IMG/VR virus record: IMGVR_UViG_3300043661_000028
Coordinates: 1 to 59,944 of that record
DNA: 59,944 nt
DNA from: a virus
Lineage: Duplodnaviria; Caudoviricetes
Direction: 5' to 3' (one strand)
Positions within the stretch are counted from its first letter, which is position 1. Each line of letters starts with the position of its first letter. The translations under genes were made by a program, and so were the position numbers. The notes under the pieces are model-generated. The model was not told where the DNA came from and did not search any database. It saw nothing but the letters and a program-made list of their open reading frames with translations. This document shows, in pieces, positions 1 to 59,944 of this stretch.

Positions 1-252
1 CCCCGAGCTGGCCCCCGAGCTGGACCCTGAGCTGGCCCCCGAGCTGGCCCCAGAGCTGGCCCCAGAGCTGGTCCCTGAGCTGGTCCCTGAGCTGGCCCCC
101 GAGCTGGTCCCTGAGCTGGCCCCCGAGCTGGCCCCAGAGCTGGCCCCAGAGCTGGTCCCTGAGCTGGTCCCTGAGCTGGTCCCCGAGCTGGCCCCTGAGC
201 TGGCCCCTGAGCTGGCCCCCGAGCTGGCCCCAGAGCTGGCCCCAGAGCTGGC
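1..252. repeat. 12-bp coding tandem repeat (GAGCTGGYCCCN, about 21 copies)
   Basis: Directly visible; on the minus strand it encodes (W/G/R)(G/D)QL units. Confidence 0.95.
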
Positions 253-481
253 TGATGACGGTGGCGGCGTAGATGCAGCCGAGGGGTGAGTCCATCCAGA
301 TCGTCAGGAGCGGCGCGGGCAGGCCGTGGACGTCGTAAAGGCGCTGTACGGCAGCGGTGGCGGTGTCGCGGCCGGGCTGGCGGAGGGACAGGGCGGTGGT
401 CATCCACTTGTCGCGGGTGGCGGTGATGCGGCCGAGGTCGGCGGTGGTGAGGGTGCCCGTGTAGCTGGCGGTGGCGGTCAT
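2..481 (-). CDS. N-terminal part of a DUF6745-like protein with 4-aa QL repeats (runs off the window)
   Basis: ATG at 481 overlaps the stop of 478..816 (ATGA); reads MTATASYTGTLTTADLGRITATRDKW...WMDSPLGCIYAATVISQLWGQLWGQLGGQLRGQL...; absent from the ORF track because there is no stop in the window. Confidence 0.75.
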   Translation of the reverse strand, partial: MTATASYTGTLTTADLGRITATRDKWMTTALSLRQPGRDTATAAVQRLYDVHGLPAPLLTIWMDSPLGCIYAATVISQLWGQLWGQLGGQLRGQLRGQLGDQLRDQLRDQLWGQLWGQLGGQLRDQLGGQLRDQLRDQLWGQLWGQLGGQLRVQLGGQLG

Positions 482-816
482 GGGTGCCGGGTCCTTTCTG
501 GCGTGGTTTTCCAGCCGCGGACGATGCTGATGAAGTCGCGCGTTTCGCCGGGCGTGAGCTTGTCGCCGTCGTGGGGCCGCCCGGGGATGCGGCGGGCGGC
601 GCGGGCGACCAGGTAGCGGGCGTGACGTGCCGGGTGCCGGGCGGCGCGCAGGATGCGGACGGCGAGGATGAGGATGAGGGTCCAGGTGATGAGGGCGCGG
701 ATGGCGGCGGCGCGGCGGAGGCGGGCGGTCCGCTCGTGGCCGGCCAGGATGCTGGCGGCGTAAGCGCCGCAGCCGGCGAGGGTGAGGATGACGGCGGCCC
801 AGGCGGCGATGATCAT
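478..816 (-). CDS. Small membrane protein
   Basis: Two hydrophobic stretches; ATGA overlaps with both neighbours. Confidence 0.6.
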   Translation of the reverse strand: MIIAAWAAVILTLAGCGAYAASILAGHERTARLRRAAAIRALITWTLILILAVRILRAARHPARHARYLVARAARRIPGRPHDGDKLTPGETRDFISIVRGWKTTPERTRHP

Positions 817-1022
817 GACGCGCCGCCCTGCGTGCCCGCTTCCCAGCAGGCGGACACGAACAGCGCCGCGAATTCCTCGGCCAGCGACGCCGGCAGTCTC
901 ACGCCGTCGGCCGACAGCCAGCCGCCGATGTAGATCGCGACGGTGCCGTAGTCGACGCCGACGCTGATGATGCCGTCGTCGGTGTCGATGTGCCCGGTCT
1001 CGCGGACGTGCGGGTCAGCCAT
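813..1022 (-). CDS. Hypothetical phage protein
   Basis: Overlapping-gene chain, good codon usage. Confidence 0.6.
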   Translation of the reverse strand: MADPHVRETGHIDTDDGIISVGVDYGTVAIYIGGWLSADGVRLPASLAEEFAALFVSACWEAGTQGGAS

Positions 1023-1233
1023 TGACGGCCTCCCAGATCCACGGCTCGCCGGGATTCTTGGTGCGCTGCACGAGACCTTTTCGCTCCATCTGTTCGAGCG
1101 TGGCGCGAATCGCGGCGACGTTTCTGCGCGACGTGCTCTGGCCCAGCGTCACCGCCAGGTCGCAGGCACTCTGCGGGCGCCCCCTGAGCGCGTCGAGCCA
1201 GGCGGGCGTCAGGCCGTCATAGTGGTCACTCAT
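1015..1233 (-). CDS. Small winged-helix-like protein
   Basis: ALRGRPQSACDLAVTLG...IRATLEQMERKGLVQR resembles a wHTH. Confidence 0.55.
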   Translation of the reverse strand: MSDHYDGLTPAWLDALRGRPQSACDLAVTLGQSTSRRNVAAIRATLEQMERKGLVQRTKNPGEPWIWEAVNG

Positions 1234-1624
1234 CGCACGCCACCCGGTGCCCGGCTGCGGTGGTCAGGTACCCGCACCGGCCGCAGCGGCTGGCCGGCGT
1301 TACGGGGGGGGGCGCAGGTGCCGGCCCCGGCTCGGGGACTGCGGCCAGCGCGGCCAGCTCGTCGCCGTCCGGGGGGTCCCATCCGGTGCCGGGGCCGACG
1401 CAGTTCGCCCCGGTGCGCTCGGCGGCCAGCGCGGCCAGCCGGGCGTCTGCCTGGGCGCGGGCGCGCTCCATCTCGGCGTTCACCGCCCGGTGCCGTTCGC
1501 GGGCCGCGATCACCGCTGGCGGCTCCTGACGGCCGCGGGAGGGGTCGTAGAACTTCGGCGGCCGGGTGTCGCTGGCGCGGGTCATGGCGGACCGGCCGTC
1601 CCCTGCAACGCGCGGCTCAGTCAT
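1226..1624 (-). CDS. Hypothetical protein with C-terminal CxxC...HxxxC zinc motif
   Basis: RCGRCGYLTTAAGHRVAC; overlaps neighbours. Confidence 0.55.
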   Translation of the reverse strand: MTEPRVAGDGRSAMTRASDTRPPKFYDPSRGRQEPPAVIAARERHRAVNAEMERARAQADARLAALAAERTGANCVGPGTGWDPPDGDELAALAAVPEPGPAPAPPPVTPASRCGRCGYLTTAAGHRVACDE

Positions 1625-1889
1625 CGCCGTCTCCTAGCTGCTTCTCCCACTTGGCGATCTGGACCTGGCCGACGCGGGCGCGGTACCCGTCGCTGACCTG
1701 GCAGAACCGGCCGAGCATGTCGCGGGCCAGGGCCTCGAGCGCGTCGATCCTGGCGGCGGCGTGGTTCACGGCGTCGATGCAGAGCGCCACTTCGGCGAGC
1801 ATGCGGTATTCGCAGCGCTCGTCACTCTCCGACTCGCAGGCGGCCTCGTACAGCACGTCTCCCGCGGTGATCTGCTCGTGCTCAGGCAT
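1617..1889 (-). CDS. Hypothetical phage protein
   Basis: Start re-called at ATG 1889 (MPEHEQITAG), overlapping the upstream stop. Confidence 0.55.
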   Translation of the reverse strand: MPEHEQITAGDVLYEAACESESDERCEYRMLAEVALCIDAVNHAAARIDALEALARDMLGRFCQVSDGYRARVGQVQIAKWEKQLGDGDD

Positions 1890-3240
1890 CACTGTCGCCT
1901 GCCTGCTCGCGCCCGGCCATGTACTCGATGAGCTTCTCGCGGTCGCCGCCGAACCCTTCGAGGGTGTCGGCGAGCTTGCGCGCTTCGGTGAACGACAGGT
2001 TTTTGGTGGACCGGCCATCCGCACGGGGCCCGGTGAGCGGCGCGCGCCCGGTGATCGTCTCGGCGATCTTGAGTTTCTGCTCGCGGTCCGCGGTGGTGAA
2101 CCCGAGGCCGCCGAGGATGATGTGCAGGCTGGTGAGCTGGTCTTCGCTGGCCGACCCGGGCTCGTCTTCCGGCGCTTCAACAGAAGCGGCCGGACCGTTG
2201 GAATGAGGCTCTGTCGCTCCAACGGAACTTGAGGATTCCGGGTCCTGCGGCGGAGGCGGCTGCGCACCCCGAGACGGCGCGGCCCCGGCAGCCCTGGGGC
2301 GTGCTTCCCGCGCCGTGCGCTCACCAGCGGTCCTCCGCTGCGCCCCGTTCCGGGGCTCGGTGCGGGGCTGGCTTCGGGTGTCATCCTCCGCCGCAGGAGT
2401 TTCCGCGCGGCCGAGGTCCTCGACATCGACCGGGGTGGCCGTCTTGAGCAGCTCGCCGCGCTGCCGGATGCGGTTCTGGACGTGGTTGGCCTGGCGTGGC
2501 GTGCACCGGCCGTCGCGGGCGGCGGCGGCGGCTTCGAGGAAGATCTGGTTCCCGTCTTCCCTGGTGGTGAAGGTGAGCGCCGCTTCGAGGGCCTGCTCGT
2601 ACCAGGTCGGGCCGTCGTCCTGAGGCGCCGGGGCGCTGTCGTCTTCTTCCCGGTCAGTGAATATGCCCCCGGCGGCGGTGGCGTCGACTGTGGCGCCGAC
2701 GATGGCCCGCTTCTGGGCGCGCTTCATGAGGGCGTTCCAGTCCGCCCGGTACTCGCCGCGGTCCTTCCACTTGGTGGGGTCGGCTACCCGGCCGTACTGC
2801 TTGGCCCATTTCCGCTCGTTGTATTCGGCCTTGCGCTGGACCTCTTCGGCGGACTGCCAGAACTTGCTCTCGTCGTAGTCGGCGGTTCCCTCGCAGGTGG
2901 CGAGGGTTTCGCGAGTGCCGTCGGGGAGCCGCTTGGTGACGACGGCACGGTAGGTGATGCCGTGCTTGCGGCCGTCATCGTCGCGTTCGACTTCGACGCG
3001 GTCACAGGTGCAGCCGAGCTGGAACCACTGCAGGAGCTTCTGCGCGCCGGGCCGCCACAGGCTCTTCTCGTCGCCGTTGGTGCCGGGAATGTGCCCGTAG
3101 TCGACTCCTTCGCGGAGGACGGCTTGGGTGCAGGCGCGTACCTGGTCGTCGAGGGCCTTGGCCGACTCGGGTGTCATGACGATACCGGCCTGGTACTGGC
3201 CGATCCCGGCGGCGGGCTGGTAGACGTCGATGTCGGTCAT
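1882..3240 (-). CDS. Putative single-strand annealing recombinase (Rad52/Sak-like N-terminal domain)
   Basis: Motifs LREGVDYGHIPGT..KSLWRPGAQKL and WNALMKRAQKRAIVGAT are typical of phage SSAP-like proteins; disordered linker; early operon position. Confidence 0.6.
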   Translation of the reverse strand: MTDIDVYQPAAGIGQYQAGIVMTPESAKALDDQVRACTQAVLREGVDYGHIPGTNGDEKSLWRPGAQKLLQWFQLGCTCDRVEVERDDDGRKHGITYRAVVTKRLPDGTRETLATCEGTADYDESKFWQSAEEVQRKAEYNERKWAKQYGRVADPTKWKDRGEYRADWNALMKRAQKRAIVGATVDATAAGGIFTDREEDDSAPAPQDDGPTWYEQALEAALTFTTREDGNQIFLEAAAAARDGRCTPRQANHVQNRIRQRGELLKTATPVDVEDLGRAETPAAEDDTRSQPRTEPRNGAQRRTAGERTAREARPRAAGAAPSRGAQPPPPQDPESSSSVGATEPHSNGPAASVEAPEDEPGSASEDQLTSLHIILGGLGFTTADREQKLKIAETITGRAPLTGPRADGRSTKNLSFTEARKLADTLEGFGGDREKLIEYMAGREQAGDSDA

Positions 3241-3243
3241 GGC

Positions 3244-3585
3244 CTAGTCCTTTCGCGCGGCCGTGTTGGTGGCGGGTGCGCCGCCCGTCTCGTCCGGCCG
3301 CAGGTTGTATGTCTGGTAGTCATCGCAGTAGCCAGGACAGCCGCAACCACCGCAGGCGAAACAGTGCTGGTGTCGGCAGGCGAAAAACCCCTGGTAGTCG
3401 TAGCAGTCCTCGTCGTGGGAGTGGTCGCACGGCTCGTAGTCGTCCGGTTCGGCCTCTTCGCCGGGCTGGCGGCAGCACGGCAGTCCCTCGAGTTCCGGCG
3501 GATGGTAGGCGTGCGGCTCGGGGCCGTTCGGGCAGTCGTCCCGGTAGGTGCGGCATAGCTGCTGTCCGTCGGTCGCGGCGGCCAT
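3244..3585 (-). CDS. Cys/His-rich hypothetical protein
   Basis: ATG 3585 (TGATG overlap); CDHSHDEDC, CRHQHCFACGGCGCPGYC. Confidence 0.6.
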   Translation of the reverse strand: MAAATDGQQLCRTYRDDCPNGPEPHAYHPPELEGLPCCRQPGEEAEPDDYEPCDHSHDEDCYDYQGFFACRHQHCFACGGCGCPGYCDDYQTYNLRPDETGGAPATNTAARKD

Positions 3586-3818
3586 CAGTTCATCCCGCTG
3601 GCCAGGGCGACGGCGAGGTCGCGCCAGTCGCCGCTGCAGGTGGCGACCTGCGCGTACGCGCCCTCGTAGCCGTCGGCTTCGGCGGAGGCGTCCCGGTGGT
3701 CCGGGCATAGCCCGTCTGGGGTCTTGCGGCAGCCGGCGCAGAACCCGGTTTCGGTGCGGCGGGTGATGGCGGCTTCGGCGAGCGCGGCGAGGATGAGTTC
3801 CCGCAGCGGGATGGTCAC
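3585..3818 (-). CDS. Hypothetical protein with CxxC...CxxH motif
   Basis: GTG 3818 overlaps the upstream stop; FCAGCRKTPDGLCPDH. Confidence 0.55.
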   Translation of the reverse strand: MTIPLRELILAALAEAAITRRTETGFCAGCRKTPDGLCPDHRDASAEADGYEGAYAQVATCSGDWRDLAVALASGMN

Positions 3819-4075
3819 CAGGTCACCCCGATTGCGTCGTTCCACTCAGCGGCGAGGCCGCTGTCCTGCGGCAGGGTGAGGGTGATGCCGCCGAGTGCGG
3901 TGGCGGCGGCGAGCGCGAGCGTGGCGTGCACCTGGGCCAGCGCGGTGATGCGCCCGGCCTGGAAGTGCATCGCGGTCCGCACCTCGTCGTCCCGGCTGGC
4001 GAAGATCGCCGCGTCGACTGACTGCGCGTCGGCGGCCAGGCGCTCAGCCCGCTGGTAGTGTCCCGGCCCGGTCAC
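3815..4075 (-). CDS. Actinophage hypothetical protein (TGPGHY...AQVHATLALAAAT family)
   Basis: GTG 4075; recognisable actinophage motif; paralog of the upstream gene. Confidence 0.65.
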   Translation of the reverse strand: MTGPGHYQRAERLAADAQSVDAAIFASRDDEVRTAMHFQAGRITALAQVHATLALAAATALGGITLTLPQDSGLAAEWNDAIGVTW

Positions 4076-4323
4076 CGGGTCACCTCCGCGACCTGCTCGG
4101 CGTATTCCGGGTCGATCGCGGTCAGCCATTCGTGCCGGTCCGCCTGCGTCAGCCCGGTCCGGGTCATGGTCGCGGCGGTGAGCGCGGCCAGCCCGTGGCC
4201 TATGGCGCGGGCGAGCATCGACATCTCGTGCGGGCAGCCGGAGTGCGGGCAGCCGTATGAGCACGGGTCGGCGTCGCCGGAGAGGATCAGGTCGGCCTCG
4301 CGCCAGTGCCCCGGCCCGTTCAC
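4072..4323 (-). CDS. Paralog of the GPGH(Y/W) family protein
   Basis: MNGPGHWREADLIL...ARAIGHGLAALTAAT aligns with the adjacent gene. Confidence 0.6.
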   Translation of the reverse strand: MNGPGHWREADLILSGDADPCSYGCPHSGCPHEMSMLARAIGHGLAALTAATMTRTGLTQADRHEWLTAIDPEYAEQVAEVTR

Positions 4324-4583
4324 GTCGCCGCCTGCGCGGGCTCGCTGATCTCATCGGCCTGCGCGGCGCCGGGCTGCGCCCGGGCGGCCGGGTCCGGGTC
4401 GCCGGCGCCGGCGAGGATCAGGCCGGCGATGTGGCAGATCCCGGCCTGGGCCTGCAGGGCCACCCACTTGGGCGGCTGACCGCCGGCGAGGCGGTCCGCG
4501 GTCAGCTCGGCGAGCCCGTTGAGGGCCGCGGCGATCTCCCGGGGGCTGTATCCCGTGCCGGGGCCGGGTGCGCCGCCGGTCAC
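4320..4583 (-). CDS. Hypothetical protein
   Basis: GTG 4583 with GTGA overlaps on both sides. Confidence 0.5.
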   Translation of the reverse strand: MTGGAPGPGTGYSPREIAAALNGLAELTADRLAGGQPPKWVALQAQAGICHIAGLILAGAGDPDPAARAQPGAAQADEISEPAQAAT

Positions 4584-5392
4584 GGCGCCGCCTGGCCGGG
4601 GGCGGTGCGGTCCCGGGTGTCCTGCGGTGTCTCCGGCCGCTGCAAGGGCAGGCCGGTGTCGCCGTCCTCGGGCCGGTACCAGGGCAGGTTGCCGGCCCAG
4701 CCGTGATTCCAGCCCCCTGGCGGTTCCCATTCACCGCGGTCGCCGATCAGGTGGGTGACGGCCTCGCGGTGGGCTTCGCCGATGATCGACCCGGCGGGGA
4801 GTTCCTCGCCGCGCTGCACTACCTGGTCGGCTTCGTCGACCCGGTAGCCCATGCCGCGCTGCTCGAGGTAGGCCCACTTGAGTTTGAGGAAGGTGTGCGC
4901 GGCGCGGAGCCGGTCGTTCCAGGGGATGCCGGGGCCGCTGGTGTTGACGGTCATGGTCCAGCCGTTCCCGGCTGCTGAGTGCGTCCGCACCGCGCTGGCG
5001 GCCGGCCGGGGCTGGGCGCGCAGGGCGGGGAGCCGGGCGGGCGGCGCGATGCCGCGCCGCTCCGCGTACCCGGGGGCCGGATGCCATGTGGTCTCGGCCC
5101 CGATGCCGGTGAAGTGCCCGTGCGGGTGTGCCTGCGGGGCGGCGGGACGGTCGTCCGGGGGTCCCCATCCCGTGGCGTCATAGTCACGGGGGGCGCCGTA
5201 GACGTCGGCCGGGTCGAGGCCGGCGCCGGACGCGCCGCCGAACGCGATGGTGGTGCCGTCCTGGCCGGCGGGGCCGGCCTTCTCGAGGAGTTCGGTGACG
5301 TCCTGGCCGTCGTCGGGGAAGTCGCCGTCGAGGACGGGCCTGCGGCCGGCCTGGCTGCGGTGGGAGCGGCGGCGGAATCTGGGGAATGTCAC
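4580..5392 (-). CDS. Hypothetical protein (270 aa)
   Basis: Preceded by AAGGGA SD-like sequence; overlaps the next gene. Confidence 0.6.
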   Translation of the reverse strand: MTFPRFRRRSHRSQAGRRPVLDGDFPDDGQDVTELLEKAGPAGQDGTTIAFGGASGAGLDPADVYGAPRDYDATGWGPPDDRPAAPQAHPHGHFTGIGAETTWHPAPGYAERRGIAPPARLPALRAQPRPAASAVRTHSAAGNGWTMTVNTSGPGIPWNDRLRAAHTFLKLKWAYLEQRGMGYRVDEADQVVQRGEELPAGSIIGEAHREAVTHLIGDRGEWEPPGGWNHGWAGNLPWYRPEDGDTGLPLQRPETPQDTRDRTAPGQAAP

Positions 5393-5416
5393 TACTGGTA
5401 GTCCCTTCGGTCGTTT

Positions 5417-5475
5417 TGCTATCCTTGGACCTGGTAGTCCCTTGGGGCGTCGTGTCAGCGGCGCCCCGTTTTTTT
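5417..5475 (+). ncRNA. Candidate antisense sRNA (extended -10 promoter, about 45-nt RNA, intrinsic terminator)
   Basis: TGcTATCCT at 5417-5425; CTGGTAGTCCCTT at 5431-5443 duplicated at 5395-5407; GGGGCGTCG/CGGCGCCCC stem followed by T7. Confidence 0.5.
5444..5475 (+). terminator. Rho-independent terminator
   Basis: 9-bp GC stem (5444-5452 / 5459-5467) followed by G and TTTTTTT. Confidence 0.7.
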
Positions 5476-5480
5476 GCGTC

Positions 5481-5681
5481 TCAGGCGGCTGAGACCAGCC
5501 GGGTGATGTCCTCTGCGGGCCTGTAGCAGAGCCGGGTGTTTTCGCGCACCACGACGCGGGCGATGGCGGGAACTCCGTCCTGCGGCGGGTGGACGTGCAG
5601 GCCGGCGGCGTGACCGGAACCGCACGCGGAGCCGTCGCAGTCCACTTCGAAGGCGCTCAGCGGGAACTGGTTCAAGTCCAT
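5481..5681 (-). CDS. Small hypothetical protein
   Basis: ATG 5681 (MDLNQFPL) after an A/G-rich leader. Confidence 0.5.
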   Translation of the reverse strand: MDLNQFPLSAFEVDCDGSACGSGHAAGLHVHPPQDGVPAIARVVVRENTRLCYRPAEDITRLVSAA

Positions 5682-5700
5682 GGATTTCTTCTTTCGCGTC

Positions 5701-5988
5701 TCAGGCGGCCGGGACCTTCGGCTCCGGTTCGCTCTCGATGTCGTCGTCGCCGGTCCAGTCGCTGATGTCGCTGACTTTGACGGGCCTTGCCGGCGTCGAC
5801 AGGACGCGGGCAACCTGGCGCAGGAGCGGGACGCCTCGCGGATTCGGCGTTTTGCGCCCGGTGAGGTCGTAGATGCTCGACGGCTTGCAGCCGACCTTGC
5901 GGGCGACGTCGGTGACCAGGTATCCGCGTGCCCTGATCAGCGCGCGGATCTTCACCTTGTCCGGCCGGGCCGAGGGGATGTCTGGCAT
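5701..5988 (-). CDS. Cro-like XRE HTH regulator
   Basis: IRALIRARGYLVTDVARKVGCKPSSIYDL HTH; first gene of the leftward operon; apparently leaderless start at 5988. Confidence 0.75.
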   Translation of the reverse strand: MPDIPSARPDKVKIRALIRARGYLVTDVARKVGCKPSSIYDLTGRKTPNPRGVPLLRQVARVLSTPARPVKVSDISDWTGDDDIESEPEPKVPAA

Positions 5989-5994
5989 GCGACG

Positions 5995-6024
5995 ACAGTA
6001 GACGGTACTAGGAGATGACGTCAA
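5995..6024 (-). promoter_or_regulatory. Leftward promoter for cro (leaderless)
   Basis: Minus strand TTGACG-18 bp-TACTGT, ATG 6 nt downstream. Confidence 0.65.
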
Positions 6025-6116
6025 ATCATCTTCGGGGAATTTTCGACACCGGGATATAGCAGGAACTTAGAGGGAAGTTTGAGGGATGCGGCGTACGCTG
6101 GCAATTTCTCGCTACG

Positions 6117-6155
6117 ATGAGGTTGCTTGACGGCAACCTCATTGCCGTTCACAGT
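6117..6155 (+). promoter_or_regulatory. Operator palindrome wrapped around the -35 of the repressor promoter
   Basis: ATGAGGTTGC-TTGACG-GCAACCTCAT (perfect 10-bp arms); TTGACG-17 bp-CACAGT. Confidence 0.6.
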
Positions 6156-6194
6156 CAGATACGGGGCGGTACTTCCAGGCGCAAAGGGGACACG

Positions 6195-6845
6195 ATGGCA
6201 TCAGGCCTGCGGCCCATAGAAGAGGCTCCCCCCGAGGGGCGGCGGCTGCTCGGAGTGCTCCTCGGGCAGCGCCGCACCGAACTCGGCTACACGCACCTGC
6301 CCGCGTTCGCCCGCGCCCGGCTGCCGCTGACGCCCTCGGGCAACCCGAATACCAGGCTGCTCGCCGACATCGAGAAGGCTTACCGGGACAACTTCCCCGA
6401 GGTCAGGCTGCGCCAGCTCGCGCACGCCTACCTGGTGGCCTATGAATCGCTCGTCGCCGTCGCGCACCTCCGGTCCCGCGCCCTGGTCCCGGTGCCTCCC
6501 GCCGGGCCTGCCGCTCCTGTCGTCCCGGCCGAGCCGCCGGGGTGGATGCCGCCGATGACCGACCCGGCCCGCACCGCCTCCGCCCGGCCCTACGCCGACC
6601 GCATCTGGGACCGGCTGCGGCTGCTCGCCATCCGCGGCATCACCGACCCGGACGGCACCCAGGTGTTCCTGCGCGCCGCCGCCGATCCCCGCGACTACGA
6701 CGGCATCGGCACTCCCGCCGACGCCAAGGCGTGGGACGGCACCGGCGAGCGGCTGGACCTGCCCGGCCGGGTGTGGCTGATCGCGGACATGCAGCGCCGC
6801 GACGCCGGCCGCGGCGGCTCCGGGACCGGGACGGCCAGGGCTTAA
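6195..6845 (+). CDS. Putative immunity repressor (divergent XRE-like HTH)
   Basis: LGVLLGQRRTELGY...LLADIEKA...LRQLAHAY; divergent from cro; SD AAGGGGA before ATG 6195. Confidence 0.6.
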   Translation: MASGLRPIEEAPPEGRRLLGVLLGQRRTELGYTHLPAFARARLPLTPSGNPNTRLLADIEKAYRDNFPEVRLRQLAHAYLVAYESLVAVAHLRSRALVPVPPAGPAAPVVPAEPPGWMPPMTDPARTASARPYADRIWDRLRLLAIRGITDPDGTQVFLRAAADPRDYDGIGTPADAKAWDGTGERLDLPGRVWLIADMQRRDAGRGGSGTGTARA

Positions 6846-7052
6846 GTCGCAGTAACGTCGCGGGCGGCGGGGGCGCGGGAGGCGCAATTGCGCGGCGGGC
6901 CGTCACTGATGGTCCCGGATCGCTTGCGCGGCGGCTGTATACCGGGTGGGATGAAATCCTGGGGATTGTCACGTTGCGAGACGCCCGCCGCGGAGCGATC
7001 GGCCTGGGGTCAGCCCCGGGCGGGCCTGGCCTGGTTCAGGGAGGGTGGCGTC

Positions 7053-7316
7053 ATGGCCGGTCCTGCGCGCGGGAGCACGGCCAGCCCGGCACCAGGGCGG
7101 GATCTGCGGGATGCGGCGGCGGCGGTGATGAGGGCCGCGGAGCGGTGCGCTGACCTGACGGGCGCGGAGCTGCGGACCCTGAGCGCACGGCTGCGCGGCC
7201 TGGTGTTCGACGAGGCGGTGGTCGAGGCGGAGCGGGCCCGGGCGGCTGATGAGGCGCTGGCCGCCGCGGGGCTGGTCCCGCCGCCGCGCGGCCGTCACCT
7301 GCGCGCCGTCAGCTAG
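7053..7316 (+). CDS. Small hypothetical protein
   Basis: SD GGGAGGG, ATG 7053; ends GRHLRAVS. Confidence 0.5.
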   Translation: MAGPARGSTASPAPGRDLRDAAAAVMRAAERCADLTGAELRTLSARLRGLVFDEAVVEAERARAADEALAAAGLVPPPRGRHLRAVS

Positions 7317-7501
7317 GCGCCGAGCGCCGCCGTGAGTTTGGCGAGCAGCTCGTCTTCGTCCTGGCCGTGTATCTCGGCGCCCGCGTAGTCGCCCAGCGGT
7401 ATCCACGCGTGCCACACGCCGTCGACTTGGCAGATGACGGTGTCGGGGTGGGCGCGGGCGAGTTCGGCGAGTGACCCGGGCAGCCGCGCAACCTTGTCCA
7501 T
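7313..7501 (-). CDS. Small hypothetical protein
   Basis: Minus-strand TACCGT 7 nt upstream of the ATG suggests a leaderless gene; good codon usage. Confidence 0.5.
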   Translation of the reverse strand: MDKVARLPGSLAELARAHPDTVICQVDGVWHAWIPLGDYAGAEIHGQDEDELLAKLTAALGA

Positions 7502-7680
7502 CTGCCGGACGGTACGTGCATGCGGAGACGGAAGGCAAACAGCTCCCGATACGGGCGCGTTTTGCCGTGCGCGCGCACGGTTACGGTGCTACCGTCTCCA
7601 GTTGAGGCCAGCCCCCGGAACCGGTCACAGCGGCGCCGGGGGCCTGGGCAATCATTCCTGTCCGAAAGGAAACGATTACC

Positions 7681-8667
7681 GTGACGACCACCCTAGACGA
7701 GCCTGCCCCGGAGAGCGTCGACCCGCGCACGGCCGGCATCCAGGTCGAGGTCAAGCTCCGCGACTGGAACCTCAGCTACGAGTACGTGGCCGAGTTCCCG
7801 GCCGAGAAGATCCGCTCCGTCGACTGGACGCAGGTCCGCTCCGCCACTGACCATGCCGGTGCCGACAAGCAGACGCTGGGCGAGTTCCGCATGCAGATGA
7901 TGCAGGGCGCAGTCTTCCCGCCGGTCGTGATCATGGAGCCTGACGTCCTGGTCGACGGCAACCACCGCGTGGCCGCCGCGAAGAGCCTGCGCCGCAAGGC
8001 CTTCCCCGCGTTCGTGGTGAAGTTCAGCAGCGTGGACCTGGCCAAGAGCTTCGCGGCGGCCATGAACCAGCTGAACGGGCGCCGGCTCACCACGCAGGAG
8101 GCATTCCAGGCGGCGGTGACCATGATGGCGCGGGGGATGGCCGATGAGGCGATCGCCCGCGAGGTCGGGCGTGCGCCGTCCAGCGTGCGGGACATGCGCC
8201 GCCAGAACGAGTTCGCCGAGCGCAGCTCGGCCATGCCCGAGCTGCGCAAGCTGATGGAGAAAGCGCCGATACCGGTGCGGGCACAGCAGAAACTGGCCTC
8301 GATCAGCCATGATCCGGCGTTCGCCGAGGCCGTGAAGGTGGTGGCCGAGACCCGCGCGCCGATGCAGACGGTTAACGAGATAGTGGAGGCGGCGGTGAAG
8401 GCGCGGACGGACACGGATGCGATAGTGGCCGTGCGGGCCAAGCGCGCCGAGCTGGCACCTGCCGGTCCGCCGCCGCACCGGGTGACGGTGCCGCAGTCGG
8501 TGAGGAACTGCCGGATGTGGCTCGGCGGCATCCTGAAGTTCCGCGCGAACGCCACCATCCTGCTCGACACGCAATCCGAGGAGACGCGGGTCAAGGCGGC
8601 CGAGCAGTGGAGGCAGGTTCAGGGCCTGGCCGCCGAGATGATCGACCTGTACGGCAAGCGTGACTGA
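7681..8667 (+). CDS. ParB/Srx-like N-terminal domain protein with HTH
   Basis: FPPVVI...VLVDGNHRVAAA ParB motif; GMADEAIAREVGRAPSSVRDM HTH; own TGcTACCGT promoter, hairpin and SD GAAAGGA. Confidence 0.75.
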   Translation: MTTTLDEPAPESVDPRTAGIQVEVKLRDWNLSYEYVAEFPAEKIRSVDWTQVRSATDHAGADKQTLGEFRMQMMQGAVFPPVVIMEPDVLVDGNHRVAAAKSLRRKAFPAFVVKFSSVDLAKSFAAAMNQLNGRRLTTQEAFQAAVTMMARGMADEAIAREVGRAPSSVRDMRRQNEFAERSSAMPELRKLMEKAPIPVRAQQKLASISHDPAFAEAVKVVAETRAPMQTVNEIVEAAVKARTDTDAIVAVRAKRAELAPAGPPPHRVTVPQSVRNCRMWLGGILKFRANATILLDTQSEETRVKAAEQWRQVQGLAAEMIDLYGKRD

Positions 8668-9199
8668 GAATTCCGTCCGTGGCTCCGGCCGCTCCCGCGC
8701 CGGAGCCACGGACACCACCATGTTGATCTGGAAGGTGATCGCCGCCAGCCCCGGCATCACGTATGGCGAGATCCGGGAACGCGTCGAGCACGACATCCCG
8801 GCCGGCTATGCCTGCCGACGCTTCGAGCGCTGGTCCTATCGGCCCAAAAAGTACATTGGGACAGATCGGTCTCTCCCAATGTATCTACGGAAAGCACGGG
8901 GCTACATCCTTGCGATGGCTCTCTCCGACATGAAGCGCAACCGCAACATCACATCTGACGGCAGCGGCAAAGGGCAGCGGTATACGGTTGCGCGAGAACT
9001 GCATTACATGGGCAACGCCGACGCGATCGACGAGACCGGCACCAAGGCCGCCGAGCACATGGCTGTCGCCGAGGCCCTCCGCAAGGTGGAGCGCATGCTC
9101 GCCACGCCCACCGCAGTGCAGAAATACGGCCGGAAGAACTGCGAGGCTATCGAGCGCCTGGTCAGGACGCTCCGGGCGCGGGGCAGCGCGGATACCTAG
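8660..9199 (+). CDS. Hypothetical basic protein, possibly wHTH
   Basis: Overlaps the ParB-like gene; IWKVIAASPGITYGEIRERV. Confidence 0.55.
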   Translation: MTENSVRGSGRSRAGATDTTMLIWKVIAASPGITYGEIRERVEHDIPAGYACRRFERWSYRPKKYIGTDRSLPMYLRKARGYILAMALSDMKRNRNITSDGSGKGQRYTVARELHYMGNADAIDETGTKAAEHMAVAEALRKVERMLATPTAVQKYGRKNCEAIERLVRTLRARGSADT

Positions 9200-10017
9200 A
9201 GGCTCGCCGCCGCAGCCGCGATCAGCCGTCGTGCTTCAGCGCCGGTAACCGCCTCGGCTAGCAGTGCCTCGGTGATCCGGTCGTAGATGGCCGACTCCGC
9301 GCCGATGAACCTGTCCTCGGACGTGAATGTCTCCACGACGGTCACGTCATCGGCGGTGAGGTAGCCGACCATCGGGGCCACGGCCAGCTCGACGCCTGGC
9401 GGGATGATCGCCAGCGTCACGTTGCCGAGCCCGGAGAGGGTCATCAGCCGGTCGAGCTGGCCGGCCATCACCTGGGGCGGGCAGAGCAGGTAGCGGAGCG
9501 CGGCTTCGCAGATGATGAACTCGAACGTCTTGCCCGCGTCGTAGAGCACTTCCTGCCGGCGCATCCGCCCGGTGACCGTCTTCTCAACGTCGGACTCCGC
9601 GAAGCCGTGCACCCGGACGGCCTCAAGGGCCCGGTACCGGGCGTAGTCGGCGGTTTGCAGCAGGCCGGGGATGAGCATGACCTCGAAGTTGCGGATGCGC
9701 TCAGCTTCCCGGACGAGCTTGTCGAACTCGGCCTGGAGCGCGGCGTGTCCGCGGCGCAGCTTGTGCCGCCACTGCTCGTGGACGGCCTGGGCCTCGGCCA
9801 GCAGGTCGAGCAGGGCGGGGATTTCCTCCGGGTGGCCGCATGCCTGCGCCCACCCGGTGACGTCATCCTCGCTGGGCATCTGCTGGCCGCGTTCCAGCTT
9901 CGGCACGCGGGACCGGGATTTCCACCCGATCTGTGCGGCCAGCTCTTCACCAGTCAGCCCGGCGTCCTTGCGCAAGCGCTTGAGGCGCTCCGCGAGGGCA
10001 CCGGGCTGGTTGAGCAT
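9196..10017 (-). CDS. XRE HTH + DUF5753 regulator (WhiJ/Scr1-like)
   Basis: LKRLRKDAGLTGEELAAQIG...KLERG; IPGLLQTADYAR; RMRRQEVL; EAAL...MAGQLDRL. Confidence 0.9.
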   Translation of the reverse strand: MLNQPGALAERLKRLRKDAGLTGEELAAQIGWKSRSRVPKLERGQQMPSEDDVTGWAQACGHPEEIPALLDLLAEAQAVHEQWRHKLRRGHAALQAEFDKLVREAERIRNFEVMLIPGLLQTADYARYRALEAVRVHGFAESDVEKTVTGRMRRQEVLYDAGKTFEFIICEAALRYLLCPPQVMAGQLDRLMTLSGLGNVTLAIIPPGVELAVAPMVGYLTADDVTVVETFTSEDRFIGAESAIYDRITEALLAEAVTGAEARRLIAAAAASL

Positions 10018-10048
10018 CTCTCCGGTCGGTCGCAAGGCAGTTCCTCGG

Positions 10049-10585
10049 TCAGGCGGCGGCGTGCTCTTCCGCCGGGGTGGCGATACGGACTGCCAGGTCC
10101 CGCCATTCGATGTACCGGGCCACGGTGCCCGGGTCGTCGCTGATCGTTCTCTTCTCCATCGCACCGTCGTCGGTGAACTGCATGTGGATTACCCGCTCGT
10201 CATCGAGCAGCCACCAGTCGTTGCCGGTCCATGCGGGCAGCCCGGCCAGCCGGGCCTCGCGCCGCGAGACGTAGCCGATGCGCTCGCCGGCCCGCGAGTG
10301 CCACGGGGCCGCCCACATCTCCCACCGCTGGTAGTCGGACGGCGGGTCATCGAGCACGCGGACGCGGCTGACCATCTTGCCCTCGGCCGTCAGCCGGCCG
10401 ATCTCCTCGAGCCACGGCCGCCACCAGTCCAGCTCCGTGGGCGGCACCGGCGACCCCGCGAGGAAGCGGTCGAAGTCGGCCTGCTCGTAGCCGAGCGCGT
10501 AGGTGCTGCGCGTCTCGAGCCTGAAGGCCGACCGCCTGAACGACCGGAGCAACTCGTCCGACCACTCCAGGTCTTCGTCAGCCAT
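10049..10585 (-). CDS. DUF6879 family protein
   Basis: FRRSAFRLETRSTY...RVRVLDDPPSDYQRWE...DWWLLDDERV. Confidence 0.8.
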   Translation of the reverse strand: MADEDLEWSDELLRSFRRSAFRLETRSTYALGYEQADFDRFLAGSPVPPTELDWWRPWLEEIGRLTAEGKMVSRVRVLDDPPSDYQRWEMWAAPWHSRAGERIGYVSRREARLAGLPAWTGNDWWLLDDERVIHMQFTDDGAMEKRTISDDPGTVARYIEWRDLAVRIATPAEEHAAA

Positions 10586-10781
10586 CAAGGCCCCGGATGC
10601 GGTCGATGACGTTGGCCGGGACGAACACGGCATCCTCGTCGCCGCCGAGGTCGCGCAGATGCGCCCTCGTCTCGGCGTCGAGCGCCTTGCCCTGGACGAC
10701 GTAGCCGCCCGGTGCCTCGTACATGGCGGGGCAGTTGCCGACGTTCGACGCGTCGTCTTTCCACATGAACTTGAGCTGCAT
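10578..10781 (-). CDS. Small protein typically found upstream of DUF6879
   Basis: SNVGNCPAMY...GYVVQG...EDAVFVPANVI. Confidence 0.7.
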   Translation of the reverse strand: MQLKFMWKDDASNVGNCPAMYEAPGGYVVQGKALDAETRAHLRDLGGDEDAVFVPANVIDRIRGLDG

Positions 10782-10876
10782 CGCTGGTCCTTTCTCGCGC
10801 CAGGTTCCACCTTGATTGTTCTCCAAGGTGCCCCGGCCGTCCAGCGTAGTCCGGCCGGGGCATGGAACCTGGCCCT

Positions 10877-10932
10877 CTGATTCTAGAACATCAGCGTTCA
10901 GGCTTGAATGTTCGCGAACATTGACTTACGGT
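10877..10932 (+). promoter_or_regulatory. Rightward promoter with palindromic operators
   Basis: TTGAAT(10904)-17 bp-TACGGT(10927); perfect palindrome AATGTTCGCGAACATT at 10907-10922; related TTCTAGAACAT upstream; GTG 6 nt after the -10. Confidence 0.65.
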
Positions 10933-10938
10933 GAAGAC

Positions 10939-11148
10939 GTGGAACCGGAAACTGCTGAAATCGCGGAAGCCCCCGTGCTGCTCATGCCCGGCGTGGCCGC
11001 CCGCAGGGTCGGGGTTGTCGCTCGCACCCTGGCGAACTGGCACCGGGCCGGCAAGATCACCGCAGTCGTCACGTTCGGCGGCCAGCGCCGCTACCCGGAA
11101 CCCGAGATCACCGCGCTCGCCACCAGCCAGACCGGGGCGGCGGCCTGA
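10939..11148 (+). CDS. BldC/excisionase-like MerR-type HTH
   Basis: LLMPGVAARRVGVVARTLANWHRAGKITAVVTFGGQRRYPEPEI matches the BldC-family pattern. Confidence 0.8.
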   Translation: MEPETAEIAEAPVLLMPGVAARRVGVVARTLANWHRAGKITAVVTFGGQRRYPEPEITALATSQTGAAA

Positions 11149-11149
11149 G

Positions 11150-11383
11150 GTGCCTCTCCCGATCGCCCAGGTCCGCGTGCTCCGCCTTATCGCGGACACC
11201 GGCCCCGCCACCGCCCGGCAGGTGACCAGGGGCCTGCGCCTGGAACGCGTCATCACGCAGAACGCGCTGAGGCTGCTCACCGATAAAGGGCTGGTGACCG
11301 CGGATCACTTCACGGTCCCCGTGTCCTACAAGATCACCAGCGCCGGGCACCTCGCCCTGGCCGCCGGGGGCGGCGAATCCTGA
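11150..11383 (+). CDS. Small winged-helix protein
   Basis: QVRVLRLIADTGPATARQVTRGL...LRLLTDKGLV...YKITSAG. Confidence 0.65.
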   Translation: MPLPIAQVRVLRLIADTGPATARQVTRGLRLERVITQNALRLLTDKGLVTADHFTVPVSYKITSAGHLALAAGGGES

Positions 11384-11479
11384 TGCCTTTTCGCACACAA
11401 GACGAGAGCGGTCCCGCCCGACACGGGACCGCCCTCAACACCCGTCTCACCCGGTTTGCACGCCCAGGAAGGCCCGCAG

Positions 11480-11620
11480 ATGCCCAACGTAACACAGCCC
11501 CCCGACAGCAGTACGGACCGCCCGCTGCGCCCGCCGAACGTAACCCCGGAGTGGGTCGCGGAGCTGGAGTTCTGGGCGGCCGAGCGGGGCCTGCCGCCCG
11601 AGCCGTGGCCGCTGCCGTAA
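11480..11620 (+). CDS. 46-aa small protein (not in the ORF track)
   Basis: SD AGGAAGG at 11466; MPNVTQPPDSSTDRPLRPPNVTPEWVAELEFWAAERGLPPEPWPLP. Confidence 0.45.
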   Translation: MPNVTQPPDSSTDRPLRPPNVTPEWVAELEFWAAERGLPPEPWPLP

Positions 11621-11696
11621 CCCGCACCTGGCGGCGGCGGTCTTCCCCGCCGCCGCCGCCCAGCGTCCGGGTTTGCACGGAAAGGAAGGTGACCCG

Positions 11697-11951
11697 GTGA
11701 GCCGTCACCAGGGATGGCGCGCGCAGGCCGCGTGCGCCAGCACCGACCCCGGGATCTTCTTCCCCCGGACCGGCGAGTCGGTCCAGCCGGCCAAGGCCAT
11801 CTGCGCCCGCTGCCCGGTCACCGCGCAGTGCCTCGCGCACGCGGTCAGCGTCCCGGAGCAGCACGGTGTATGGGGCGGCCTGGCCGAGCGGGAACGGCAC
11901 GGCCTCGGGCCCAACAAGCAGCCATCGCAGTTCCGAAAGGTAGCCGCCTAG
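11697..11951 (+). CDS. whiB: WhiB family transcription factor
   Basis: WRAQAAC..TDPGIFFP...AKAICARCPVTAQCL...GVWGGLAERER. Confidence 0.95.
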   Translation: MSRHQGWRAQAACASTDPGIFFPRTGESVQPAKAICARCPVTAQCLAHAVSVPEQHGVWGGLAERERHGLGPNKQPSQFRKVAA

Positions 11952-11953
11952 CC

Positions 11954-12232
11954 ATGCGCGCGTTCTTCCGCCTGATCCTCAACCTCGCCCTCCTGGTGTC
12001 CGCAGCAGCCGCGATCGGCTGGCTCACGACCCAGGAGGCCTATCACCACGCATCCCGCGACGCCCGGATCGTGATGGTGGCTGCTGTCGCCGCCGGCTTC
12101 TTCATCGTCGCCTGCATCGTCCTTCACGCGGTCCCGTCGAAGGCGCAGCTGGCCAGGCGCAGTAAGGGCAAGGGCGGCAGGCTGTCCTACCCGTACGCGG
12201 CCCCGGCGAAGCGCGGCAGGCGGGCGTCGTGA
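11954..12232 (+). CDS. Membrane protein (2 TM)
   Basis: Two hydrophobic helices, basic tail; ATG 11954. Confidence 0.6.
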   Translation: MRAFFRLILNLALLVSAAAAIGWLTTQEAYHHASRDARIVMVAAVAAGFFIVACIVLHAVPSKAQLARRSKGKGGRLSYPYAAPAKRGRRAS

Positions 12233-12999
12233 TCGCCGCGGCCCTGCTCGCCGTCTCCCTGCTCGCGCCTGCCAGCGTGGGGACCGGCATCGGCGGCCCC
12301 GTGTGCCTGCGGGTCACCGCCCAGCCCGGCCGCTCCTACCCGCTCGCCGGGCTCAGCGTCTCCGATACCGGCAGCGACGGCGAATCGATCAGCCTGCGGG
12401 TCGTCCCGGACCCCGTGATGCCCGCCGCGCGCCAGGCCGCGCGCCTGCGCCAGGTGCCGCCCTCGTGGATCACCTTCGGGCCCTCGTCAGTGAATGCAGG
12501 GCCCGGGCAGGCGGTTCCCGTGACGGTCACCCTGAATGTCCCTCCTGGTGCCGCGCCCGGCCCGCGCGAGAGCTGGGTGCAGGACGGCACGGTCTCCGCC
12601 CCGGCATCAGGGCCGGGCGGCCATGCCGTGCTCGGGGCGTCCGCCACGACCACGCTCGTCTTCACGGTCGGCCCGTCGGCAACCCCGCCGCCGTGTGACG
12701 CCCTGATCCTGGCCCAGTCGACCGGGAAGTTCCCGCCGTGGCCGACCGCCGCGTTCGCGACGTCGGGATGGGCGCAGGTGTTCGCGAGGGACGGCGCCGC
12801 GCCGTCCGGCCGCCCAGACACGGCTGTACGTCCGGGCACCGCGCCGGTCGCCACGTTCACGCCGGTCGCGGCGCCCTCCGTTTCTCTCGCCAAGGCCACC
12901 ATCCCGACGAAGCTCCCGGTGGACTGGAAAGGCTGGGCAATCGTGATCGGCCTCATCGTCGCCGCCGTATTCGCGGCCGGCAGAAAGCTGGGGGGCTGA
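12229..12999 (+). CDS. Secreted, C-terminally anchored protein with Ig-like beta domain
   Basis: Signal-peptide-like N-terminus; PSWITFGPSSVNAGPGQAVPVTVTLNVPPGA; C-terminal TM. Confidence 0.6.
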   Translation: MIAAALLAVSLLAPASVGTGIGGPVCLRVTAQPGRSYPLAGLSVSDTGSDGESISLRVVPDPVMPAARQAARLRQVPPSWITFGPSSVNAGPGQAVPVTVTLNVPPGAAPGPRESWVQDGTVSAPASGPGGHAVLGASATTTLVFTVGPSATPPPCDALILAQSTGKFPPWPTAAFATSGWAQVFARDGAAPSGRPDTAVRPGTAPVATFTPVAAPSVSLAKATIPTKLPVDWKGWAIVIGLIVAAVFAAGRKLGG

Positions 13000-13002
13000 C
13001 CG

Positions 13003-13287
13003 ATGGCCGGACGATTCAAGGCCGGCGGCCGCACCTACATCGACACCCCTGCCGGGCACCTTCAGGCTACGAGGGACAAGGTGGCCGACACGGCACGGAG
13101 CCGAGGTCACGACATGATGCACTGGAGCAAGGTTGCCAGCGCCGCACCGCCGTACTTTCGTGCCACCTGCGGGAAGTGCGGCGCCGGGGTGAAGGTCGTC
13201 ACCGGCCGGGCCCCGGCGAACCTGCCCGGCTATCCGAGCCTGCTCAGGTTCCGCAAGGTCACCTGGTGCCCGGGGCGGCGACGCTGA
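13003..13287 (+). CDS. Small basic Zn-binding protein (paralog A)
   Basis: MAGRFKAGGRTYIDTP...GHDM...FRATCGKCG...C. Confidence 0.65.
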   Translation: MAGRFKAGGRTYIDTPAGHLQATRDKVADTARSRGHDMMHWSKVASAAPPYFRATCGKCGAGVKVVTGRAPANLPGYPSLLRFRKVTWCPGRRR

Positions 13288-13889
13288 TGGCCGCCCGCAC
13301 TGGCCCGGTAGTCGCCATAGCCATCCTCGCCGCCCTGCTGGCCGCATCGCGGGCGGGCGCGGTCACGCACCTCGGCGCCGCCCCGGCCCGGGACACGGCA
13401 GCCGCCCCGGCTGGTTACGTCAACCCGCTCGCCGGGGAGCGATGGGCGCTGGCCCGCACGGATCAGGGCGTCGACTACAGGCCGCGCGTACCGGAGCCGG
13501 TCCGCGCGATCGGCGCCGGGACCGTCGTCTTCTCCAGTACCGCGTACTGCCTGCCGCACGGCTGGCCGGGATGCGCTGAGATCGCCTACAAGCTCACCGG
13601 CGGCCCGGCCGCGGGGAACGTCGTCTATGTCGCCGAGCACCTGACGGGCCTGCTGCGGCAGGGGTCGTTCAAGGCTGGTGCGGTGATCGCCACCGCGCTG
13701 CCGGGCTACCCGTGGACGGAATGGGGGTGGGCGCGGTGCGACGGGACCGGCCCGGCGGTGCGGTACAACGGCGCCCCGGACGGCACGCCGATGCCCGGCG
13801 GCCTCGCGTTCGCCCGGTTCATGCGCGAGCTAGGCGCGGGCACGGCCCAGGATCCGGGTCCGGGGCCCGACGTCGTGAGGAGCTGCTGA
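13287..13889 (+). CDS. Secreted M23-peptidase-like protein (atypical metal ligands)
   Basis: Signal peptide; RTDQGVDY...VRAIGAGTVV...YVAEHL...KAGAVIA. Confidence 0.6.
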   Translation: MAARTGPVVAIAILAALLAASRAGAVTHLGAAPARDTAAAPAGYVNPLAGERWALARTDQGVDYRPRVPEPVRAIGAGTVVFSSTAYCLPHGWPGCAEIAYKLTGGPAAGNVVYVAEHLTGLLRQGSFKAGAVIATALPGYPWTEWGWARCDGTGPAVRYNGAPDGTPMPGGLAFARFMRELGAGTAQDPGPGPDVVRSC

Positions 13890-14176
13890 TGGCCGGGCGG
13901 TTCAAGGTCAATGGCCGCACCTACCCCGATACCCCGCTCGGGAAGGCTCGCGCCCGCAAGGACAAGCAGAACGCGCGCCTGGCCGACCACGGGCACCGGA
14001 TGACATGGCGGAAGCTTCCTGCTGACCCGGTCTGGCGGGCTGCATTTCGCGGGACCTGCCGACGATGCCGCGGCGAGCTGGATTGCAGTGAATACGGCCC
14101 CCAGTGGCGGTCGGCGAGCAGTCCGACCCTCCTCAAGTTCATGGGTGTCAACATCGTCAAACGGTGCGGTTCGTGA
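13889..14176 (+). CDS. Small basic Zn-binding protein (paralog B)
   Basis: MAGRFKVNGRTYPDTP...GHRM...FRGTCRRCR...C. Confidence 0.65.
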   Translation: MAGRFKVNGRTYPDTPLGKARARKDKQNARLADHGHRMTWRKLPADPVWRAAFRGTCRRCRGELDCSEYGPQWRSASSPTLLKFMGVNIVKRCGS

Positions 14177-14751
14177 TGCCCGCCTACACCTACCGCCTGC
14201 CCCGCAAGTACCGCTGCCGGCCGCGCGGCAAGAACAGCTACGCGGGACCGGTCGTCGGCGCGGTCATCTTCGCTGCCCTGGCCAGCGCCGGGACCAAGGC
14301 CGCCGTGCACCACGGTCACGCCGGGCACACCCGCGCCGCCGTCACCGCCGTGATCATCCCGGCCGGAAGCAACCTCGGCACCCCCGCCGGCGTCGCCAGC
14401 GCCCTGCTCGCCGCGGACAGCCTGCCGCGCACATCCTGCAACCTCAATGCGGTCACCGCATGGGAGCGCGCTGAAGGCGGCGGGTTCGGGAATCAGGCGA
14501 GTTACGACCCGCTGAACGTCAACCCCGGACCCGGCGCGGGCTGGCCAGGACATCCCGCTATCGGGGCGTGGGCGTTCCCTGACGCCGCGACCGGCCTGCG
14601 ATACACGGTCTCGACACTCAACAACGGCTACTACGGCGGCATCCTGTCCGCCCTGCGCGCCGGCAACTCCGCCCAGGCCGTCTGCAACGCGATCATGGCC
14701 AGCCCGTGGGCGGCCAACCGCTACGGCGGCACCCTGACCGCTACCTGCTGA
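14176..14751 (+). CDS. Exported lysozyme-fold cell-wall hydrolase
   Basis: N-terminal TM; AWERAEGG...YDPLN...GLRYTVSTLNNGYYGGILSALRAG...SPWA. Confidence 0.6.
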   Translation: MPAYTYRLPRKYRCRPRGKNSYAGPVVGAVIFAALASAGTKAAVHHGHAGHTRAAVTAVIIPAGSNLGTPAGVASALLAADSLPRTSCNLNAVTAWERAEGGGFGNQASYDPLNVNPGPGAGWPGHPAIGAWAFPDAATGLRYTVSTLNNGYYGGILSALRAGNSAQAVCNAIMASPWAANRYGGTLTATC

Positions 14752-14763
14752 AAGGTCGCCCTG

Positions 14764-15090
14764 ATGCAACTCACGTCCGCCGACCTGCACCTTGCCGGCG
14801 TCGTCATCGCCGCGCTCACCGTGGAGGAGGTCATCCGGGAGGCCCGGCATCCGATGTACGGCGAGAGCAAGCCCGACTTGCTGGGTTCCGCATGTTACGG
14901 CCTCGTCCTGGCAGTGGTCGCCCTGGCCGTCTGCCGCGTCCTGCGCGGGGCTGAGGTCATCGCCATAGCCCTGGCCGTCCCGCTGGCTCCCGGCTGGGCC
15001 CTGCACAGGCTGAGCCAGCACCGGCGCCGCGTCATCAGCAAGGGCATCGACACCGTGATTGCCCAGAACCGGTACCAGGAAAGGCGATAA
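14764..15090 (+). CDS. Membrane protein
   Basis: Several hydrophobic segments. Confidence 0.55.
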   Translation: MQLTSADLHLAGVVIAALTVEEVIREARHPMYGESKPDLLGSACYGLVLAVVALAVCRVLRGAEVIAIALAVPLAPGWALHRLSQHRRRVISKGIDTVIAQNRYQERR

Positions 15091-15096
15091 ACGATC

Positions 15097-16023
15097 ATGA
15101 TCCTCGCTGCCCTCGGCTGGATAGCCGCCATCGGCCTGCTGGCCGCCTGCCTGTCTTCGGCCCGGCATGGCCTGCATGACAAGAAGTACGGCCCGTGGAC
15201 CGGCGCCGGGCTGTACGCCTGCGCCGCCGTAGTCCTGCTCGCCGCCGTCGGCGCGCTCAGCCCCGCCGCCGCCGCCGTGCTGGCGTTCCTGACTCTCATC
15301 ACCGCCGCCGGGCTCGCCGTTACCGAAGCCCTGAACCCGGCGGACGGCCAGGAAGTCGCGGCCGGCTGGAGGCTAGCCGCGGCCAGAGGCGCGTACGGCC
15401 ATGCGGGCGCCGGCTTCGGCTACCTCGCCCGCGATACCCGCGGCCTGGCCGGCTGGCTGAAGGGCCGTCGGCAGGAGCGCGCAGGCAAGCTCCCGGACCC
15501 CGGCCCCGCGGCATCCGCGGCCTGGCCTGCATCACCCGTCACCACCTTCAAGCCCGACCCGAACGGAGCAAGCACCATGCCGCCAAGGAACGCCAGCGGG
15601 AACGGCACCAGGCCGCCAGCGAACGGCACCGTCCAGCAGCCCGCCATCCGGGCCAGGCGCCTGGCCGCGCAAGCCGGATCAGTGCCGGTGCCCGCGGGAT
15701 GGGCGGCTGTCGTCGCCGGGACCGCGGACTTCGAGGCGGGAAGCAACGTCGAGCTCGCCCAGTGGATGACCGAGCAGGTTCTCGGCCTGGCCGCCTGGGC
15801 CGAGGCCATTGTCGAGCAGCACGAGGCCAACCGCGCTAAGGGCGTCGACGCGGCGGCTATCTCCATGCTGCATGACGTCGCGGACGCGGGGGTGGCCTCC
15901 GCCGGGGCGATGGCCGGGGCGGTCAGCCAGTTCTGCAACTACTTCGAGCTCCCCGACGCCTTCGTCGACGAAGGCAAAACGCTGGCGCACAGCGGCGACT
16001 GGCATCAGGGCAGCCCAGGATAA
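15097..16023 (+). CDS. Membrane-anchored putative transfer-associated protein
   Basis: N-terminal TMs, linker and helical C-terminus; immediately upstream of the TraB-like gene. Confidence 0.5.
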   Translation: MILAALGWIAAIGLLAACLSSARHGLHDKKYGPWTGAGLYACAAVVLLAAVGALSPAAAAVLAFLTLITAAGLAVTEALNPADGQEVAAGWRLAAARGAYGHAGAGFGYLARDTRGLAGWLKGRRQERAGKLPDPGPAASAAWPASPVTTFKPDPNGASTMPPRNASGNGTRPPANGTVQQPAIRARRLAAQAGSVPVPAGWAAVVAGTADFEAGSNVELAQWMTEQVLGLAAWAEAIVEQHEANRAKGVDAAAISMLHDVADAGVASAGAMAGAVSQFCNYFELPDAFVDEGKTLAHSGDWHQGSPG

Positions 16024-16052
16024 GCAACCCGACGTCACGAAGGAACAGTTCA

Positions 16053-18392
16053 ATGCCGCTCGCCGACCTGGATACCTTCCCCCGGCCGTGCCCGATCCCC
16101 GGTCATCCCGAGGATCCGGAAGACACGGCCCGGCCGAGGGTGCCCGAGTCGGCGTGGCGGCGGTTCCGTGCCTGGCACCTAAAGGCCCCAGCGGAACGAC
16201 TCCCGCTCACGGGCATCGCGGTGACATGGCCAGCCGCGTGGCTGATGCACCTGATCCACGTCCGCCTCCTGGACATTGCGGTGGCCGCGGCTGCTGTCAC
16301 CGCCCTGGCGTGGCTGGTGTGGGCGTGGCACACGTGGAGGTACGACCGGGCCCTGGCCGCCCGCCGTCCCGCCCGGCAGCGTTTCCTGCCCAGCGAGGCG
16401 GCAGGTGTCGCGGCGGCCTCGGGCGGCTGGGTCACCGCCGCCGCCCACTGGGGTCCCCTCGCGCCGCCCGGCTGCTGGCCGACCGTCATCTACCTGGCCG
16501 GGGGGCTCTCCGGGTACCGGTGGCTGCGCCGCCATCCTGCCGTACAGGACGCGCGGGACCAGCGGGACGCAGCCGCCGAGCTGGTCCGCCGGAAAACCTG
16601 GTGGCACCTGATCGCCCACCTGATCGGCCTGGGCGGCTTCGACCTCGTGAACGTCATCCCGACGCTGCTCGGTGAGCAGCTGCTGCTGACCAGCGCCCCG
16701 GGGAGCCGCAGCGGCCGGGCATCCCAGATCGCCGGCCATCCGGAGGGAGTGGCGGAGAACCTGCTGCATCACCTCGGCATGGACTACGGCAATATCGATA
16801 TCACGACCCCGAAGCCGGGGTGGCTGCTGGTCGACATCCGCTATGAGGACCCGTCGATAGAAGGGCCGGTCAGGCACCCGATGATCGACCCCGGCTCCCG
16901 GTTCGCTGACTTGTTCCCCGCCGTGGCGTCGGTGCGCGACCCGGTGCCGCTGCTGGTCGTCCCGGAGACAGGCGAGGTCGCCAGCGTCGCGCTGTGGGAT
17001 GAGAACGGCGGGAAGGTCATCGGCGTGTACGCCGCGGGAGGCCAGGGCAAAACTACCGTGCTCAACGACCTCCGCGAGCGGATCACCGCGATGGATGACG
17101 CGGTGCTGCTGCAGGCGAACGGCGCGAAGGTCGGCGACGAGCTCGCGTGGGCGCCGCTGGCCGCCGGGACCGCGGCCGGGTCGGTACTGGCCGATGAGCC
17201 GGCCGGGACATGCGACAAGATCCTGGCCCTGCTGGAGTACGGGCAGCAGCTGATCACCGACCGGTCCGCCACGCACGTGATCACCGGCGACTCGGTGTTC
17301 CGGCCGACGAGGAAAGACCCGGCCGTGGTCATCGAGCTGGATGAGGTCGATGAGATCCTGAAGATCCCCGGGGCGCAGGCGGCGATCGAGTTCCTGGCCA
17401 GCAAGCGGCGCTCCTCCGCCGTCACGCTGGTCCTGGCCACCCAGCGGGCAATCCAGCGGTGGACCGGCGGCGGCGGCGTTATCGCGAACCTGACTGATGT
17501 CCTGATCGGGAACATGACCCGCGCGTCGGAATCCCGTCACGCGACCGGCGCCGATCATGAGATGCCGGATATCAGCGAGTACTCCAAGGGGCAGCCCGGC
17601 TATTTCCAGCACTGGGACCCGATGGCCAAGCGGGTCGTGGCCCGGGGCCGGGCGTTCAACATCGGGACGATCGGCGAGCAGCAGCGGAACATCATCTGGC
17701 GGCGTGACCCGGCCGCCCGGCCCGCGCTCCCGGGTCCGGAGCTGGACCTGGACGGCTACGGCCAGCCCGAACCTGACGACGACAGTCGACTACCCACGGC
17801 GGATGACCCGGACAGCCTGCGAGGCCGTCTCGCTCGCGCGGTCGGCCTGCTGCCTGGCGGTAACCAGGGACGACACGCCAAGGCCGCCGGCGCAGCCCCT
17901 CCCCCGGCCGGTCCCGCCCCGGCCGCTGCGCCCGGGCGGGCGGTGCGGATGATCCCCGGCGTCCCCGCTCCGGTGGCCGCCACGATGCTCAGGCTCCTCG
18001 CAGGAGAGGGCACTACGAGGGCGGCTATCGAGCAGGCCACCAGAGTGGGGAAGACGAAGGCGTACGAGTACCTGAACGCCGCCCGTAAGGCCGGCGTCGC
18101 GAAGCAAGTCGGGCAGGGCCCGGCCGCCCGCTGGCTACTAGCCGGTAACCCCGCAGGGGATGAGGTCCCCGGACCGGCCCCCGAGCCTGTGACCAGGCCT
18201 TACGGCACGATCGAGATGCTTGCCGATGCGGTCGCCGCCGGGCTGGTCGAGTGTAACGACGATACCCGGGAGATGCTCCTGAAGGCCCGGGAGCTGGCCG
18301 GGCAGGGGGCACCCCGCCAGCGAGGTCACCTGACCCTGCTGCCCACCGGGGATGGTGACCCGGCGGACACGGGAGCGGGTGACAGGCAGTGA
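16053..18392 (+). CDS. traB: FtsK/SpoIIIE-family DNA translocase, TraB-like
   Basis: N-terminal TMs; Walker A AAGGQGKT; Walker B VVIELDE; ASKRRSSAVTLVLATQR; C-terminal wHTH (GTTRAAIEQATRVGKTKAYEYL). Confidence 0.8.
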   Translation: MPLADLDTFPRPCPIPGHPEDPEDTARPRVPESAWRRFRAWHLKAPAERLPLTGIAVTWPAAWLMHLIHVRLLDIAVAAAAVTALAWLVWAWHTWRYDRALAARRPARQRFLPSEAAGVAAASGGWVTAAAHWGPLAPPGCWPTVIYLAGGLSGYRWLRRHPAVQDARDQRDAAAELVRRKTWWHLIAHLIGLGGFDLVNVIPTLLGEQLLLTSAPGSRSGRASQIAGHPEGVAENLLHHLGMDYGNIDITTPKPGWLLVDIRYEDPSIEGPVRHPMIDPGSRFADLFPAVASVRDPVPLLVVPETGEVASVALWDENGGKVIGVYAAGGQGKTTVLNDLRERITAMDDAVLLQANGAKVGDELAWAPLAAGTAAGSVLADEPAGTCDKILALLEYGQQLITDRSATHVITGDSVFRPTRKDPAVVIELDEVDEILKIPGAQAAIEFLASKRRSSAVTLVLATQRAIQRWTGGGGVIANLTDVLIGNMTRASESRHATGADHEMPDISEYSKGQPGYFQHWDPMAKRVVARGRAFNIGTIGEQQRNIIWRRDPAARPALPGPELDLDGYGQPEPDDDSRLPTADDPDSLRGRLARAVGLLPGGNQGRHAKAAGAAPPPAGPAPAAAPGRAVRMIPGVPAPVAATMLRLLAGEGTTRAAIEQATRVGKTKAYEYLNAARKAGVAKQVGQGPAARWLLAGNPAGDEVPGPAPEPVTRPYGTIEMLADAVAAGLVECNDDTREMLLKARELAGQGAPRQRGHLTLLPTGDGDPADTGAGDRQ

Positions 18393-18463
18393 GTAAAGAG
18401 GGGACGGGTGTGCGAGCCTGCCACGTACCTACCGCAGATCGTTCGTGCACCATCACTGGCCAG

Positions 18464-18510
18464 CGAACGAACGACTCCGCGAACGACTCCGCGAAAGATC
18501 TCACGAACGG
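18464..18510 (+). repeat. 12-bp period direct repeats after traB (clt-like)
   Basis: CGAACGACTCCG x2 (18468, 18480), CGAAAGATCTCA (18492), CGAACGG (18504). Confidence 0.6.
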
Positions 18511-18540
18511 TTTTCCGGTGACGCCCGGTAGTGGAAAGAG

Positions 18541-19269
18541 GTGAGCGGGATGGGTGCAGAGCAGGCCCGGGAGCTGTACATCCAGGCTGAGGTGCTCGCC
18601 GAGATCAGCGACCTGGCCGAGGTGGCCGGTGAAGTTCTCGCCGGCGCCGAGCAGGCCGGAGCGGACCGCGGCGCCGTCACCGGCCTGATTACCGCGATCC
18701 GGGCCCTCGACCCGGGCATGGCCGTCCGCTATGACGCGGGCAGCGCCTCTGACCGGCGCGTTAACACCGGCTACCGGTCAGAGTGGGAGTTCCTCGAAGG
18801 TGTCAGCGATGCTGAGGATCAGCTCGAGCAGCGCCGTCGTGCCGCCGCCGCCCTGCTTGCCGCCGTCGTGACGCTGCAGGACTCCGCGCTGAAAGCCCTC
18901 GGCGCCGCCGAGGCTGACCTGACTGCCGCGCATCGCCAGCTGACCGCCGCGATCGCCTGGCCGGTCAATGAGCCGTGCACCGGCTGCCACGGCGCGAAGC
19001 AGGCCGACATAGACGAGGCCGAGGCCGCGGTAGCCGGCGCGGACGACCGGGCCCGGGATGCCCGGCAGTCCGTCGCCGTGTGCGAGACCGCGGCTGAGGT
19101 CCTGGACGATCTCGCCGCCGCCGTTAAAGCGGTGCTCACCTGCGTCCGCAGGGTCCCGCAGGACCTCGGCGAGGTGTACGAGCTGGTGCACACGTTCATC
19201 CGCAACGGCGGCAGGCTCCCGGACTACGCCCGGTGGGTTGAAGGGACAGCGCGCCACGGGGTGGCGTGA
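18541..19269 (+). CDS. Coiled-coil protein with CxxCH motif
   Basis: Ala/Glu-rich helical ORF within the operon. Confidence 0.6.
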   Translation: MSGMGAEQARELYIQAEVLAEISDLAEVAGEVLAGAEQAGADRGAVTGLITAIRALDPGMAVRYDAGSASDRRVNTGYRSEWEFLEGVSDAEDQLEQRRRAAAALLAAVVTLQDSALKALGAAEADLTAAHRQLTAAIAWPVNEPCTGCHGAKQADIDEAEAAVAGADDRARDARQSVAVCETAAEVLDDLAAAVKAVLTCVRRVPQDLGEVYELVHTFIRNGGRLPDYARWVEGTARHGVA

Positions 19270-19306
19270 CTCCCTCAAGTCACTCATGAGAAGAAAGGTG
19301 CTCCTG

Positions 19307-20218
19307 ATGAGCGCTGCAGCACAGGTGAACGGCCGCCAGCATCCCGCGAGCCGGCCGACGCAGGTCACCATGGAGCCGATCGTCATTCCCGGCCGCACTG
19401 GCAACGAGTTCCGTGCCGCGGCCGGCCTGGCATCCTGGTCGCCCGCAGTCCTGGTGTCGGAACTAGCGGCACAGGCGCCGTTGCAGGAAGCCGGCACCGA
19501 GCCCGGGCCGGCTACGGCAGGCGGCCGGCTCGACGGCGACACGGCCATCCGCGCCCTGGCCGCTGTCGTGGTCCTGGCCGTCGCCGCGTTCGCCGCCATC
19601 GTAAGTTACAGTCACATCTTCGATCTCGGCGTTCACCACGGCCAGAACGGCACTGCTGCCAGGCTGCTGCCGCTGTCGGTCGACGGGCTGATCGCGTCGG
19701 CGTCGCTTGTCATGCTGCACGCCGCCAGGCGCAAACTTGACGTGCCGTGGCTGGCGCGGGCGATGCTGGCGCTGGGCGTCGGCGCGACTGTCGCCGCTAA
19801 CGTCGGGTACGGCCTGCCGTTCGGGTGGCTGTCCGCTGTCGTGTCGGCGTGGCCGGCGGTGGCGTTCGTCGGGAGCGTGGAGATGGCGGTCAGGTTTGTC
19901 CGCGACGCCCGCCACGACAGCGGCAGCGGACAGGACAAGATGCCGGCCGTCCGCGCCTGCGACACCCGCCAGGCCGTGCCGCTGACCGGCAGGAATGACG
20001 CGCCACGCCAGGACAGGACAGCGGACAGGCCGCAGGGCGGTCAGGGCACGGCGCCGGTGTCGCGCAGCCGCGCCGCCGGCGCGTCCGGGCGTGCCGGGGC
20101 TGCTGCCATCCTGAAGGACAAGCCTGGCCTGCCAGACGCTGAGGTGGCGAAGCTGGCCAGGGTGTCGGTGCGCACGGTCCAGCGCGCCAGGAACGACAGC
20201 GCAGGGAGCACGGCATGA
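19307..20218 (+). CDS. DUF2637 (SpdA-like) membrane protein with C-terminal HTH
   Basis: AFAAIVSYSHIFDL...ARLLPLSVDGLI...ATVAANV...SAWPAVA; PDAEVAKLARVSVRTVQRAR. Confidence 0.8.
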   Translation: MSAAAQVNGRQHPASRPTQVTMEPIVIPGRTGNEFRAAAGLASWSPAVLVSELAAQAPLQEAGTEPGPATAGGRLDGDTAIRALAAVVVLAVAAFAAIVSYSHIFDLGVHHGQNGTAARLLPLSVDGLIASASLVMLHAARRKLDVPWLARAMLALGVGATVAANVGYGLPFGWLSAVVSAWPAVAFVGSVEMAVRFVRDARHDSGSGQDKMPAVRACDTRQAVPLTGRNDAPRQDRTADRPQGGQGTAPVSRSRAAGASGRAGAAAILKDKPGLPDAEVAKLARVSVRTVQRARNDSAGSTA

Positions 20219-20622
20219 GCGAGACCGGGACGCCCCGCCAGAACCGCGAAGGTCACCCGTGCCCGCCGTGGTGCGAGACCGATCATGACAAGGCGCACGG
20301 TGCCGCCGGGCTCTTCATGTTCCACGGCGGCGCCACTGCCGGCATCGAGGTGCGCGGCAAGGCCGCGTCGGGGCTGCGGGACAGGATCTACGCGTGCCCC
20401 TTCAGCGCCGGCCAGCCCGGCTACGAGCCGGTCGTCAGCGTGGCCAGCATCCGGTACGGCGCCGTCGGCGCGGACCCGCAGGTCTGGCTGAGCGCCCGCG
20501 ACGCGGGCGAGCTAGCCGGCCTGGTCGAGATGCTCGCCACCGCGACCCCGGCCCAGCATCGGGAGCTGGCAGCCGCGATCCGCAGGGCTGCCGCGCAGAT
20601 CACGGAGGCATCCGATGGCTGA
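20215..20622 (+). CDS. DUF6907-like protein
   Basis: HPCPPWCETDH...LSARDAGELA. Confidence 0.55.
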   Translation: MSETGTPRQNREGHPCPPWCETDHDKAHGAAGLFMFHGGATAGIEVRGKAASGLRDRIYACPFSAGQPGYEPVVSVASIRYGAVGADPQVWLSARDAGELAGLVEMLATATPAQHRELAAAIRRAAAQITEASDG

Positions 20623-20899
20623 CCTGGAGCAGCGCCGCCGTACCGTCCGCGTCCTCGATCTGCTGAGCGATTCGTTCGAGGCGCACGAGCGCGGCGACGC
20701 AGCCGGGATGGGCCGCCTCATCGATGAGGCCCTCGAGGTAGACGCGTTCGCGGTATCCGGCATCCAGGGCGGCATCATCATCGGGGAGATCCCGGATCCG
20801 GCCCGGGACTGGCCGGGGTGGGGGCTGTATGTGGACGCCGCGAGGGAAGCGCTGATGGCGGCGGAAGCGGAGGGGGAAGGTCCGCCCGGGCCCCGATAA
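20615..20899 (+). CDS. Hypothetical protein
   Basis: Overlapping ORF, good codon usage. Confidence 0.55.
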   Translation: MADLEQRRRTVRVLDLLSDSFEAHERGDAAGMGRLIDEALEVDAFAVSGIQGGIIIGEIPDPARDWPGWGLYVDAAREALMAAEAEGEGPPGPR

Positions 20900-21582
20900 C
20901 ATGACCATGGCCCGGTGCCGGATCGAGCACCTGCCCCGGGCGCGAGGACATAGGGTTCCCCGTCGCGAGGGTTGTCCTCTTTGAAACACGGTGGCGGCGG
21001 CAGTGGTCACTGACCGGCTGTGAACGGCGGTTGGGTCTTGGCAGTTCCCCGGCCAAAGAACTGCCGCCTGAACGGATGCAGGGGGGCGCGTGGTGCGGGA
21101 GGCGGACGCGGCGGCGCTGGTGGCCGACGTGATGGTGGCGCTCGGCCTGCGCGGCCACGACGTGAAGGTGACGCACGCGAACGGGCCGCGCCTGCTGCGG
21201 CTGGGTGCGCTGATGCTCGACGGGTTCGGCGTCACTGGAGACGAAGGGATGGCTGATGAGCCCACGACGCAACATATCGCCCGAGGAACATGCCCTGGCG
21301 CGGGCCCAGGGGCACGCTTACATCGCGGTCAACTGGATCCAGTGCCCGGCATGCGACAACCGGCAGGCCGGCCCGATTCACCGGACGAGTATCCGGCTCT
21401 GGCAGGGACGCGCCGACCGCGCACAGAGGCACGACGGTGTTGATCCGCTCAGCGGTGTCACGCTCGCAGATGCCGAACGCCACCTAGCGGTCCGCGCAGC
21501 GCAGATGCCCTCCAGTGCGCCCGCTGCTACTGTGACGACTACGCCACGTACAACCTGCGTCCGGCTGAGACAGGCGGCACCG

Positions 21583-22032
21583 ATGACGGCCCGGCCTGAC
21601 TACGGACCCCGCCAGCTAGCCGACTACCTCGGCGCGTTCTACGGCCAGGTCGACCGGGCCCGCTCCTTCGGCCTGCTGCCGGAACCGGACAAGGGCGGCG
21701 GCAGGCGCTGGTCTGCCGCCGCAGCGGACAAGATCCACGCTCGCTGGCCGGAGATCAGGGCGGCAGTAGAGTGCATCGGCGCACCCGGCCTCCGGCAACG
21801 AGGCTGGACTGAGGCGATGATCCGGGACCTCCTGGGGAAGCCGGACGTGCTGACTGATAACCCGCACTTCAAGACCGCCGCACCTAGGCGGCTGTGGCTC
21901 CTGCAGAAGGTGGAGGCGGCCGAGGCTACGCCGGAGTTCGCCTCGCGGAGGGACCGCGCCGCCCGCCAGTGCGCAGCCGCCGCTAAGGCGTCGGGAACCC
22001 GGAAGCTCTGGAAAGCGCTAGGGGGTGCGTGA
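21583..22032 (+). CDS. Conserved hypothetical protein (RGWTEAMIRDLLGKPD...NPH family)
   Basis: Likely start ATG 21583; N-terminal MerR-like HTH segment. Confidence 0.55.
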   Translation: MTARPDYGPRQLADYLGAFYGQVDRARSFGLLPEPDKGGGRRWSAAAADKIHARWPEIRAAVECIGAPGLRQRGWTEAMIRDLLGKPDVLTDNPHFKTAAPRRLWLLQKVEAAEATPEFASRRDRAARQCAAAAKASGTRKLWKALGGA

Positions 22033-22259
22033 TGGCTAGCCTCGCCCCCGATCCCCGCGACTGGACACCTGACCAGCTCATGGAGTGCATATCTCTGGCG
22101 ATCAGGGCAAAGGACTTCGAGGCCGTCCCTCACCTGATCACGCTACTGGCGTTCAAGGACGCGCACCTGGCCGAGACCGTGCACGGGTCGATGATGGCCG
22201 TGCTGACGGCAGGCCGGAGCGCAGTGGCGAGGGAAGGCGGCAGTGATGACGATCGATGA
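22029..22259 (+). CDS. Hypothetical protein
   Basis: Overlapping-gene chain. Confidence 0.5.
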   Translation: MMASLAPDPRDWTPDQLMECISLAIRAKDFEAVPHLITLLAFKDAHLAETVHGSMMAVLTAGRSAVAREGGSDDDR

Positions 22260-22521
22260 GGCCCGCGCCCATATCGGCGACGCCTATGACGCGATCCTGC
22301 GCGAGATCCCGCCGGCCGGCTCGACCACCTCCTGGTCCGCCGGCCGGGATCACCGGCTGCGCGTAGCCGCCGACGGTATGCGCATGGTGCTGGCCGCGCT
22401 GCTCGACGTCACCGGCCGGGATCCGGTTGATCTCGTGCGGGAGGCGTGCACGCTGCTGGCCGGGTTCGGCGCCGGAACCGTTGAGAGTACGGAGGAAGAC
22501 CATGATCGAGGTCGGCAATAA
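22243..22521 (+). CDS. Hypothetical protein ending in a copy of DPVDLVREACTLLAG
   Basis: Overlapping-gene chain; shares 46 bp with the 23012 gene. Confidence 0.5.
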   Translation: MMTIDEARAHIGDAYDAILREIPPAGSTTSWSAGRDHRLRVAADGMRMVLAALLDVTGRDPVDLVREACTLLAGFGAGTVESTEEDHDRGRQ

Positions 22522-22711
22522 CCCTGGCAGCCTGGGCGCGGTAATCGTGCACTCCACCGAGTCCGGCCAGTTCCTCGGCTGCACCCGGGTGGAGTTCGAG
22601 CAGCTGGCCGCCGCGATCAAGTGCGGCGATTTCGACGCGTTCCTGGGGATGCGGGAGAAGTCGGCGGTGGCCGACGGCGGCGCCGACTGGCGCGAGCCAG
22701 GATCGAGGTAG
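22502..22711 (+). CDS. DUF397-like protein (lacks WRKSS N-terminus)
   Basis: IEVG...GAVIVHSTES...TRVEFEQLAAAIKCGDFD resembles the DUF397 C-terminal motif; SD GGAGG. Confidence 0.5.
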   Translation: MIEVGNNPGSLGAVIVHSTESGQFLGCTRVEFEQLAAAIKCGDFDAFLGMREKSAVADGGADWREPGSR

Positions 22712-23011
22712 ACGCGGTGGCCGGCCTGACACTGAAGTGGAGCTGCGACTCCTCAAAGCTGCGGCGCGTGACGCTCGACATCTGCGAGCCGTGCGTCGAG
22801 GGCGCAGGCGGCGAGTGCCACACGCCGGGCTGCGCGTTCTGGATGATGCGGGCACCGGAAACGCCGCTCTATTTCGCGATGACCGGCCAGGAGTTCAACG
22901 AACGCTACGGGTGACGGCGGCGGCTCGCATCACCTCACCTGCGCGGATGCCCTAGACTCCTGACATCTCCTGATAGCGGCAACTGCGGGCAGGTGACCAG
23001 CGTGGGTGGCG

Positions 23012-23644
23012 ATGGCTGATCCGGTTGACCTGGTGCGCGAGGCGTGCACGCTGCTGGCCGGGTACATGGGCGTCCTGGAACGCCTCGTCGCCGAGCCGTC
23101 CTCGGCGCCGGGCGGCGCCGCGGGCATGACGCCCCGCGCCGCTGACACCCCCGAACCGTGGAACGCCCCCGCCGGCCGGGCGCTGCTGGACGGCCATGAG
23201 GGTGCCCGCCGGCTGGAAGCCGCGCTCCGCTACGCGATCACCGGCCGCCCCGGCGCCCGCCGCGGCGGGTCCGCGGGGAACACCGCCGCCGCGCTGGACG
23301 CGATCCCGGCCCTGGCCGCCGGCCTGGATGAGGACGCGGGCGCCGCCGCGGTGCGGATCCTGGACCGGTGGATCAACGAGGCCCGCGCGATCCCCGCGAT
23401 CGACGAGGCGCAGCAGTGGCGCCCTTTGCGGTCCCGCCCGTGCCCGCACTGCCGCTGTTTCTTCCTGAAGGTGCTGCTCGACGCTACGGGGCGCCCGGCC
23501 GGGCATGTGGAGTGCTTTACCGTGGGCTGCCGTGACGGGAGCGGGCTGCGGGCGGTCGCGGCGATGGGCACCGACGACCATGGCCGGCCGGTGCTGGCCT
23601 GGGCGGATGGCCTTGTCGAGACCGTTCCGGACCTGGACGGGTGA
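23012..23644 (+). CDS. Zinc-ribbon protein, candidate late-gene regulator subunit
   Basis: PCPHCRCFFLKV...VECFTVGC; position ahead of the late region. Confidence 0.5.
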   Translation: MADPVDLVREACTLLAGYMGVLERLVAEPSSAPGGAAGMTPRAADTPEPWNAPAGRALLDGHEGARRLEAALRYAITGRPGARRGGSAGNTAAALDAIPALAAGLDEDAGAAAVRILDRWINEARAIPAIDEAQQWRPLRSRPCPHCRCFFLKVLLDATGRPAGHVECFTVGCRDGSGLRAVAAMGTDDHGRPVLAWADGLVETVPDLDG

Positions 23645-23646
23645 CC

Positions 23647-23880
23647 ATGGCTACTTTCCGGCAGGCCCTGGAAGCCCTGATCAACGATCACTCCATGGAG
23701 AACGTCTCCGATACGCCTGATTACATCCTGGCCAGCTACCTGGCCAAGTGCCTGGAGGCGTTCGACGGCGCCACGGTCGAGCGCGACCGCTGGCATGGCT
23801 GGCGAGACGGGACGCCGGGCAATGGCGGGCCGCTGAGGAAATGGCAGGAAACGACCAAGGCGGCCGGGGATGGCGCCTAG
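23647..23880 (+). CDS. Conserved phage hypothetical protein (LIN.HS.EN.SDTPD.ILA family)
   Basis: Recognisable motif. Confidence 0.6.
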   Translation: MATFRQALEALINDHSMENVSDTPDYILASYLAKCLEAFDGATVERDRWHGWRDGTPGNGGPLRKWQETTKAAGDGA

Positions 23881-24093
23881 ATGGCTGAGGCGGACCAGGG
23901 GACCGGACGGGCGAAAGGCCGGTGCCCGGACTGCGGGCGGGTCATCTCCGGCCGTGCCGTCGGCATCCAGCGCGCCGCCGCCGACCGGAAGTTCGTCGCG
24001 CTCTCCCCGCACGTCCGCGCCGCGACCCGCCGCCGGAACGAGGCGTGCCTCACGCGCGGCGGGTACCGCGTCGTCCCCCGCATCGCCGGCTGA
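23881..24093 (+). CDS. Small Zn-ribbon protein
   Basis: GRCPDCGR...H...C. Confidence 0.5.
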   Translation: MAEADQGTGRAKGRCPDCGRVISGRAVGIQRAAADRKFVALSPHVRAATRRRNEACLTRGGYRVVPRIAG

Positions 24094-24633
24094 CCCGCGC
24101 GACCCCCGCGATATCGCGCTCGCCATAGCCAGGGAAGCCTGCGCGCCGCCGCCGCTCGGCCAGCTCGCCGCTAGCACCATGCTCGCCGCCGCCCCGGTGC
24201 CCGGCAAGATCCTGGAGGAGTGGCGGCATGCCGCCCTGGGCGCGTGGATAGCGTGGCCGCACGCTGCGGACGCGGTCCACGCGGAGGAGATGACCGCCGG
24301 GCAGCTCCGTGCCCTGCTCGCCGCCCGGGACAGCCATGGCTGAGCGCGACGAGGTCCTCGAGGCGGTAGTCCGCGATGAGCTGCTCGCCCAGGGCCTCGA
24401 TGAGGACTCCGCGGACGAGGCCATCGTGACCATGCGCGACCAGGGCATGTTCGACGTGCCGGACTGGACGCCGTGACCGGCCCGCGCTGGCTGCGCTGTG
24501 CTGCGTGCGGTGAGCGCATGGCCGCTGACCTCTTCTGTTCCGACCTTGCGGTCCTGACGCTGCACTGGATGAGCCGCCACGCGGCAAGGTGGCTTCAGAT
24601 GCACCCTGAGGACGCCCCCTACCTGGATGCCGG

Positions 24634-24873
24634 ATGAGTGCCGCCCACGGCTGGACGGTCAGCGAGGCGTGTGCAGAGTTCGAACGCGCTGGCCTGCCCG
24701 TCGCCGAGGACCGGTTCCGCATGGCGATCCGCGCCGTCAAGCTCAAGCCCGTCGGTGAGAAGCCGTCAGGTGAGCGCGGCGGCCGCGGGCAGCTCCTGTA
24801 CGAGATCGGCCAATTGCAGCGCCTGCACTCTGCTTTGGCTCCGTGGCTGATAGCGGCGCAGGATGGACCATGA
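24634..24873 (+). CDS. MerR/excisionase-like HTH protein
   Basis: WTVSEACAEF...GGRGQLLYEIGQLQRLH. Confidence 0.5.
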   Translation: MSAAHGWTVSEACAEFERAGLPVAEDRFRMAIRAVKLKPVGEKPSGERGGRGQLLYEIGQLQRLHSALAPWLIAAQDGP

Positions 24874-25053
24874 CGGATCAGGCGAACGCCGGCGAGCTCG
24901 CAACGGTGCTCGAGCAGATCGCCGATTACAGCTCTGACGGCGACATCCGCGCCCACGTGCGCCAGGTGATCGAAGCGCTTCGCGGCAACGGGCTGATCAT
25001 CCTCAACGGGCCACCGCAGCACACGCTATCGGGAGACACGTGACGTCCGTCTC

Positions 25054-25081
25054 TTGACAGCGGGTTAAATTTCCCTAACCT
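25054..25081 (+). promoter_or_regulatory. Candidate late promoter
   Basis: TTGACA-16 bp-TAACCT followed by about 160 nt of noncoding leader. Confidence 0.5.
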
Positions 25082-25241
25082 GGCCCTAGGAGCAGTATGT
25101 CCGGACCCCCGAGGGCAGGCTCCGCCGCTAACGCCCGCATCCGCTCCGCGGGCATCCCCAGCGCGGCATCTCAGGCCCGGCGTCCAGCCCCCGCGGATAC
25201 CGGGCCTGATGCCTGCCACCCCGCAAAACGGAGGATCAATC

Positions 25242-25439
25242 ATGTCCTGGAGCCTGAACGCGGCCGGCCACGTCCCCGCGCCCGACCCGTCCGCAGGTGC
25301 CGCAGCCGACGCCGCGGCCGCCGAGATGGAGCTGTACGAGGCACTGAAAGCGGTCCTGTCCGACCCGAAGTACGGGACGAGCACGTCGAGTTTCGGCGGC
25401 AGCCACGTCTCCGGCAGCCTCCACCAGGCGGACAGCTGA
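25242..25439 (+). CDS. Hypothetical protein
   Basis: SD GGAGGA, ATG 25242. Confidence 0.55.
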   Translation: MSWSLNAAGHVPAPDPSAGAAADAAAAEMELYEALKAVLSDPKYGTSTSSFGGSHVSGSLHQADS

Positions 25440-25671
25440 GCCGTGGCCACCAGCCTGGTGAACGGCCTTGAGTTCTACGACGCCTGCTGGTGCGCGGGCA
25501 CAGGCTGCGGCGGCCATCTCATGCCGCCATGGGGACCGGAGGTCAAGGTCACGCCGATCGGCTATCAGGGTGCGGCGCAGCACACGTACACCATGGCCTG
25601 CGACGGCTTCCATGAGCCCGGGCCGTGCCCGCCGTCACAGCAGCCCGTACGGGTGGAATTCGGAGGCTGAC

Positions 25672-25842
25672 ATGTTCGCAATCGCGGGGATTATCGCCCT
25701 GGTGATCGCAGCTTTCCTGAAGGTGGTCGGCAAGTACCCGGACGCGATCCTCTGGCTGGTCATCATCGGCGCCATCCTGATCGGCATCGAGGCCGCGTGG
25801 GGAGTCCGCCGTTCCGGCTGGTACGGCCGCCGCGCCGCATAG
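25672..25842 (+). CDS. Small 2-TM membrane protein
   Basis: SD GGAGG; MFAIAGIIALVIAAFL...ILWLVIIGAILIG. Confidence 0.6.
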   Translation: MFAIAGIIALVIAAFLKVVGKYPDAILWLVIIGAILIGIEAAWGVRRSGWYGRRAA

Positions 25843-26473
25843 CATCACGACCATGGCTGAGACCTTCACCTGGCCGGACTGGCTAACAGGAATGACCGGC
25901 CGGGAACGGCTCCAGAAGATCATGGCAGCTGTCCACCGCTGCTACATGGAGCACGAACCTGGTATCCAGAATCCGAGCGGCCCGCATCTGACGATCGGCA
26001 TGGCCGAGAAGCTCATCGCGCAACTGCTTCCCGGTGACCAGGTGCAATCACGCGCCGACGGCGCGCCGTCCGATGAGGACCGGATCCGCGATGCCATGGC
26101 TGAGGCGCGCGACCACCCCGGCCGCACCATCACCAGGTGACCATGGCTGACACGGAAGCCGAGCGGCGAGCCCAGCAGGCCATCTGCGAGGCTTTCGCCG
26201 TCCAGCCGCACGTGATCGGCCTCAAGCCGCGTCCCGCGCGCCTGCGGTTCCGGCTCGTCCGGTGCGTAGATCACGTCGCTGTCTGGCTCGGCGGCCATGG
26301 TCATGACCGTGCGGCCGTGCGGCTGTGGCGGCTGTCCGGGCTGTGGTGACCATGGCGAAGCTGCTGCGAAGGCTCAGAAGCGCAATATTCGGCAGCTCCT
26401 GGCCGGAAACGTGGACACAGTCATCAGCCCGGCTTGAGGCGGCGGCAATCAAAGCGCGTGCCTGCACCGGCGA

Positions 26474-26818
26474 ATGGCCAGGCTGACCATGAGCTTCTGG
26501 CCATCCGGATTCACCAGCGCCGACCGCGCGGTGCTCAACGGGCTCGCGGCCACCATGAAAACCGTCACCACGACACTAGGGAAGATCATGAGCGAAGACG
26601 CCACCGTAGCCGCCGAAGTCGCCGACACCGACGCCAAGATCGGGGCGGCTCTCGCCCTGCTCGGCACCGTTCAGGGGCTGCTCACCGCCCTGCAAGGTGA
26701 GGGCGGCCTGTCCGCCGCCACCCTGGCCGCCATCACTAAGACGCAGGCCGACGCCGATGCCCTGGCCACCGCCGCGCAGGCCGACGTCACCGCAGACACG
26801 CCAGCCGCCGCCAGCTGA
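26474..26818 (+). CDS. Ala-rich coiled-coil protein
   Basis: Heptad-like pattern, good codon usage. Confidence 0.5.
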   Translation: MARLTMSFWPSGFTSADRAVLNGLAATMKTVTTTLGKIMSEDATVAAEVADTDAKIGAALALLGTVQGLLTALQGEGGLSAATLAAITKTQADADALATAAQADVTADTPAAAS

Positions 26819-26997
26819 ACAATGGGGCTGCACTGGCGGGCCAGCATCACGCATGACCCCCGGTTCGTGAATATCCCGTACTGGCCGCACAGGATCATCG
26901 TGATCGGCTGGGGCAGGCTAAGCCGCCGCGCCGTCTTCCACCCGAATCAGCCATGCATCTACCGGATGCACCTGCAGCATTGCTGCGAACACTGACC

Positions 26998-27303
26998 ATG
27001 GGCGCACGTGTGCGCTGGCGCGGCACCACAGCACAGCGCGGCTACGACCACCGCCACCAAGCCGAACGCGAACGGCGCCTCGCCATGTACAGGCCCGGCG
27101 ACCGGTGCGCCCACGGCGGCGAACCACTGACCTGGTGGCCGCTGACGGTGGCACGGCGTTTCCTGGACCTCCCGCACACGCCCGACCGCACCGGCTATCT
27201 ACCTGGACTTTCCTGTCGCCGCCATAATCGCGGCGAGGGCGCGACCAGGGGGAATCGCAAGCGTGACAGGATCAGGACATGGCAGACATCACGCCAGTGG
27301 TGA
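26998..27303 (+). CDS. Packaging-associated HNH endonuclease-like protein
   Basis: TAQRGYDHRHQAER...CAHGG...LDLPHTPDRTGY...CRRHNRGEG; upstream of terminase. Confidence 0.7.
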   Translation: MGARVRWRGTTAQRGYDHRHQAERERRLAMYRPGDRCAHGGEPLTWWPLTVARRFLDLPHTPDRTGYLPGLSCRRHNRGEGATRGNRKRDRIRTWQTSRQW

Positions 27304-27662
27304 CCACCGAGGCATACCGGATCAGCACAGGCCGCGCCCGTATGCTGAACGGCGCCCGGCCGAAGTGGGTAATGGTCGGCCTGGAATGGGACGGCCCCGG
27401 CGTCCTGCTGATGGCCAGCGACCGGCTGTCACGCGCCCAGCTGGACTTCGAGGCATGGCGGTACGAATTCCGCGACATAGCGGACATGCAGGCGAACTTC
27501 ACGCCGTCGCTGGCACTGACGACGATCATCGACACGCGGCCGGCGCAGGGCCGCAAAGACGGCTACGTGCTGATCGCGGCACCGGACTGGCCGCAGGCGA
27601 TGCAGGCGCTATTCGGTGAGTGGACGCCAGGGCCGGAACAGCGCGCGCTAGAGCAGCGGTGA
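27279..27662 (+). CDS. Hypothetical protein
   Basis: Overlapping ORF, good codon usage. Confidence 0.5.
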   Translation: MADITPVVTTEAYRISTGRARMLNGARPKWVMVGLEWDGPGVLLMASDRLSRAQLDFEAWRYEFRDIADMQANFTPSLALTTIIDTRPAQGRKDGYVLIAAPDWPQAMQALFGEWTPGPEQRALEQR

Positions 27663-27914
27663 GCCACACATGGACGCTGCTGATCTGGACATTCCAGGCT
27701 GCGTTCGACGTGTGCGCGTGGCTGTTCATCACCGTGCTCTGGCTGGCACGACGCGACTAGCGCAGCGATGGTGACCGGCGCAGCGATGGTGACCGGCGCA
27801 CATGACGCCTGCGCTTGCACATGCCCGTTGCGCTTGCCGTCTGCGTTAGATGGTCGCGGTTGCGATGGGATGGCACGACGGATGGCAGTGACAGGCAGTG
27901 ACCACGGTCGGTGC

Positions 27915-27992
27915 GACCACCCGCCTGATGATCAGTGACCACCCGCCGACCTGAGCGACCACCCGCCGGTGCCTGGCACTCCGACCACCCGC
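27915..27992 (+). repeat. Four copies of GACCACCCGC upstream of TerS
   Basis: Copies at 27915, 27937, 27957 and 27983. Confidence 0.75.
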
Positions 27993-28097
27993 GAGCCTCT
28001 GACCGGCAAGGATGGATCGCGCGCTTGCTGGAGCTGACCTGCCGCGACTCCGCAGCCGTGCGTCATATATTCGGCACTCAGTGTTACGTAACGGAGG

Positions 28098-28403
28098 GTG
28101 ATTTTGGCTGATTCTGACGCCCTCCGGATGCGCCGGTCGCGCCGGCACAAGGCGGGTGATCACTCGCTGTGCCGCAACTGCGCGGCCCTGAAACTTGCCG
28201 CGCCGGCGGCCTGCGGCGAGGTGACCGACGCGCGGGCCGAGCTGCGCCAGCTGGCGTACCGGATGGCTGCGGCGCACCGGGAGGACCCGTCGAACGCGTT
28301 CCTGGGCGCGGAGCTGCGCAAGACGCTGCTCGAGCTGATGCCGAAGGGCAACGCCGATGCCGATGCCGACCTCACGGGACTGTTCGGCGCCTTGCAGGCC
28401 TAG
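28098..28403 (+). CDS. Terminase small subunit
   Basis: RRSRRHKAGDHSLC...AELRKTLLEL; immediately before TerL. Confidence 0.7.
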   Translation: MILADSDALRMRRSRRHKAGDHSLCRNCAALKLAAPAACGEVTDARAELRQLAYRMAAAHREDPSNAFLGAELRKTLLELMPKGNADADADLTGLFGALQA

Positions 28404-29298
28404 GTTCGCCACTCCCGCCACGGACCGCCCGAACCTGGCCGCCGGGATCTCCAGGACGGCGGCGCTGCTCGGGTTCCGCACGTCGCTCGGGCCTGGCCTG
28501 ATGCCGTGGCAGGACGAGGCGAACGCCGTCACGACGGAGCTGCTGCCGGACGGCCGGTTCGCGTACCGGCAGGTCGTGATCGAGGTGATGCGGCAGCAGG
28601 GCAAGACGGTGGACCTGCTGTCGATGATGGTCGCGCGGGCCTTGCGCCGTCCCGGCACGCAGATCAGCTACACGGCGCAGACGCGGCTGGACGCGCGGCA
28701 CCGGCTGCTGGACGTGTGGTGGCCGCTGGTTGAGCGGTCCAAGCTGCGGCGGTTCATCGACGTGCGGCGCGGCTCCGGGAGCGAGGCGTACCTGTTCAGG
28801 AACGGCTCCATGCTGGGCCTGGTGTCCGGGACGAAGACCTCCGGTCACGGCGACGTGCTCGATTTGGGCGTCATAGACGAGGCCTGGGCGCAGGAGGATG
28901 ATCACCTGGAGCAGGCGATGCGCCCGGCGATGATGACGCGGGACGCGCAGCTGTGGGTGGTCAGCGCGGCGGGCACGGAGAAGTCGGCGTATTTCCGCGG
29001 GAAGGTCGACGACGGGCGGGCCCGCGCGGAGATGGGCGTGACGGAGAACGGGTGCTACATCGGGTACAGCGCGGCGGATGATGAGGACCCCGCGGACCCG
29101 GCTACCTGGTGGCGCCGGATGCCCGCGCTGGGGATCACGGTGACGGAGGAGACCGTGAAGGCCGACTTCGAGCTGATGGACCTTCCCGAGTTCCGGCGGG
29201 CGTACCTGTGCCAGTGGCCGGATGTGGCGAAGCCGGGCTGGGAAGTCATCGGCAAGGACACGTGGGGCGCGGCGGCTGTCCCGCAGGGCCGGCTATGA
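28357..29298 (+). CDS. Terminase large subunit, ATPase part
   Basis: PRFATP; LMPWQ; Walker A MRQQGKT; Walker B LGVIDEAW; VSAAG; MPALG; EFRRAYLCQW. Confidence 0.9.
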   Translation: MPMPTSRDCSAPCRPRFATPATDRPNLAAGISRTAALLGFRTSLGPGLMPWQDEANAVTTELLPDGRFAYRQVVIEVMRQQGKTVDLLSMMVARALRRPGTQISYTAQTRLDARHRLLDVWWPLVERSKLRRFIDVRRGSGSEAYLFRNGSMLGLVSGTKTSGHGDVLDLGVIDEAWAQEDDHLEQAMRPAMMTRDAQLWVVSAAGTEKSAYFRGKVDDGRARAEMGVTENGCYIGYSAADDEDPADPATWWRRMPALGITVTEETVKADFELMDLPEFRRAYLCQWPDVAKPGWEVIGKDTWGAAAVPQGRL

Positions 29299-29380
29299 GT
29301 GAAAGTCCGCCGGAAGTCGGCCATCTGCCAAGGTCAGCGCCCGGCATGTATTGTTACCGGCTCGTGAAAGTCCGCCGGAA

Positions 29381-29911
29381 ATGAGCGGCGAGGTCGCGTT
29401 CGGGTGCGCGATCAGCGACAGCTGCGCCTGCCATCCGAAGAAAGCCCGGCAGCACGGCTCCATCGTCGCCGCCGGGCGTAGCGCGTCGGGGAAGATCCTG
29501 GTCGACCTGGCGCCGTTCTACGGTCACCCGTGGCTGCTGGTGCCCCGGATGGAGATGCTGTGGGCGAAGCATGACCCGGTGGCGGTGGTGGTGAACCCGA
29601 AGTCGCATTCGGGGACGCTGGTGAAGCCGCTGGCCGACGCCGGGATCCTGGTGCGCGAGGTGACGGCGCAGGAGGTCGCCGTGGCCCACGGCGAGTTCCT
29701 CGACCTGGTTGATGACGAGGGCCTGGAGCACCTGGACCAGGACCCGCTGACCGCTGCTGTGCGGGCCGCGCAGCAGCGTCCCCTGGCGGGCGCGCAGGCG
29801 TGGGACCCGAAGGTGGCCGTTGATCAGGGACCGCTGGTGGCGGCGACGCTGGCGACGTGGGCGTTCGCGCGGTGGGAAGAATTGGCCACGCCCGGCGTCT
29901 GGCAGGTCTAG
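29381..29911 (+). CDS. Terminase large subunit, nuclease part (separate ORF)
   Basis: VAFG...SIVAAG...LEHLDQDPLTAAV...DQGPLVAATLA.WA. Confidence 0.8.
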   Translation: MSGEVAFGCAISDSCACHPKKARQHGSIVAAGRSASGKILVDLAPFYGHPWLLVPRMEMLWAKHDPVAVVVNPKSHSGTLVKPLADAGILVREVTAQEVAVAHGEFLDLVDDEGLEHLDQDPLTAAVRAAQQRPLAGAQAWDPKVAVDQGPLVAATLATWAFARWEELATPGVWQV

Positions 29912-30185
29912 GTCCGGAACGCGAACCGGAATACCCGGGTCCCGTCGTCGCGGATGCTGCCGGTCCAGCGGTACACCGCAGTGTCCATCAGCGGCCTGGT
30001 CAGATCAGGTCCATCAGCGGCCTGGTCAGATCAGGTCCGGTGGCGGCCAGCGTGATTTCCGGCGGGATCGGCAGCTGCCGCGTGTCGCGGTTGCCGGGGA
30101 CGCACATCCGGCGGCCGTCGAAGTAGCCGCCGGTCAGCTCGATCTCTACCGGCGGATCGTCATACAGGTCCTCAATGCGGGACAT
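29908..30185 (-). pseudogene. Small inserted gene frameshifted by a 26-bp tandem duplication
   Basis: Removing one copy of 29983-30008 / 30009-30034 restores an 83-aa ORF ending VYRWTGSIRDDGTRVFRFAFRT. Confidence 0.7.
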
Positions 30186-30208
30186 GGAGCCCAGCTTAGG
30201 AGGCACCG

Positions 30209-30430
30209 ATGCGCCTGTCCGCCGTCCTGCTGCTGTGTTCCCTCGCCGGGGTCCTGGGCGGCGCGTGGCTGATCGGCCGGTGGGCGCTGGGCGCGGCGAT
30301 CGTGGCGGACAGCGTCGCGGTGGCCGCGTGGGCGCTGTTCCACGATGACGGCGCGGGCCGCCCGGAGCCGTCGGTGCATGAGGTGCCGACGCTGGCGCAG
30401 GTGCTGGAAAGGGCCCGGCGGGCCGGGTGA
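30209..30430 (+). CDS. Small membrane protein between TerL and portal
   Basis: SD AGGAGG; two hydrophobic helices. Confidence 0.65.
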   Translation: MRLSAVLLLCSLAGVLGGAWLIGRWALGAAIVADSVAVAAWALFHDDGAGRPEPSVHEVPTLAQVLERARRAG

Positions 30431-30624
30431 AGGTCGAGATCACCGAGGTCGAGCGGCTGGCGCTGCAGCCCGGCGACCGGTTGATCGTCCACGTCGATCA
30501 GCACCTCACTGACCAGCTCGCCGACTGGATCGAGCAGATTGTCCGCAGCCGCCTGCAGCTTCCTGCTGACGTTCCGGTGCTGGTCACCGGCCTAGGCATG
30601 TCCGTGGCCGTGGTCACGCCGTGA
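30427..30624 (+). CDS. Hypothetical protein
   Basis: ERLALQPGDRLIV; GTGA overlaps. Confidence 0.6.
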   Translation: MKVEITEVERLALQPGDRLIVHVDQHLTDQLADWIEQIVRSRLQLPADVPVLVTGLGMSVAVVTP

Positions 30625-30896
30625 GGCCTGGAGAGGATGAGTCGTTCAGGATGAATGGCGGGGCGGAATACAGCCTGATCCTGGCTTTCGACTCTGATGA
30701 TGCCGAATTCACGCGCGGATTCGAGGCTGGCCAACTATGGGAGCGGCTGGAGCGTGACGGCTTCGCCGGACAGCTGATCCATGCCGAGAACGCCGAGATG
30801 GTCATGCGCATGGCCGCGGCCAAGGGCCTGGCGTTCCGCGCGGAGGACGTCGGCGACGGCTGGATGCAGGTCGCTGTTGGGCGTGAGCCTGAGTGA
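30621..30896 (+). CDS. Hypothetical protein
   Basis: AFDSDDAEFTRGFEAGQLW; overlaps the portal start. Confidence 0.55.
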   Translation: MRPGEDESFRMNGGAEYSLILAFDSDDAEFTRGFEAGQLWERLERDGFAGQLIHAENAEMVMRMAAAKGLAFRAEDVGDGWMQVAVGREPE

Positions 30897-32335
30897 GGCT
30901 GATTGACCGGCTGATCCGCCGGGACGGCTACTGGGAAGGCCAGGCCAGCGGCGCCGCGGTCCTGACCACCTCCTACGGGTCCCCGGACCGGGAGGCGGTC
31001 CTGCCGCAGCTGACCGCGTGGGCGCAGCAGGCCAACGCGTCCGCGTCACCGGTGTTCTCCGCCATCCTGGTCCGGATGATGCTGCTGGCCGAGGCGCAGT
31101 TCCAGCTGCAGGCCAAGGACGACAAGCACCTGTACGGGAACACCAGCCTGGCGGTGCTGGAGCACCCGTGGGGCCCGGACACGGTGTCGGGTGAGCTGAT
31201 CGCCCGCTGCGAGCAGGACGCCAGCGTGGCCGGGAACTCCTACACGTGGGCGCCCCCCGGCGAGGACGTCCTGGTCCGGCTCCGCCCCGACTGGACCACG
31301 ATCGTGTCCGAGCGGGTGGCGGTGGACAGCGGGGATCCCGCTCACCCGGGCTGGTACCGCAAGAAAATCGGCTACTGGCATGAGCCGCCCAGGTCGGTGA
31401 CCGACCAGGGCAGCGGGTTCCTCGCCCCCGCGGAAGAAGTGGCCCACTGGGCGCCCATCACCGACCCGAACGCCACGTTCCGGGGCATGTCCTGGCTGAC
31501 GCCGGTGATGCGGGACGTGCAGGGCGACGACGGGATGGCCCAGTACAAGATCCGGTACCTGACCAACAACGCCACGCCGAACATCGTCATCAAGTACGCG
31601 CAGAAGCTGCAGCCGGCCACGATCGATAGCATCCGGGACCGGGTCAACGCCCGGTACGGCGGCCCGGACAACGCCGGGAAGACCCTGATCCTGGATCAGG
31701 GCGCGGACCTGGTGCTGGCCGGGAACAGCCTGTTGCAGATGGACTTCGCGAACGTCACGCAGGCGGGCATCGAGCGGATCCTGGCCGCGTCGGGGGTGCC
31801 GCCGCTGCTGATCGGCCTGGAATCCATCAAGGGCGCCGGCAAGTCGTATCAGGAGGTCATCCGCCGGTTCGGGGACCTGACGCTGCGGCCGTTGTGGCGG
31901 TCGCTGTGCGGCGCGCTGGAACCCCTCGTCCCCGGCGTCCCGGCCGGAAGCCGCTTGTGGGTCGACACCAGCGACATCGCCGCGCTGCAGGACGGCGAGC
32001 AGGTCCGCGCGCAGGTCACCCTGATCCGCGCCCAGGCGCTGCTGGCACTGGAGCAGGCCGGTTATGACCGGATGAGCGCGGTCAAGGCGATCGAGGCCGG
32101 TGACATGGGGCAGCTGGAGGAGGCCGAGGAGCCGCCGCCGCCGCAGAACCTGCCGGTGCAACATTTGCTCGGGCAGCCCGGCCAGCCAGGCGCGACCGCG
32201 GACCCGCTGCCGCCGACCATGCCCAGGCTGCCGGTCGGGTCGACGTCGCCGGGTGACGGCGGGAACAACACGCGGCCGACCCCGCGGCCGTCGTCGGCGC
32301 GCCGGGCGCTCGAGGGCGCGAACGGCCGTGGATGA
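30893..32335 (+). CDS. Portal protein (HK97 type)
   Basis: GNSY...LRPD...FRGMSWL...YLTNNATP...NAGKTLIL...ILAASGVPPLLIG. Confidence 0.9.
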   Translation: MRLIDRLIRRDGYWEGQASGAAVLTTSYGSPDREAVLPQLTAWAQQANASASPVFSAILVRMMLLAEAQFQLQAKDDKHLYGNTSLAVLEHPWGPDTVSGELIARCEQDASVAGNSYTWAPPGEDVLVRLRPDWTTIVSERVAVDSGDPAHPGWYRKKIGYWHEPPRSVTDQGSGFLAPAEEVAHWAPITDPNATFRGMSWLTPVMRDVQGDDGMAQYKIRYLTNNATPNIVIKYAQKLQPATIDSIRDRVNARYGGPDNAGKTLILDQGADLVLAGNSLLQMDFANVTQAGIERILAASGVPPLLIGLESIKGAGKSYQEVIRRFGDLTLRPLWRSLCGALEPLVPGVPAGSRLWVDTSDIAALQDGEQVRAQVTLIRAQALLALEQAGYDRMSAVKAIEAGDMGQLEEAEEPPPPQNLPVQHLLGQPGQPGATADPLPPTMPRLPVGSTSPGDGGNNTRPTPRPSSARRALEGANGRG

Positions 32336-33635
32336 GCACGGCGCGGTCCGGCTCGGCGGCCAGGCTGCCCACCCAGGGGACACCGAACGCCTCCACGCGT
32401 ACTGGGTGCATGGTCCCGGCGCGGCCAAGGTTGCGTGGGGGACGCCCGGGGATTTTGACCGGTGCGTGGCCGAACTCGGCAAGTACATCAAGGACGCGGC
32501 CGGGTATTGCAATTTGGCGCACCATGCGGCGCTCGGCATCTGGCCTGCGCAGCACGCGGCGATGGAGAAGAAAGCGACCGGGAGGTCCACGGTGACGGTG
32601 ACGCAGCGCGCGGCGATGGCAACCGCGGACGTCAATGACCTGCCCGACGACCAGTTCGGTTACGTCGAGCAGGGCGGGGCCAAAGACGGGTCCGGGAAGA
32701 CCGTCCCGCGGTCGCTGCGGCATTTCCCGCTCCACGACAAGGCCCACGTCCAGAACGCGCTGGCCCAGGCATCGAAGTCACCGTTCGGCGACAAGGCCAT
32801 GCCGAAGATCAAGGCCGCAGCCAAGAAGTTCGGAGTTGACGTGAGCAGCGACAGCAACGGCAGCGCGTCCCGCGCGGAGCCGGTGTACTTCCGCACCTAT
32901 GAGCTCGAGGACATCCACATCGTCCGCGCGGCCCAGGGTGACAGCACCGGCCGGCTCGTCGAGGCGTACGCCACGGCGTTCAACGCCCCCGCCGAGATCC
33001 AGGACTTCGAGGGCCACTACATCGAGGAGATCGACCCGGCCGCGTTCAACAAGGTCCTCGCCGACATCGGCCGCAGCCGGGCGGGGTTCGGCAAGGTCAA
33101 GGTCATGTACAACCACGGGATGACGATCCACGGCACCCCGTCCGAGCGGGGCAGCATGCCGATCGCGACGCCCGTGGACATCCGTCCCGAGGCCCGCGGG
33201 CTGCTGACCCTGGCGCGGTACTCCGAGACACCGTTCGCCGATGAGGTCCTGGAGAACATCCGCAACGGCGCGATCACCGCCCAGTCGTTCATCGGCCGGA
33301 TCGTCCGCTCCGACCCGCAGGTCCGCGTCGGGGTCCGTCACCGGCCGCGCGGCGGGCAGCTGACCAGGGTCCGGCGCACCGAGCTGGGCCTGAAAGAGTT
33401 CGGCCCGACACCGTTCGAGGCCTACAGCGGCGCCGAGATCGTCGGCGTCCGCATGTCCGCTCCCGGCACCTGGGAGCCGGACGAGCACGAAGAGGCACTT
33501 CCCCCCGATGGTGAAGCCGCCGCCGGTGAGCCGCCCCCGCAAGGAGACGAGGGGCACTCGGCCCGGTATCACCAGCATTCGCTGTACGTCCTGAACTCTA
33601 AGGAGCTGCGGGAAAAGGCGGGGCTGGTCTGGTAA
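32328..33635 (+). CDS. Prohead protease with N-terminal accessory domains
   Basis: GTG 32328; YWVHGPGAAKVAWGTPGDFDRC domain; DUF6582-like RHFPLHDKAHVQNALA; protease core AYATAFN...MYNHG...QSFIG...EFGPTPFEAYSGA. Confidence 0.85.
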   Translation: MDEHGAVRLGGQAAHPGDTERLHAYWVHGPGAAKVAWGTPGDFDRCVAELGKYIKDAAGYCNLAHHAALGIWPAQHAAMEKKATGRSTVTVTQRAAMATADVNDLPDDQFGYVEQGGAKDGSGKTVPRSLRHFPLHDKAHVQNALAQASKSPFGDKAMPKIKAAAKKFGVDVSSDSNGSASRAEPVYFRTYELEDIHIVRAAQGDSTGRLVEAYATAFNAPAEIQDFEGHYIEEIDPAAFNKVLADIGRSRAGFGKVKVMYNHGMTIHGTPSERGSMPIATPVDIRPEARGLLTLARYSETPFADEVLENIRNGAITAQSFIGRIVRSDPQVRVGVRHRPRGGQLTRVRRTELGLKEFGPTPFEAYSGAEIVGVRMSAPGTWEPDEHEEALPPDGEAAAGEPPPQGDEGHSARYHQHSLYVLNSKELREKAGLVW

Positions 33636-33657
33636 CCAGACCGGAAGGACGTGGCGC

Positions 33658-35364
33658 ATGGCCACGCTGCAGGAATTCCTCGACGAGATGGCGAGGATCA
33701 AGCAAGAACTCCAGCGGATGGAATCCGAGGAGACAGTCACCGAGGAGAACGACGGCGACTACCGCGACAGCCTCCTGACCCGCTGGGAGGAACTGGACGG
33801 CAAGTCCAAGCCGCTCATCGAGCGGATGGAGAAGATCCGCGGCATCACCCGCGCCGCCGAAGACGAGGACAACCTCGAACGTCCCGACGGCGGGACCGGG
33901 ACCAGCGACGGGCGCTCCGGCGGCCGGCGCGGCGGGCCGGACCTGGTGACGAGCAGGTACCGCAACCCGTACGAGGACCTCGACTCGGTCAGGCATCACG
34001 TCGTCCGCACCTCCGAGCTCCGCGGCCGCGCGTTCGACGCGGTGGAACTTGAGGTCAAGCGCGGCAACCTGGCCCGCGATTTCGCCGAGAACGCCACCCG
34101 GATGGTGCAGGAGAACCCCGGCAAGCTCGGCCGCGGCGTCGCCGAGCACATGCTCCTCACCGGGTCCGAGGAATACCAGGACGCGTTCAGGGCCTACATG
34201 GAGGACCCGCAGGGCAACGCCCAGCGCGCCGCGCTGAGCCTGACACTCGCCAACGGCGGGTACCTGCTGCCGTTCGTGCTCGACCCGACGATCATCCTGA
34301 CCAACACCGGGTCGGCTAACCCGTGGCGGCGGATCTCCAACGTGAAGCAGACCACGTCGAACACATGGAACGGCGTCACATCGGCTGGCGTGAACGCGGC
34401 GTGGATCACTGAAGGTAACGTCGCCACCGACGTCACCCCGACCGTGGGGAACGTCCAGATCACCCCGCAGAAGGCCGCCGCGTGGGTGTTCGGTTCCTAT
34501 GAGGTGCTGGAGGACACCGACTTCGGGCAGCAGCTCCCCCGCTTGCTGGCCGACGCCAAGGACCGGCTGGAAGAGGCCGCGTTCGCGACCGGCGCGGGCG
34601 CCGGCGGCGTCCCGCAGGGCGTCATCGTCGGCGCGACCACCACCATCAACACGGCCACCACGCTGGTCGTCGCGGTCGGCGACATCTACGCCGTCCAGGG
34701 CGCGCTGCCACCGAGGTTCCGTAACGCTCCCGGGTGCGCGTGGGTCGCGAACGTCGCGATCATCAACAAGTTCCGGCAGCTCGACACCGCCGGCGGTGCG
34801 TCCTTCTGGACGAACCTGGGCAAGGGCCAGCCGGAGACGCTGCTCGGTGCTCCGATCTACGAGTCCACCACGATGGGCGGCGTCACCACCTCCGGGGCCC
34901 TCGAAGCCGTCATGGGCGACTTCGGGCAGTTCCTGGTCATTGACCGAGTCGGGGTCAGTTTGATCTATGAGCCCTTGGTTAAGGCCAGCGGCGGACAGCT
35001 ACCTTCAGGACAAGCCGGTCACTTCACACTGGCCGCCTGACAGAGCGATCTGTCAGTGAAAACCGCACCGTATCGGTGAACCCCACCAGGCAAGACGGGG
35101 GAATACCGAGGCAACCCGTACCGGGGAGTCCGTAGAGACTGAGCGTGTGGCAACTCCGATAGACCTGCGAAGCCGGTACAGCCGAGCAGGGCTGGAGCTG
35201 AAGTTACAGTCCGGTCTGCATCGATGGGAAAGATGCAGAGCCGCGCAGAAATGACGCGGCCTCACTCACCGTGACGAGTGAGTAACAATTCGTGGTTCTT
35301 GTTCTGGAGGGTGGGCAGCCAGGTCGCCGTACCTGGCGCTTTCAGGGTGATGAAGGGCCTGTAA
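33658..35364 (+). CDS. Major capsid protein (HK97 fold), spliced: join(33658..35019, 35293..35364), 477 aa
   Basis: ANGGYLLP, NAAWITEG, TLLGAPIYES, GDFGQFLVIDRVG; splicing restores the conserved end PSGQAG|WFLFWRVGSQVAVPGAFRVMKGL. Confidence 0.92.
35020..35292 (+). ncRNA. Group I self-splicing intron (273 nt, no ORF)
   Basis: Exon ends in U with U.G in P1; P2 CTGACAGA-GCGA-TCTGTCAG; P3 CCGCAC/GTGTGG; P4 TCGGT/ACCGA; P7 GACTG/CAGTC; P9 hairpins; terminal G at 35292. Confidence 0.9.
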
Positions 35365-35402
35365 GATCCTATCTGGTTTACATTCTGGCGTATACTGAGA
35401 GC

Positions 35403-35936
35403 ATGACAAATGACCCCGGTATATGCACAGTCGAAGGGTGTGGCCGGGTCGTAGTGGCGCACGGCTGGTGCCGTCGCCACTACGCCCGGATGTACCGCAA
35501 TGGAACGCTCGAAGCCCGCTCCTGGGAGCCGCAGGGAACATGCACGGTAGATGGCTGTGACCAGCCTGCCTGGTCCGGCGGCCTCTGCGAGATGCACCGC
35601 TGGCGCGTCCGGGAGCATGGCGAGCCGGGCGTGGCTGAGCCGGTCAAGCCGCATGCCCGGAAGCCGCGCAAGCCGTGTCTCGTGGAAGGCTGCGGCCGGC
35701 CGCGCAAGGGCGCCTCTTACTGCGGTCTGCACACTGAGCGGCTGCGCCGTACTGGCAAGGTCGGCCCAGCGCAGCCGACACGGGCCAAAGGCGTCGTCAA
35801 GCCACGGCCAGACGGCTACATCCGGCTGACGATGCCAGACGGGCGCCGGGTCCTAGAGCACGTGCTCGTGGAGGACCTGATGAAGTACATCGCCGAGTAT
35901 CACCGGGACGCCATGCTGAGCATGCTGTCCGGCTAG
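35403..35936 (+). pseudogene. Free-standing HNH homing endonuclease, apparently truncated before the catalytic core
   Basis: Three CxxxGC...CxxH repeats and DGYI...VLEH, but no following HH.NG...N motif; TATACT 6 nt upstream of the ATG. Confidence 0.65.
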
Positions 35937-35951
35937 GAAAGCAGGCTGACG

Positions 35952-36491
35952 ATGACGGCCAGATACTGCACGGACAGTTTCGTCCTGGCGACGATCCTGG
36001 CGCCCCCGTCGACGCTGGCCGCGGCGCCGAACGTCGGTGGTGGCACGTTCGCGGCGGCGGCCTACTTCTGGAAGATCACCGGGTCGAACGCACGCGGCGA
36101 GACGACCGCGAGCAACGAGGCGACGTGCTCGGTGGCGCTGAACGGCACGGCGACGCTCACCTGGGCGGCGCTCCCGGCCGGGACGACCGCGGTGAAGGTG
36201 TACCGGGGGACGGTCACGAACGCGGAGAACGTGCTGGTCGCGACGCTCGGCGCGGTGGTGACCTACACCGACACGGGGATCGCGGGCGTGGCGGGAGTGC
36301 CGCCCGTGGTGTCGGGGGCGGAGATCTCGTCGATACTGACGCAGGCGGGGGCGCTGCGGGACTCCGCGCACCCGGCGGTGGTGGCGAACCCGGCCGCGTT
36401 CAGCGTGACGGCGCCGGTGGCGGGCCAGGGGCACGTGAGCCCGGGGACGCTGCAGTATCTCGCGGTGCATTCGGCGGGACCGGAACTCTAG
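35952..36491 (+). CDS. Putative virion decoration protein (Ig/FN3-like)
   Basis: YFWKITGSNARGETTASNE...LTW...VKVYRGT...YTDTG. Confidence 0.6.
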   Translation: MTARYCTDSFVLATILAPPSTLAAAPNVGGGTFAAAAYFWKITGSNARGETTASNEATCSVALNGTATLTWAALPAGTTAVKVYRGTVTNAENVLVATLGAVVTYTDTGIAGVAGVPPVVSGAEISSILTQAGALRDSAHPAVVANPAAFSVTAPVAGQGHVSPGTLQYLAVHSAGPEL

Positions 36492-36500
36492 GAGGCTCAG

Positions 36501-36758
36501 ATGGCGCAGCAGCCGCCGATGCAGGCGACGGACACGTTCGTGGCGACGATGAAGGACGGCAGCGATCAGCTGGTGACCAAGGGCCAGGTCCTGCCGTTCG
36601 GTCATGAGCTGGTGAAACGGGACCGGGAGGGGACCGGGACGCTGTTCCGGCCGCTGGACCTGGGCGGCGAGGATGAGCCGGCGCCTGCGAAAAGCGAGGC
36701 GAAGGCTGACCCGCCCGCGAAGGCCGCGCCGGTGAAGGCCGCCGGGAAGGCGCCGTAG
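36501..36758 (+). CDS. Small head-associated protein
   Basis: SD AGGAGG; typical post-capsid small protein with Ala/Lys tail. Confidence 0.6.
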   Translation: MAQQPPMQATDTFVATMKDGSDQLVTKGQVLPFGHELVKRDREGTGTLFRPLDLGGEDEPAPAKSEAKADPPAKAAPVKAAGKAP

Positions 36759-37100
36759 ATGGCGTGGACGCTGCCGGGTAACCGGCTCTTCGAGTACGTG
36801 ACCCCGGCGACGGTGGCGCTGTCGCCGATCGTGTCGGGATGGTATGACACGACCGGTTTCACGAACATGCTGCTGGCGTGGGTGTTCACGAACTCGGCGG
36901 GGACGACTACGCCGACGATCGAGGGCAGTTTCGACGGGGCGACGCTCGACACTGACGTGACCTACGCGGCGCTTGCGGGAGCCTCGCAGCTCACGACCGG
37001 GCTGCTCGTCGCGGTCCTGACCCCCTACGTCCGGTTCCGTCTCGTGCAGACCACGGCGGACGCGACCCGTACCAAGATCTTCGTTCAGGCGAGGCAGTGA
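36759..37100 (+). CDS. Putative structural protein (beta sandwich)
   Basis: IEGSFDG...PYVRFRLV. Confidence 0.6.
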   Translation: MAWTLPGNRLFEYVTPATVALSPIVSGWYDTTGFTNMLLAWVFTNSAGTTTPTIEGSFDGATLDTDVTYAALAGASQLTTGLLVAVLTPYVRFRLVQTTADATRTKIFVQARQ

Positions 37101-37639
37101 TGACTGACATTCCCCTGTCGCCCGGCGCCGCGCCGCAGATGCCCGCCGCGCCGAACTCGGGCCCGGCTCCGGCGCCGTACGGCGGGCTGGACCTGTCCCC
37201 GGAGCCCCCGGACTACGCGGCGGACCTGGGGCCGCTGGCCGATGCGGCGGGAGCGGTGATGGCCGGCGTGACCGGCCTGGGCACGACCGAGTCTGCCGTG
37301 GCGCATGACATCGCCGCCGGGACGGCCGACGCGCCGTACTACCCTGGGCCGCTGTCGCCGATCAACGCGATGGGCGACGACGACGACGGCGGCCGCGATG
37401 ACGTATCGGGCACCGTGGCGGGGGCGGTGGCGAACGCTACCGGCCGCTGGCAGGAGTTCCAGGGCGACACCGGTGCCGGGAGCACCATCGGTGACCTTAT
37501 GACGTTCCCGCCGGGGCCGCTGGACCCTGGTGCGGTCGGCGGCCTGAAGGGCGGCACCGACCCGGCGGGGAGCTTCTACGACCCGCCCAGGGGCGGTACG
37601 CCGCAGAACTTCCCCAACACCGGCAACGAGCCGAGCTAA
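37100..37639 (+). CDS. Acidic Gly/Pro-rich protein
   Basis: Low-complexity ORF in the head operon. Confidence 0.6.
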   Translation: MTDIPLSPGAAPQMPAAPNSGPAPAPYGGLDLSPEPPDYAADLGPLADAAGAVMAGVTGLGTTESAVAHDIAAGTADAPYYPGPLSPINAMGDDDDGGRDDVSGTVAGAVANATGRWQEFQGDTGAGSTIGDLMTFPPGPLDPGAVGGLKGGTDPAGSFYDPPRGGTPQNFPNTGNEPS

Positions 37640-37649
37640 GGAGCCCGTG

Positions 37650-38195
37650 ATGTCTGAGTTCTTCCAGCCCCTGGACCCGGCCGGCGCGCCGGACCCGGTG
37701 ACGCCGCAGGACGGCCCGGCAGATGCGGCGGGATGGGCGCAGGTCACCCCGTCTGGCCAGGGCCCGGGCCCGGCGCCGTACGACATCAGCGCGCCGCAGG
37801 ACATCGCGGGCATCGGCGGCGCGGTGCAGACGGCGATGGGCCTGTCCGGCGGCGCGGAAGGCGCGGGCCCGGGCGCGGGGATCCCGGACCGGCACGGACC
37901 CCGGCAGGCGCAGGCGGAGGCGATCCTGGAATCACCGCAGGGCGCCGGGGCGATGAACGTCACCGCCGGGTTCCCCGACTATGAGTCGTCGGACGTGTCG
38001 CCGGGCGCGAACATGGAGAACCCGGTCCAGGGGCACGGCGACTACCCGGGCACCACGCAGGGCGGGGTCCCGCAGTACGGCGCGGGTGAGGGCGGCCCGG
38101 TGCCCGGTGCCCCCCCGGGCGGCAGCATGGGCACGCCGGGCGGCGACTACCCCGGCACCACCCAGGACGGCCTGGCCAAGTACGGCACCAGCTGA
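37650..38195 (+). CDS. Acidic Gly/Pro-rich protein with duplicated GDYPGTTQ motif
   Basis: SD AAGGAG; internal repeat. Confidence 0.6.
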   Translation: MSEFFQPLDPAGAPDPVTPQDGPADAAGWAQVTPSGQGPGPAPYDISAPQDIAGIGGAVQTAMGLSGGAEGAGPGAGIPDRHGPRQAQAEAILESPQGAGAMNVTAGFPDYESSDVSPGANMENPVQGHGDYPGTTQGGVPQYGAGEGGPVPGAPPGGSMGTPGGDYPGTTQDGLAKYGTS

Positions 38196-38248
38196 CGATG
38201 CGCCGCGCGGGGCGCATGACAACGACGATGATCTGAGGGAGACCCGCT

Positions 38249-38524
38249 GTGAGCGACATGGGCAAAGTACGTAAGGACGCCGCCGCCGAGGTGGAGCAGG
38301 ACGCCGCGGCCGGGCAGGCGAGGCAGTCGGCGCAGGCCGCTGAGCATGCGCGGGAGGCGCGGGAGGCTGCCGAGGCGGAGCAGGAGCAGCAGGCCCGGGT
38401 GCACGCGGAGCGCGACCTGGCGGCGCAGGGATCCGTGGATGAGGCTCGGGAGGCGGAGAAGACCGCGAAGAAGCAGGCGGCCGCCGATGAGAAGGCCGCC
38501 GGCGGGGGCAAGTCCGCGTCCTGA
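38249..38524 (+). CDS. Charged coiled-coil protein
   Basis: Ala/Glu/Gln-rich. Confidence 0.55.
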   Translation: MSDMGKVRKDAAAEVEQDAAAGQARQSAQAAEHAREAREAAEAEQEQQARVHAERDLAAQGSVDEAREAEKTAKKQAAADEKAAGGGKSAS

Positions 38525-38544
38525 CCTAGGCAGGCGGTGAATCC

Positions 38545-39279
38545 GTGGCCATCACCGCCGCCGCGTTCAGCACCGGGGCCACCCCGGCCTCGACGGTTTC
38601 GGCGCCGGCCCCGGCCGGGGTGCAGCTCAACGACCTGCTGCTGATCTGGGTGGTGTCCCAGGTCGCGGCGATGACGTTCTCGGTGACCGCTGGTTCCGCC
38701 AGCTGGAACGCGGTCACGGCGGCGACCGGGCAGAACTGTTCCGCGCAGCTGCTGTGGAAGAACGCCGGCGCGACCGACGTGGCCCTGTCCGGCTCCGCCG
38801 GGTCCTACACGGTCACCGCGTCGGTCCTGCATAACATCGCGGGGATCATCGTCGGCGCGCCGGGCGCCGCATTCGACCCGGCGGTGCCGGCCAGCTCGGG
38901 GCAGCTGCTGTCGGCCGCCGCGACCTCCTACGTCGTCAACGGGGTCACCACTCTCACAGCGGGTGACCTTCTGCTGCTGTTCTGCGGCACTAGGTTCCCG
39001 GCCTCCACGAGCGGGACGATGACGCTGCCGGGCGGCTGGGCGACCGCGGTCGCCGAGCTGGACACGACGGTGGCGGCGGCGGTCGGCGTCGGCGCGATGC
39101 TCGGCACCCAGGCCCAGGTCAGCGCGGGCGCGACGGGGACCGCGACGGTCGGCCTGGCCAATGTGACCGATGACGGCGGCGGCCTGCTGGTCGCCCTCAC
39201 CCAGCCGGCACCCGGGACGCGCGCCGCGGCGGCGCTGGTGGTCCCGCAGGCAGCTGTCATGCAGGCAGCCAACTGGTAA
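38545..39279 (+). CDS. Putative minor structural protein
   Basis: PAGVQLNDLLLI...TAGDLLLL duplicated beta motif. Confidence 0.6.
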   Translation: MAITAAAFSTGATPASTVSAPAPAGVQLNDLLLIWVVSQVAAMTFSVTAGSASWNAVTAATGQNCSAQLLWKNAGATDVALSGSAGSYTVTASVLHNIAGIIVGAPGAAFDPAVPASSGQLLSAAATSYVVNGVTTLTAGDLLLLFCGTRFPASTSGTMTLPGGWATAVAELDTTVAAAVGVGAMLGTQAQVSAGATGTATVGLANVTDDGGGLLVALTQPAPGTRAAAALVVPQAAVMQAANW

Positions 39280-39298
39280 CTACAGGAAGGGGCCAGCG

Positions 39299-39772
39299 AT
39301 GGCCAAGACCGGATACACCCTCCCGATGGGCGCTCCCGTCGCGCTGGCCGCCGGCGTCGCGAAGTCCGCGCTCACGGTTCTGTGCCCCGCGTCGTTCGGG
39401 ATTGACCTGACCAAGATGCGGCTCGGGTTCGACGGCGTGACCGCCTCGGCGGTCCCGGTGCTGGCGGAGTTCTGCGACAACACGGCCGCGTCGAACGTGA
39501 CGCCGGGCACGAACAACACCCTGGGTACCGTGACCCAGGTGTACGGCCGGGCGATCGCGGCGGGGTTCACCGGGTTCTACGCCTCCACGCTGGAGCCGAC
39601 GGTGCTGACCCGCTACGACTCGTGGACGCTGACGCCCAACGGGGGCCTGGTGATCTACGACTGGCCGCTGGGGTCCACGCACGACACGCCGGTGTCGGCA
39701 GGGATCTCCCTGCGGCTCACGGCCCCGGCTGCGGTCAATGCGAATGGCGCTTTCTGGTTCGAACGTTGCTAG
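39299..39772 (+). CDS. Putative structural protein
   Basis: SD AGGAAGG; GFDGVTASAVPVLAE...GISLRLTAPAAVN. Confidence 0.6.
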   Translation: MAKTGYTLPMGAPVALAAGVAKSALTVLCPASFGIDLTKMRLGFDGVTASAVPVLAEFCDNTAASNVTPGTNNTLGTVTQVYGRAIAAGFTGFYASTLEPTVLTRYDSWTLTPNGGLVIYDWPLGSTHDTPVSAGISLRLTAPAAVNANGAFWFERC

Positions 39773-39775
39773 CCA

Positions 39776-40039
39776 GTGAAACCTGAGCAGATCGAGTACG
39801 CCGCCCCCGGTCCCGGCCAGTGCATCCTGCACAACATGGACGGCAGCCTGCTCGTCGAGCGGGCAGACCCGGTGGTGGCCTTCCCCGAGTCGCTGGTCAC
39901 CCAGGTCCGCGCCGGGACCGGCCCTGGGGGCATCAGCCTGGACGGCAAGACGCTGGTGATCGACGCGGCCAACCAGCGGGTGTCCTACCGGCTGGAACAA
40001 TGCGCGCAGCCGGGTTACCTGCTGGGCACGCTGACCTGA
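39776..40039 (+). CDS. Hypothetical protein
   Basis: In the operon, good codon usage. Confidence 0.55.
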   Translation: MKPEQIEYAAPGPGQCILHNMDGSLLVERADPVVAFPESLVTQVRAGTGPGGISLDGKTLVIDAANQRVSYRLEQCAQPGYLLGTLT

Positions 40040-40059
40040 CCGCAGGCTAGGAGGCGGCC

Positions 40060-41724
40060 GTGGCGGTCCACGGACGCGCCTACCCGGCCCCGGCGGTCAT
40101 CTCCCGGGGCAGCCTGGCCGACGCCCCGGTCCTCACGACCCCGGCACCCGTTGTCATCTCGGGTGCGCGGGACCGCCAGGCGTTCCAGGTCACCGCCGGG
40201 CAGGGCACCCCCGTTCCCGCGGTCATCTCCGCGGCTCCGGTTCCGGCTGTGCTCTACACGGCCACCTACGCTGCTGTCTACGGCGGCTCCGCCCCGGGTG
40301 CTCCCGCGGCGCTGGTCACCGGCCCGGCCGCGACCCCCGGATTCGGGCAGCCGAACGCGGCGGTGACGGCCCGGTCGTCGCCGGCCGACTTCGCGACTCC
40401 GGTCACCCCGGTGCCCGTGGTCGTCCCGGCTGCGGCCGCCCCGCGCTGGGGACTGCCGCAGCCGCCAGTCATCAGCGCCGCGCCGGGTGTCCCGGTCGCG
40501 CCTGTCCTGACGACCCCCGCGCCGGTCATCCGGCAGGCCGCGGTGACGGCAGGTTACGGCCAGCCGCAGGCGCCGGTCATCATCTCGGCGCCTGCGGTCA
40601 TCACCGCGCCGCCGCCGCCGCTGGTCGTCACCCCGCCGCCGCCGCCGCGGGCCGCCGCACAGCTGGTCGTGACCCGCGGGGCGCTGGCCGACCCGGCGGA
40701 CTCCGCGGGACGCCAGCCGCTGATCACCGCCCCGGCGGCCGCGGCGCAGCCTCCGGTCCCGGCGGTCCTGTCCCGGTCCTCCCTTGCTGACGCACCTGTC
40801 CTGACGACCCCGGCACCGCTGGTGGTCGCCCGCCCGCCCGCGCCGGCCGCGCCGGTCCCGCCGGTGATCTCCTCGGCGCCGCTGACCGCGGCCGCGCCAG
40901 CAGCGGTCACCCCGGCCGCCGTGGTGGTGGCCGGCCAGCCGCCGCCCGCACCGCCCGCGGCGGCGGTCGTCAGCCGCAGCAGCCTCGCCGACGCGCCCGT
41001 CCTGACCACGGCCCCGCCGGTGATCATCCCGGCAGTGGTCACCCCGCGGTGGGGCACTCCCGGCCAGCCTGTCATCTCCTCGGCGCCGTTCATCCCCGCC
41101 GCCGCGGTCCCGCCGCTGGTCGCCTGGCAGCAGCCTCCCGCAGGGCCGCCGGGCCCCGCGGTCATCTCCCGCGGATCCCTCGCCGACGCCCCGGTGCTCA
41201 CCACGCCCCCGCCGGTGGTGGTCCTGGCCACCGCGGTCACCTCCTGGGGCACCCCGCAGGCCGCGGTCATCACGTCGGGCCCGGCATCCCCGCCGGTCCT
41301 CGCGGCCGCCACCCCGCAGCCGGTCATCGTCGCCGCGGCGGTCAAGCTGGCCGCCGCGCAGCCGCCCGTCATCCTGCGGAACACGCGCGCCGACCCGCCG
41401 GCCCTGATCACCCCGGCGCCGGTGATCGTGGCGCAGCCGGTGCGGTGGCCGCCGACGTTCCCGGTGATCTCCTCGGCGCCGTTCATCCCGCCGCCGCCGC
41501 CGTTCACCGTCGGCACCCTGACCGCCTCCACGGCGCCAGGCGCGGCGCTGACAGCCAGCGGGGCACCCGCCGGGGCCCTGACCGCAGCGGCCGCCACGGC
41601 CACGCTGACGGCCACCGCAAGTGCGGCCGGGGGCACCGCGTACGCGCCCGTCTACGGCCCCGGTTACGGGCCGCAGGAGGGCACCCTGACCGCGACCAGC
41701 ACCAGGACGGGAGGACCCGGCTAG
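40060..41724 (+). CDS. Pro/Ala/Val/Thr-rich repeat protein
   Basis: SD AGGAGG; repeats VISRGSLADAPVLTTPAPVV and PVISSAP. Confidence 0.7.
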   Translation: MAVHGRAYPAPAVISRGSLADAPVLTTPAPVVISGARDRQAFQVTAGQGTPVPAVISAAPVPAVLYTATYAAVYGGSAPGAPAALVTGPAATPGFGQPNAAVTARSSPADFATPVTPVPVVVPAAAAPRWGLPQPPVISAAPGVPVAPVLTTPAPVIRQAAVTAGYGQPQAPVIISAPAVITAPPPPLVVTPPPPPRAAAQLVVTRGALADPADSAGRQPLITAPAAAAQPPVPAVLSRSSLADAPVLTTPAPLVVARPPAPAAPVPPVISSAPLTAAAPAAVTPAAVVVAGQPPPAPPAAAVVSRSSLADAPVLTTAPPVIIPAVVTPRWGTPGQPVISSAPFIPAAAVPPLVAWQQPPAGPPGPAVISRGSLADAPVLTTPPPVVVLATAVTSWGTPQAAVITSGPASPPVLAAATPQPVIVAAAVKLAAAQPPVILRNTRADPPALITPAPVIVAQPVRWPPTFPVISSAPFIPPPPPFTVGTLTASTAPGAALTASGAPAGALTAAAATATLTATASAAGGTAYAPVYGPGYGPQEGTLTATSTRTGGPG

Positions 41725-43311
41725 ATGCCCGCCAACTTCACGATCCCCCCCGACACCCGCGCCGTCGGCAGCGGCAACCCCCCCGCCGACATGAACGGCG
41801 TCGCCGACACCCTCGCCGCCATGGGCGCCACGTACAACATCCTCAACGCCGCGTACTCCGGCGGCGCCGACCCCACCGGCGTGGCCGACTCCACCACGGC
41901 GATCCAGGCGTGCATCAACGCCGCGAACGCAGCCGGCGGCGTGGTCAACATCCCGCCCGGCATCTACGCGGTCAGCCAGCTCACCATCCTGACGGGCACC
42001 GTCATCCGCGGCAGCGCCTCCGGCAGCTACCCGGGCGAGAACGCCATCCCCGGGGTCAGCGTCCTGCGCCGGATAAACACCACCAACCTGGACGTGCTCC
42101 TCGCCCCCGACGGCAACAACCACTTCCGCATCTTCGACCTGGCTATCGACGGGAACAAGGCCAACAACACCTCCGGGTACGGGCTGAAGATCGCCGACGG
42201 CGCCGCCGGGCAGGAATGCCAGGCGGTCATCGAGCGGTGCTTCTTCCACGACAGCCCGTTCAGCAACATCTACCTGGGGAAGAACCGCCGCGGCGCCAAG
42301 GTCCTCAACGGCATCTTCAACTACTCCGGTGTCGACGGGATCACCGTCGCGTCGTCGGACAACGCGATCCAGCGGAACATCTGCGGGTCGAACGGCCGCG
42401 CCGGGATCTGCCTGGGCACCACCATCACCCAGAACTGGGCGGCGTCCTCCCCGTCGAACGCGGCGGCGGTCAACCACGTGGCCGACAACGACATCTACCA
42501 GAACCAGGTCGGCATCGCGCTCGCCGCGTCCGCGTGGGGCAACATGATCGCGTTTAACGGCATCGACCGGCAGACCCTGCAGGGCATCACCGTCTACGAC
42601 AACGCGTCGAACAGCCTGCTGGGGAACTCGTTCCACTCCAACGGCACCGCGACGACCAACACCTACGGGCACATCGACATCGCCGCCGGGGTCGTCCAGG
42701 TGGATATCACGGGCAGCGCGTTCGGGCCGCTGGACGGCGGCATCACCAACGTGGCGTCGTACGGGGTGGTGGTGGCTGCGGGTGCCCCGGCGGGATGCAT
42801 CATCGGGGATGTCGGCGTGATCGACGCGACATCCACTGTTAACGGGCTGATCAGCCTGCCCGCGAAGCGGCTGAACCCGGCTGCTGCCGCGTCGGCGGTG
42901 TTCCGGCCCGCTAACCCCACGGCCACGGTCAGCAGCACCCTGGTCATGATGGGCCTGGGATCCACATGCGCGTTCACCCCGGCCGGGTCCGGCAAGGTGC
43001 TGGTGAACGTCACCGGCATATGGCTGACAGCAACGGCGGCGGCGGGAGGCACCGTGGCGGGCCGGTACGGCACCGGCACGGCCCCGGTGAACGGGGCCGC
43101 AGTGTCCGGGACACGGTTCGGGTCCGGGCTCGCCGACTCGGGCCTTAAGGCCACCTCGCCGACGGCGGGCATCCCGTTCGCGCTCACCGACATCCTGGTG
43201 CTCACCCCCGGTACGGCGTACTGGTTCGACCTGACCACCGGCACGCTCGTCCCGGCGGACGCGGCGACCATCACCAACGTCAGCATGACCCTCGTGGAGC
43301 TGGCAGGCTGA
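41725..43311 (+). CDS. Right-handed beta-helix (pectate-lyase-like) spike/depolymerase
   Basis: GADPTGVADSTTAIQACINAA...VNIPPGIY; Asn-ladder repeats. Confidence 0.8.
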   Translation: MPANFTIPPDTRAVGSGNPPADMNGVADTLAAMGATYNILNAAYSGGADPTGVADSTTAIQACINAANAAGGVVNIPPGIYAVSQLTILTGTVIRGSASGSYPGENAIPGVSVLRRINTTNLDVLLAPDGNNHFRIFDLAIDGNKANNTSGYGLKIADGAAGQECQAVIERCFFHDSPFSNIYLGKNRRGAKVLNGIFNYSGVDGITVASSDNAIQRNICGSNGRAGICLGTTITQNWAASSPSNAAAVNHVADNDIYQNQVGIALAASAWGNMIAFNGIDRQTLQGITVYDNASNSLLGNSFHSNGTATTNTYGHIDIAAGVVQVDITGSAFGPLDGGITNVASYGVVVAAGAPAGCIIGDVGVIDATSTVNGLISLPAKRLNPAAAASAVFRPANPTATVSSTLVMMGLGSTCAFTPAGSGKVLVNVTGIWLTATAAAGGTVAGRYGTGTAPVNGAAVSGTRFGSGLADSGLKATSPTAGIPFALTDILVLTPGTAYWFDLTTGTLVPADAATITNVSMTLVELAG

Positions 43312-44198
43312 TGTCGCGCTACCCTGCTGGCCAGCCAGTTAGAGTCAGTACCACCGTCCGGGACGTCAACGGCAACCTCGTCAACGCCGGCGCACTCACC
43401 CTGCTCGTCAAGATCGCCCAGGCAGACGGCACGTCGCTCACCACCGGCACCTATACCACCCCGGTGAATGATTCCACTGGTGCCTACCATCAGGACATCC
43501 CGGTCACGGACCTCGCCGCCACCGGCCACTACCAGTACAGCTGGACCGCCACCGGCACCGGCGCAGGCGTCTCCTTCGGCGAATTCGACGTCTTCGACCC
43601 CTTCGAAACCAGCATCCTGCCACTGCAAGACGCCAAAGACGCCCTCAACATCCCCCAGACAATCACCACATCCGACACCGAGATCGCCGCCTACATCGCC
43701 ACCATCCGGGCCAACCTGGAGAAAGCCACCGGCGGGCCGCTGGTCAACAAGACGATCACCGCCGAACGGTCCGAGATGCAAGCCGGGCAGACGGTCATCC
43801 CCGTCCGGCAGCGCCCCCTCGTCTCGGTCACCTCAATTACCAGTGCCAGCGGCGGCACGATCGACATCAGCGCGGGCCTCGACCTCGACGTCAACGCCGG
43901 GCTCATCCGCCGCCAGCTCGGCCTGCCGTTCTACGGCCCGTTCTTCTCCTGGCTGCCTACCTGCTTTGTCACCTATATTGCAGGTTGGGGTGTTTCTGTC
44001 CCGGCGGCGTTCAACGTCTTCGCCCGGATCGTGCTTCAGCACCTGTGGACGAGTCAGCGCGGCGAGACCGCGCTCCCCATGAACGCCGGGGAAATGGTGA
44101 CCCCGCCAGGATTCGGCTTCGCCATCCCGAACGCCGCCGCCGAGCTGCTCAACGGCAGCTTCGGGGGCGTCCCCTTCTTGCAGGAAGCGTACGTGTGA
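43311..44198 (+). CDS. Head-tail adaptor with N-terminal Ig-like domain
   Basis: LQDAKDALNI...DTEIAAYIA...VTYIAGW...IVLQHLWTSQRG. Confidence 0.8.
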   Translation: MSRYPAGQPVRVSTTVRDVNGNLVNAGALTLLVKIAQADGTSLTTGTYTTPVNDSTGAYHQDIPVTDLAATGHYQYSWTATGTGAGVSFGEFDVFDPFETSILPLQDAKDALNIPQTITTSDTEIAAYIATIRANLEKATGGPLVNKTITAERSEMQAGQTVIPVRQRPLVSVTSITSASGGTIDISAGLDLDVNAGLIRRQLGLPFYGPFFSWLPTCFVTYIAGWGVSVPAAFNVFARIVLQHLWTSQRGETALPMNAGEMVTPPGFGFAIPNAAAELLNGSFGGVPFLQEAYV

Positions 44199-44668
44199 GC
44201 ACCACCCGGTTCGCCGCCGCCGTGACCGCGCTGCTCGCCGCCTACACCGCCGCCGCCCCGCTAGCCGGCATACCCGTCTACGACGGGGCGCAAGTCAGCG
44301 GCGCCTCCGACCCCAAGTTCATCATCGTCGGCCACGACGGCACCATCGCCGCCGACGGCACCCTCACCGCCACCGCCCCCGCCGGGAACTACGTCCAAGC
44401 CTGGGCCGACACCACCACCGGCCGCGAAGAAAACGGGTGGATCAACTGCGTCGCCGTCACCCAGACAGGCGAGGCCGCCGGGCTAGCCGACTGCCGCACC
44501 GGGACCGACGCGCTGCTGGCCGCCGCCGAGGACGCCGCCGCAGCGGGCGGCGCACCCCACCTGACGTTCGACGGGACCACCGACGGGCGGATCATCTACC
44601 GGCAGGGACCGAACGGCGCAGCGGTCATATGCGCGTACCGCGTCACCTACTCCGCGCCGTGGGGCTGA
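44195..44668 (+). CDS. Tail terminator / head-tail completion protein
   Basis: LAGIPVYDG...FIIVG; position in the operon. Confidence 0.6.
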   Translation: MSTTRFAAAVTALLAAYTAAAPLAGIPVYDGAQVSGASDPKFIIVGHDGTIAADGTLTATAPAGNYVQAWADTTTGREENGWINCVAVTQTGEAAGLADCRTGTDALLAAAEDAAAAGGAPHLTFDGTTDGRIIYRQGPNGAAVICAYRVTYSAPWG

Positions 44669-44686
44669 CATGCGATAATGAATAGT

Positions 44687-44718
44687 GGGCTGGAGAGCGC
44701 GGAAACGCTCTCCAGCCC
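44687..44718 (+). promoter_or_regulatory. Perfect 13-bp hairpin in the leader of the HNH gene, after a GATAAT -10-like box
   Basis: GGGCTGGAGAGCG-CGGAAA-CGCTCTCCAGCCC. Confidence 0.55.
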
Positions 44719-44749
44719 GATCAGCAACCCTGTGCGAGAGGGCACTGAC

Positions 44750-45250
44750 ATGAAAGAGCGTATCTGCCCGTGCGGCAACGCATTCACGCCGAATAGCATC
44801 AACGTGGCCAGGGGCGGCGGCAAGTACTGCTCCCGGGCTTGCTACTGGCAGTACACGACTCCAGCGCGAGGCGAAGGCAAAGCCCAGTGGAAGGGCGAGT
44901 CTGTCGGCTATAAGGCGCTTCACGATTGGGTTCGCCGCGAAAAAGGCAAGCCTGAGCACTGCGAGTCGTGCGGCGCGACTGAGGGCCGTCTTGAATGGGC
45001 GAATGTCTCCGGGCAGTACCGCCGCGACCTTGACGACTGGATCGCCCTGTGCCGGACCTGCCACCGCAGGCACGACTCGCCTGCATGCAAGCGCGGCCAT
45101 GAGCGGACCGCCGAGAACACTTACACCGACCGGCAGGGCTATCCGCATTGCCGGCCATGCAGGAACGAGCGGCTCCGGCGCCAGCGCGCCGGGCAGCAGA
45201 CTGAGCCGCCTCGGCGGAGCGCCATCAAAGACAAGTACGGCAAATGGTGA
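44750..45250 (+). CDS. HNH-type homing endonuclease-like protein
   Basis: CPCGNAF...KYCSRAC; WKGESVGYKALHDWV...CESCG...LCRTCHRRHD; CKRGH...ENTY...CRPC. Confidence 0.75.
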   Translation: MKERICPCGNAFTPNSINVARGGGKYCSRACYWQYTTPARGEGKAQWKGESVGYKALHDWVRREKGKPEHCESCGATEGRLEWANVSGQYRRDLDDWIALCRTCHRRHDSPACKRGHERTAENTYTDRQGYPHCRPCRNERLRRQRAGQQTEPPRRSAIKDKYGKW

Positions 45251-45268
45251 CTAGCTAGGGAGAGCCTC

Positions 45269-45841
45269 ATGCATGCCAGCGTCATGGACTGGGTACCCAA
45301 GACGCTGACAGCCGATGAGGTCACAGGCAAGCGGGTAGTTGAAGCCGGCTCGTACGATGTCAACGGCTCCGCCCGGCCCTACATCGAGTCGCTGGACCCG
45401 GCGTCATACACGGGTATCGACATGCAGCCAGGGCCGCGGGTTGACATGGTGATGGACGCAGCAGACATGCCCGGCCAGATCGGCGAGAATTGCGCGGACA
45501 TAGCGGCTTCCTTTGAGATGCTCGAGCACGCGCAGGACTGGCAGGCGGCGACGGCCGGGATGATCCGCGCCCTGGCCCCCGGCGGCCTCCTCGTCCTGAC
45601 CACCCGCTCCGAAGGATTCCCGTACCACGGCTACCCGGATGACCACTGGCGGTTCTCCGTCGAGGCCATGGGGCAGATCATGGACGCCGCCGGGCTGGAC
45701 GTCCTGGACCTGCTGGCCGACCCGGACCCGATGTCACCCGGGGTGTTCGTCAAGGCCCGCAAGCCGGACGACTGGACGCAGCCCCGCTCGATGCGGAAGG
45801 CGTGGGCGGACATCGCCGGGGTCACGGTGATGACCGGGTGA
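45269..45841 (+). CDS. Class I SAM-dependent methyltransferase
   Basis: VVEAGSYDVNG, GIDM, EMLEH, LAPGGLLVLT, YHGYPDDHWRF. Confidence 0.85.
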   Translation: MHASVMDWVPKTLTADEVTGKRVVEAGSYDVNGSARPYIESLDPASYTGIDMQPGPRVDMVMDAADMPGQIGENCADIAASFEMLEHAQDWQAATAGMIRALAPGGLLVLTTRSEGFPYHGYPDDHWRFSVEAMGQIMDAAGLDVLDLLADPDPMSPGVFVKARKPDDWTQPRSMRKAWADIAGVTVMTG

Positions 45842-46878
45842 GATGGCTGCTCATCCACCCCGGGCCGTCCTGGTCAGTCGCCGACGTATTCAACGGCTGG
45901 TCCGAAGCCCTCACCGGCCTCGGCGAGCAAGTCGAGGAATACCCCCTCGACGCGGCACTGCGGTTCTTCAACTCGGCGCTCACCGAGACCGGTGAGCTCC
46001 TGCCGTGCGGCTGCCCGGGGGTGCGGAAGTTCCTGGACCGCGAGCAGGCCATCCAGCTCGCCATCGACCCGGTACTCGGTGCAGCCAGCCGGTGGTGGCC
46101 AGACGTGATCCTGTGCACATCCGCGTTCTTCATCCCCCCGTGGCTGCTAGAGATCCTCCGCCACCACAAGCACAAGATCATCATGCTGATGACCGAATCA
46201 CCGTACCAGGACGACTTCCAGCTCAAAATGGCACAGTACGCGGACCTGACCCTGCTCAACGACCCGGTCAACCTCGCCGCCTACCGGCAGATCGGCCCCG
46301 CCGAATACATGCCCCAGGCGTACCGGGAGAAGATCCACTACCCGGCCGCGCCAGGCACCGGCCGCGAATACGACCTGGCGTTCATCGGCACCGGGTTCCC
46401 CTCCCGCATCAGGTTCTTCTCGGCGATGGACCTGGCCGGGCTGAACGTCCGCCTGTCCGGCCTGTGGATGGACCTGCCGGAGGACTCCCCGCTGCGCGAC
46501 TGGACGGCCACTGACGCCGACGACTGCGTCGACAACGCCGAGACCGCGCAGATCTACCGGCGCTCACGGTGCGGCATCAACTTCTACCGGCGCGAGGCTG
46601 AGGCGGCGCACGAGGGGGAAGGCACCGCCTGCGGGCCCCGCGAGATCGAGATGGCCGCCACGGGATTGTGGTTCGCCCGGGACCCCCGGCCCGAGTCCGA
46701 CGAGCTGTTCCCGATGCTGCCCTCGTTCAGCAGCCCGGAAGAGGCGTCGGACCTCATCCGCTGGGCACTCGCCCACCCCGAAGCCCGCGCCGCGGAGGCA
46801 GCCGGAGCCCGCGCCGCGGTCGCGGACCGGACGTTCGAGGCAAACGCGAAGCGGCTACTCCAGCTTCTCCAGCGCTAG
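45838..46878 (+). CDS. Glycosyltransferase (GT-B, CgeB-like)
   Basis: YDLAFIGT...R; IYRRSRCGINFY...PREIEMAATG. Confidence 0.8.
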   Translation: MRWLLIHPGPSWSVADVFNGWSEALTGLGEQVEEYPLDAALRFFNSALTETGELLPCGCPGVRKFLDREQAIQLAIDPVLGAASRWWPDVILCTSAFFIPPWLLEILRHHKHKIIMLMTESPYQDDFQLKMAQYADLTLLNDPVNLAAYRQIGPAEYMPQAYREKIHYPAAPGTGREYDLAFIGTGFPSRIRFFSAMDLAGLNVRLSGLWMDLPEDSPLRDWTATDADDCVDNAETAQIYRRSRCGINFYRREAEAAHEGEGTACGPREIEMAATGLWFARDPRPESDELFPMLPSFSSPEEASDLIRWALAHPEARAAEAAGARAAVADRTFEANAKRLLQLLQR

Positions 46879-47154
46879 CTCCGCAGCCCGCCCGAACCTG
46901 ATCCAGCCTCCCGGGTCAGTGACGTAAATCCGCGCTGGCTGCCGGTCCTCGCCGCAATTAGGGCAGGTCCCGTCGAACGGGAACCTGCCGTCGTGCCAGA
47001 CCAGCACATCGGCGCCGCCGTCGGGGTCGGCGAAGATCACCGCCTTGCCCACGTAGCCGCCCATCTGCGGCCACCACAGGGCGACGCCCCGTCGGCCATC
47101 GATCTCCACGACCTCCCCGGCCGAGCACTGCTCAGCCGACGGCGGATTCATCAT
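46855..47154 (-). CDS. Inserted hypothetical gene (moron-like)
   Basis: LWWPQMGGYVGKAV...DVLVWHDGRFPF; TACGCT 7 nt upstream. Confidence 0.6.
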   Translation of the reverse strand: MMNPPSAEQCSAGEVVEIDGRRGVALWWPQMGGYVGKAVIFADPDGGADVLVWHDGRFPFDGTCPNCGEDRQPARIYVTDPGGWIRFGRAAELALEKLE

Positions 47155-47235
47155 GCCTCCCAGCGTAAAGCCCGCGCCCGAAAACTGCTCCGGCTGCTCA
47201 GCCGGCAGCCCGTCACGATGTAGGGAGAAACACCG

Positions 47236-47664
47236 ATGCCATCACAGCGGCGGCACGGCCGGAACGCCCAAATCTACCTCGGCCTGACCAGCGGCACCGT
47301 CGCGACGCCGCTGCCGTTCCAGGCGTCCTGGACCCTGAACAGGGTCAGCGACAAATCCGAGGTCACGGCATTCGGAGACGCCAACAAGACATACGTGGGC
47401 GGGCTGCCTGATGCCTCCGGCGACTTCGGCGGCTTCATGGACGCCGGCACATCCCAGACCTACATAGCCGCCTCGGACGGGCTCCCGCGCAACTTCTATT
47501 TGTACTGGGACGCGGTAAACGATCCTTCGTCGTACTGGTACGGCACCATTCTTCCCGATTTCAGCGCCGATGGTGCAGTTGCGGGGCCTGTTAACTTTAA
47601 AAGTACCTGGAACGCAGCCGGGCCGGTGCAACGTTACACGGCCTGGGGCGGGATGGGGACCTGA
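47236..47664 (+). CDS. Major tail protein
   Basis: RHGRNAQIY...EVTAFGDANKTYVGGLPD. Confidence 0.8.
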   Translation: MPSQRRHGRNAQIYLGLTSGTVATPLPFQASWTLNRVSDKSEVTAFGDANKTYVGGLPDASGDFGGFMDAGTSQTYIAASDGLPRNFYLYWDAVNDPSSYWYGTILPDFSADGAVAGPVNFKSTWNAAGPVQRYTAWGGMGT

Positions 47665-47667
47665 CCT

Positions 47668-48134
47668 GTGAAGATCGTCATCAACGGTGAGTCGTTCGAC
47701 TACGACAGCGAACGGCGGCCGATGTCGGAGGCCCTCGCGATCGAGGATGCCTACAAGCGCCGGTACGTCGAATGGCAGGCGGATCTCATCGCCGGGTCCG
47801 CCCGGGCGATGTGCGTGCTCGTGTGGCTCATCTGGCGGCGCGACGGCCGCGACGTACCGTACGAGCACATCATCGACGGCACCGTCGACCTCGACGTGGA
47901 GGAGCTGATGCAGTCGATAGTCGAGTCCTCGCAAGCTGCCGCGGAGGCCGCCCCGGACCCTACGACCCCCGGTGCCACCCCGGACCCGGATGGCACACCT
48001 GGGACCGTAACCGCTACCTCGGGGGCTTCGCCCAGTACCTCCACATCCGCCCGTGGGAAATCGAAAAGCTGAGCGTCGATGATTTCGAGACCCTCATCGA
48101 CTATCTAGAGGAAAGCGCCGGCGGGGACGGCTAA
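47668..48134 (+). CDS. Tail assembly chaperones G (47668..48072) and GT via a predicted -1 frameshift (ends 48134)
   Basis: -1 frame reads RNRYLGGFAQYLHIRPWEIEKLSVDDF; between major tail and tape measure genes. Confidence 0.7.
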
Positions 48135-48308
48135 CCGGGCGGCGCGGCGCTCAGCGATTGCCTGGCAGGCCACCTCGGCGAGCCACACGAGCAGGCGGAG
48201 GGCGTACCAGGCGGCCATGACGGGCAGTACGAACCACACGCACAGCAGCCACCCGAGCGGCCCCATGGAGACCCACCACCGGCCGCTAGATGACACCCCG
48301 GCCCTCAT
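48105..48308 (-). CDS. Small membrane protein
   Basis: Trp-rich hydrophobic; ATGA overlap. Confidence 0.55.
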   Translation of the reverse strand: MRAGVSSSGRWWVSMGPLGWLLCVWFVLPVMAAWYALRLLVWLAEVACQAIAERRAARLAVPAGAFL

Positions 48309-48535
48309 AGCCCCTCCTGGGCTTCTCGTTGTATCTGGAGGCGGCGCCGTTCGCGCTGGACCTGCATGTCGCGGGTGGGCGGGGTGAGCGCGATGATGGC
48401 GGCGCCGATCCAGCCGAGGAACAGGCCGAGGAGGAACCCGGTTCCGGGCCGGCCTTTGCGCCGGCCGATGAGGGTGGCGGCGACGATGCCGCCCAGTGCC
48501 CAGATGAGCAGGATCAGGGCGGCGGCGGGGGTCAT
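48305..48535 (-). CDS. Small membrane protein (GRRKGR..GFLLGLFLGWIG)
   Basis: Two TM segments. Confidence 0.65.
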   Translation of the reverse strand: MTPAAALILLIWALGGIVAATLIGRRKGRPGTGFLLGLFLGWIGAAIIALTPPTRDMQVQRERRRLQIQREAQEGL

Positions 48536-48699
48536 GGCTTCTCTTCCTGTTCTTTCTCCATTATCGCGATTGCCGCGTTGATGGCGGCGACGGCGATCTG
48601 GTTCATGGGCGTGTGCGCCTCGAAGGCGAGGCGGCGCAGCTTTTCGTGCACCGGCCTGGGTAGCCGGATGGTCAGCGCCTGCGTGTCATCTTCTGTCAT
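48532..48699 (-). CDS. Arc-like ribbon-helix-helix protein (55 aa, not in the ORF track)
   Basis: MTEDDTQALTIRLPRPVHEKLRRLAFEAHTPMNQIAVAAI. Confidence 0.7.
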   Translation of the reverse strand: MTEDDTQALTIRLPRPVHEKLRRLAFEAHTPMNQIAVAAINAAIAIMEKEQEEKP

Positions 48700-48735
48700 G
48701 CCATCACGCTACCGCGCTACCGGAGGTGTCCCGCG

Positions 48736-49155
48736 ATGCCCGGCACTGAGCAGGCGATCCTGGCCGACCGGCTCCGCAGGGCCGCGCAGCCCATCGCCGA
48801 CGACGCCCGCCTCCGCTCCGCCCGCTGGTCGGTCCGCGTCCCCCTGTCCGTCCGCCTCCAGGGCGGCGCGTCCCGCATCACCATCGCCGCCGGGGGCACC
48901 CGCGCCCCCCAGGCCAAGACGATGGAAGGCAACCCGGACGGCACGCCCTGCGCCCACCCCGTCTACGGTCACGGCCCCCGCATCCGCGGCCCCCTGATCG
49001 GCGACCACCATGACCCGCCCGGCTGGACCTGGGTCAAGCAGCCCCCGCGCCCGTTCCTGGCCGAGGCCGTCGACGCGAAGCAAGACGAGATGACGGAGAT
49101 CTTCGCCGGGATTATCGATGACTGGTGTTTGCAGATGGGGTACCGCGAACGCTGA
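48736..49155 (+). CDS. HK97 gp10-like tail completion protein
   Basis: LRRAAQPIADDAR...HPVYG...WVKQPPRPFL. Confidence 0.7.
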   Translation: MPGTEQAILADRLRRAAQPIADDARLRSARWSVRVPLSVRLQGGASRITIAAGGTRAPQAKTMEGNPDGTPCAHPVYGHGPRIRGPLIGDHHDPPGWTWVKQPPRPFLAEAVDAKQDEMTEIFAGIIDDWCLQMGYRER

Positions 49156-49207
49156 ACAGCTGACCTTGTTCTAAGCGACGAATGACTTGATCGGAGGCCC
49201 AGCATTG

Positions 49208-52138
49208 GTGCTGGTCAAGTCAGTAGAAGTCGATCTCTCCGTGAAGGGCGACGCCGACGCCAAGGCCAGGATCGATGACGTCGACAAACGCGCGGAGGCC
49301 CTGAAAAAGGCGTTCCCCACCTACAAGCTGAAGATCGAATCGGCGGCGGCGTCGGAGAAGCTGAAGGTATTCCGGGCGGAGCTCGCCGACGCGACTAAGA
49401 CGCGTACCGAGAACATCAAGGTTAAGGTCGACGACTCCGCGCTGGCCAAGTTCGCGAAGTCGGCGCAGGGCGCGGGCGGCCCGTCGTGGCTGGGTCCCGC
49501 GCTGGCGCTCACCCCCGCCGTCGGCACGCTAGGCGCAGTGACCGCAGGAGCGGCCGTCGGCATAGCCGGCGCGTTCACCGCCGCGGCGGGTGCCGTGGCC
49601 TCGTTCGGCGCCGTCGCCAAGCCCGTCCTGACCGACGCCAGAACAGCGGCCACGGCAGTTGAGACGGCACAGAACGCGGACGCCGCCGCGGTCGCGAAGG
49701 TCACCGCCCAGTACGCCTACGCCATGTCGGTCGCGAAGACGAAGGCGCAGCGGCAGGCCGCGTACGCGGCGGAGCAGAAAGGCTTCAGCAGCGCCGAGCT
49801 CGCCCAGGCCGCAGCCATCAGCAAGGCGTACGCGAACCTGTCCCCCGCGCAGATCGCCCTGTCCAAGCAGCTCGGGGCGATGGCGGACGCCTGGGATGCG
49901 GTGAAGGCCGCCGAGACCCCGGTGGTTGCCGGGGCGCTGCAGCCGTGGCTGAAGTCCGTCACGGCCCTGACGAAGAACCTCGCGCCGGTCATCGCCGCGG
50001 TCTCCCCCGTCATCGCCTACCTCGGCGTCCAGTTCGACGCCCTGGTCAACTCGGCCGCGTTCAAGGGATTCCGGGACTTCATCGCGGGCACCGGCACGGC
50101 CGCTGTCTCCGCGGGGGGCAGCACGATCATCGACCTGGTCAAGTCGTTCATGATCCTGCTACCCCAGTTCGACCCGCTGATCCGCGAGGCAGTCGGCTGG
50201 ATCGCGGCCCTGGGACCCGCCGTGCTCAAATGGTCGAGCAGCAAGAAAGCCGCCGGCGACATCCAGGGTTTCATCCAGTTCTTCAGCAGGAACGGCCCCG
50301 CCGCCGGGGAGTTCCTGAGGAACGTCGGCGGCGCGCTGAAGGCCCTCGCGCCGGGCCTGACCTCGGGCGGCGCGGCCGAGCTGAGGGTCCTGTCTGATTT
50401 CTTCGGGTTCATCGCGAAGCTGCCGCCGGCTATCGCGAAGCCGCTGGCAGAGGTGGCCGGGGCGCTGCTGATCATGAACAAGCTCGGCGTGTTCTCCGTC
50501 GGGATCAAGCTGATCGGCCTGGGCGGAGCTGGCGCGGCCGAGGGCGGCGCGGCCGAGGACGCCGCAGGCGCCGCGGGGTTGTGGTCCAGGCTCCTGCCGG
50601 GCGTGCGGCTGGCCGGCGGGGTGCTGATCGCCGACGTGATCATTTCCACGGTCCTGAAGACCGTCGGCGGGGGCCCGGGCAAGCCGAACCCGTTCGACAA
50701 CCCGTTCGGCGGCGCGAACCCCGCCAACCCGGTGAAGGGCGCGAAGCCGAACGCGCTGTCCTCGTGGGACCAGCTCGGGGCTGATATCGCGAACATCTGG
50801 AACAGCACCTGGAACAACACGATCACCCGGACGGCGAAAGGCTTCCACGACCTCGCGGGATGGTTCGACACCGGCCGCCACGACGTCGCGGCGACCTGGG
50901 ACGCCCTGGGGCACTACCTGGTCAGCTCGTTCGACGTCACCCGGCACCAGGTCGCCGGCACCGCCGCAGGCCTGGGTCACGACGTCGCCGGCAGTTTCGA
51001 CACGACCCGCCACCAGGTCTCCTCCGCCTGGGATACGACCTGGAACAACACGGTCGCCCGGGCGCAGCGCGGCTTCCACGACACGGCCGGGGTATTCGAC
51101 CAGCTGCGGCACGGCGTCGCCACCGAACTGGATCAGGTCCGGGCCGGGGCGGCCCTGGCATGGAACCAGCTCTGGGCCAGCACGGTGTCCAGGGTCAGCA
51201 ACGGCGTCAGCACCGTGGTGTCCTGGTTCCGGGGGCTGCCCGGCAAGATCGGCGGCGCGCTGGGGAACGCGGGCGCGACGCTGCGCGGCTGGGGCGCCGC
51301 CGTGATCAGCGGGCTGCTGTCCGGGATGACCAGCGTGATCGGCTCGGTGTGGAACTTCATCAAGGGGATCCCTGGCAGGATCCTGTCATTCCTCGGCATC
51401 AAGTCCCCGCCGCAGTGGGCCATCGACGCGGGCAAGCACATCATGAACGGCCTGGGCATCGGCATGAACCAGGCCCAGGCGGCGCTGATCAAGAACACCA
51501 AGGCGGCGGCGGCGGCTGCCGCCGGCGCGGTCAGCTCCGGGACGACCGCCGGGCACATGTCCGCGGCGGCGATCGCCGCCCTGTGGACGTCGCTGGGCGG
51601 CCCGGCCTACGCTGCCGCGAACATGGCGCGGATCGCCTACGCGGAATCCGGTGACAACCCGTCGATCGTGCAGGCCGGCCAGCCGCCCGGCCTGACCGGC
51701 TACGGCCTGTACCAGATCACCCCCACCTCCGGGATCTGGCAGAACGGCGCGTTCGGGAACCTGCTCAACGCGGCCAACAACACCCGTGCCGCGATCTCCC
51801 TGTTCAGGGGATCGGGATACGGCCCCTGGACATCGGACCCGGTCGGCTCGTCCCTGGTCGCCGGGGGCCTGGGCTACGCGTCCGGCACGGCCAGCGCGCG
51901 GCCCGGGTGGGCGTGGGTCGGCGAGCGGGGCCCGGAGATGGTCCGGTTCCGGGGCGGCGAGCAGGTCATCCCCGCCCGCGCCATCGCCGGCTCCGGCGGC
52001 CGGGGCGGCGCGCTCGTCCAGCTCGAGGTCACCGGCAGCGGACACGGCACATTCGACGCGTTCCTGCTCAAGTGGATCCAGGAGCATGTCCGGGTCAAGG
52101 GCGGCGGCAACGTCCAGCACGCGTTCGGGCGCCGGTGA
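49208..52138 (+). CDS. Tape measure protein with C-terminal transglycosylase-like domain
   Basis: Ala/Gly-rich with W/F repeats; LGIKSPP; IAYAESG...GYGLYQI; YASGT...WVGERGPE. Confidence 0.9.
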   Translation: MLVKSVEVDLSVKGDADAKARIDDVDKRAEALKKAFPTYKLKIESAAASEKLKVFRAELADATKTRTENIKVKVDDSALAKFAKSAQGAGGPSWLGPALALTPAVGTLGAVTAGAAVGIAGAFTAAAGAVASFGAVAKPVLTDARTAATAVETAQNADAAAVAKVTAQYAYAMSVAKTKAQRQAAYAAEQKGFSSAELAQAAAISKAYANLSPAQIALSKQLGAMADAWDAVKAAETPVVAGALQPWLKSVTALTKNLAPVIAAVSPVIAYLGVQFDALVNSAAFKGFRDFIAGTGTAAVSAGGSTIIDLVKSFMILLPQFDPLIREAVGWIAALGPAVLKWSSSKKAAGDIQGFIQFFSRNGPAAGEFLRNVGGALKALAPGLTSGGAAELRVLSDFFGFIAKLPPAIAKPLAEVAGALLIMNKLGVFSVGIKLIGLGGAGAAEGGAAEDAAGAAGLWSRLLPGVRLAGGVLIADVIISTVLKTVGGGPGKPNPFDNPFGGANPANPVKGAKPNALSSWDQLGADIANIWNSTWNNTITRTAKGFHDLAGWFDTGRHDVAATWDALGHYLVSSFDVTRHQVAGTAAGLGHDVAGSFDTTRHQVSSAWDTTWNNTVARAQRGFHDTAGVFDQLRHGVATELDQVRAGAALAWNQLWASTVSRVSNGVSTVVSWFRGLPGKIGGALGNAGATLRGWGAAVISGLLSGMTSVIGSVWNFIKGIPGRILSFLGIKSPPQWAIDAGKHIMNGLGIGMNQAQAALIKNTKAAAAAAAGAVSSGTTAGHMSAAAIAALWTSLGGPAYAAANMARIAYAESGDNPSIVQAGQPPGLTGYGLYQITPTSGIWQNGAFGNLLNAANNTRAAISLFRGSGYGPWTSDPVGSSLVAGGLGYASGTASARPGWAWVGERGPEMVRFRGGEQVIPARAIAGSGGRGGALVQLEVTGSGHGTFDAFLLKWIQEHVRVKGGGNVQHAFGRR

Positions 52139-52146
52139 GCTAGTGG

Positions 52147-52632
52147 CTACTTTCCCCGGGACCGGTCGTACTTCAGATGACAGCTAACGCATCTCGGAAC
52201 GTAATCCGACAGAGCCGCCCCGCTGGTGCCATGGACCTGTGACCACTGTTGCGCCTGGCCGCCGCATGTCACGCACCGGTAGTTCCTTGCAGGCCCCTGG
52301 CGGCGGACTACCTTCTTGTGGTTGCCGGAATAGCCCGGCGGGTTCCCGGTATGTTTCCCGCAATTACATCCAGGCTCGCAGACCGGATAGTCATGACGGC
52401 CGCAGGTGCAGCCCGCCGGGCAAATCCGGCCGGTCCGGGCGTGACGGCCGCAGGTGCAGCCCGCCGGGCAGGGCTTGTAGGTCACGGAATGCCGCTTGCA
52501 GGTACAGCCTTCCGGGCAGGGGTTTCCTGTCTTGGAATGCTTTTTGCAGGTACAGCCTTCCGGGCAGGCGGGGTGAGCCCTGAAATGCCTTTCGCAGGTA
52601 CAGCCTTCCGGGCACTTAAGACTCATATACAT
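52147..52632 (-). CDS. HNH-like nuclease with six CxxGCxCxxH repeats
   Basis: CPEGCTCERH etc.; C-terminal CVTCG...CVSCHLKYD. Confidence 0.7.
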   Translation of the reverse strand: MYMSLKCPEGCTCERHFRAHPACPEGCTCKKHSKTGNPCPEGCTCKRHSVTYKPCPAGCTCGRHARTGRICPAGCTCGRHDYPVCEPGCNCGKHTGNPPGYSGNHKKVVRRQGPARNYRCVTCGGQAQQWSQVHGTSGAALSDYVPRCVSCHLKYDRSRGK

Positions 52633-52669
52633 ACCCTATAACGTCCTGAGAAGGGGGGTGATGCTTTAA

Positions 52670-55600
52670 ATGTCCACCTTCCCCGGGGCACCTCCGAACC
52701 CGCTCGGGTTCAAGGCCGAGCTCCTCCTCGCCGGAAGCTGGACATTAGCCCGCTGACGTCACCGCGTTCGTGATGCTGCGCGACCGGGTGCAGATCACCG
52801 GCATGGGCCGCCCGGACGAATCGAACGGGATCTCCGCCAGCCAGCTCACCCTGACCCTGAAGAACGACGGCCGGTTCACCCCGAAGAACGCCAGCGCGCC
52901 AGCCCCGTACCTGAATAATATCCTGCGGAACACCCAGATCCGGGTGAGCGTCAACGCGACGTCCGCGACGGGCGTCGCCTACAGCCAGTACAGGTTCTTC
53001 GGCGAGATCAGCAGCTGGCCGCCCGCCACCGACATCAGCGGCCGCGACACCTACGTCTCCATCACCGCGGCGGGTATCTGGCAGCGCATCGTCCAGTCCT
53101 CGGCGACCATCGGCAGTCCCTACAGCCGGTATGCCGGGCAGCAGACCGGGGTCAATGTCCCCGCGTCGTACTGGGCGATGGAGGACGGCTCCGGCTCCAC
53201 GGTCCTGGTGACGGACGTGGGCGCGGGTGCGGCAGCGACGTTCACCGGCGTCCCGTCGTTCGCCGCGGACGGGACCAGCTTCGCCGGGTCCGACGCGCTG
53301 ATGCAGTTCGCCGGCGCCAGGGTCACCGCGAATGTCACGTCGGCCGCGACGCCCACGAACACGGTGGTGAGGTTCGCGCTGTCGGTCCCGGCGGCGGGTG
53401 ACAGCGAGGCCTCGACATTCGCCGGCGGCGCTGAGGTCGCGAAGATCTTCAGCCCGTCCGCGACGATCAAGCGGGTGGACGTGTCGCTGGTCGCCAGCCA
53501 GCTGCAGATCCACGGGTACACCTCGACGGCGGGCGGCGCCGCGGCGTTCTCCGGCACGATCACCACGAAGGTCAACGGCGTCCCGGTCCTGGTCAGCGTG
53601 GAGCTCACCCCGTCCGGGTCCTCCGTCAACTGGGCGCTGCGGATCATCAAGCCCGGCGCGGCGGCGGCGCTGGACCAGGTGACCGGCACCCGCGCGTCGT
53701 CGACGCTCGCGGCGGTCACGCAGGTGTTTCTGGACGGCCAGGGCAGGCTGGCCGACACCTCCGGCGGGCATCTCGGCGTGTTCTACGCGGTGCCGTCCCT
53801 GGTCACCGCGGCGGCGGCGCTCGGCGGGTTCGCGGGGGAATTCGCGGTCGACCGGTTCAACCGGCTGTGCGGCGAGTTCGGGATCGCCACTACGGTCATC
53901 GGGTCCACGTCGGCGGCGATGGGCCCGCAGGCCGACGACACCCTCGCGAACATCCTGCAGTCCATCGAGGACACCGACGGCGGCCTGCTGTACGAGACCC
54001 GCGACCAGTTCGGCCTCGGCTACCGCACCCTGATCAGCCTGCAGAACCAGTCGGTCGCGGTGACGCTGAACTACACGGCGGGGGTCCTCGGCGCACCGCC
54101 GGCGCCCACCTATGACCTCCAGCTGGTCAAGAACTCCTGGGCCGTCACCAACACCGACGGGTACGTCGCGCAGGCGACGCTGACATCGGGGGCGGTCTCC
54201 GTCCAGCAGACCCCCAACGGCGTCGGGGTGTACGCCGGGACGGCGAACTGCAACGCCAGCACCCACGCGCAGGTCAACGCGATCGCGCAGCAGCGGCTGT
54301 TCACCGGGACCGTCGATGACGTGCGGTATCCGACGGTCACGATGAACATGGCCCGGGCGCAGGCCGCGCCGCTGTTCGCGTCGGTGCCGGGCCTGCGGAT
54401 CGGCGACTACATGCAGGTCACGACCCTGCCCGCGACGGTAGGGGGGAGCTCGACCAGCAAGCAGCTGGCGTGGGGGTACGCCGAGACGATCAGCCACAAC
54501 TCGTGGACGATCGTGTTCAACGCGGTCCCCGAATCACCGTTCGAAACCGGCTATAGCCCCGGGGTGTTCTCCGTCGTGCAGGCGGCCACGCAGGGCGTCG
54601 CCGCCGGGTCCGCGGTGGGCTCCACGGTGTCCGGGTCGCAGATCGCGGCGGGCGCGGTCGGCGGCGCCGCGATATCGAACGTGATCAGCGCCCGGTCGGT
54701 CGGCGGGGTCACCTCGTTCATCGCCGCCAGCACGCCGTTCGACTGGTCGTTCGCCGTATCCGGCACCCCGACCGACGACACGTTCTTCATCTGCACCGAG
54801 GACCAGGCGCTGCCGATCGCGGTCGGTGACACGTTCACGAACTCCGGCGGCCTCGGCGGCCCGTTCACCGTCACGTCACTGGACCCGCCGTCCGGCGGGA
54901 ACGTCAGCATCCACTACACGCCGGATGCGTCCGGCGTGATGAGCTCCGGCACCGTGTCCGGCGGGAAGAACGGCGACACCTGGGTCAACACCAGCGCCGG
55001 CAACCAGGTCAACCAGTGGGCGAACGGGGCGTGGGTACCGGTCCAGTTCGGGCCCAGCGCGACCGGGAACACCGGCGCCGTCCAGAACGACAACCCGTAC
55101 TTCGCCGCCGGGGACCCCACCGGCTGGTCCGGGTTCAACGGGTCGTTCGCGGTCACCGCCTCCCCGCCCGCGGGCGCCTCCTACCCGTACGCCGGGGTGT
55201 ACGTCAACAACGGGGTCACGGCCGGCGCGATGGAGGAAGGCGACACCAACGGCAGCGGGTTCGCCGTGACCCCGCTTACCCAGATCAGCATCAGCGGCTG
55301 GTTCCGGTCCACCTCCACGACCATCCAGATCGGGTTCGACTACGCCAACGCCGCCTTCGGGTTCGTCGCCGGGCCCACGAACCAGAACTTCACCGTCACC
55401 GCGAACACCTGGACTCAGCTGACCGCGGTGCAGACGGTGCCCGCGACCGCCGCGTGGGCGCGGCCCCGGATCGGGTGCTCCACTGCCAACGGCAGTACCA
55501 CGTACGCGCAGGCTGTCGTGTGCTCGCAGCAGGTCCCCGGGACGCTGATCCAGGCCGGGACCGTCACCGCGGCGCAGATCCTCGCCGGGACGATCACCGC

Positions 55601-56468
55601 CGGCCTGCTGGCAGCCGGAGCAGTCATCGCCGGGAAGATCGCAGCGGGAGCCATCGACGGCATGACGATCACCGGCGCGAACATCATCGCGGACGGTAAC
55701 GCCGACCAGCTGCTCATTTACTCGGGCGCCCCGTCCAGCAGCAACCTGATCGCGAACATATCCGGCGCGGCCGGCACCGACGGATTCGGTACCGCCATCG
55801 CCGCAGGCGTCGAGATCCAGCAGGGCGGCCTGGTCCTGGATGATCAGGCGGGGGCACCGACTGCCGTATCTGGCGCCAGCGTGCTGTATTCCAGTATTGC
55901 CGGGCGGCCTCGGTACCTAAGCGGCGCAGGAGCAGACGATATCCTGGAACGCGGATCGATCAACGTCGCAACGTTCCCTGTCGGCAACACCGTAACCCCA
56001 ACCATTATTTCTGCCCCAATCGCGTATCTTGCAGGTGAGGGTAGCCAGTCAAGCTCTTTCGAGCTTGAGTTCTGGGGAAATCTCTCCATGGGTGCGACGG
56101 TTGAGACCCCCGGTTTCTGGTTGTACATCGACGGAGCCGCACCTAGCGGTAACTCGGTTGTTAGCTTCGGCGGAGCCTCGCTTATCGCTAGTAACGGCTA
56201 TGACTATCACGTCAAGATGCTCGTTGCAATCTCAGGCGGTGGCGCTAGCGGCCACATCTCTATCGTCGGGCACGGGACGCTTTCCGCCCATAATGCAAAT
56301 GAGCAGTACACCGGCACGGGCGGTATCAACTTGTGCGGAGCCAGTCAGGTTACGGGCCTCGCCTTTGACACGACGGCTAACCATACGATCCAGGCATATC
56401 TTGTCTGGGGCGGTGCGGGCGGCCAGAACGCGAACACTTATGTCACCAAGATCGTCAGATATAGTTAA
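52670..56468 (+). CDS. Large minor tail / baseplate-fibre protein; frameshift near the 5' end (main ORF 52770..56468)
   Basis: MSTFPG...GSWT then out-of-frame DVTAFVMLRD; LTLKNDGRFTPKN; YWAMED; CBM-like NPYF..W; TITAG repeats. Confidence 0.8.
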
Positions 56469-56479
56469 GGGGGAATACA

Positions 56480-56827
56480 ATGGCAGGGTCCGTTATAGGC
56501 AGTGATCAGGTCAACAATGTCATTACCAGCCTCGCCGTGAACCTCCGCAACATCATGCAGCAGATCTCCAACCTGAACAAGTCCGTCAACGGGCAGGCTG
56601 CCGGGCTCGCCTACCTGGTGTCCATCGGGTACAGCAACACGATCGCTACATCGAGCCCGAACAACCCGGTAATCAACGGCACGATGATCACCGATGCTCA
56701 GTACGCGCTGAACATGATCGGCTACCTAAACACGGTCGCTGCCGTCTACTTCGGCACGGCCCCCCAGACCCCGGCGTTCTCTTTCGATGAGGAACTCTCG
56801 CAGGTATGGGCTGGGCAAATCGGCTAG
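56480..56827 (+). CDS. Small tail-associated protein
   Basis: SD AAGGGGG; directly after the tail protein. Confidence 0.6.
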   Translation: MAGSVIGSDQVNNVITSLAVNLRNIMQQISNLNKSVNGQAAGLAYLVSIGYSNTIATSSPNNPVINGTMITDAQYALNMIGYLNTVAAVYFGTAPQTPAFSFDEELSQVWAGQIG

Positions 56828-56863
56828 CCCGTGACCCTTTGACGCCCCCGGGGGGAGGTAGAC

Positions 56864-57508
56864 GTGGCCGCTGGCGACCCTGGCGGGGCAGCGCCGGGCG
56901 CCAGCCCCGGGCCCGGCGTGGACCGTTTCGGGACACCGGTCATCGACCCGACCCAGAACGTCCTGGACCTGGTCAACGCCGCGATCAAACGGCAGGACGA
57001 CCTCCGCGAGATGCAATCCGCGCATGTCACCCAGCTCGGCCAGCTGCGCGAGGACCACGCGAGGTACATCACCGAGCTGCGGGCGCAGTACGGGACGGAG
57101 CTGCGCCAGGCCGAGACCGCCAGGATCGACGCCATCCGGGCCGTCGACGTCGGCGCGGTCAACCGGGCCGCCGAGGTGTCCGCCACCCAGGCGGCAACCC
57201 TGGCCACCCAGGTAGCCACGTCCGCCGAGGCCCTGCGAGGCCAGGTCGAGGCGGCACGCCAGCAGACCGCCACCGCCCTGGCCGCCGCCCTGGAACCCAT
57301 CCAGAAAGACATCCAGGACCTCCGCCGCGCCCAGTACGAGGCGCAGGGCCAGAAAACCCAGGTCGTGGAGACATCCGCCACCACCCGGGACGACGTGTCC
57401 ATCGAGGCGGCACGCATCCAGGCGGCGGCGCAGCGGACCCAGGTGTACGCCCTGATCATCGCGGCGCTCGTCCTCGCAGTCGGGCTCTACGCCGCCTTCC
57501 ACAAGTAG
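56864..57508 (+). CDS. Coiled-coil protein with C-terminal TM (lysis region)
   Basis: DPTQNVLDLVNAAIKRQDDLR; C-terminal hydrophobic helix. Confidence 0.65.
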   Translation: MAAGDPGGAAPGASPGPGVDRFGTPVIDPTQNVLDLVNAAIKRQDDLREMQSAHVTQLGQLREDHARYITELRAQYGTELRQAETARIDAIRAVDVGAVNRAAEVSATQAATLATQVATSAEALRGQVEAARQQTATALAAALEPIQKDIQDLRRAQYEAQGQKTQVVETSATTRDDVSIEAARIQAAAQRTQVYALIIAALVLAVGLYAAFHK

Positions 57509-57520
57509 CAGGAGACCAGC

Positions 57521-57844
57521 ATGGCCGGACCGGTCGAACGGAAAGTCCAGGCGTCCACGGCCGCCGCCGCCGCGGCCGGGCTCGCCCTGTGGGCGCTCGG
57601 CCACTACGTGTTCAGGTCCGGCGTCCCCGACGTGGTCGCCTCCTGGATCTACGTCCTCGTGCCTGGCGCGCTCACGTTCGGCGCGGGCTACCTCGCGAAG
57701 CACACGGACCGGCTGATAGCCACGGTCACCGTGCCGGGGCGCCGCGTGACCGCTGCGGACTTCCCTGGCCTGCCGCCAGGACCCGCACCAGGCGCCACGC
57801 CGCCGCCGCAGAAGACACTGCTGCCTCCCGCCGCACCGGAGTGA
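57521..57844 (+). CDS. Holin
   Basis: VERKVQAST...two TMs...TFGAGYLAKHT actinophage holin pattern. Confidence 0.75.
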   Translation: MAGPVERKVQASTAAAAAAGLALWALGHYVFRSGVPDVVASWIYVLVPGALTFGAGYLAKHTDRLIATVTVPGRRVTAADFPGLPPGPAPGATPPPQKTLLPPAAPE

Positions 57845-57865
57845 CCCGCAGCCGGGAGCCGGGCG

Positions 57866-58033
57866 CTAGGTTCCTGTCGTCTCAGTCCTGGCGTGATGGT
57901 CGAGCCATGCCCTCACAGCGTCGGCGATGACACGGCGGACGGGCTGGCCGGTGGCGCTGGCATAGTCCTCAAGGCGCTGCCGCTCGGCCCCTAGTCGCAG
58001 GCTGAGGGGCTTCTCCCGGTGGCGGTCAGGCAT
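57866..58033 (-). CDS. Ribbon-helix-helix protein
   Basis: KPLSLRLGAERQRLEDYASATGQPVRRVIADAVRAWL; TGATG overlap. Confidence 0.7.
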   Translation of the reverse strand: MPDRHREKPLSLRLGAERQRLEDYASATGQPVRRVIADAVRAWLDHHARTETTGT

Positions 58034-58839
58034 CAGATGCTTTCTCCCAGCCAGTCCCGGTCCGCCATGGTCTCGTTGTAAGCGGCCACTGCGCCGAGGA
58101 CTTGCTCGCGGACTTCGGCCCACAGGGCGATCGTGAGGGTGCCGCCGTCCTCGCTGCAGAAGGCTGCCAGGGCGACGGGCGTGACGTCCTGGAGCCATTC
58201 CACCCACGCGCCGAAACCGTCCGCGGTCGTGCGCATCGCGGCGGCCCGCACCGTCCCGGGGGGCACCTGACCTTCGCTGACCGTGATCGCGCCGAGGGCG
58301 GCGCGGGTGATCAGGCAGCGGCTGGCCGACGTCATTGTCCGGCTGCGCGGTACTTCCGTGTCGGCGGCCGGCGCCAGCTTGTATAGCCCGGCTTCGCGGC
58401 CGATTCCGCGCAGCAGGTCTTGCAGGGCTTCGCTGACCTTGCGAGCATCTTCGTGGCTGAGGACCGGGCCGGGCTCGCCTGCGGGGTGGGTGCCAGAGCC
58501 GTAGGTGACGCCTTCCTCCAGCTCCACCAGTGCCTCGTCTGCCTCGCGGCTGCGCTCGGCGCTGATGCCGGTACCGAAGGACGGCTCCAGGGGGTAGCTT
58601 GTGCCGTCGAGCCATATCAGGTGGCCGTAGCCTTCCTCTCCGAGCTGGACATGGCCGTTCGCGTCCTCAGGCTGCCGGGCGAGTGCCTTGACGGCCTCGG
58701 CGTCCAGTGCCGCGACACCGTCGCCCAGGTCCATGATCCGCAGGCCGCCCAGAGCGGTCCCGCTCTGCTCCAGGTACTTCGCGGACTCGGGTCCGGTGGT
58801 GACGGTGTAGTCGGTCCAGCCGGGCAGTTCGGTGGCCAT
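58033..58839 (-). CDS. Hypothetical acidic protein (268 aa)
   Basis: SD GGGAGG, ATG 58839. Confidence 0.65.
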   Translation of the reverse strand: MATELPGWTDYTVTTGPESAKYLEQSGTALGGLRIMDLGDGVAALDAEAVKALARQPEDANGHVQLGEEGYGHLIWLDGTSYPLEPSFGTGISAERSREADEALVELEEGVTYGSGTHPAGEPGPVLSHEDARKVSEALQDLLRGIGREAGLYKLAPAADTEVPRSRTMTSASRCLITRAALGAITVSEGQVPPGTVRAAAMRTTADGFGAWVEWLQDVTPVALAAFCSEDGGTLTIALWAEVREQVLGAVAAYNETMADRDWLGESI

Positions 58840-58857
58840 CTCAGTTCCTCCCGTTTG

Positions 58858-58898
58858 GTGGTAGCTCCACTCTATGTGTGGTAGCTCCACAAAGTCAA
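58858..58898 (-). promoter_or_regulatory. Promoter with two 13-bp operator repeats
   Basis: Minus strand TTGACT-18 bp-TAGAGT; GTGGTAGCTCCAC at 58858 and 58878. Confidence 0.7.
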
Positions 58899-58916
58899 GC
58901 CGCTAGGAGGCACCCA

Positions 58917-59864
58917 TTGATCGTCGACTACTCGGCCATCCGGCCGCCCGCCGCCGTCCTGAAAGCAGCTGGGGTCACCGCCGCCGGCCGCTACATCGGG
59001 TGGGACTCAGTCCCCGGCTTCGCCTCGATCGGCAAGAACATCACCAGGGCCGAGGCTGATGCCCTGACCGGTGCCGGGATCGCCGTGTTCCTCGCGTTCG
59101 AGTACGCAGCCGACGCGGTCACCAAGGGAGCCGCGCAGGGCCGCGCGGACGGCCGCCTGGCCATCACCCAGCTGGCCGCCCTCGGCGCCCCCGCCGGCAT
59201 GACCGTCTACTTCGCCGTCGACTTCGACATACCCGACTACGCGCCGCGCCTCCCCGACACTCCCCCGAACGCCGCCGCGAAACTCGGCCCAGCCGCGGAC
59301 TACTTCCGCGCCATCACCACGCTCGGGGGCCGCACCTGCCGGGTCGGCATCTACGGCGGCTACTACGCCTGCAAGCGGACCCTGGACGCCGGGCTGGCCG
59401 TCATGGCGTGGCAGACCGTCGCGTGGTCCGGGGGGCAGCGCGACCCGCGGGCCGTGCTCTACCAGCTCGCCGGGTCCGCCCCCCTCGCGGGCGCCGACGT
59501 CAACATCCACGAGAGCACCGCGCCGGACTTCGGCCAGTGGCCGCGCCCCAAGGGCGCCCAGCCGGACGGCCCGGCCCGGCCCGTCACCGAGGAGGACACC
59601 ATGATCATGCTCGACCTGCCCGCCAGCGGCCCCGCCGCCGTGCTGCCCGTACCCGCCGGGGCAAAGACGCTGACGCTGTACGCCGACCCCGGCTACAAGG
59701 GCCTCACGCCGCCGGAGCTGCGGGTCATCTTCCACGGCCAGGGCGCCCGCACCGTCACCCCCGGCTGGGACTCCCCTGCCGCGCTGGCCGCCCCGGCCGG
59801 GTCGCGGGTGTCGATCGCCCGGCTCGACACCGGGAACGTGCCCGTCACCGCCGCCTGGTCGTGA
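58917..59864 (+). CDS. Endolysin, DUF1906 / Rv2525c-like glycoside hydrolase
   Basis: SD AGGAGG, TTG start; VDYS...LKAAG...RYI...VYFAVDFD...GIYGG...WQTVAWSGG. Confidence 0.85.
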   Translation: MIVDYSAIRPPAAVLKAAGVTAAGRYIGWDSVPGFASIGKNITRAEADALTGAGIAVFLAFEYAADAVTKGAAQGRADGRLAITQLAALGAPAGMTVYFAVDFDIPDYAPRLPDTPPNAAAKLGPAADYFRAITTLGGRTCRVGIYGGYYACKRTLDAGLAVMAWQTVAWSGGQRDPRAVLYQLAGSAPLAGADVNIHESTAPDFGQWPRPKGAQPDGPARPVTEEDTMIMLDLPASGPAAVLPVPAGAKTLTLYADPGYKGLTPPELRVIFHGQGARTVTPGWDSPAALAAPAGSRVSIARLDTGNVPVTAAWS

Positions 59865-59944
59865 CAGTTACCACCGCCGGGCGCCGGGTCGGCTCGATCG
59901 GCGCCATCGAGCGGCCCGGTGACTACTTCGGCCCGGCCAAGGGC

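Follow-up and report, generated by a model that had tools for sequence, protein, structure and literature searches.

A putative TraB/clt-type DNA transfer module in the early operon of temperate actinomycete siphoviruses

Genomic context of the block

Does the FtsK-like ATPase gene of this phage contig, together with the envelope and regulatory genes around it, form a module for moving double-stranded DNA, and would such a module serve the phage? The window, meaning the whole stretch of DNA analysed, is a single IMG/VR viral record of 59,944 bp, linear and of ~70% G+C, with virion and lysis genes for TerL, portal, capsid, tape measure and lysin. A preliminary description had called it a complete tailed phage, which is not borne out for this contig: CheckV estimates 85% completeness, a search of the contig for end repeats found none, the left end falls within a tandem repeat, and the TerL gene is broken into two ORFs that lie in different frames (E 7.8e-34 and 1.9e-6 against phrog_9). 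The split indicates that the contig copy may be defective or mis-assembled at TerL. The landmarks outside the block are as follows.

7681..8667, + strand: ParB-like protein (phrog_1033 E 5.6e-15; TIGR00180 only E 2e-4)
9196..10035, - strand: cI-like repressor, divergent from the block (Pfam DUF5753 E 1.5e-32, HTH_31 E 2.9e-13; phrog_9908 E 2.2e-41)
10049..10633, - strand: DUF6879 protein, repressor partner (Pfam E 4.8e-48)
28357..29911, + strand: large terminase TerL (ATPase part 28357..29298, nuclease part 29381..29911)
30893..35040, + strand: portal (30893.., Pfam Phage_portal E 5.9e-28), prohead protease (32328.., Peptidase_S78 E 1.3e-7) and major capsid protein (33658.., Phage_capsid E 4.8e-33)

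All genes of the block, 10975..20622, run on the + strand; it follows the divergent immunity region and precedes the packaging genes. As had been described, it is mostly translationally coupled, with stops and starts that overlap or nearly abut (11148/11150, 12232/12229, 12999/13003, 15090/15097, 20218/20215 and 20622/20615), and the ParB-like gene is nearby. Its products include three regulators (BldC/MerR-like, MarR-like and WhiB), six proteins classed as membrane or exported, an ATPase of 779 aa, a protein with a helical hairpin, and one protein each of DUF2637 and DUF6907; a Pfam scan of the block found no GntR-type Kor/TraR gene. The repressor has homologues 5′ of the module in the related loci L017, L015 and L059, and the repressor–DUF6879 pair recurs in L015, L017, L037 and L059.

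10975..11148, + strand: MerR/BldC/excisionase-type HTH, 57 aa, first gene of the block
11150..11383, + strand: MarR-like wHTH protein, 77 aa (Pfam MarR_2 E 4.8e-7)
11673..11951, + strand: WhiB-like regulator, 92 aa (Pfam Whib E 3.4e-25)
11954..12232, + strand: two-TM membrane protein, 92 aa (hydropathy peaks 2.09 and 2.99)
12229..12999, + strand: exported protein, 256 aa, with a signal-like N-terminal segment and a TM anchor at the C-terminus (hydropathy)
13003..13287, + strand: small Cys-rich protein, paralogue of 13889..14176 (79-nt direct repeat at 13002/13888, 71%)
13266..13889, + strand: exported protein, 207 aa, signal-like segment 7-25, possible M23 peptidoglycan endopeptidase (lead only)
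14164..14751, + strand: 195-aa protein, N-terminal TM/signal, possible lysozyme-like enzyme (Atlas lead only)
14764..15090, + strand: two-TM membrane protein, 108 aa (hydropathy)
15097..16023, + strand: conserved partner, 308 aa, two N-terminal TM helices, always immediately 5′ of the ATPase
16053..18392, + strand: TraB-like translocase, 779 aa: hydrophobic helical N-terminus, FtsK-fold motor, C-terminal wHTH (motifs, AF2, Foldseek)
18393..18540, strand not applicable: clt-like cis cassette, 148 bp, directly after the ATPase stop codon
18541..19269, + strand: conserved cytoplasmic protein, 242 aa, three-helix bundle and long helical hairpin with C-x-G-C-H at its tip (AF2)
19298..20218, + strand: DUF2637 membrane protein with C-terminal HTH, 306 aa (Pfam, phrog, hydropathy)
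20215..20622, + strand: DUF6907 protein, 135 aa (Pfam E 2e-10)

The WhiB assignment stands, and WhiB homologues precede the module in G001, L013, L016 and L017. The BldC-like label fits the 57-aa protein in part: Pfam MerR is matched above its cut-off (E 2.8e-7, 30.7 bits), but NCBIfam HTH_BldC (E 1.2e-9, 37.8 bits) stays under its cut-off of 77. Hydropathy bears out several membrane proteins, marking the products of the genes that start at 11954, 12229, 13266, 14164, 14764 and 15097. The 92-aa two-TM protein has a weak homologue in G001; the 256-aa exported protein matched no Pfam family and has a single homologue (L058, 6759..7928).

Two exported cell-wall hydrolases had also been proposed, for which signal or TM segments and Atlas leads were found but no significant Pfam match for either protein. 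The 207-aa protein reaches Pfam Peptidase_M23 at a non-significant E of 0.045 and has Atlas neighbours at 0.95, 96% of whose members carry M23; its homologues are in L035 (80%) and L059 (65%), and relatives carry NlpC/P60 in that position. The 195-aa protein, with Atlas leads of 0.85-0.87 to Phage_lysozyme2/SLT_3, aligns with the SLT_3 group in hhalign over the N-terminal segment only, and is kept in G001 (70%), L015, L016, L031, L037 and L064. The DUF2637 protein was as described (Pfam E 1.3e-14, phrog_733 E 3e-14, HTH_23 E 0.008), with three hydrophobic segments by hydropathy, and DUF2637 adjoins the module in L017 and L066 too.

An FtsK-fold ATPase with a C-terminal wHTH

The translation of the 779-aa ATPase contains a Walker A motif GGQGKT, a Walker B motif ELDEVDE and LATQR. 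An AF2 model (pLDDT 72.6) has the FtsK motor domain 6t8o as its best Foldseek match (E 4.9e-13, target-normalised TM 0.62), followed by TcpA, EccC/EssC and HerA. The earlier FtsK/SpoIIIE assignment is thus upheld by the motor fold but not by family membership, as Pfam FtsK_SpoIIIE (PF01580) gave no match at E<=5. The C-terminal wHTH was confirmed as three helices and a beta-hairpin at residues 639-696 of the model, and the family profile, searched against the PDB, found both FtsK 2ius (E 0.0027) and the ArsR wHTH 2oqg (E 0.016). Of the several N-terminal TMs proposed, one, at about residues 61-94, shows strong hydrophobicity (peak 1.86), and the other helices are weaker. The N-terminus MPL..PRPCPIPGHP is conserved across the alignment, and the start at 16053 is therefore preferred to a 715-aa call.

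Comparison with TraB and chromosomal FtsK gave a divided answer. The family profile detects small Tra-like FtsK-domain proteins (E 1.7e-15 and 7e-13) and does not match chromosomal FtsK and EccC from the same MAGs, but it also misses pIJ101 Tra and the FtsK-like pZL12.71c at E<=10. Canonical Tra/TraB membership by sequence was accordingly rejected. Neither 72,556 plasmids nor 50,697 phages gave a tblastn match at E 1e-5.

The ATPase gene is flanked by conserved partners. A homologue of the 308-aa protein, which matched no Pfam family and forms a 22-member cluster among metagenome loci, directly precedes the ATPase gene in each of the six loci L012-L017 as well as in G001. The 242-aa hairpin protein (23-member cluster) lies 3′ of the cassette in G001 and five of these six loci, L017 being without it. 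Residues C146, G148, C149 and H150 are invariant in its 21-sequence alignment, and its model (pLDDT 83.7) found nothing in the PDB better than E 0.05.

A clt-like cassette behind the ATPase gene

The 148 bp after the ATPase stop codon hold a new element that the preliminary description had missed and that we read as clt-like. Its G+C is 0.60 against ~0.70 for the window, and Rfam gave no family at E<=1. The repeats are 7 bp long, spaced by ~11 bp and arranged in two opposed sets, with GAACG cores at 18440-18444 on the - strand and at 18465, 18469, 18481 and 18505 on the + strand; a core CTGGCCAG lies at 18456-18463 and an invariant box GGGGACGG at 18400-18407. Across relatives, in which the cassette is conserved, the order is four repeats, a CTGnnnAG core, two opposed repeats and an invariant CCGTCCCC box. 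In 36 of the 55 loci with a complete 3′ end (17 of 72 were left out for a cut 3′ end or <150 bp downstream), the 180 bp surrounding the stop codon contain some 7-mer at least four times; control windows averaged 2.0-2.5. In the 29 distinct arrays, same-strand neighbours are 9-13 bp apart in 86 of 124 cases, with a mode of 11. The entire cassette is inverted in some clades, the window's among them, which argues for an orientation-independent DNA site.

The wHTH and the repeats vary together. Helices with xKT pair with GAACG arrays and those with xKS with GGACG arrays, and on a motor-domain-only tree recognition helix and repeat core switch jointly in 6/6 independent pairs (sign test p 0.031; 34 of 49 rows carry both traits). 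This co-variation could instead reflect physical linkage, since the wHTH codons lie <300 bp from the array and a single recombination event would swap both.

Distribution of the module

The 2-TM protein, ATPase and cassette occur together in G001 and in 6/6 of L012-L017, often with WhiB, NlpC/P60 and SLT_3 genes 5′ of them. Among phages, G008 is a DTR-complete temperate siphovirus of 83,597 bp (118-bp terminal repeat) with two integrases, DnaB, ERF, TerL, portal, tail tube and TMP. The module is also in the phage G007, in L059 with Terminase_6 and portal, and in G001, which has Terminase_6, a protease of the XkdF type and a gp80-like fibre but neither the capsid nor the portal of the window. 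Outside phages, L012 carries the module in a ~12-kb island flanked by an AMP-ligase gene and glgB, with no virion genes. Further islands carry it with SSB and Prim-Pol (L014, L030, L050, L068; also DnaN in L068 and an integrase in L014), GntR and Prim-Pol (L053), ParA and an integrase (L056), or DUF2637 and an integrase (L066). That phages with unlike sets of virion genes share it with AICE-like islands indicates a stable phage module rather than a chimera or a nested AICE, and in divergent relatives, including the 83.6-kb G008, the block retains its place after the immunity genes and before those for packaging.

Proposed function and alternatives

We estimate a probability of about 0.6 that the block is a module of the TraB/clt type for transferring double-stranded DNA, and a stable component of the early, rightward operon in a lineage of temperate siphoviruses that infect uncultured actinomycetes from soil. 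Lifting of the cI-like repressor would presumably lead to expression of the operon: the MerR/BldC-like, MarR-like and WhiB regulators, an envelope set (several 2-TM proteins, a surface-anchored protein, M23-like and lysozyme-like enzymes that may cleave peptidoglycan, DUF2637) and the ATPase. The ATPase would be anchored in the membrane by its N-terminus as an FtsK-like ring, its wHTH would dock, on phage DNA that has been replicated, at the 7-bp repeat array that follows the ATPase gene, and the motor would pump the double-stranded genome through envelope or septum into a neighbouring cell or compartment, where it could lysogenise or replicate. If this is true, the phage gains a particle-independent route alongside virions. 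The fold and order of domains in the ATPase, the conserved cassette, the co-variation between helix and repeats, and the module's occurrence in both phages and AICE-like islands are directly supported, and from these we infer transfer and dual-mode spread.

The same pump may have another job, moving the genome within one host, either through the cross-walls of hyphae once infection or induction has occurred, or into spores. Such a role would amount to spreading of the Spd kind, or to segregating an episomal prophage as FtsK does, with no transfer between individuals, and we consider it a real if minority possibility. All structural evidence for a pump fits it equally well, the ParB-like gene and the window's lack of an integrase fit an episomal prophage, and Streptomyces Tra and Spd proteins drive intramycelial spreading too, according to passages of PMC4447253. 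However, the module also sits in small chromosomal islands and AICE-like integrase/Prim-Pol elements, and the known use of AICEs, as given in part of PMC3429521, is intercellular transfer; G008 has two integrases and so is not an episome by default. The two uses cannot be told apart from sequence alone, and the host, being uncultured, may not be mycelial.

It is improbable that the block is cargo, an AICE-derived remnant or hitchhiker serving itself or nothing rather than phage spread. Homologous modules do exist apart from virion genes, and the DNA that G001 and the window have in common is confined to 14164..19269 and 21583..22032 (72-86% identity), indicating that the module moves between backbones. 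Against this, the absence of an AICE integrase or boundary noted earlier was confirmed, with no integrase or resolvase in six frames and no att-like repeats flanking the block, which is coupled into the early operon. Moreover, G008 and G007 diverge from the window to similar degrees in the ATPase (42-45% identity), TerL (41%), portal (31-33%) and protease-MCP (47-53%), pointing to long co-inheritance of module and virion genes.

Less probable again is a TcpA/VirD4-type coupling protein of single-strand type IV conjugation, or a membrane FtsK/HerA-type ATPase for defence or exclusion. The second-best fold match is pCW3 TcpA (E 2.7e-11), HerA-type defence ATPases rank lower down, and the relative L058 has a NikA-like gene ~8.5 kb downstream. 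Relaxase families, however, were found neither in the block nor among those reported from the scanned neighbours, and AAA_10 gave two matches only, both under the cut-off, to FtsK-like proteins of plasmid CP108176.1 and phage Wofford. Coupling proteins and defence ATPases are not known to combine a sequence-specific wHTH with a matched repeat array on their own element.

The cassette lies upstream of 18541..19269 and could be that gene's operator. That it is an operator or a replication origin, with the ATPase or the 242-aa protein as initiator or regulator, seems slightly less probable still. Its repeats are iteron-like, helically spaced and adjoin genes, and pMEA300 RepAM binds 8-bp repeats inside the gene that encodes it, as described in part of PMC2440964. 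Yet the ATPase has an FtsK translocase fold and a hydrophobic N-terminus, the 242-aa protein has no recognisable DNA-binding or Rep fold, and other genes for replication (DnaB, ERF, Prim-Pol, SSB, DnaN) are present in G008 and the AICE-like loci. That some clades have the cassette inverted with respect to both genes fits poorly with a promoter or operator.

An assembly chimera of phage and conjugative element is scarcely credible for this metagenome contig, despite its lack of terminal repeats and its left end in a tandem repeat, as Logan unitigs of run X1 (probably the source sample and so not an independent one, though put together by a different assembler) span 9000-15574 and 15685-28629 with 0 differences and even depth (35.9-38.7), a 170-base record bridges the two, making 9000 to 28629 contiguous, and gene order is identical in independent contigs from other samples.

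Comparison with known transfer systems

The preliminary description took TM-motor-wHTH order plus SpdA/DUF2637 as the hallmark of actinomycete plasmids and AICEs that move double-stranded DNA between hyphae. The DUF2637 part is not backed here, as pIJ101 SpdA gave no DUF2637 match. The domain order is retained even though the sequence lies outside canonical Tra/TraB: the TM-like N-terminus, FtsK-fold motor and wHTH of the ATPase follow the Streptomyces Tra/TraB layout, as in pIJ101 Tra, which in the same test showed FtsK_SpoIIIE and a C-terminal MarR-type wHTH (MarR_2). Known clt sites, in pWTY27, pJV1 and pSVH1, are 7-9-bp repeats at or behind tra according to passages of PMC3583192 and PMC4447253, and the position of the cassette directly behind the ATPase gene resembles the traA/clt arrangement of pWTY27 as outlined in part of PMC3583192.

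Phage genes of the window

The window, a linear whole IMG/VR virus record of 59,944 bases with a G+C content of ~70%, has a CheckV completeness of 85% and no end overlap or terminal repeat. Gene calls rest on third-position G+C, with homology used to correct some of them. Siphovirus-type virion genes fill the right two-thirds (TerL, portal, S78 protease, HK97-type capsid, HNH, head-tail adaptor and endolysin, with a tape measure of 965 aa and a tail protein of 1232 aa), and the terminase, portal, protease, HK97-type capsid, tape measure, lysin and repressor together mark a tailed temperate phage. The preliminary description had called this phage complete, of which the full virion gene set stands and the completeness does not, given the CheckV value, the missing end repeats and a large terminase that falls into two ORFs in different frames, 82 bases apart. 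The phage may be defective, with a genuine frameshift; alternatively, an indel may have arisen in sequencing or assembly, or the gene may be a split one. In the related phage contig G008, TerL is a single 503-aa ORF.

The features needed below are the following.

2..5988, minus strand: left arm, with matches to phage families only, or none
7681..8667: ParB-like, partition-type gene
9196..10035, leftward: cI-like repressor, accompanied by a DUF6879 partner
10975, rightward: start of a tightly packed operon, opening with a MerR/BldC-type HTH protein and a MarR-like wHTH protein
11673..11951, plus strand: WhiB protein (E 3.4e-25), followed by a 2-TM protein and a signal-plus-anchor protein
13003..13287 and 13889..14176, plus strand: paralogous pair of small Cys-rich proteins
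13266..13889, plus strand: exported 207-aa protein
14164..14751, plus strand: 195-aa protein with an N-terminal TM, followed by a 2-TM protein and a 308-aa 2-TM protein
16053..18392, plus strand: 779-aa ATPase
18393..18540: 148-bp gap holding the repeat cassette
18541..19269, plus strand: 242-aa protein
19298..20218, plus strand: DUF2637 protein with a C-terminal HTH, followed by a DUF6907 protein
28357..29298 and 29381..29911: ATPase and nuclease parts of the large terminase

The contig begins inside a tandem array with a 12-base unit (CCCCGAGCTGG-like) at 1..120, within the minus-strand gene 2..481, which is probably the point where the assembly broke. A 46-nt direct repeat with 93% identity (22420..22465 and 23018..23063) lies at the starts of the neighbouring genes 22427.. 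and 23006.. and represents their duplicated N-termini. The HNH endonuclease gene (35454..35936) comes after the capsid gene, and a methyltransferase fragment and a glycosyltransferase lie within the tail-gene region at 45446..46878.

A six-frame search of the window gave no match to a tyrosine integrase (PF00589) or resolvase (PF00239), no tRNA genes were found in it, and neither Rep/Prim-Pol nor ParA was present among its called ORFs. With flanking repeats also missing, the view that the block has no AICE integrase, Rep or boundary was borne out, and a nested AICE was rejected on the lack of an integrase or resolvase in six frames and of att-like repeats around the block.

Genes of the block

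Neither of the two proteins proposed as cell-wall hydrolases has a significant Pfam match, and each retains hydrolase leads only. The exported 207-aa protein gave Peptidase M23 at E 0.045, with Atlas neighbours at 0.95 that carry M23, and the 195-aa protein gave weak lysozyme/SLT_3 leads; clear NlpC/P60 and SLT_3 genes are present at the hydrolase positions in relatives. In hhalign comparisons of the groups of 14164..14751 and 13266..13889 with those of SLT_3, L012_7810 and NlpC/P60, the alignments were confined to N-terminal signal/TM segments and show no domain homology for either protein. A segment of the G008 tape measure (67200..70622) has a homologue in the L012_7810 group, a small exported protein whose gene comes after NlpC/P60 in many islands, suggesting a shared wall-lytic domain. 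The Cys-rich paralogues that flank the exported M23-like gene both begin MAGRFK.. and carry CxxC motifs, and the underlying 79-nt direct repeat is 71% identical.

The DUF2637 assignment (PF10935) is secure at E 1.3e-14 and 54.9 bits against a cut-off of 22.8, and tblastn of this protein against phages at E 1e-3 gave no match. Its use as an SpdA/DUF2637 hallmark of transfer found no support for plasmid pIJ101, since both SpdA and SpdB of that plasmid are without a Pfam match. The 242-aa protein is a helical hairpin whose tip carries an invariant CxGCH; no DNA-binding fold is recognisable in it, and Foldseek returned generic coiled coils only (best E 0.05). No GntR-type Kor/TraR repressor was found in the ORFs of the window, one relative (locus L053) has GntR+UTRA upstream, and the block is presumably controlled by the phage repressor.

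The ATPase and its family

Motifs, profile and fold all place the ATPase among the FtsK/HerA-type P-loop motors. It carries GGQGKT (Walker A), ELDEVDE (Walker B) and LATQR, and A1, a profile of 26 family members, matched FtsK in the PDB at E 0.0027 across Walker B..ATQR..SR as well as the ArsR wHTH 2oqg at E 0.016. In the AF2 model (pLDDT 72.6), long N-terminal helices (34-191) precede a P-loop alpha/beta core and a C-terminal wHTH at 639-696, the latter consisting of H639-650, H656-663, H667-679, E683-686 and E693-696 at pLDDT 74-88. FtsK motor domains rank first in Foldseek (E 4.9e-13 to 2e-11, TM to target 0.56-0.64, the match at E 4.9e-13 covering ~415 columns), followed by TcpA of pCW3, EccC/EssC and HerA. 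Relatives carry precomputed MarR_2/IclR/HTH_20 matches, and hydropathy reaches 1.86 in the only strongly hydrophobic segment (~61-94), which is followed by weaker segments at 111-154. Of the TM-motor-wHTH layout proposed earlier, the motor and wHTH were confirmed and the N-terminal TM part is a candidate membrane anchor. pIJ101 Tra, in the same scan, shows FtsK_SpoIIIE and a C-terminal MarR_2 wHTH, the same domain order as in the ATPase.

The FtsK_SpoIIIE model itself (PF01580) did not match the ATPase even at E<=5, and across six frames of three MAGs it marked 16 places, 0 of them at the family member's position; pIJ101 Tra, the positive control, was found at E 9.3e-10. Since pZL12.71c, the FtsK/SpoIIIE-like gene product of pZL12, also gave no PF01580 match at E<=0.01, this criterion does not catch every tra gene and missing the model says little. 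A phmmer search of the ATPase against PDB sequences returned low-complexity or chance matches only.

A word-indexed search scored 8000 candidates and yielded 269 relatives at E<=0.001, mostly 700-780 aa long and in some cases on contigs of up to 293 kb; their names are hypothetical, FtsK/SpoIIIE or ArsR regulator. An exhaustive search with the profile found 681 cluster representatives at the E<=0.001 level, 203 of them at E<=1e-30. In a class-wide sample, at least 5 of 401 genomes had a match at E<=1e-10, a floor because the first look was stricter, and one of the five (G022) is an unpublished genome. A genome-contig scan found 0 relatives with the single protein and only 3 MAG loci with the alignment, and neither phages nor plasmids gave a tblastn match to the whole ATPase at E 1e-5. 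Two FtsK_SpoIIIE-domain ORFs of MAG G004 (454 and 647 aa), uncharacterised and collinear with A1 through the C-terminus, were matched at E 1.7e-15 and 7e-13.

Whether the ATPase groups with TraB or with chromosomal FtsK received a divided answer. At E<=10, A1 matched neither the FtsK ORFs of MAGs G004 and G005 (1033 and 1065 aa) nor the EccC-like ORF of MAG G006, which speaks against a chromosomal FtsK/SpoIIIE; at the same threshold it also missed pIJ101 Tra and pZL12.71c. Judged by sequence, the ATPase is not a member of canonical Tra/TraB.

A repeat cassette behind the ATPase gene

Directly after the ATPase stop, the G+C content falls to 0.60 and CGAACGA occurs four times together with CGAACGG and one degenerate copy. 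Relatives carry arrays of their own 7-mers in the same place, among them GGACGTT, GAGACGA, GGACGCA, TCGGACG and GCGATTA. Seventy-two loci were examined, 55 of them with a complete 3′ end and at least 150 bp downstream. A 7-mer occurs at least 4 times within 180 bp in 36 of these 55 loci and at least 3 times in 44, some of the loci being the same element from different samples, against a mean of 2.0-2.5 in control windows of the same loci. Among 29 distinct arrays, same-strand neighbours are spaced by 9-13 bp in 86 of 124 cases, with a mode of 11. The layout is fixed: four repeats pointing in one direction, then a spacer that contains the CTGnnnAG core, two opposed repeats and an invariant CCGTCCCC box. 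A clt is expected to have short direct or inverted repeats that lie at the 3′ end of its gene or next to it; the cassette has this form and is a putative docking site for the ATPase.

With respect to the genes on either side, the entire intergenic cassette is inverted in the window, in the relative G001 and in locus L029, as compared with eight loci (L012 at 12224-12365, L013, L035, L044, L057, L060, L064 and L074); such invertibility is easier to reconcile with a DNA site that works in either orientation than with a promoter. The cassette matched no Rfam family. CGAACGA is not enriched across the whole window (12 copies against 8.5 +/- 3 expected). All 8 copies outside the cassette are on the minus strand (20672..55149), which may reflect codon bias of plus-strand genes or a KOPS-type polarity signal.

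The repeat type appears to follow the recognition helix of the wHTH. Helices of the xKT..Y type pair with GAACG arrays (3-9 copies), with the exception of SKTVALEYL helices, which pair with GCGATTA-type repeats; xKS..H helices pair with GGACG arrays (5-8 copies), and the remaining helix types with other repeats. On a motor-region tree of 49 rows, 34 of which have both traits, each trait changes 7 times, and helix and repeat change together in 6/6 independent pairs (sign test p 0.031), although the wHTH codons physically adjoin the array, so that one recombination event could move both. The ATPases of loci L041 and L044 have near-identical motor domains (branch lengths 0.004 and 0.03) and differ in SKTTAHGYL with GAACG x6 and SKSAAHRYL with GGACG x8, respectively, as if the end that comprises wHTH and cassette had been exchanged recently.

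Settings of the module in phages and islands

The 308-aa protein, ATPase and cassette occur together in G001 and in all six of the loci L012-L017, the hairpin protein lies 3′ of the cassette in G001 and L012-L016 (L017 is without it), and module genes recur in 23 metagenome loci of at least 6 kb. The check for synteny with packaging and capsid genes suggested earlier showed that the module shares a contig with TerL and portal in G008, with Terminase_6 and portal in L059, and with portal and protease-MCP in G007. A terminase fragment is found on the L041 contig and an Mtd_N/pectate-lyase fibre with GH25 on that of L017; G001 has Terminase_6, XkdF protease, a gp80-like fibre and GH25, and is without the capsid and portal of the window.

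G008 (83,597 bp, with an exact 118-bp terminal repeat) joins the module to TerL, portal, tail tube, tape measure and fibre genes, as well as to tyrosine and large serine recombinases, DnaB, ERF, an HTH repressor, two NUDIX genes, WhiB and NlpC/P60. The NUDIX genes lie at 31029..32061 (L091:11032-12061) in a minus-strand cluster just upstream of the rightward module operon. Pif is the Nudix protein of pSAM2-type AICEs, which this pair recalls. The same genome has PTPS, a radical-SAM gene and GTP cyclohydrolase I, a queuosine-type DNA modification set, and an ArdC-N gene.

Loci without virion genes and with integration or replication genes, or close chromosomal flanks, were taken as islands, within locus flanks of <=10 kb and a Pfam scan covering 128 cluster representatives (>=100 aa) of 214 clusters. 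L012 and L039 hold an island of ~12 kb between an AMP-ligase gene and glgB. SSB and Prim-Pol are found in L014, L030, L050 and L068, with DnaN in L068 and an integrase in L014; further islands have GntR and Prim-Pol (L053), ParA and integrase (L056), DnaB_N-DUF3987 (L060), or DUF2637 and integrase (L066), and L013, L034, L035 and L037 are also among the loci without virion genes. The ATPase of L014 (5837-8098) is interrupted, with a 483-aa ORF, a short C-terminal fragment and an opposite-strand ORF between them; this copy has decayed, and the island around it also carries SSB, Prim-Pol, Mu-type transposition genes and an integrase.

Interpretation

The best reading, at a probability of roughly 0.6, is that the phage uses a TraB/clt-type pump. 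Once derepressed, the operon would supply the envelope proteins, the ATPase ring would be anchored in the membrane, its wHTH would load onto replicated phage DNA at the 4+2 repeats, and the genome would be translocated, double-stranded, into a neighbour. AICEs replicate first because TraB-type transfer is not conservative, according to the part of the source cited here (PMC3429521), and an induced phage would replicate before transfer anyway.

The same pump, with its membrane operon and cassette, could instead serve spread within one mycelium, or segregation, a use that we regard as unlikely. A block that is selfish cargo is improbable: G001 shares the module alone with the window, at 72-86% DNA identity, so the module has also moved between backbones, as cargo would, but the comparison of G008 and G007 with the window speaks against cargo, since their module proteins (ATPase 42-45%) and virion proteins (TerL 41%, portal 31-33%, protease-MCP 47-53%) are about equally diverged from it. 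We give little credence to a T4SS coupling protein or defence ATPase, as a relaxase or VirB4-type ATPase is absent among the ORFs of the block and none was seen among the scanned neighbours of relatives (ORFs of at least 75-100 aa and representatives of 128 of 214 clusters). That the cassette is an origin or operator seems slightly less credible still, a reading weakened, as regards an origin or initiator, by the hairpin fold of the 242-aa protein and by the separate replication genes of G008 and the islands. An assembly chimera is scarcely conceivable and was rejected, since Logan unitigs of X1, a sequencing run that is probably the source sample and thus provides a different assembler and not an independent sample, cover 9000-15574 and 15685-28629 with 0 differences, even depth and a short bridging record (joints with 20-22-letter sides being taken as metagenome noise); a second soil study contains short pieces identical to the window.

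A wider claim built on the phage-borne TraB/clt-type pump is tentative, and we would put it somewhat short of even odds. It holds that a large TraB-like pump family missed by surveys with the FtsK domain HMM is a portable unit exchanged between AICE-like islands and several temperate phage lineages, with invertible 4+2 cassettes whose specificity follows the wHTH helix (K-T..Y/GAACG, K-S..H/GGACG), and that its carriers are truly conjugative, sending dsDNA genomes into neighbours after induction and bypassing receptors and particle-based host range.

The cited part of one study gives a single precedent for a tailed phage with tra genes, pZL12 (PMC3583192). Among the matches listed, literature searches found no paper joining AICE, terminase and TraB and, for TraB, Streptomyces, prophage and FtsK, no title on a phage-borne module; a search on prophage, TraB, AICE and capsid found none. 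The ATPase family itself, the cassette with its helix/repeat correspondence, and the sharing between AICE-like islands and several phage backbones appear to be new.

If the pump works as proposed, some soil actinophages would spread in two ways, as particles and by direct cell-to-cell dsDNA transfer, and host range, receptor-based resistance and prophage epidemiology in actinomycetes would read differently. As far as the transfer module is concerned, AICEs and phages would also become harder to tell apart; the cited part of a 2008 review saw no apparent link to phages in the conjugation modules of AICEs (PMC2440964). With A1 and the cassette, some of the 'FtsK-like' genes that are so far unexplained in actinophages and metagenomes can be annotated, the ATPase and cassette form a compact protein/DNA pair for testing the wHTH recognition code, and the ATPase gene with ~150 bp is a candidate minimal transfer system for hard-to-transform actinomycetes.

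Comparison with known systems

Like pSVH1 TraB and pWTY27 TraA, the ATPase combines an FtsK-like motor with a C-terminal wHTH, its membrane anchor being predicted from hydropathy. As described in the cited parts of two studies (PMC4447253, PMC3583192), both plasmids have a cis site made up of 7-8-bp repeats, located at the 3′ end of the gene or immediately after it, and the tra neighbours are small membrane and peptidoglycan-binding proteins in coupled operons; the pWTY27 clt comprises 16 bp of traA and 159 bp with 7-bp repeats and inverted repeats (PMC3583192). The window is similar in that the cassette repeats adjoin the 3′ end of the ATPase gene and small membrane-protein genes lie in the same coupled operon. 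Unlike in these plasmids, the repeats are fixed at 4+2 opposed copies with an invariant box, the cassette is invertible, a GntR kil-kor partner is absent from the window, and the module sits in a tailed phage. Canonical Tra further differs in having no detectable sequence relationship to the ATPase: PF01580 misses the ATPase, and A1 misses pIJ101 Tra.

Among cultured phages, the nearest relatives of the motor are in the cluster of ~130-kb lytic phages around Wofford gp108, a Streptomyces phage 'FtsK-like DNA translocase' matched by A1 at E 2.5e-11 over profile positions 310-457; tblastn against cultured phages (limit E 1) gave matches at E 0.1-0.8 in the best 25 of 32 records. Only the motor core of gp108 (604 aa) matches, and its gene lies amid tRNA genes with no membrane-protein operon annotated. 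FtsK-like genes are common in actinophages, with no transfer role proposed in the cited part of that work (bioRxiv 10.1101/2024.02.16.580700). The best plasmid match is a 687-aa hypothetical protein of the Streptomyces sp. NBC_00144 linear plasmid CP108176.1 (tblastn 28.7% over 85% of the motor, E 2e-4; A1 E 2.8e-17). This plasmid also has a GntR regulator and a DUF2637 protein, but only the motor matches and PLSDB types the plasmid as non-mobilizable.

Phage ZL12/pZL12 (GQ919031) is likewise a tailed-phage genome with an FtsK/SpoIIIE-like gene, and is annotated with ParA/ParB, large and membrane-protein neighbours of pZL12.71c and a GntR regulator. Of these phage-plasmid traits, the window has a ParB-like gene and virion genes, with ParA absent among its called ORFs. 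The precedent cited earlier holds for the annotated gene on a tailed-phage genome; A1 misses pZL12.71c at E<=10, and phmmer of the block proteins against pZL12 gave no match at E<=0.01. Unlike pZL12, the ATPase family is metagenomic, widespread and also found in integrase-bearing phages.

With AICEs of the pSAM2, SLP1 and pMEA300 type, the window shares a Tra-like motor of FtsK type, a clt-like site, predicted here, and membrane proteins, and it differs from them in having a full virion gene set and no Int or Rep. The cited part of one source defines an AICE as Int + Rep + Tra (PMC3429521), a definition that fits the relatives of the module that sit with integrase and Prim-Pol/SSB, one of them with GntR.

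Follow-up and report, generated by a model that had tools for sequence, protein, structure and literature searches.

The td, nrdB and nrdD introns of phage T4 are group I introns of protein-coding genes that are spliced from mRNA; they sit in nucleotide-metabolism genes, and some of them encode their own endonuclease. In the psbA gene of cyanophage S-PM2, an ORF-less intron with an adjacent free-standing endonuclease gene was reportedly described in 2009 by Zeng, Bonocora and Shub, who are said to have termed the relationship "collaborative homing". The closest described relatives of the locus analysed here lie in mycobacteriophages. In BAKA, RT-PCR showed that a 265-bp insert (28,186-28,450) is removed from RNA, exon 1 ending in U and the intron in G (PMC3706429). 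A related intron lies in the capsid gene of LittleE, where RT-PCR and N-terminal sequencing of protein spanning the junction both confirmed it (Pope et al., 2013; PMC3706429). Those authors termed the intron type "most likely a group I", named the T4 td, nrdB and nrdD introns in their introduction and cited a capsid-gene intron in the lactococcal phage Tuc2009, and the available portion of their paper contains no report of in vitro self-splicing, even for BAKA (PMC3706429). The available portion of a further paper (PMC6669764) concerns a subject other than a capsid intron. Phage capsid-gene introns, and the intron lineage considered here, are already published, as that portion of the former paper makes plain (PMC3706429). 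The initial annotation of our locus had placed the best-studied phage introns in DNA metabolism genes, with others in terminase and lysin genes; capsid genes were omitted from the list, and because the capsid introns of LittleE and Tuc2009 were already in print (PMC3706429, in its available portion) the rarity that it implied was overstated.

The DNA analysed here, which we call the window, is a stretch of 59,944 nucleotides (positions 1 to 59,944 of IMG/VR record IMGVR_UViG_3300043661_000028; Duplodnaviria, Caudoviricetes) from a high-GC (70%) soil phage whose host is probably actinobacterial. It contains a 273-nt insert in the major capsid gene, with a GC content of 59% as against 70% for the window. 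A blastn search of these 273 nt against phage genomes returned 30 records, all of them Cluster J mycobacteriophages, with 74.3% identity over 208 nt (insert positions 39-246, E 1e-25) in a minor tail protein gene; gene 34 of BAKA is annotated as joined from two pieces and as one that "contains possible group 1 intron", and the alignment of the window with BAKA shows compensatory changes. This homology adds the window's intron, from an uncultured soil phage, to the intron lineage of Cluster J mycobacteriophages. We propose that the insert (35020-35292) is very probably a compact, ORF-less and functional group I intron in the late transcript, from which it would be spliced. The central claim of the initial annotation, that the major capsid gene is split by a group I intron, is borne out by homology to a spliced intron, by covariation of the core, by the tracking of target exons by the guide and by selection on exon 2, and these together make it the best-supported reading. 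Both the splicing of the window's copy and its independence of protein factors are what we infer.

The interrupted capsid gene

The features of the locus, with the insert assigned as we propose, are listed below.

32100..33635, + strand: upstream prohead-protease-domain gene, context of a head-assembly module (Pfam PF04586 Peptidase_S78, E 1.9e-7)
33658..35019, + strand: major capsid gene exon 1, 454 codons, the last being GGT (Gly) (Pfam PF05065, E 4.8e-33)
35020..35292, + strand: putative group I intron, 273 nt, no nuclease-size ORF (BAKA intron homology; core model 215 bits; covariation)
35293..35364, + strand: major capsid gene exon 2, 23 codons and stop, matching the C-termini of uninterrupted homologs
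35403..35936, + strand: HNH-endonuclease-like gene, free-standing, its catalytic block deleted in frame (phrog_5351, E 6e-20)

The capsid ORF as called (33658..35040, + strand, 460 aa; HK97 family) terminates in ...GQAGHFTLAA, and its stop lies seven codons inside the insert. The early stop that had been claimed is present, and the match of the called ORF to the Pfam Phage_capsid profile (PF05065) covers positions 1-248 of 280; the uninterrupted homologs P0005 and P0002 cover 1-279 of 280, and the interrupted P0006 ends at 242. Exon 1 ends at 35019 with GGT (Gly), so that its final base is T/U, and the final base of the insert, at 35292, is G, as had been observed. TGG (Trp) begins at 35293 and opens a run (TGG-TTC-TTG...) that continues in the same frame for 23 codons up to a stop at 35362-35364.

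A search of a large protein collection listed 120 proteins, 119 besides the window's own, and the homologs of exon 1 found in this way have 70-88% identity. Among the 119 listed homologs, 109 run uninterrupted across G.AG/W[FY][ML]FWR...FRVMKG. (the slash marking the junction), so that alignment with intron-less capsids puts the break exactly where it had been proposed, and the Gly-Trp join of 35019 to 35293 does restore the conserved C-terminus. Nine of the 119 end at the same point as the called ORF, in ...LAA and a stop, and one (P0041) has a different end; as predicted, standard annotation misses the C-terminus, the window's own protein and these nine homologs all being recorded in truncated form. 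At the DNA level, 52 of 67 related viral-contig loci are uninterrupted across the junction, five (L002, L004, L029, L062, and L065) have 270-284 nt inserted at precisely this codon boundary, and the junction of the other ten lies outside the view or went unrecognised. On protein evidence, moving the join leftwards by one base also yields Gly-Trp, and 35019/35293 was chosen over that alternative by the U/G rule together with the P1 and P9.0 pairings described below. In run X1, which contains the whole of the window and is its probable source, a low-depth contig (4.4 vs 41.8) goes from exon 1 directly into exon-2-like sequence, and this contig is an uninterrupted relative from the same sample.

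Anatomy and covariation of the insert

The predicted elements of the ribozyme are given below in 5' to 3' order, with percentages referring to the cells of the family alignment that form standard pairs.

35016..35035, + strand: P1, exon CGGU plus intron CA (35016-35021) pairing with the guide UGGCCG (35030-35035)
35028..35031, + strand: P10 guide segment, pairing with exon 2 bases 35293-35296 (4 bp, two wobbles)
35037..35056, + strand: P2 hairpin, 8 bp, GCGA loop
35063..35068, + strand: P3 5' strand, partner 35145-35150 (92.5% paired, 5 of 6 pairs covary)
35073..35109, + strand: P4 (35073-78 with 35104-09) around P5 (35081-84 with 35098-101) (99.8% and 99.4% paired)
35110..35131, + strand: P6 stem with internal loop (outer and inner pairs 95-97% paired)
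35135..35141, + strand: P7 5' strand with bulged A35136, partner 35207-35212 (95.7% paired, 5 of 6 pairs covary)
35145..35150, + strand: P3 3' strand, closing the P3/P7 pseudoknot
35151..35200, + strand: P8 (35151-58 with 35193-200), variable extension (94.9% paired, 7 of 8 pairs covary)
35207..35212, + strand: P7 3' strand, after the conserved J8/7 AAGUUA (position taken by the Rfam consensus AAGAUAUAGUC when aligned to an ortholog)
35213..35214, + strand: P9.0 5' side, partner 35290-35291 just ahead of the terminal G
35215-39, + strand: P9 hairpin (95.2% paired, 7 of 8 pairs covary)
35240-60, + strand: P9.1 hairpin (99.3% paired, 6 of 6 pairs covary)
35261-82, + strand: P9.2 hairpin, the third of the 3' hairpins spanning 35215..35282
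35292..35292, + strand: terminal G, 3' splice site

The helices that the initial annotation had named, P1 (CGGUCA/UGGCCG with its U.G), P2 with the GCGA loop, P7 (GACUG/CAGUC) and three 3' hairpins, were all found again. The window's insert folds with an MFE z-score of -3.5, and none of 200 shuffles folds equally well. The joining segments J4/5 and J5/4 are A-rich, the register of the middle part of P6 is uncertain in the window's copy, and P2 shows two-sided changes relative to the window at four pairs in L065 and at one in L004. Reading frames lying wholly inside 35020-35292 reach only 35 aa on the + strand and 70 aa on the - strand, none of them of endonuclease size, and a 44-aa ORF on the - strand overlaps the insert's 5' end.

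A conserved-core pattern drew 118 stretches from viral contigs, most of which are full-length relatives according to a sequence profile, and that profile finds one copy of the intron family in the window. The initial alignment brought together the insert of the window, BAKA and the five viral copies at the same site. The core covariance model, R1, spans J2/3 to P9.1; of its 96 matches, which come from 80 sources, 78 score at least 97 bits. The window (215 bits) and BAKA (187 bits) both match R1 at full length and both are among its seeds, so that the top score of the window's copy is by construction. Across the 96 copies, 96.4% of 4167 cells of the group I core (P3-P9.1) form standard pairs, as against 76.5% in the shuffled control (0 of 500 reach the observed value) and 30-45% when the strands are slid, and 41 of the 48 core pairs change on both sides. 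Kinship among the copies makes the shuffle control exaggerate significance, a weakness from which the slid and mispaired comparisons are free, and mispairing gives 23.5% of cells for P7 5' with P3 3' and 34% for P3 5' with P7 3'. P3 and P7, which together form the pseudoknot, are absent from R1, so that the alignment could not be fitted to those two helices, and they pair in 92.5% and 95.7% of cells with five of six pairs covarying in each. A structure-blind realignment of 75 near-full-length copies with MAFFT only retains 92-98% pairing per helix, with 37 of 48 pairs covarying. The P7 pair beside the bulge (G35137-C35211; columns 248/457), which we take to be the guanosine-binding pair, keeps G-C in 83 of 87 scorable cells, with no other standard pair ever replacing it, and 85 of 88 letters at the bulge are A.

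The Rfam group I model (RF00028) gave a different result for the window's own copy, with no match at the gathering threshold over the whole window and none at E<=10 on intervals of 551 and 293 bases around the copy; the RcsR1, snoU82P and sR17 rows returned on the window (E 2-6) were taken as chance. The initial annotation had named the lack of a covariance-model hit as grounds for giving up the intron, and formally that lack is what RF00028 returned; it is the chief finding that tells against an intron here. We regard the miss as outweighed because RF00028 does match close orthologs and other members of the family. Specifically, it matches BAKA end to end (28.6 bits, E 2.5e-5) and makes 16 matches in 14 of 20 other family loci, where it is the sole family matched, with L122 (56.7) and L073 (55.4) above the 50-bit gathering score. 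Three of the eight same-site copies match (L084 at 41.6, L065 at 39.6, and L002 at 35.9 bits), and L004, L029, L062, and L148 gave no match at E<=1. L084 and L148 are counted here as same-site because their profile matches run through both exon flanks and their upstream frames match the capsid profile, up to positions 235-246. The Rfam alignment of L084 puts P1, P2, P3, P4, P5, P6, P8, and P9 on the segments to which we had assigned them. Our conclusion is that RF00028 is probably insensitive to this branch of introns.

Splice sites, proposed mechanism and alternative readings

In the window's copy, U35019.G35032 forms the splice-site wobble inside a 6-bp P1. Such a U.G arrangement can be drawn in 16 of 16 mapped copies, the junctions at other sites having been chosen with the U/G rule in mind, and the terminal G is also found in the five same-site viral copies and in BAKA, where the junctions are fixed by protein alignment or RT-PCR. 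In related capsid genes, members of the intron family occupy four other sites, near reference residues 209, 278-283, 389, and 431, at all of which the window's gene is uninterrupted. When in-frame joins were enumerated, the join with T before and G last lay no more than 2 nt from the best protein-scored join in eight of ten inserts; L061 at site A is ambiguous, its nearest U/G join being 5 nt from the best protein-scored one, and L067 could not be resolved. The guide differs with its target, the exon sequence CGGU lying opposite G-CCG at the window's site, CGAU opposite G-UCG at site A, and GGCGGU opposite G-CCGCC in BAKA, while sites B and D show a shorter guide pairing in a fixed register. 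We read these pairings as a guide sequence that changes with the target exon across insertion sites. P10 has 4 bp in the window, two of which are wobbles, whereas BAKA has 6 clean pairs and L002, L004, and L065 have 6-7; at other sites it has 1-5 bp; the P10 segment of L002, L004, L065, and BAKA differs and matches a different exon 2. P9.0 opens with a G-C pair in all 14 scorable copies; its second pair is standard in nine of these and non-standard in five (G.U in the window), the variants being GG/CC, GG/UC, and GA/UU.

We now put forward a mechanism that combines the established group I mechanism with the anatomy found here. The guide UGGCCG would pair with the last four bases of the exon and the first two of the intron to form P1, with the U.G at the splice site. 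Free guanosine would dock at the G-C pair of P7 beside the bulged A and attack after U35019. The terminal G35292 would then occupy the guanosine site, positioned by P9.0 and by the short P10 that links the guide region with the first bases of exon 2, and the freed end of exon 1 would attack after G35292, joining GGU to UGG. With this join the HK97-type capsid domain would regain its last 23 residues.

The alternative that survives best, though we consider it improbable, is that the insert descends from a group I intron but has lost splicing, in which case the capsid gene would be broken and the contig would be that of a defective phage or a prophage remnant. It would account for the failure of the Rfam model on the window's copy and for the decay of the neighbouring HNH gene; the RNA-type runs X14, X20, and X21 (of which X14 may be DNA) contain only diverged, insert-bearing relatives of about 88-95% likeness, which are uninformative on splicing in this phage. 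Against it, all 48 core pairs of the window's copy are intact save one in P8 and the P6 loop, and the conserved joining segments, the bulged A, the terminal G, exon 2 and the 454 codons of exon 1 are all intact. The window's contig also has about ten times the word depth of the uninterrupted relative, contig depth being a poor measure of abundance.

Less probable still is the reading in which the short capsid ending in ...HFTLAA is functional and the 23 codons downstream are the leftover of the insertion of another mobile element. The nine recorded homologs that likewise end in ...LAA could at first glance suggest that an alternative C-terminus is conserved, but the residues ahead of LAA vary (HFT, QFE, RREEFA, RL...) while the DNA CTGGCCGCCT is invariant in six of six same-site copies. 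Variable residues over an invariant CTGGCCGCCT point to a constraint on an RNA guide and not on a protein, so that "...LAA" and its stop would be the guide read as protein. The truncated form, moreover, is without Pfam positions 249-280, and the insert holds a full ribozyme core. Exon 2 itself argues against a leftover, since it is intact in six of six insert-bearing loci and, between L029 and L062, differs at 14 of 23 codons with 14 synonymous changes and no non-synonymous one, from which we take exon 2 to be translated and under purifying selection in the insert-bearing loci.

Within the insert, the insert-bearing loci have three to six in-frame stops, four of them in the window. The insert of L062, at 284 nt, is not a multiple of three and sets exon 2 in another frame, whereas that of the window is a multiple of three. 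Given the in-frame stops and the frame shift of L062, only precise removal yields the conserved C-terminus. That the insert is instead crossed during translation (by stop read-through, a frameshift or a ribosome hop), or is an intein or a group II intron, is scarcely credible, since the one feature in its favour, an insert length in the window divisible by three, is set against four in-frame stops (which inteins do not have) and the shifted frame of L062, no group II family matched in the Rfam searches of the window, and group II introns are far larger than 273 nt.

The wider family and comparison with known systems

The intron family is large in viral metagenomes. A PHROG scan of upstream frames matched one family of unknown function in seven of 29 cases and nothing in the other 22.

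After the capsid gene of the window lies the HNH-like ORF (35403-35936), whose match to PHROG HNH-endonuclease families is confined to the N-terminal Cys/His repeats and for which nothing significant was found in Pfam. Full-length HNH homologs occupy the same place in L040, L052, L002, L004, and L046, and compared with these the window's gene has lost about 44 residues, including the catalytic HNH block, with the frame kept. An HNH gene follows the capsid stop in five of six loci that carry the intron at the window's site (site E) and in 13 of 52 that do not (Fisher p 0.009, a value that ignores relatedness, some of the loci having little downstream DNA). This association of gene and intron resembles "collaborative homing", and we treat it as only a lead. 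The capsid genes of L062 and L065 carry three copies of the intron family each, and that of the window carries one only.

We offer as a tentative and rather doubtful generalisation that the window's intron belongs to a large family of ORF-less group I introns of about 270 nt that specialise in virion genes, mainly capsid genes, of soil actinophages. Under this generalisation the introns would occupy at least five sites in one capsid family, with up to three copies per gene, and would also be present in genes matching other capsid Pfam families. Free-standing HNH endonuclease genes just after the capsid gene would help them spread, and the window would represent the end state, with the intron fixed and the helper nuclease dead by in-frame deletion. 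No survey of this intron family, or of its multiple capsid-gene sites, was found in the open-access literature.

The practical consequence of an intron in this position is that gene callers drop the last 23 residues of the window's capsid protein and of at least nine public homologs, and that, for this phage group, wrong C-termini enter proteomics searches, predicted structures and phylogenies based on the capsid. Biologically, production of the most abundant virion protein should require that the ribozyme splice efficiently while the bacterial cell translates, which would extend the observation made in the mycobacteriophage LittleE to uncultured soil phages. The multiple sites, the several copies per gene and the possible HNH link also provide a data set on how ORF-less introns choose and reach their sites.

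How does this locus compare with the systems from which we began? With the group I introns of RF00028 it has in common the P1-P9 architecture, the P3/P7 pseudoknot, the conserved P7 and J8/7 strings and the terminal G; members of its family reach or approach the curated score, whereas the window's own copy is unmatched. The T4 introns sit in nucleotide-metabolism genes and some carry endonuclease genes, whereas the window's intron is ORF-less and lies in a capsid gene. In having an ORF-less intron with a separate endonuclease gene adjoining the interrupted gene, the window resembles the psbA locus of S-PM2. The window's nuclease is HNH-like, however, lies after exon 2 and has lost its catalytic block, and HNH-like genes are also found beside uninterrupted capsid alleles. 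The mycobacteriophage introns are closest. They differ from the window's in host gene and site, the window's lying in a PF05065 capsid gene of which 23 codons follow it; BAKA differs further in P2, the P8 extension and P9.2, and the intron of LittleE carries a LAGLIDADG gene that the window's intron is without. Splicing has been demonstrated for the BAKA and LittleE introns and is what we infer for the window's copy. Nevertheless, the tail-gene intron of BAKA and Optimus is a homologous RNA, alike in sequence and structure over the ribozyme core, and LittleE provides a precedent for a capsid gene dependent on an intron of this sort.

Insertion sites in related capsid genes

The intron at 35020-35292 (+) is poorer in G+C (59.3%) than either exon 1 (67.8%) or the window as a whole (70.2%). 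Profile searching combined with junction mapping showed that related loci carry one to three copies of its family per capsid gene, distributed over five distinct insertion sites near reference residues 209, 278-283, 389, 431, and 454, of which the capsid gene in the window has only the one near residue 454 (site E) occupied.

Intron family copies in the capsid genes of related viral loci
L065: 3878-4137, 4609-4882, 4944-5245
L062: 3630-3889, 4110-4372, 4874-5186
L061: 3631-3891, 4116-4385
L054: 3610-3875
L055: 4009-4281
L063: 3611-3907

Uninterrupted alleles

Four uninterrupted loci (L031, L035, L040, and L043) read GQAA/WAMFWR in place of GQAG/WF.FWR, a difference located precisely where the intron inserts in other loci; in L040, a full-length HNH gene is present downstream as well. 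Two further uninterrupted loci, L009 and L010, contain an exact repeat of the 18 bases that start the “exon 2” sequence, placed 8 bases past the capsid stop codon, and this repeat may be a trace left by an earlier insertion or repair.

18-base repeat in L009 and L010
4363-4380 and 4442-4459: codons for W-F-M-F-W-R

The public run X1, the probable source sample of the window, also contains a low-depth contig of a relative (depth 4.4 versus 41.8; record 2, matching window positions 34981-35018), in which exon-2-like sequence directly follows exon 1 and the junction codon is GGA, not GGT.

Genes downstream of the capsid gene

Among the reading frames 3' of the capsid gene in the window are these two.
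35403-35936, +: free-standing HNH-like gene, directly 3' of the capsid gene
35952-36491, +: 179-aa ORF, 3' of the HNH remnant

Comparison with homologs revealed that the HNH-like gene lacks about 44 residues in-frame, which in the same-position homologs of L040, L052, L002, L004, and L046 include the catalytic HNH block. An HNH-like gene follows the capsid gene in five of six loci with an intron at site E versus 13 of 52 without one. The 179-aa ORF is conserved in nine related loci, where its counterparts (61-91% identity) also lie 3' of the capsid gene, and it has no more than weak PHROG matches (esterase/lipase, E 1.5e-4; major head protein, E 1e-3).

Family size and host genes

The intron family is large. 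The conserved-core pattern matched 118 stretches on viral contigs (L069-L186), several contigs carrying two to three copies each, and the covariance model of the core recovered 78 copies at ≥97 bits from the 80 sources searched. Pfam comparison covered 38 frames upstream of intron copies, picked without regard to capsid similarity. No Pfam match was obtained for 29 of these, and capsid families were matched by seven: PF05065 by five (two of them weakly), PF25209 by one, and PF17236 by one, weakly. Endonuclease_7 was matched by a single frame, as was a tail family, the latter in the Cluster J mycobacteriophage BAKA.
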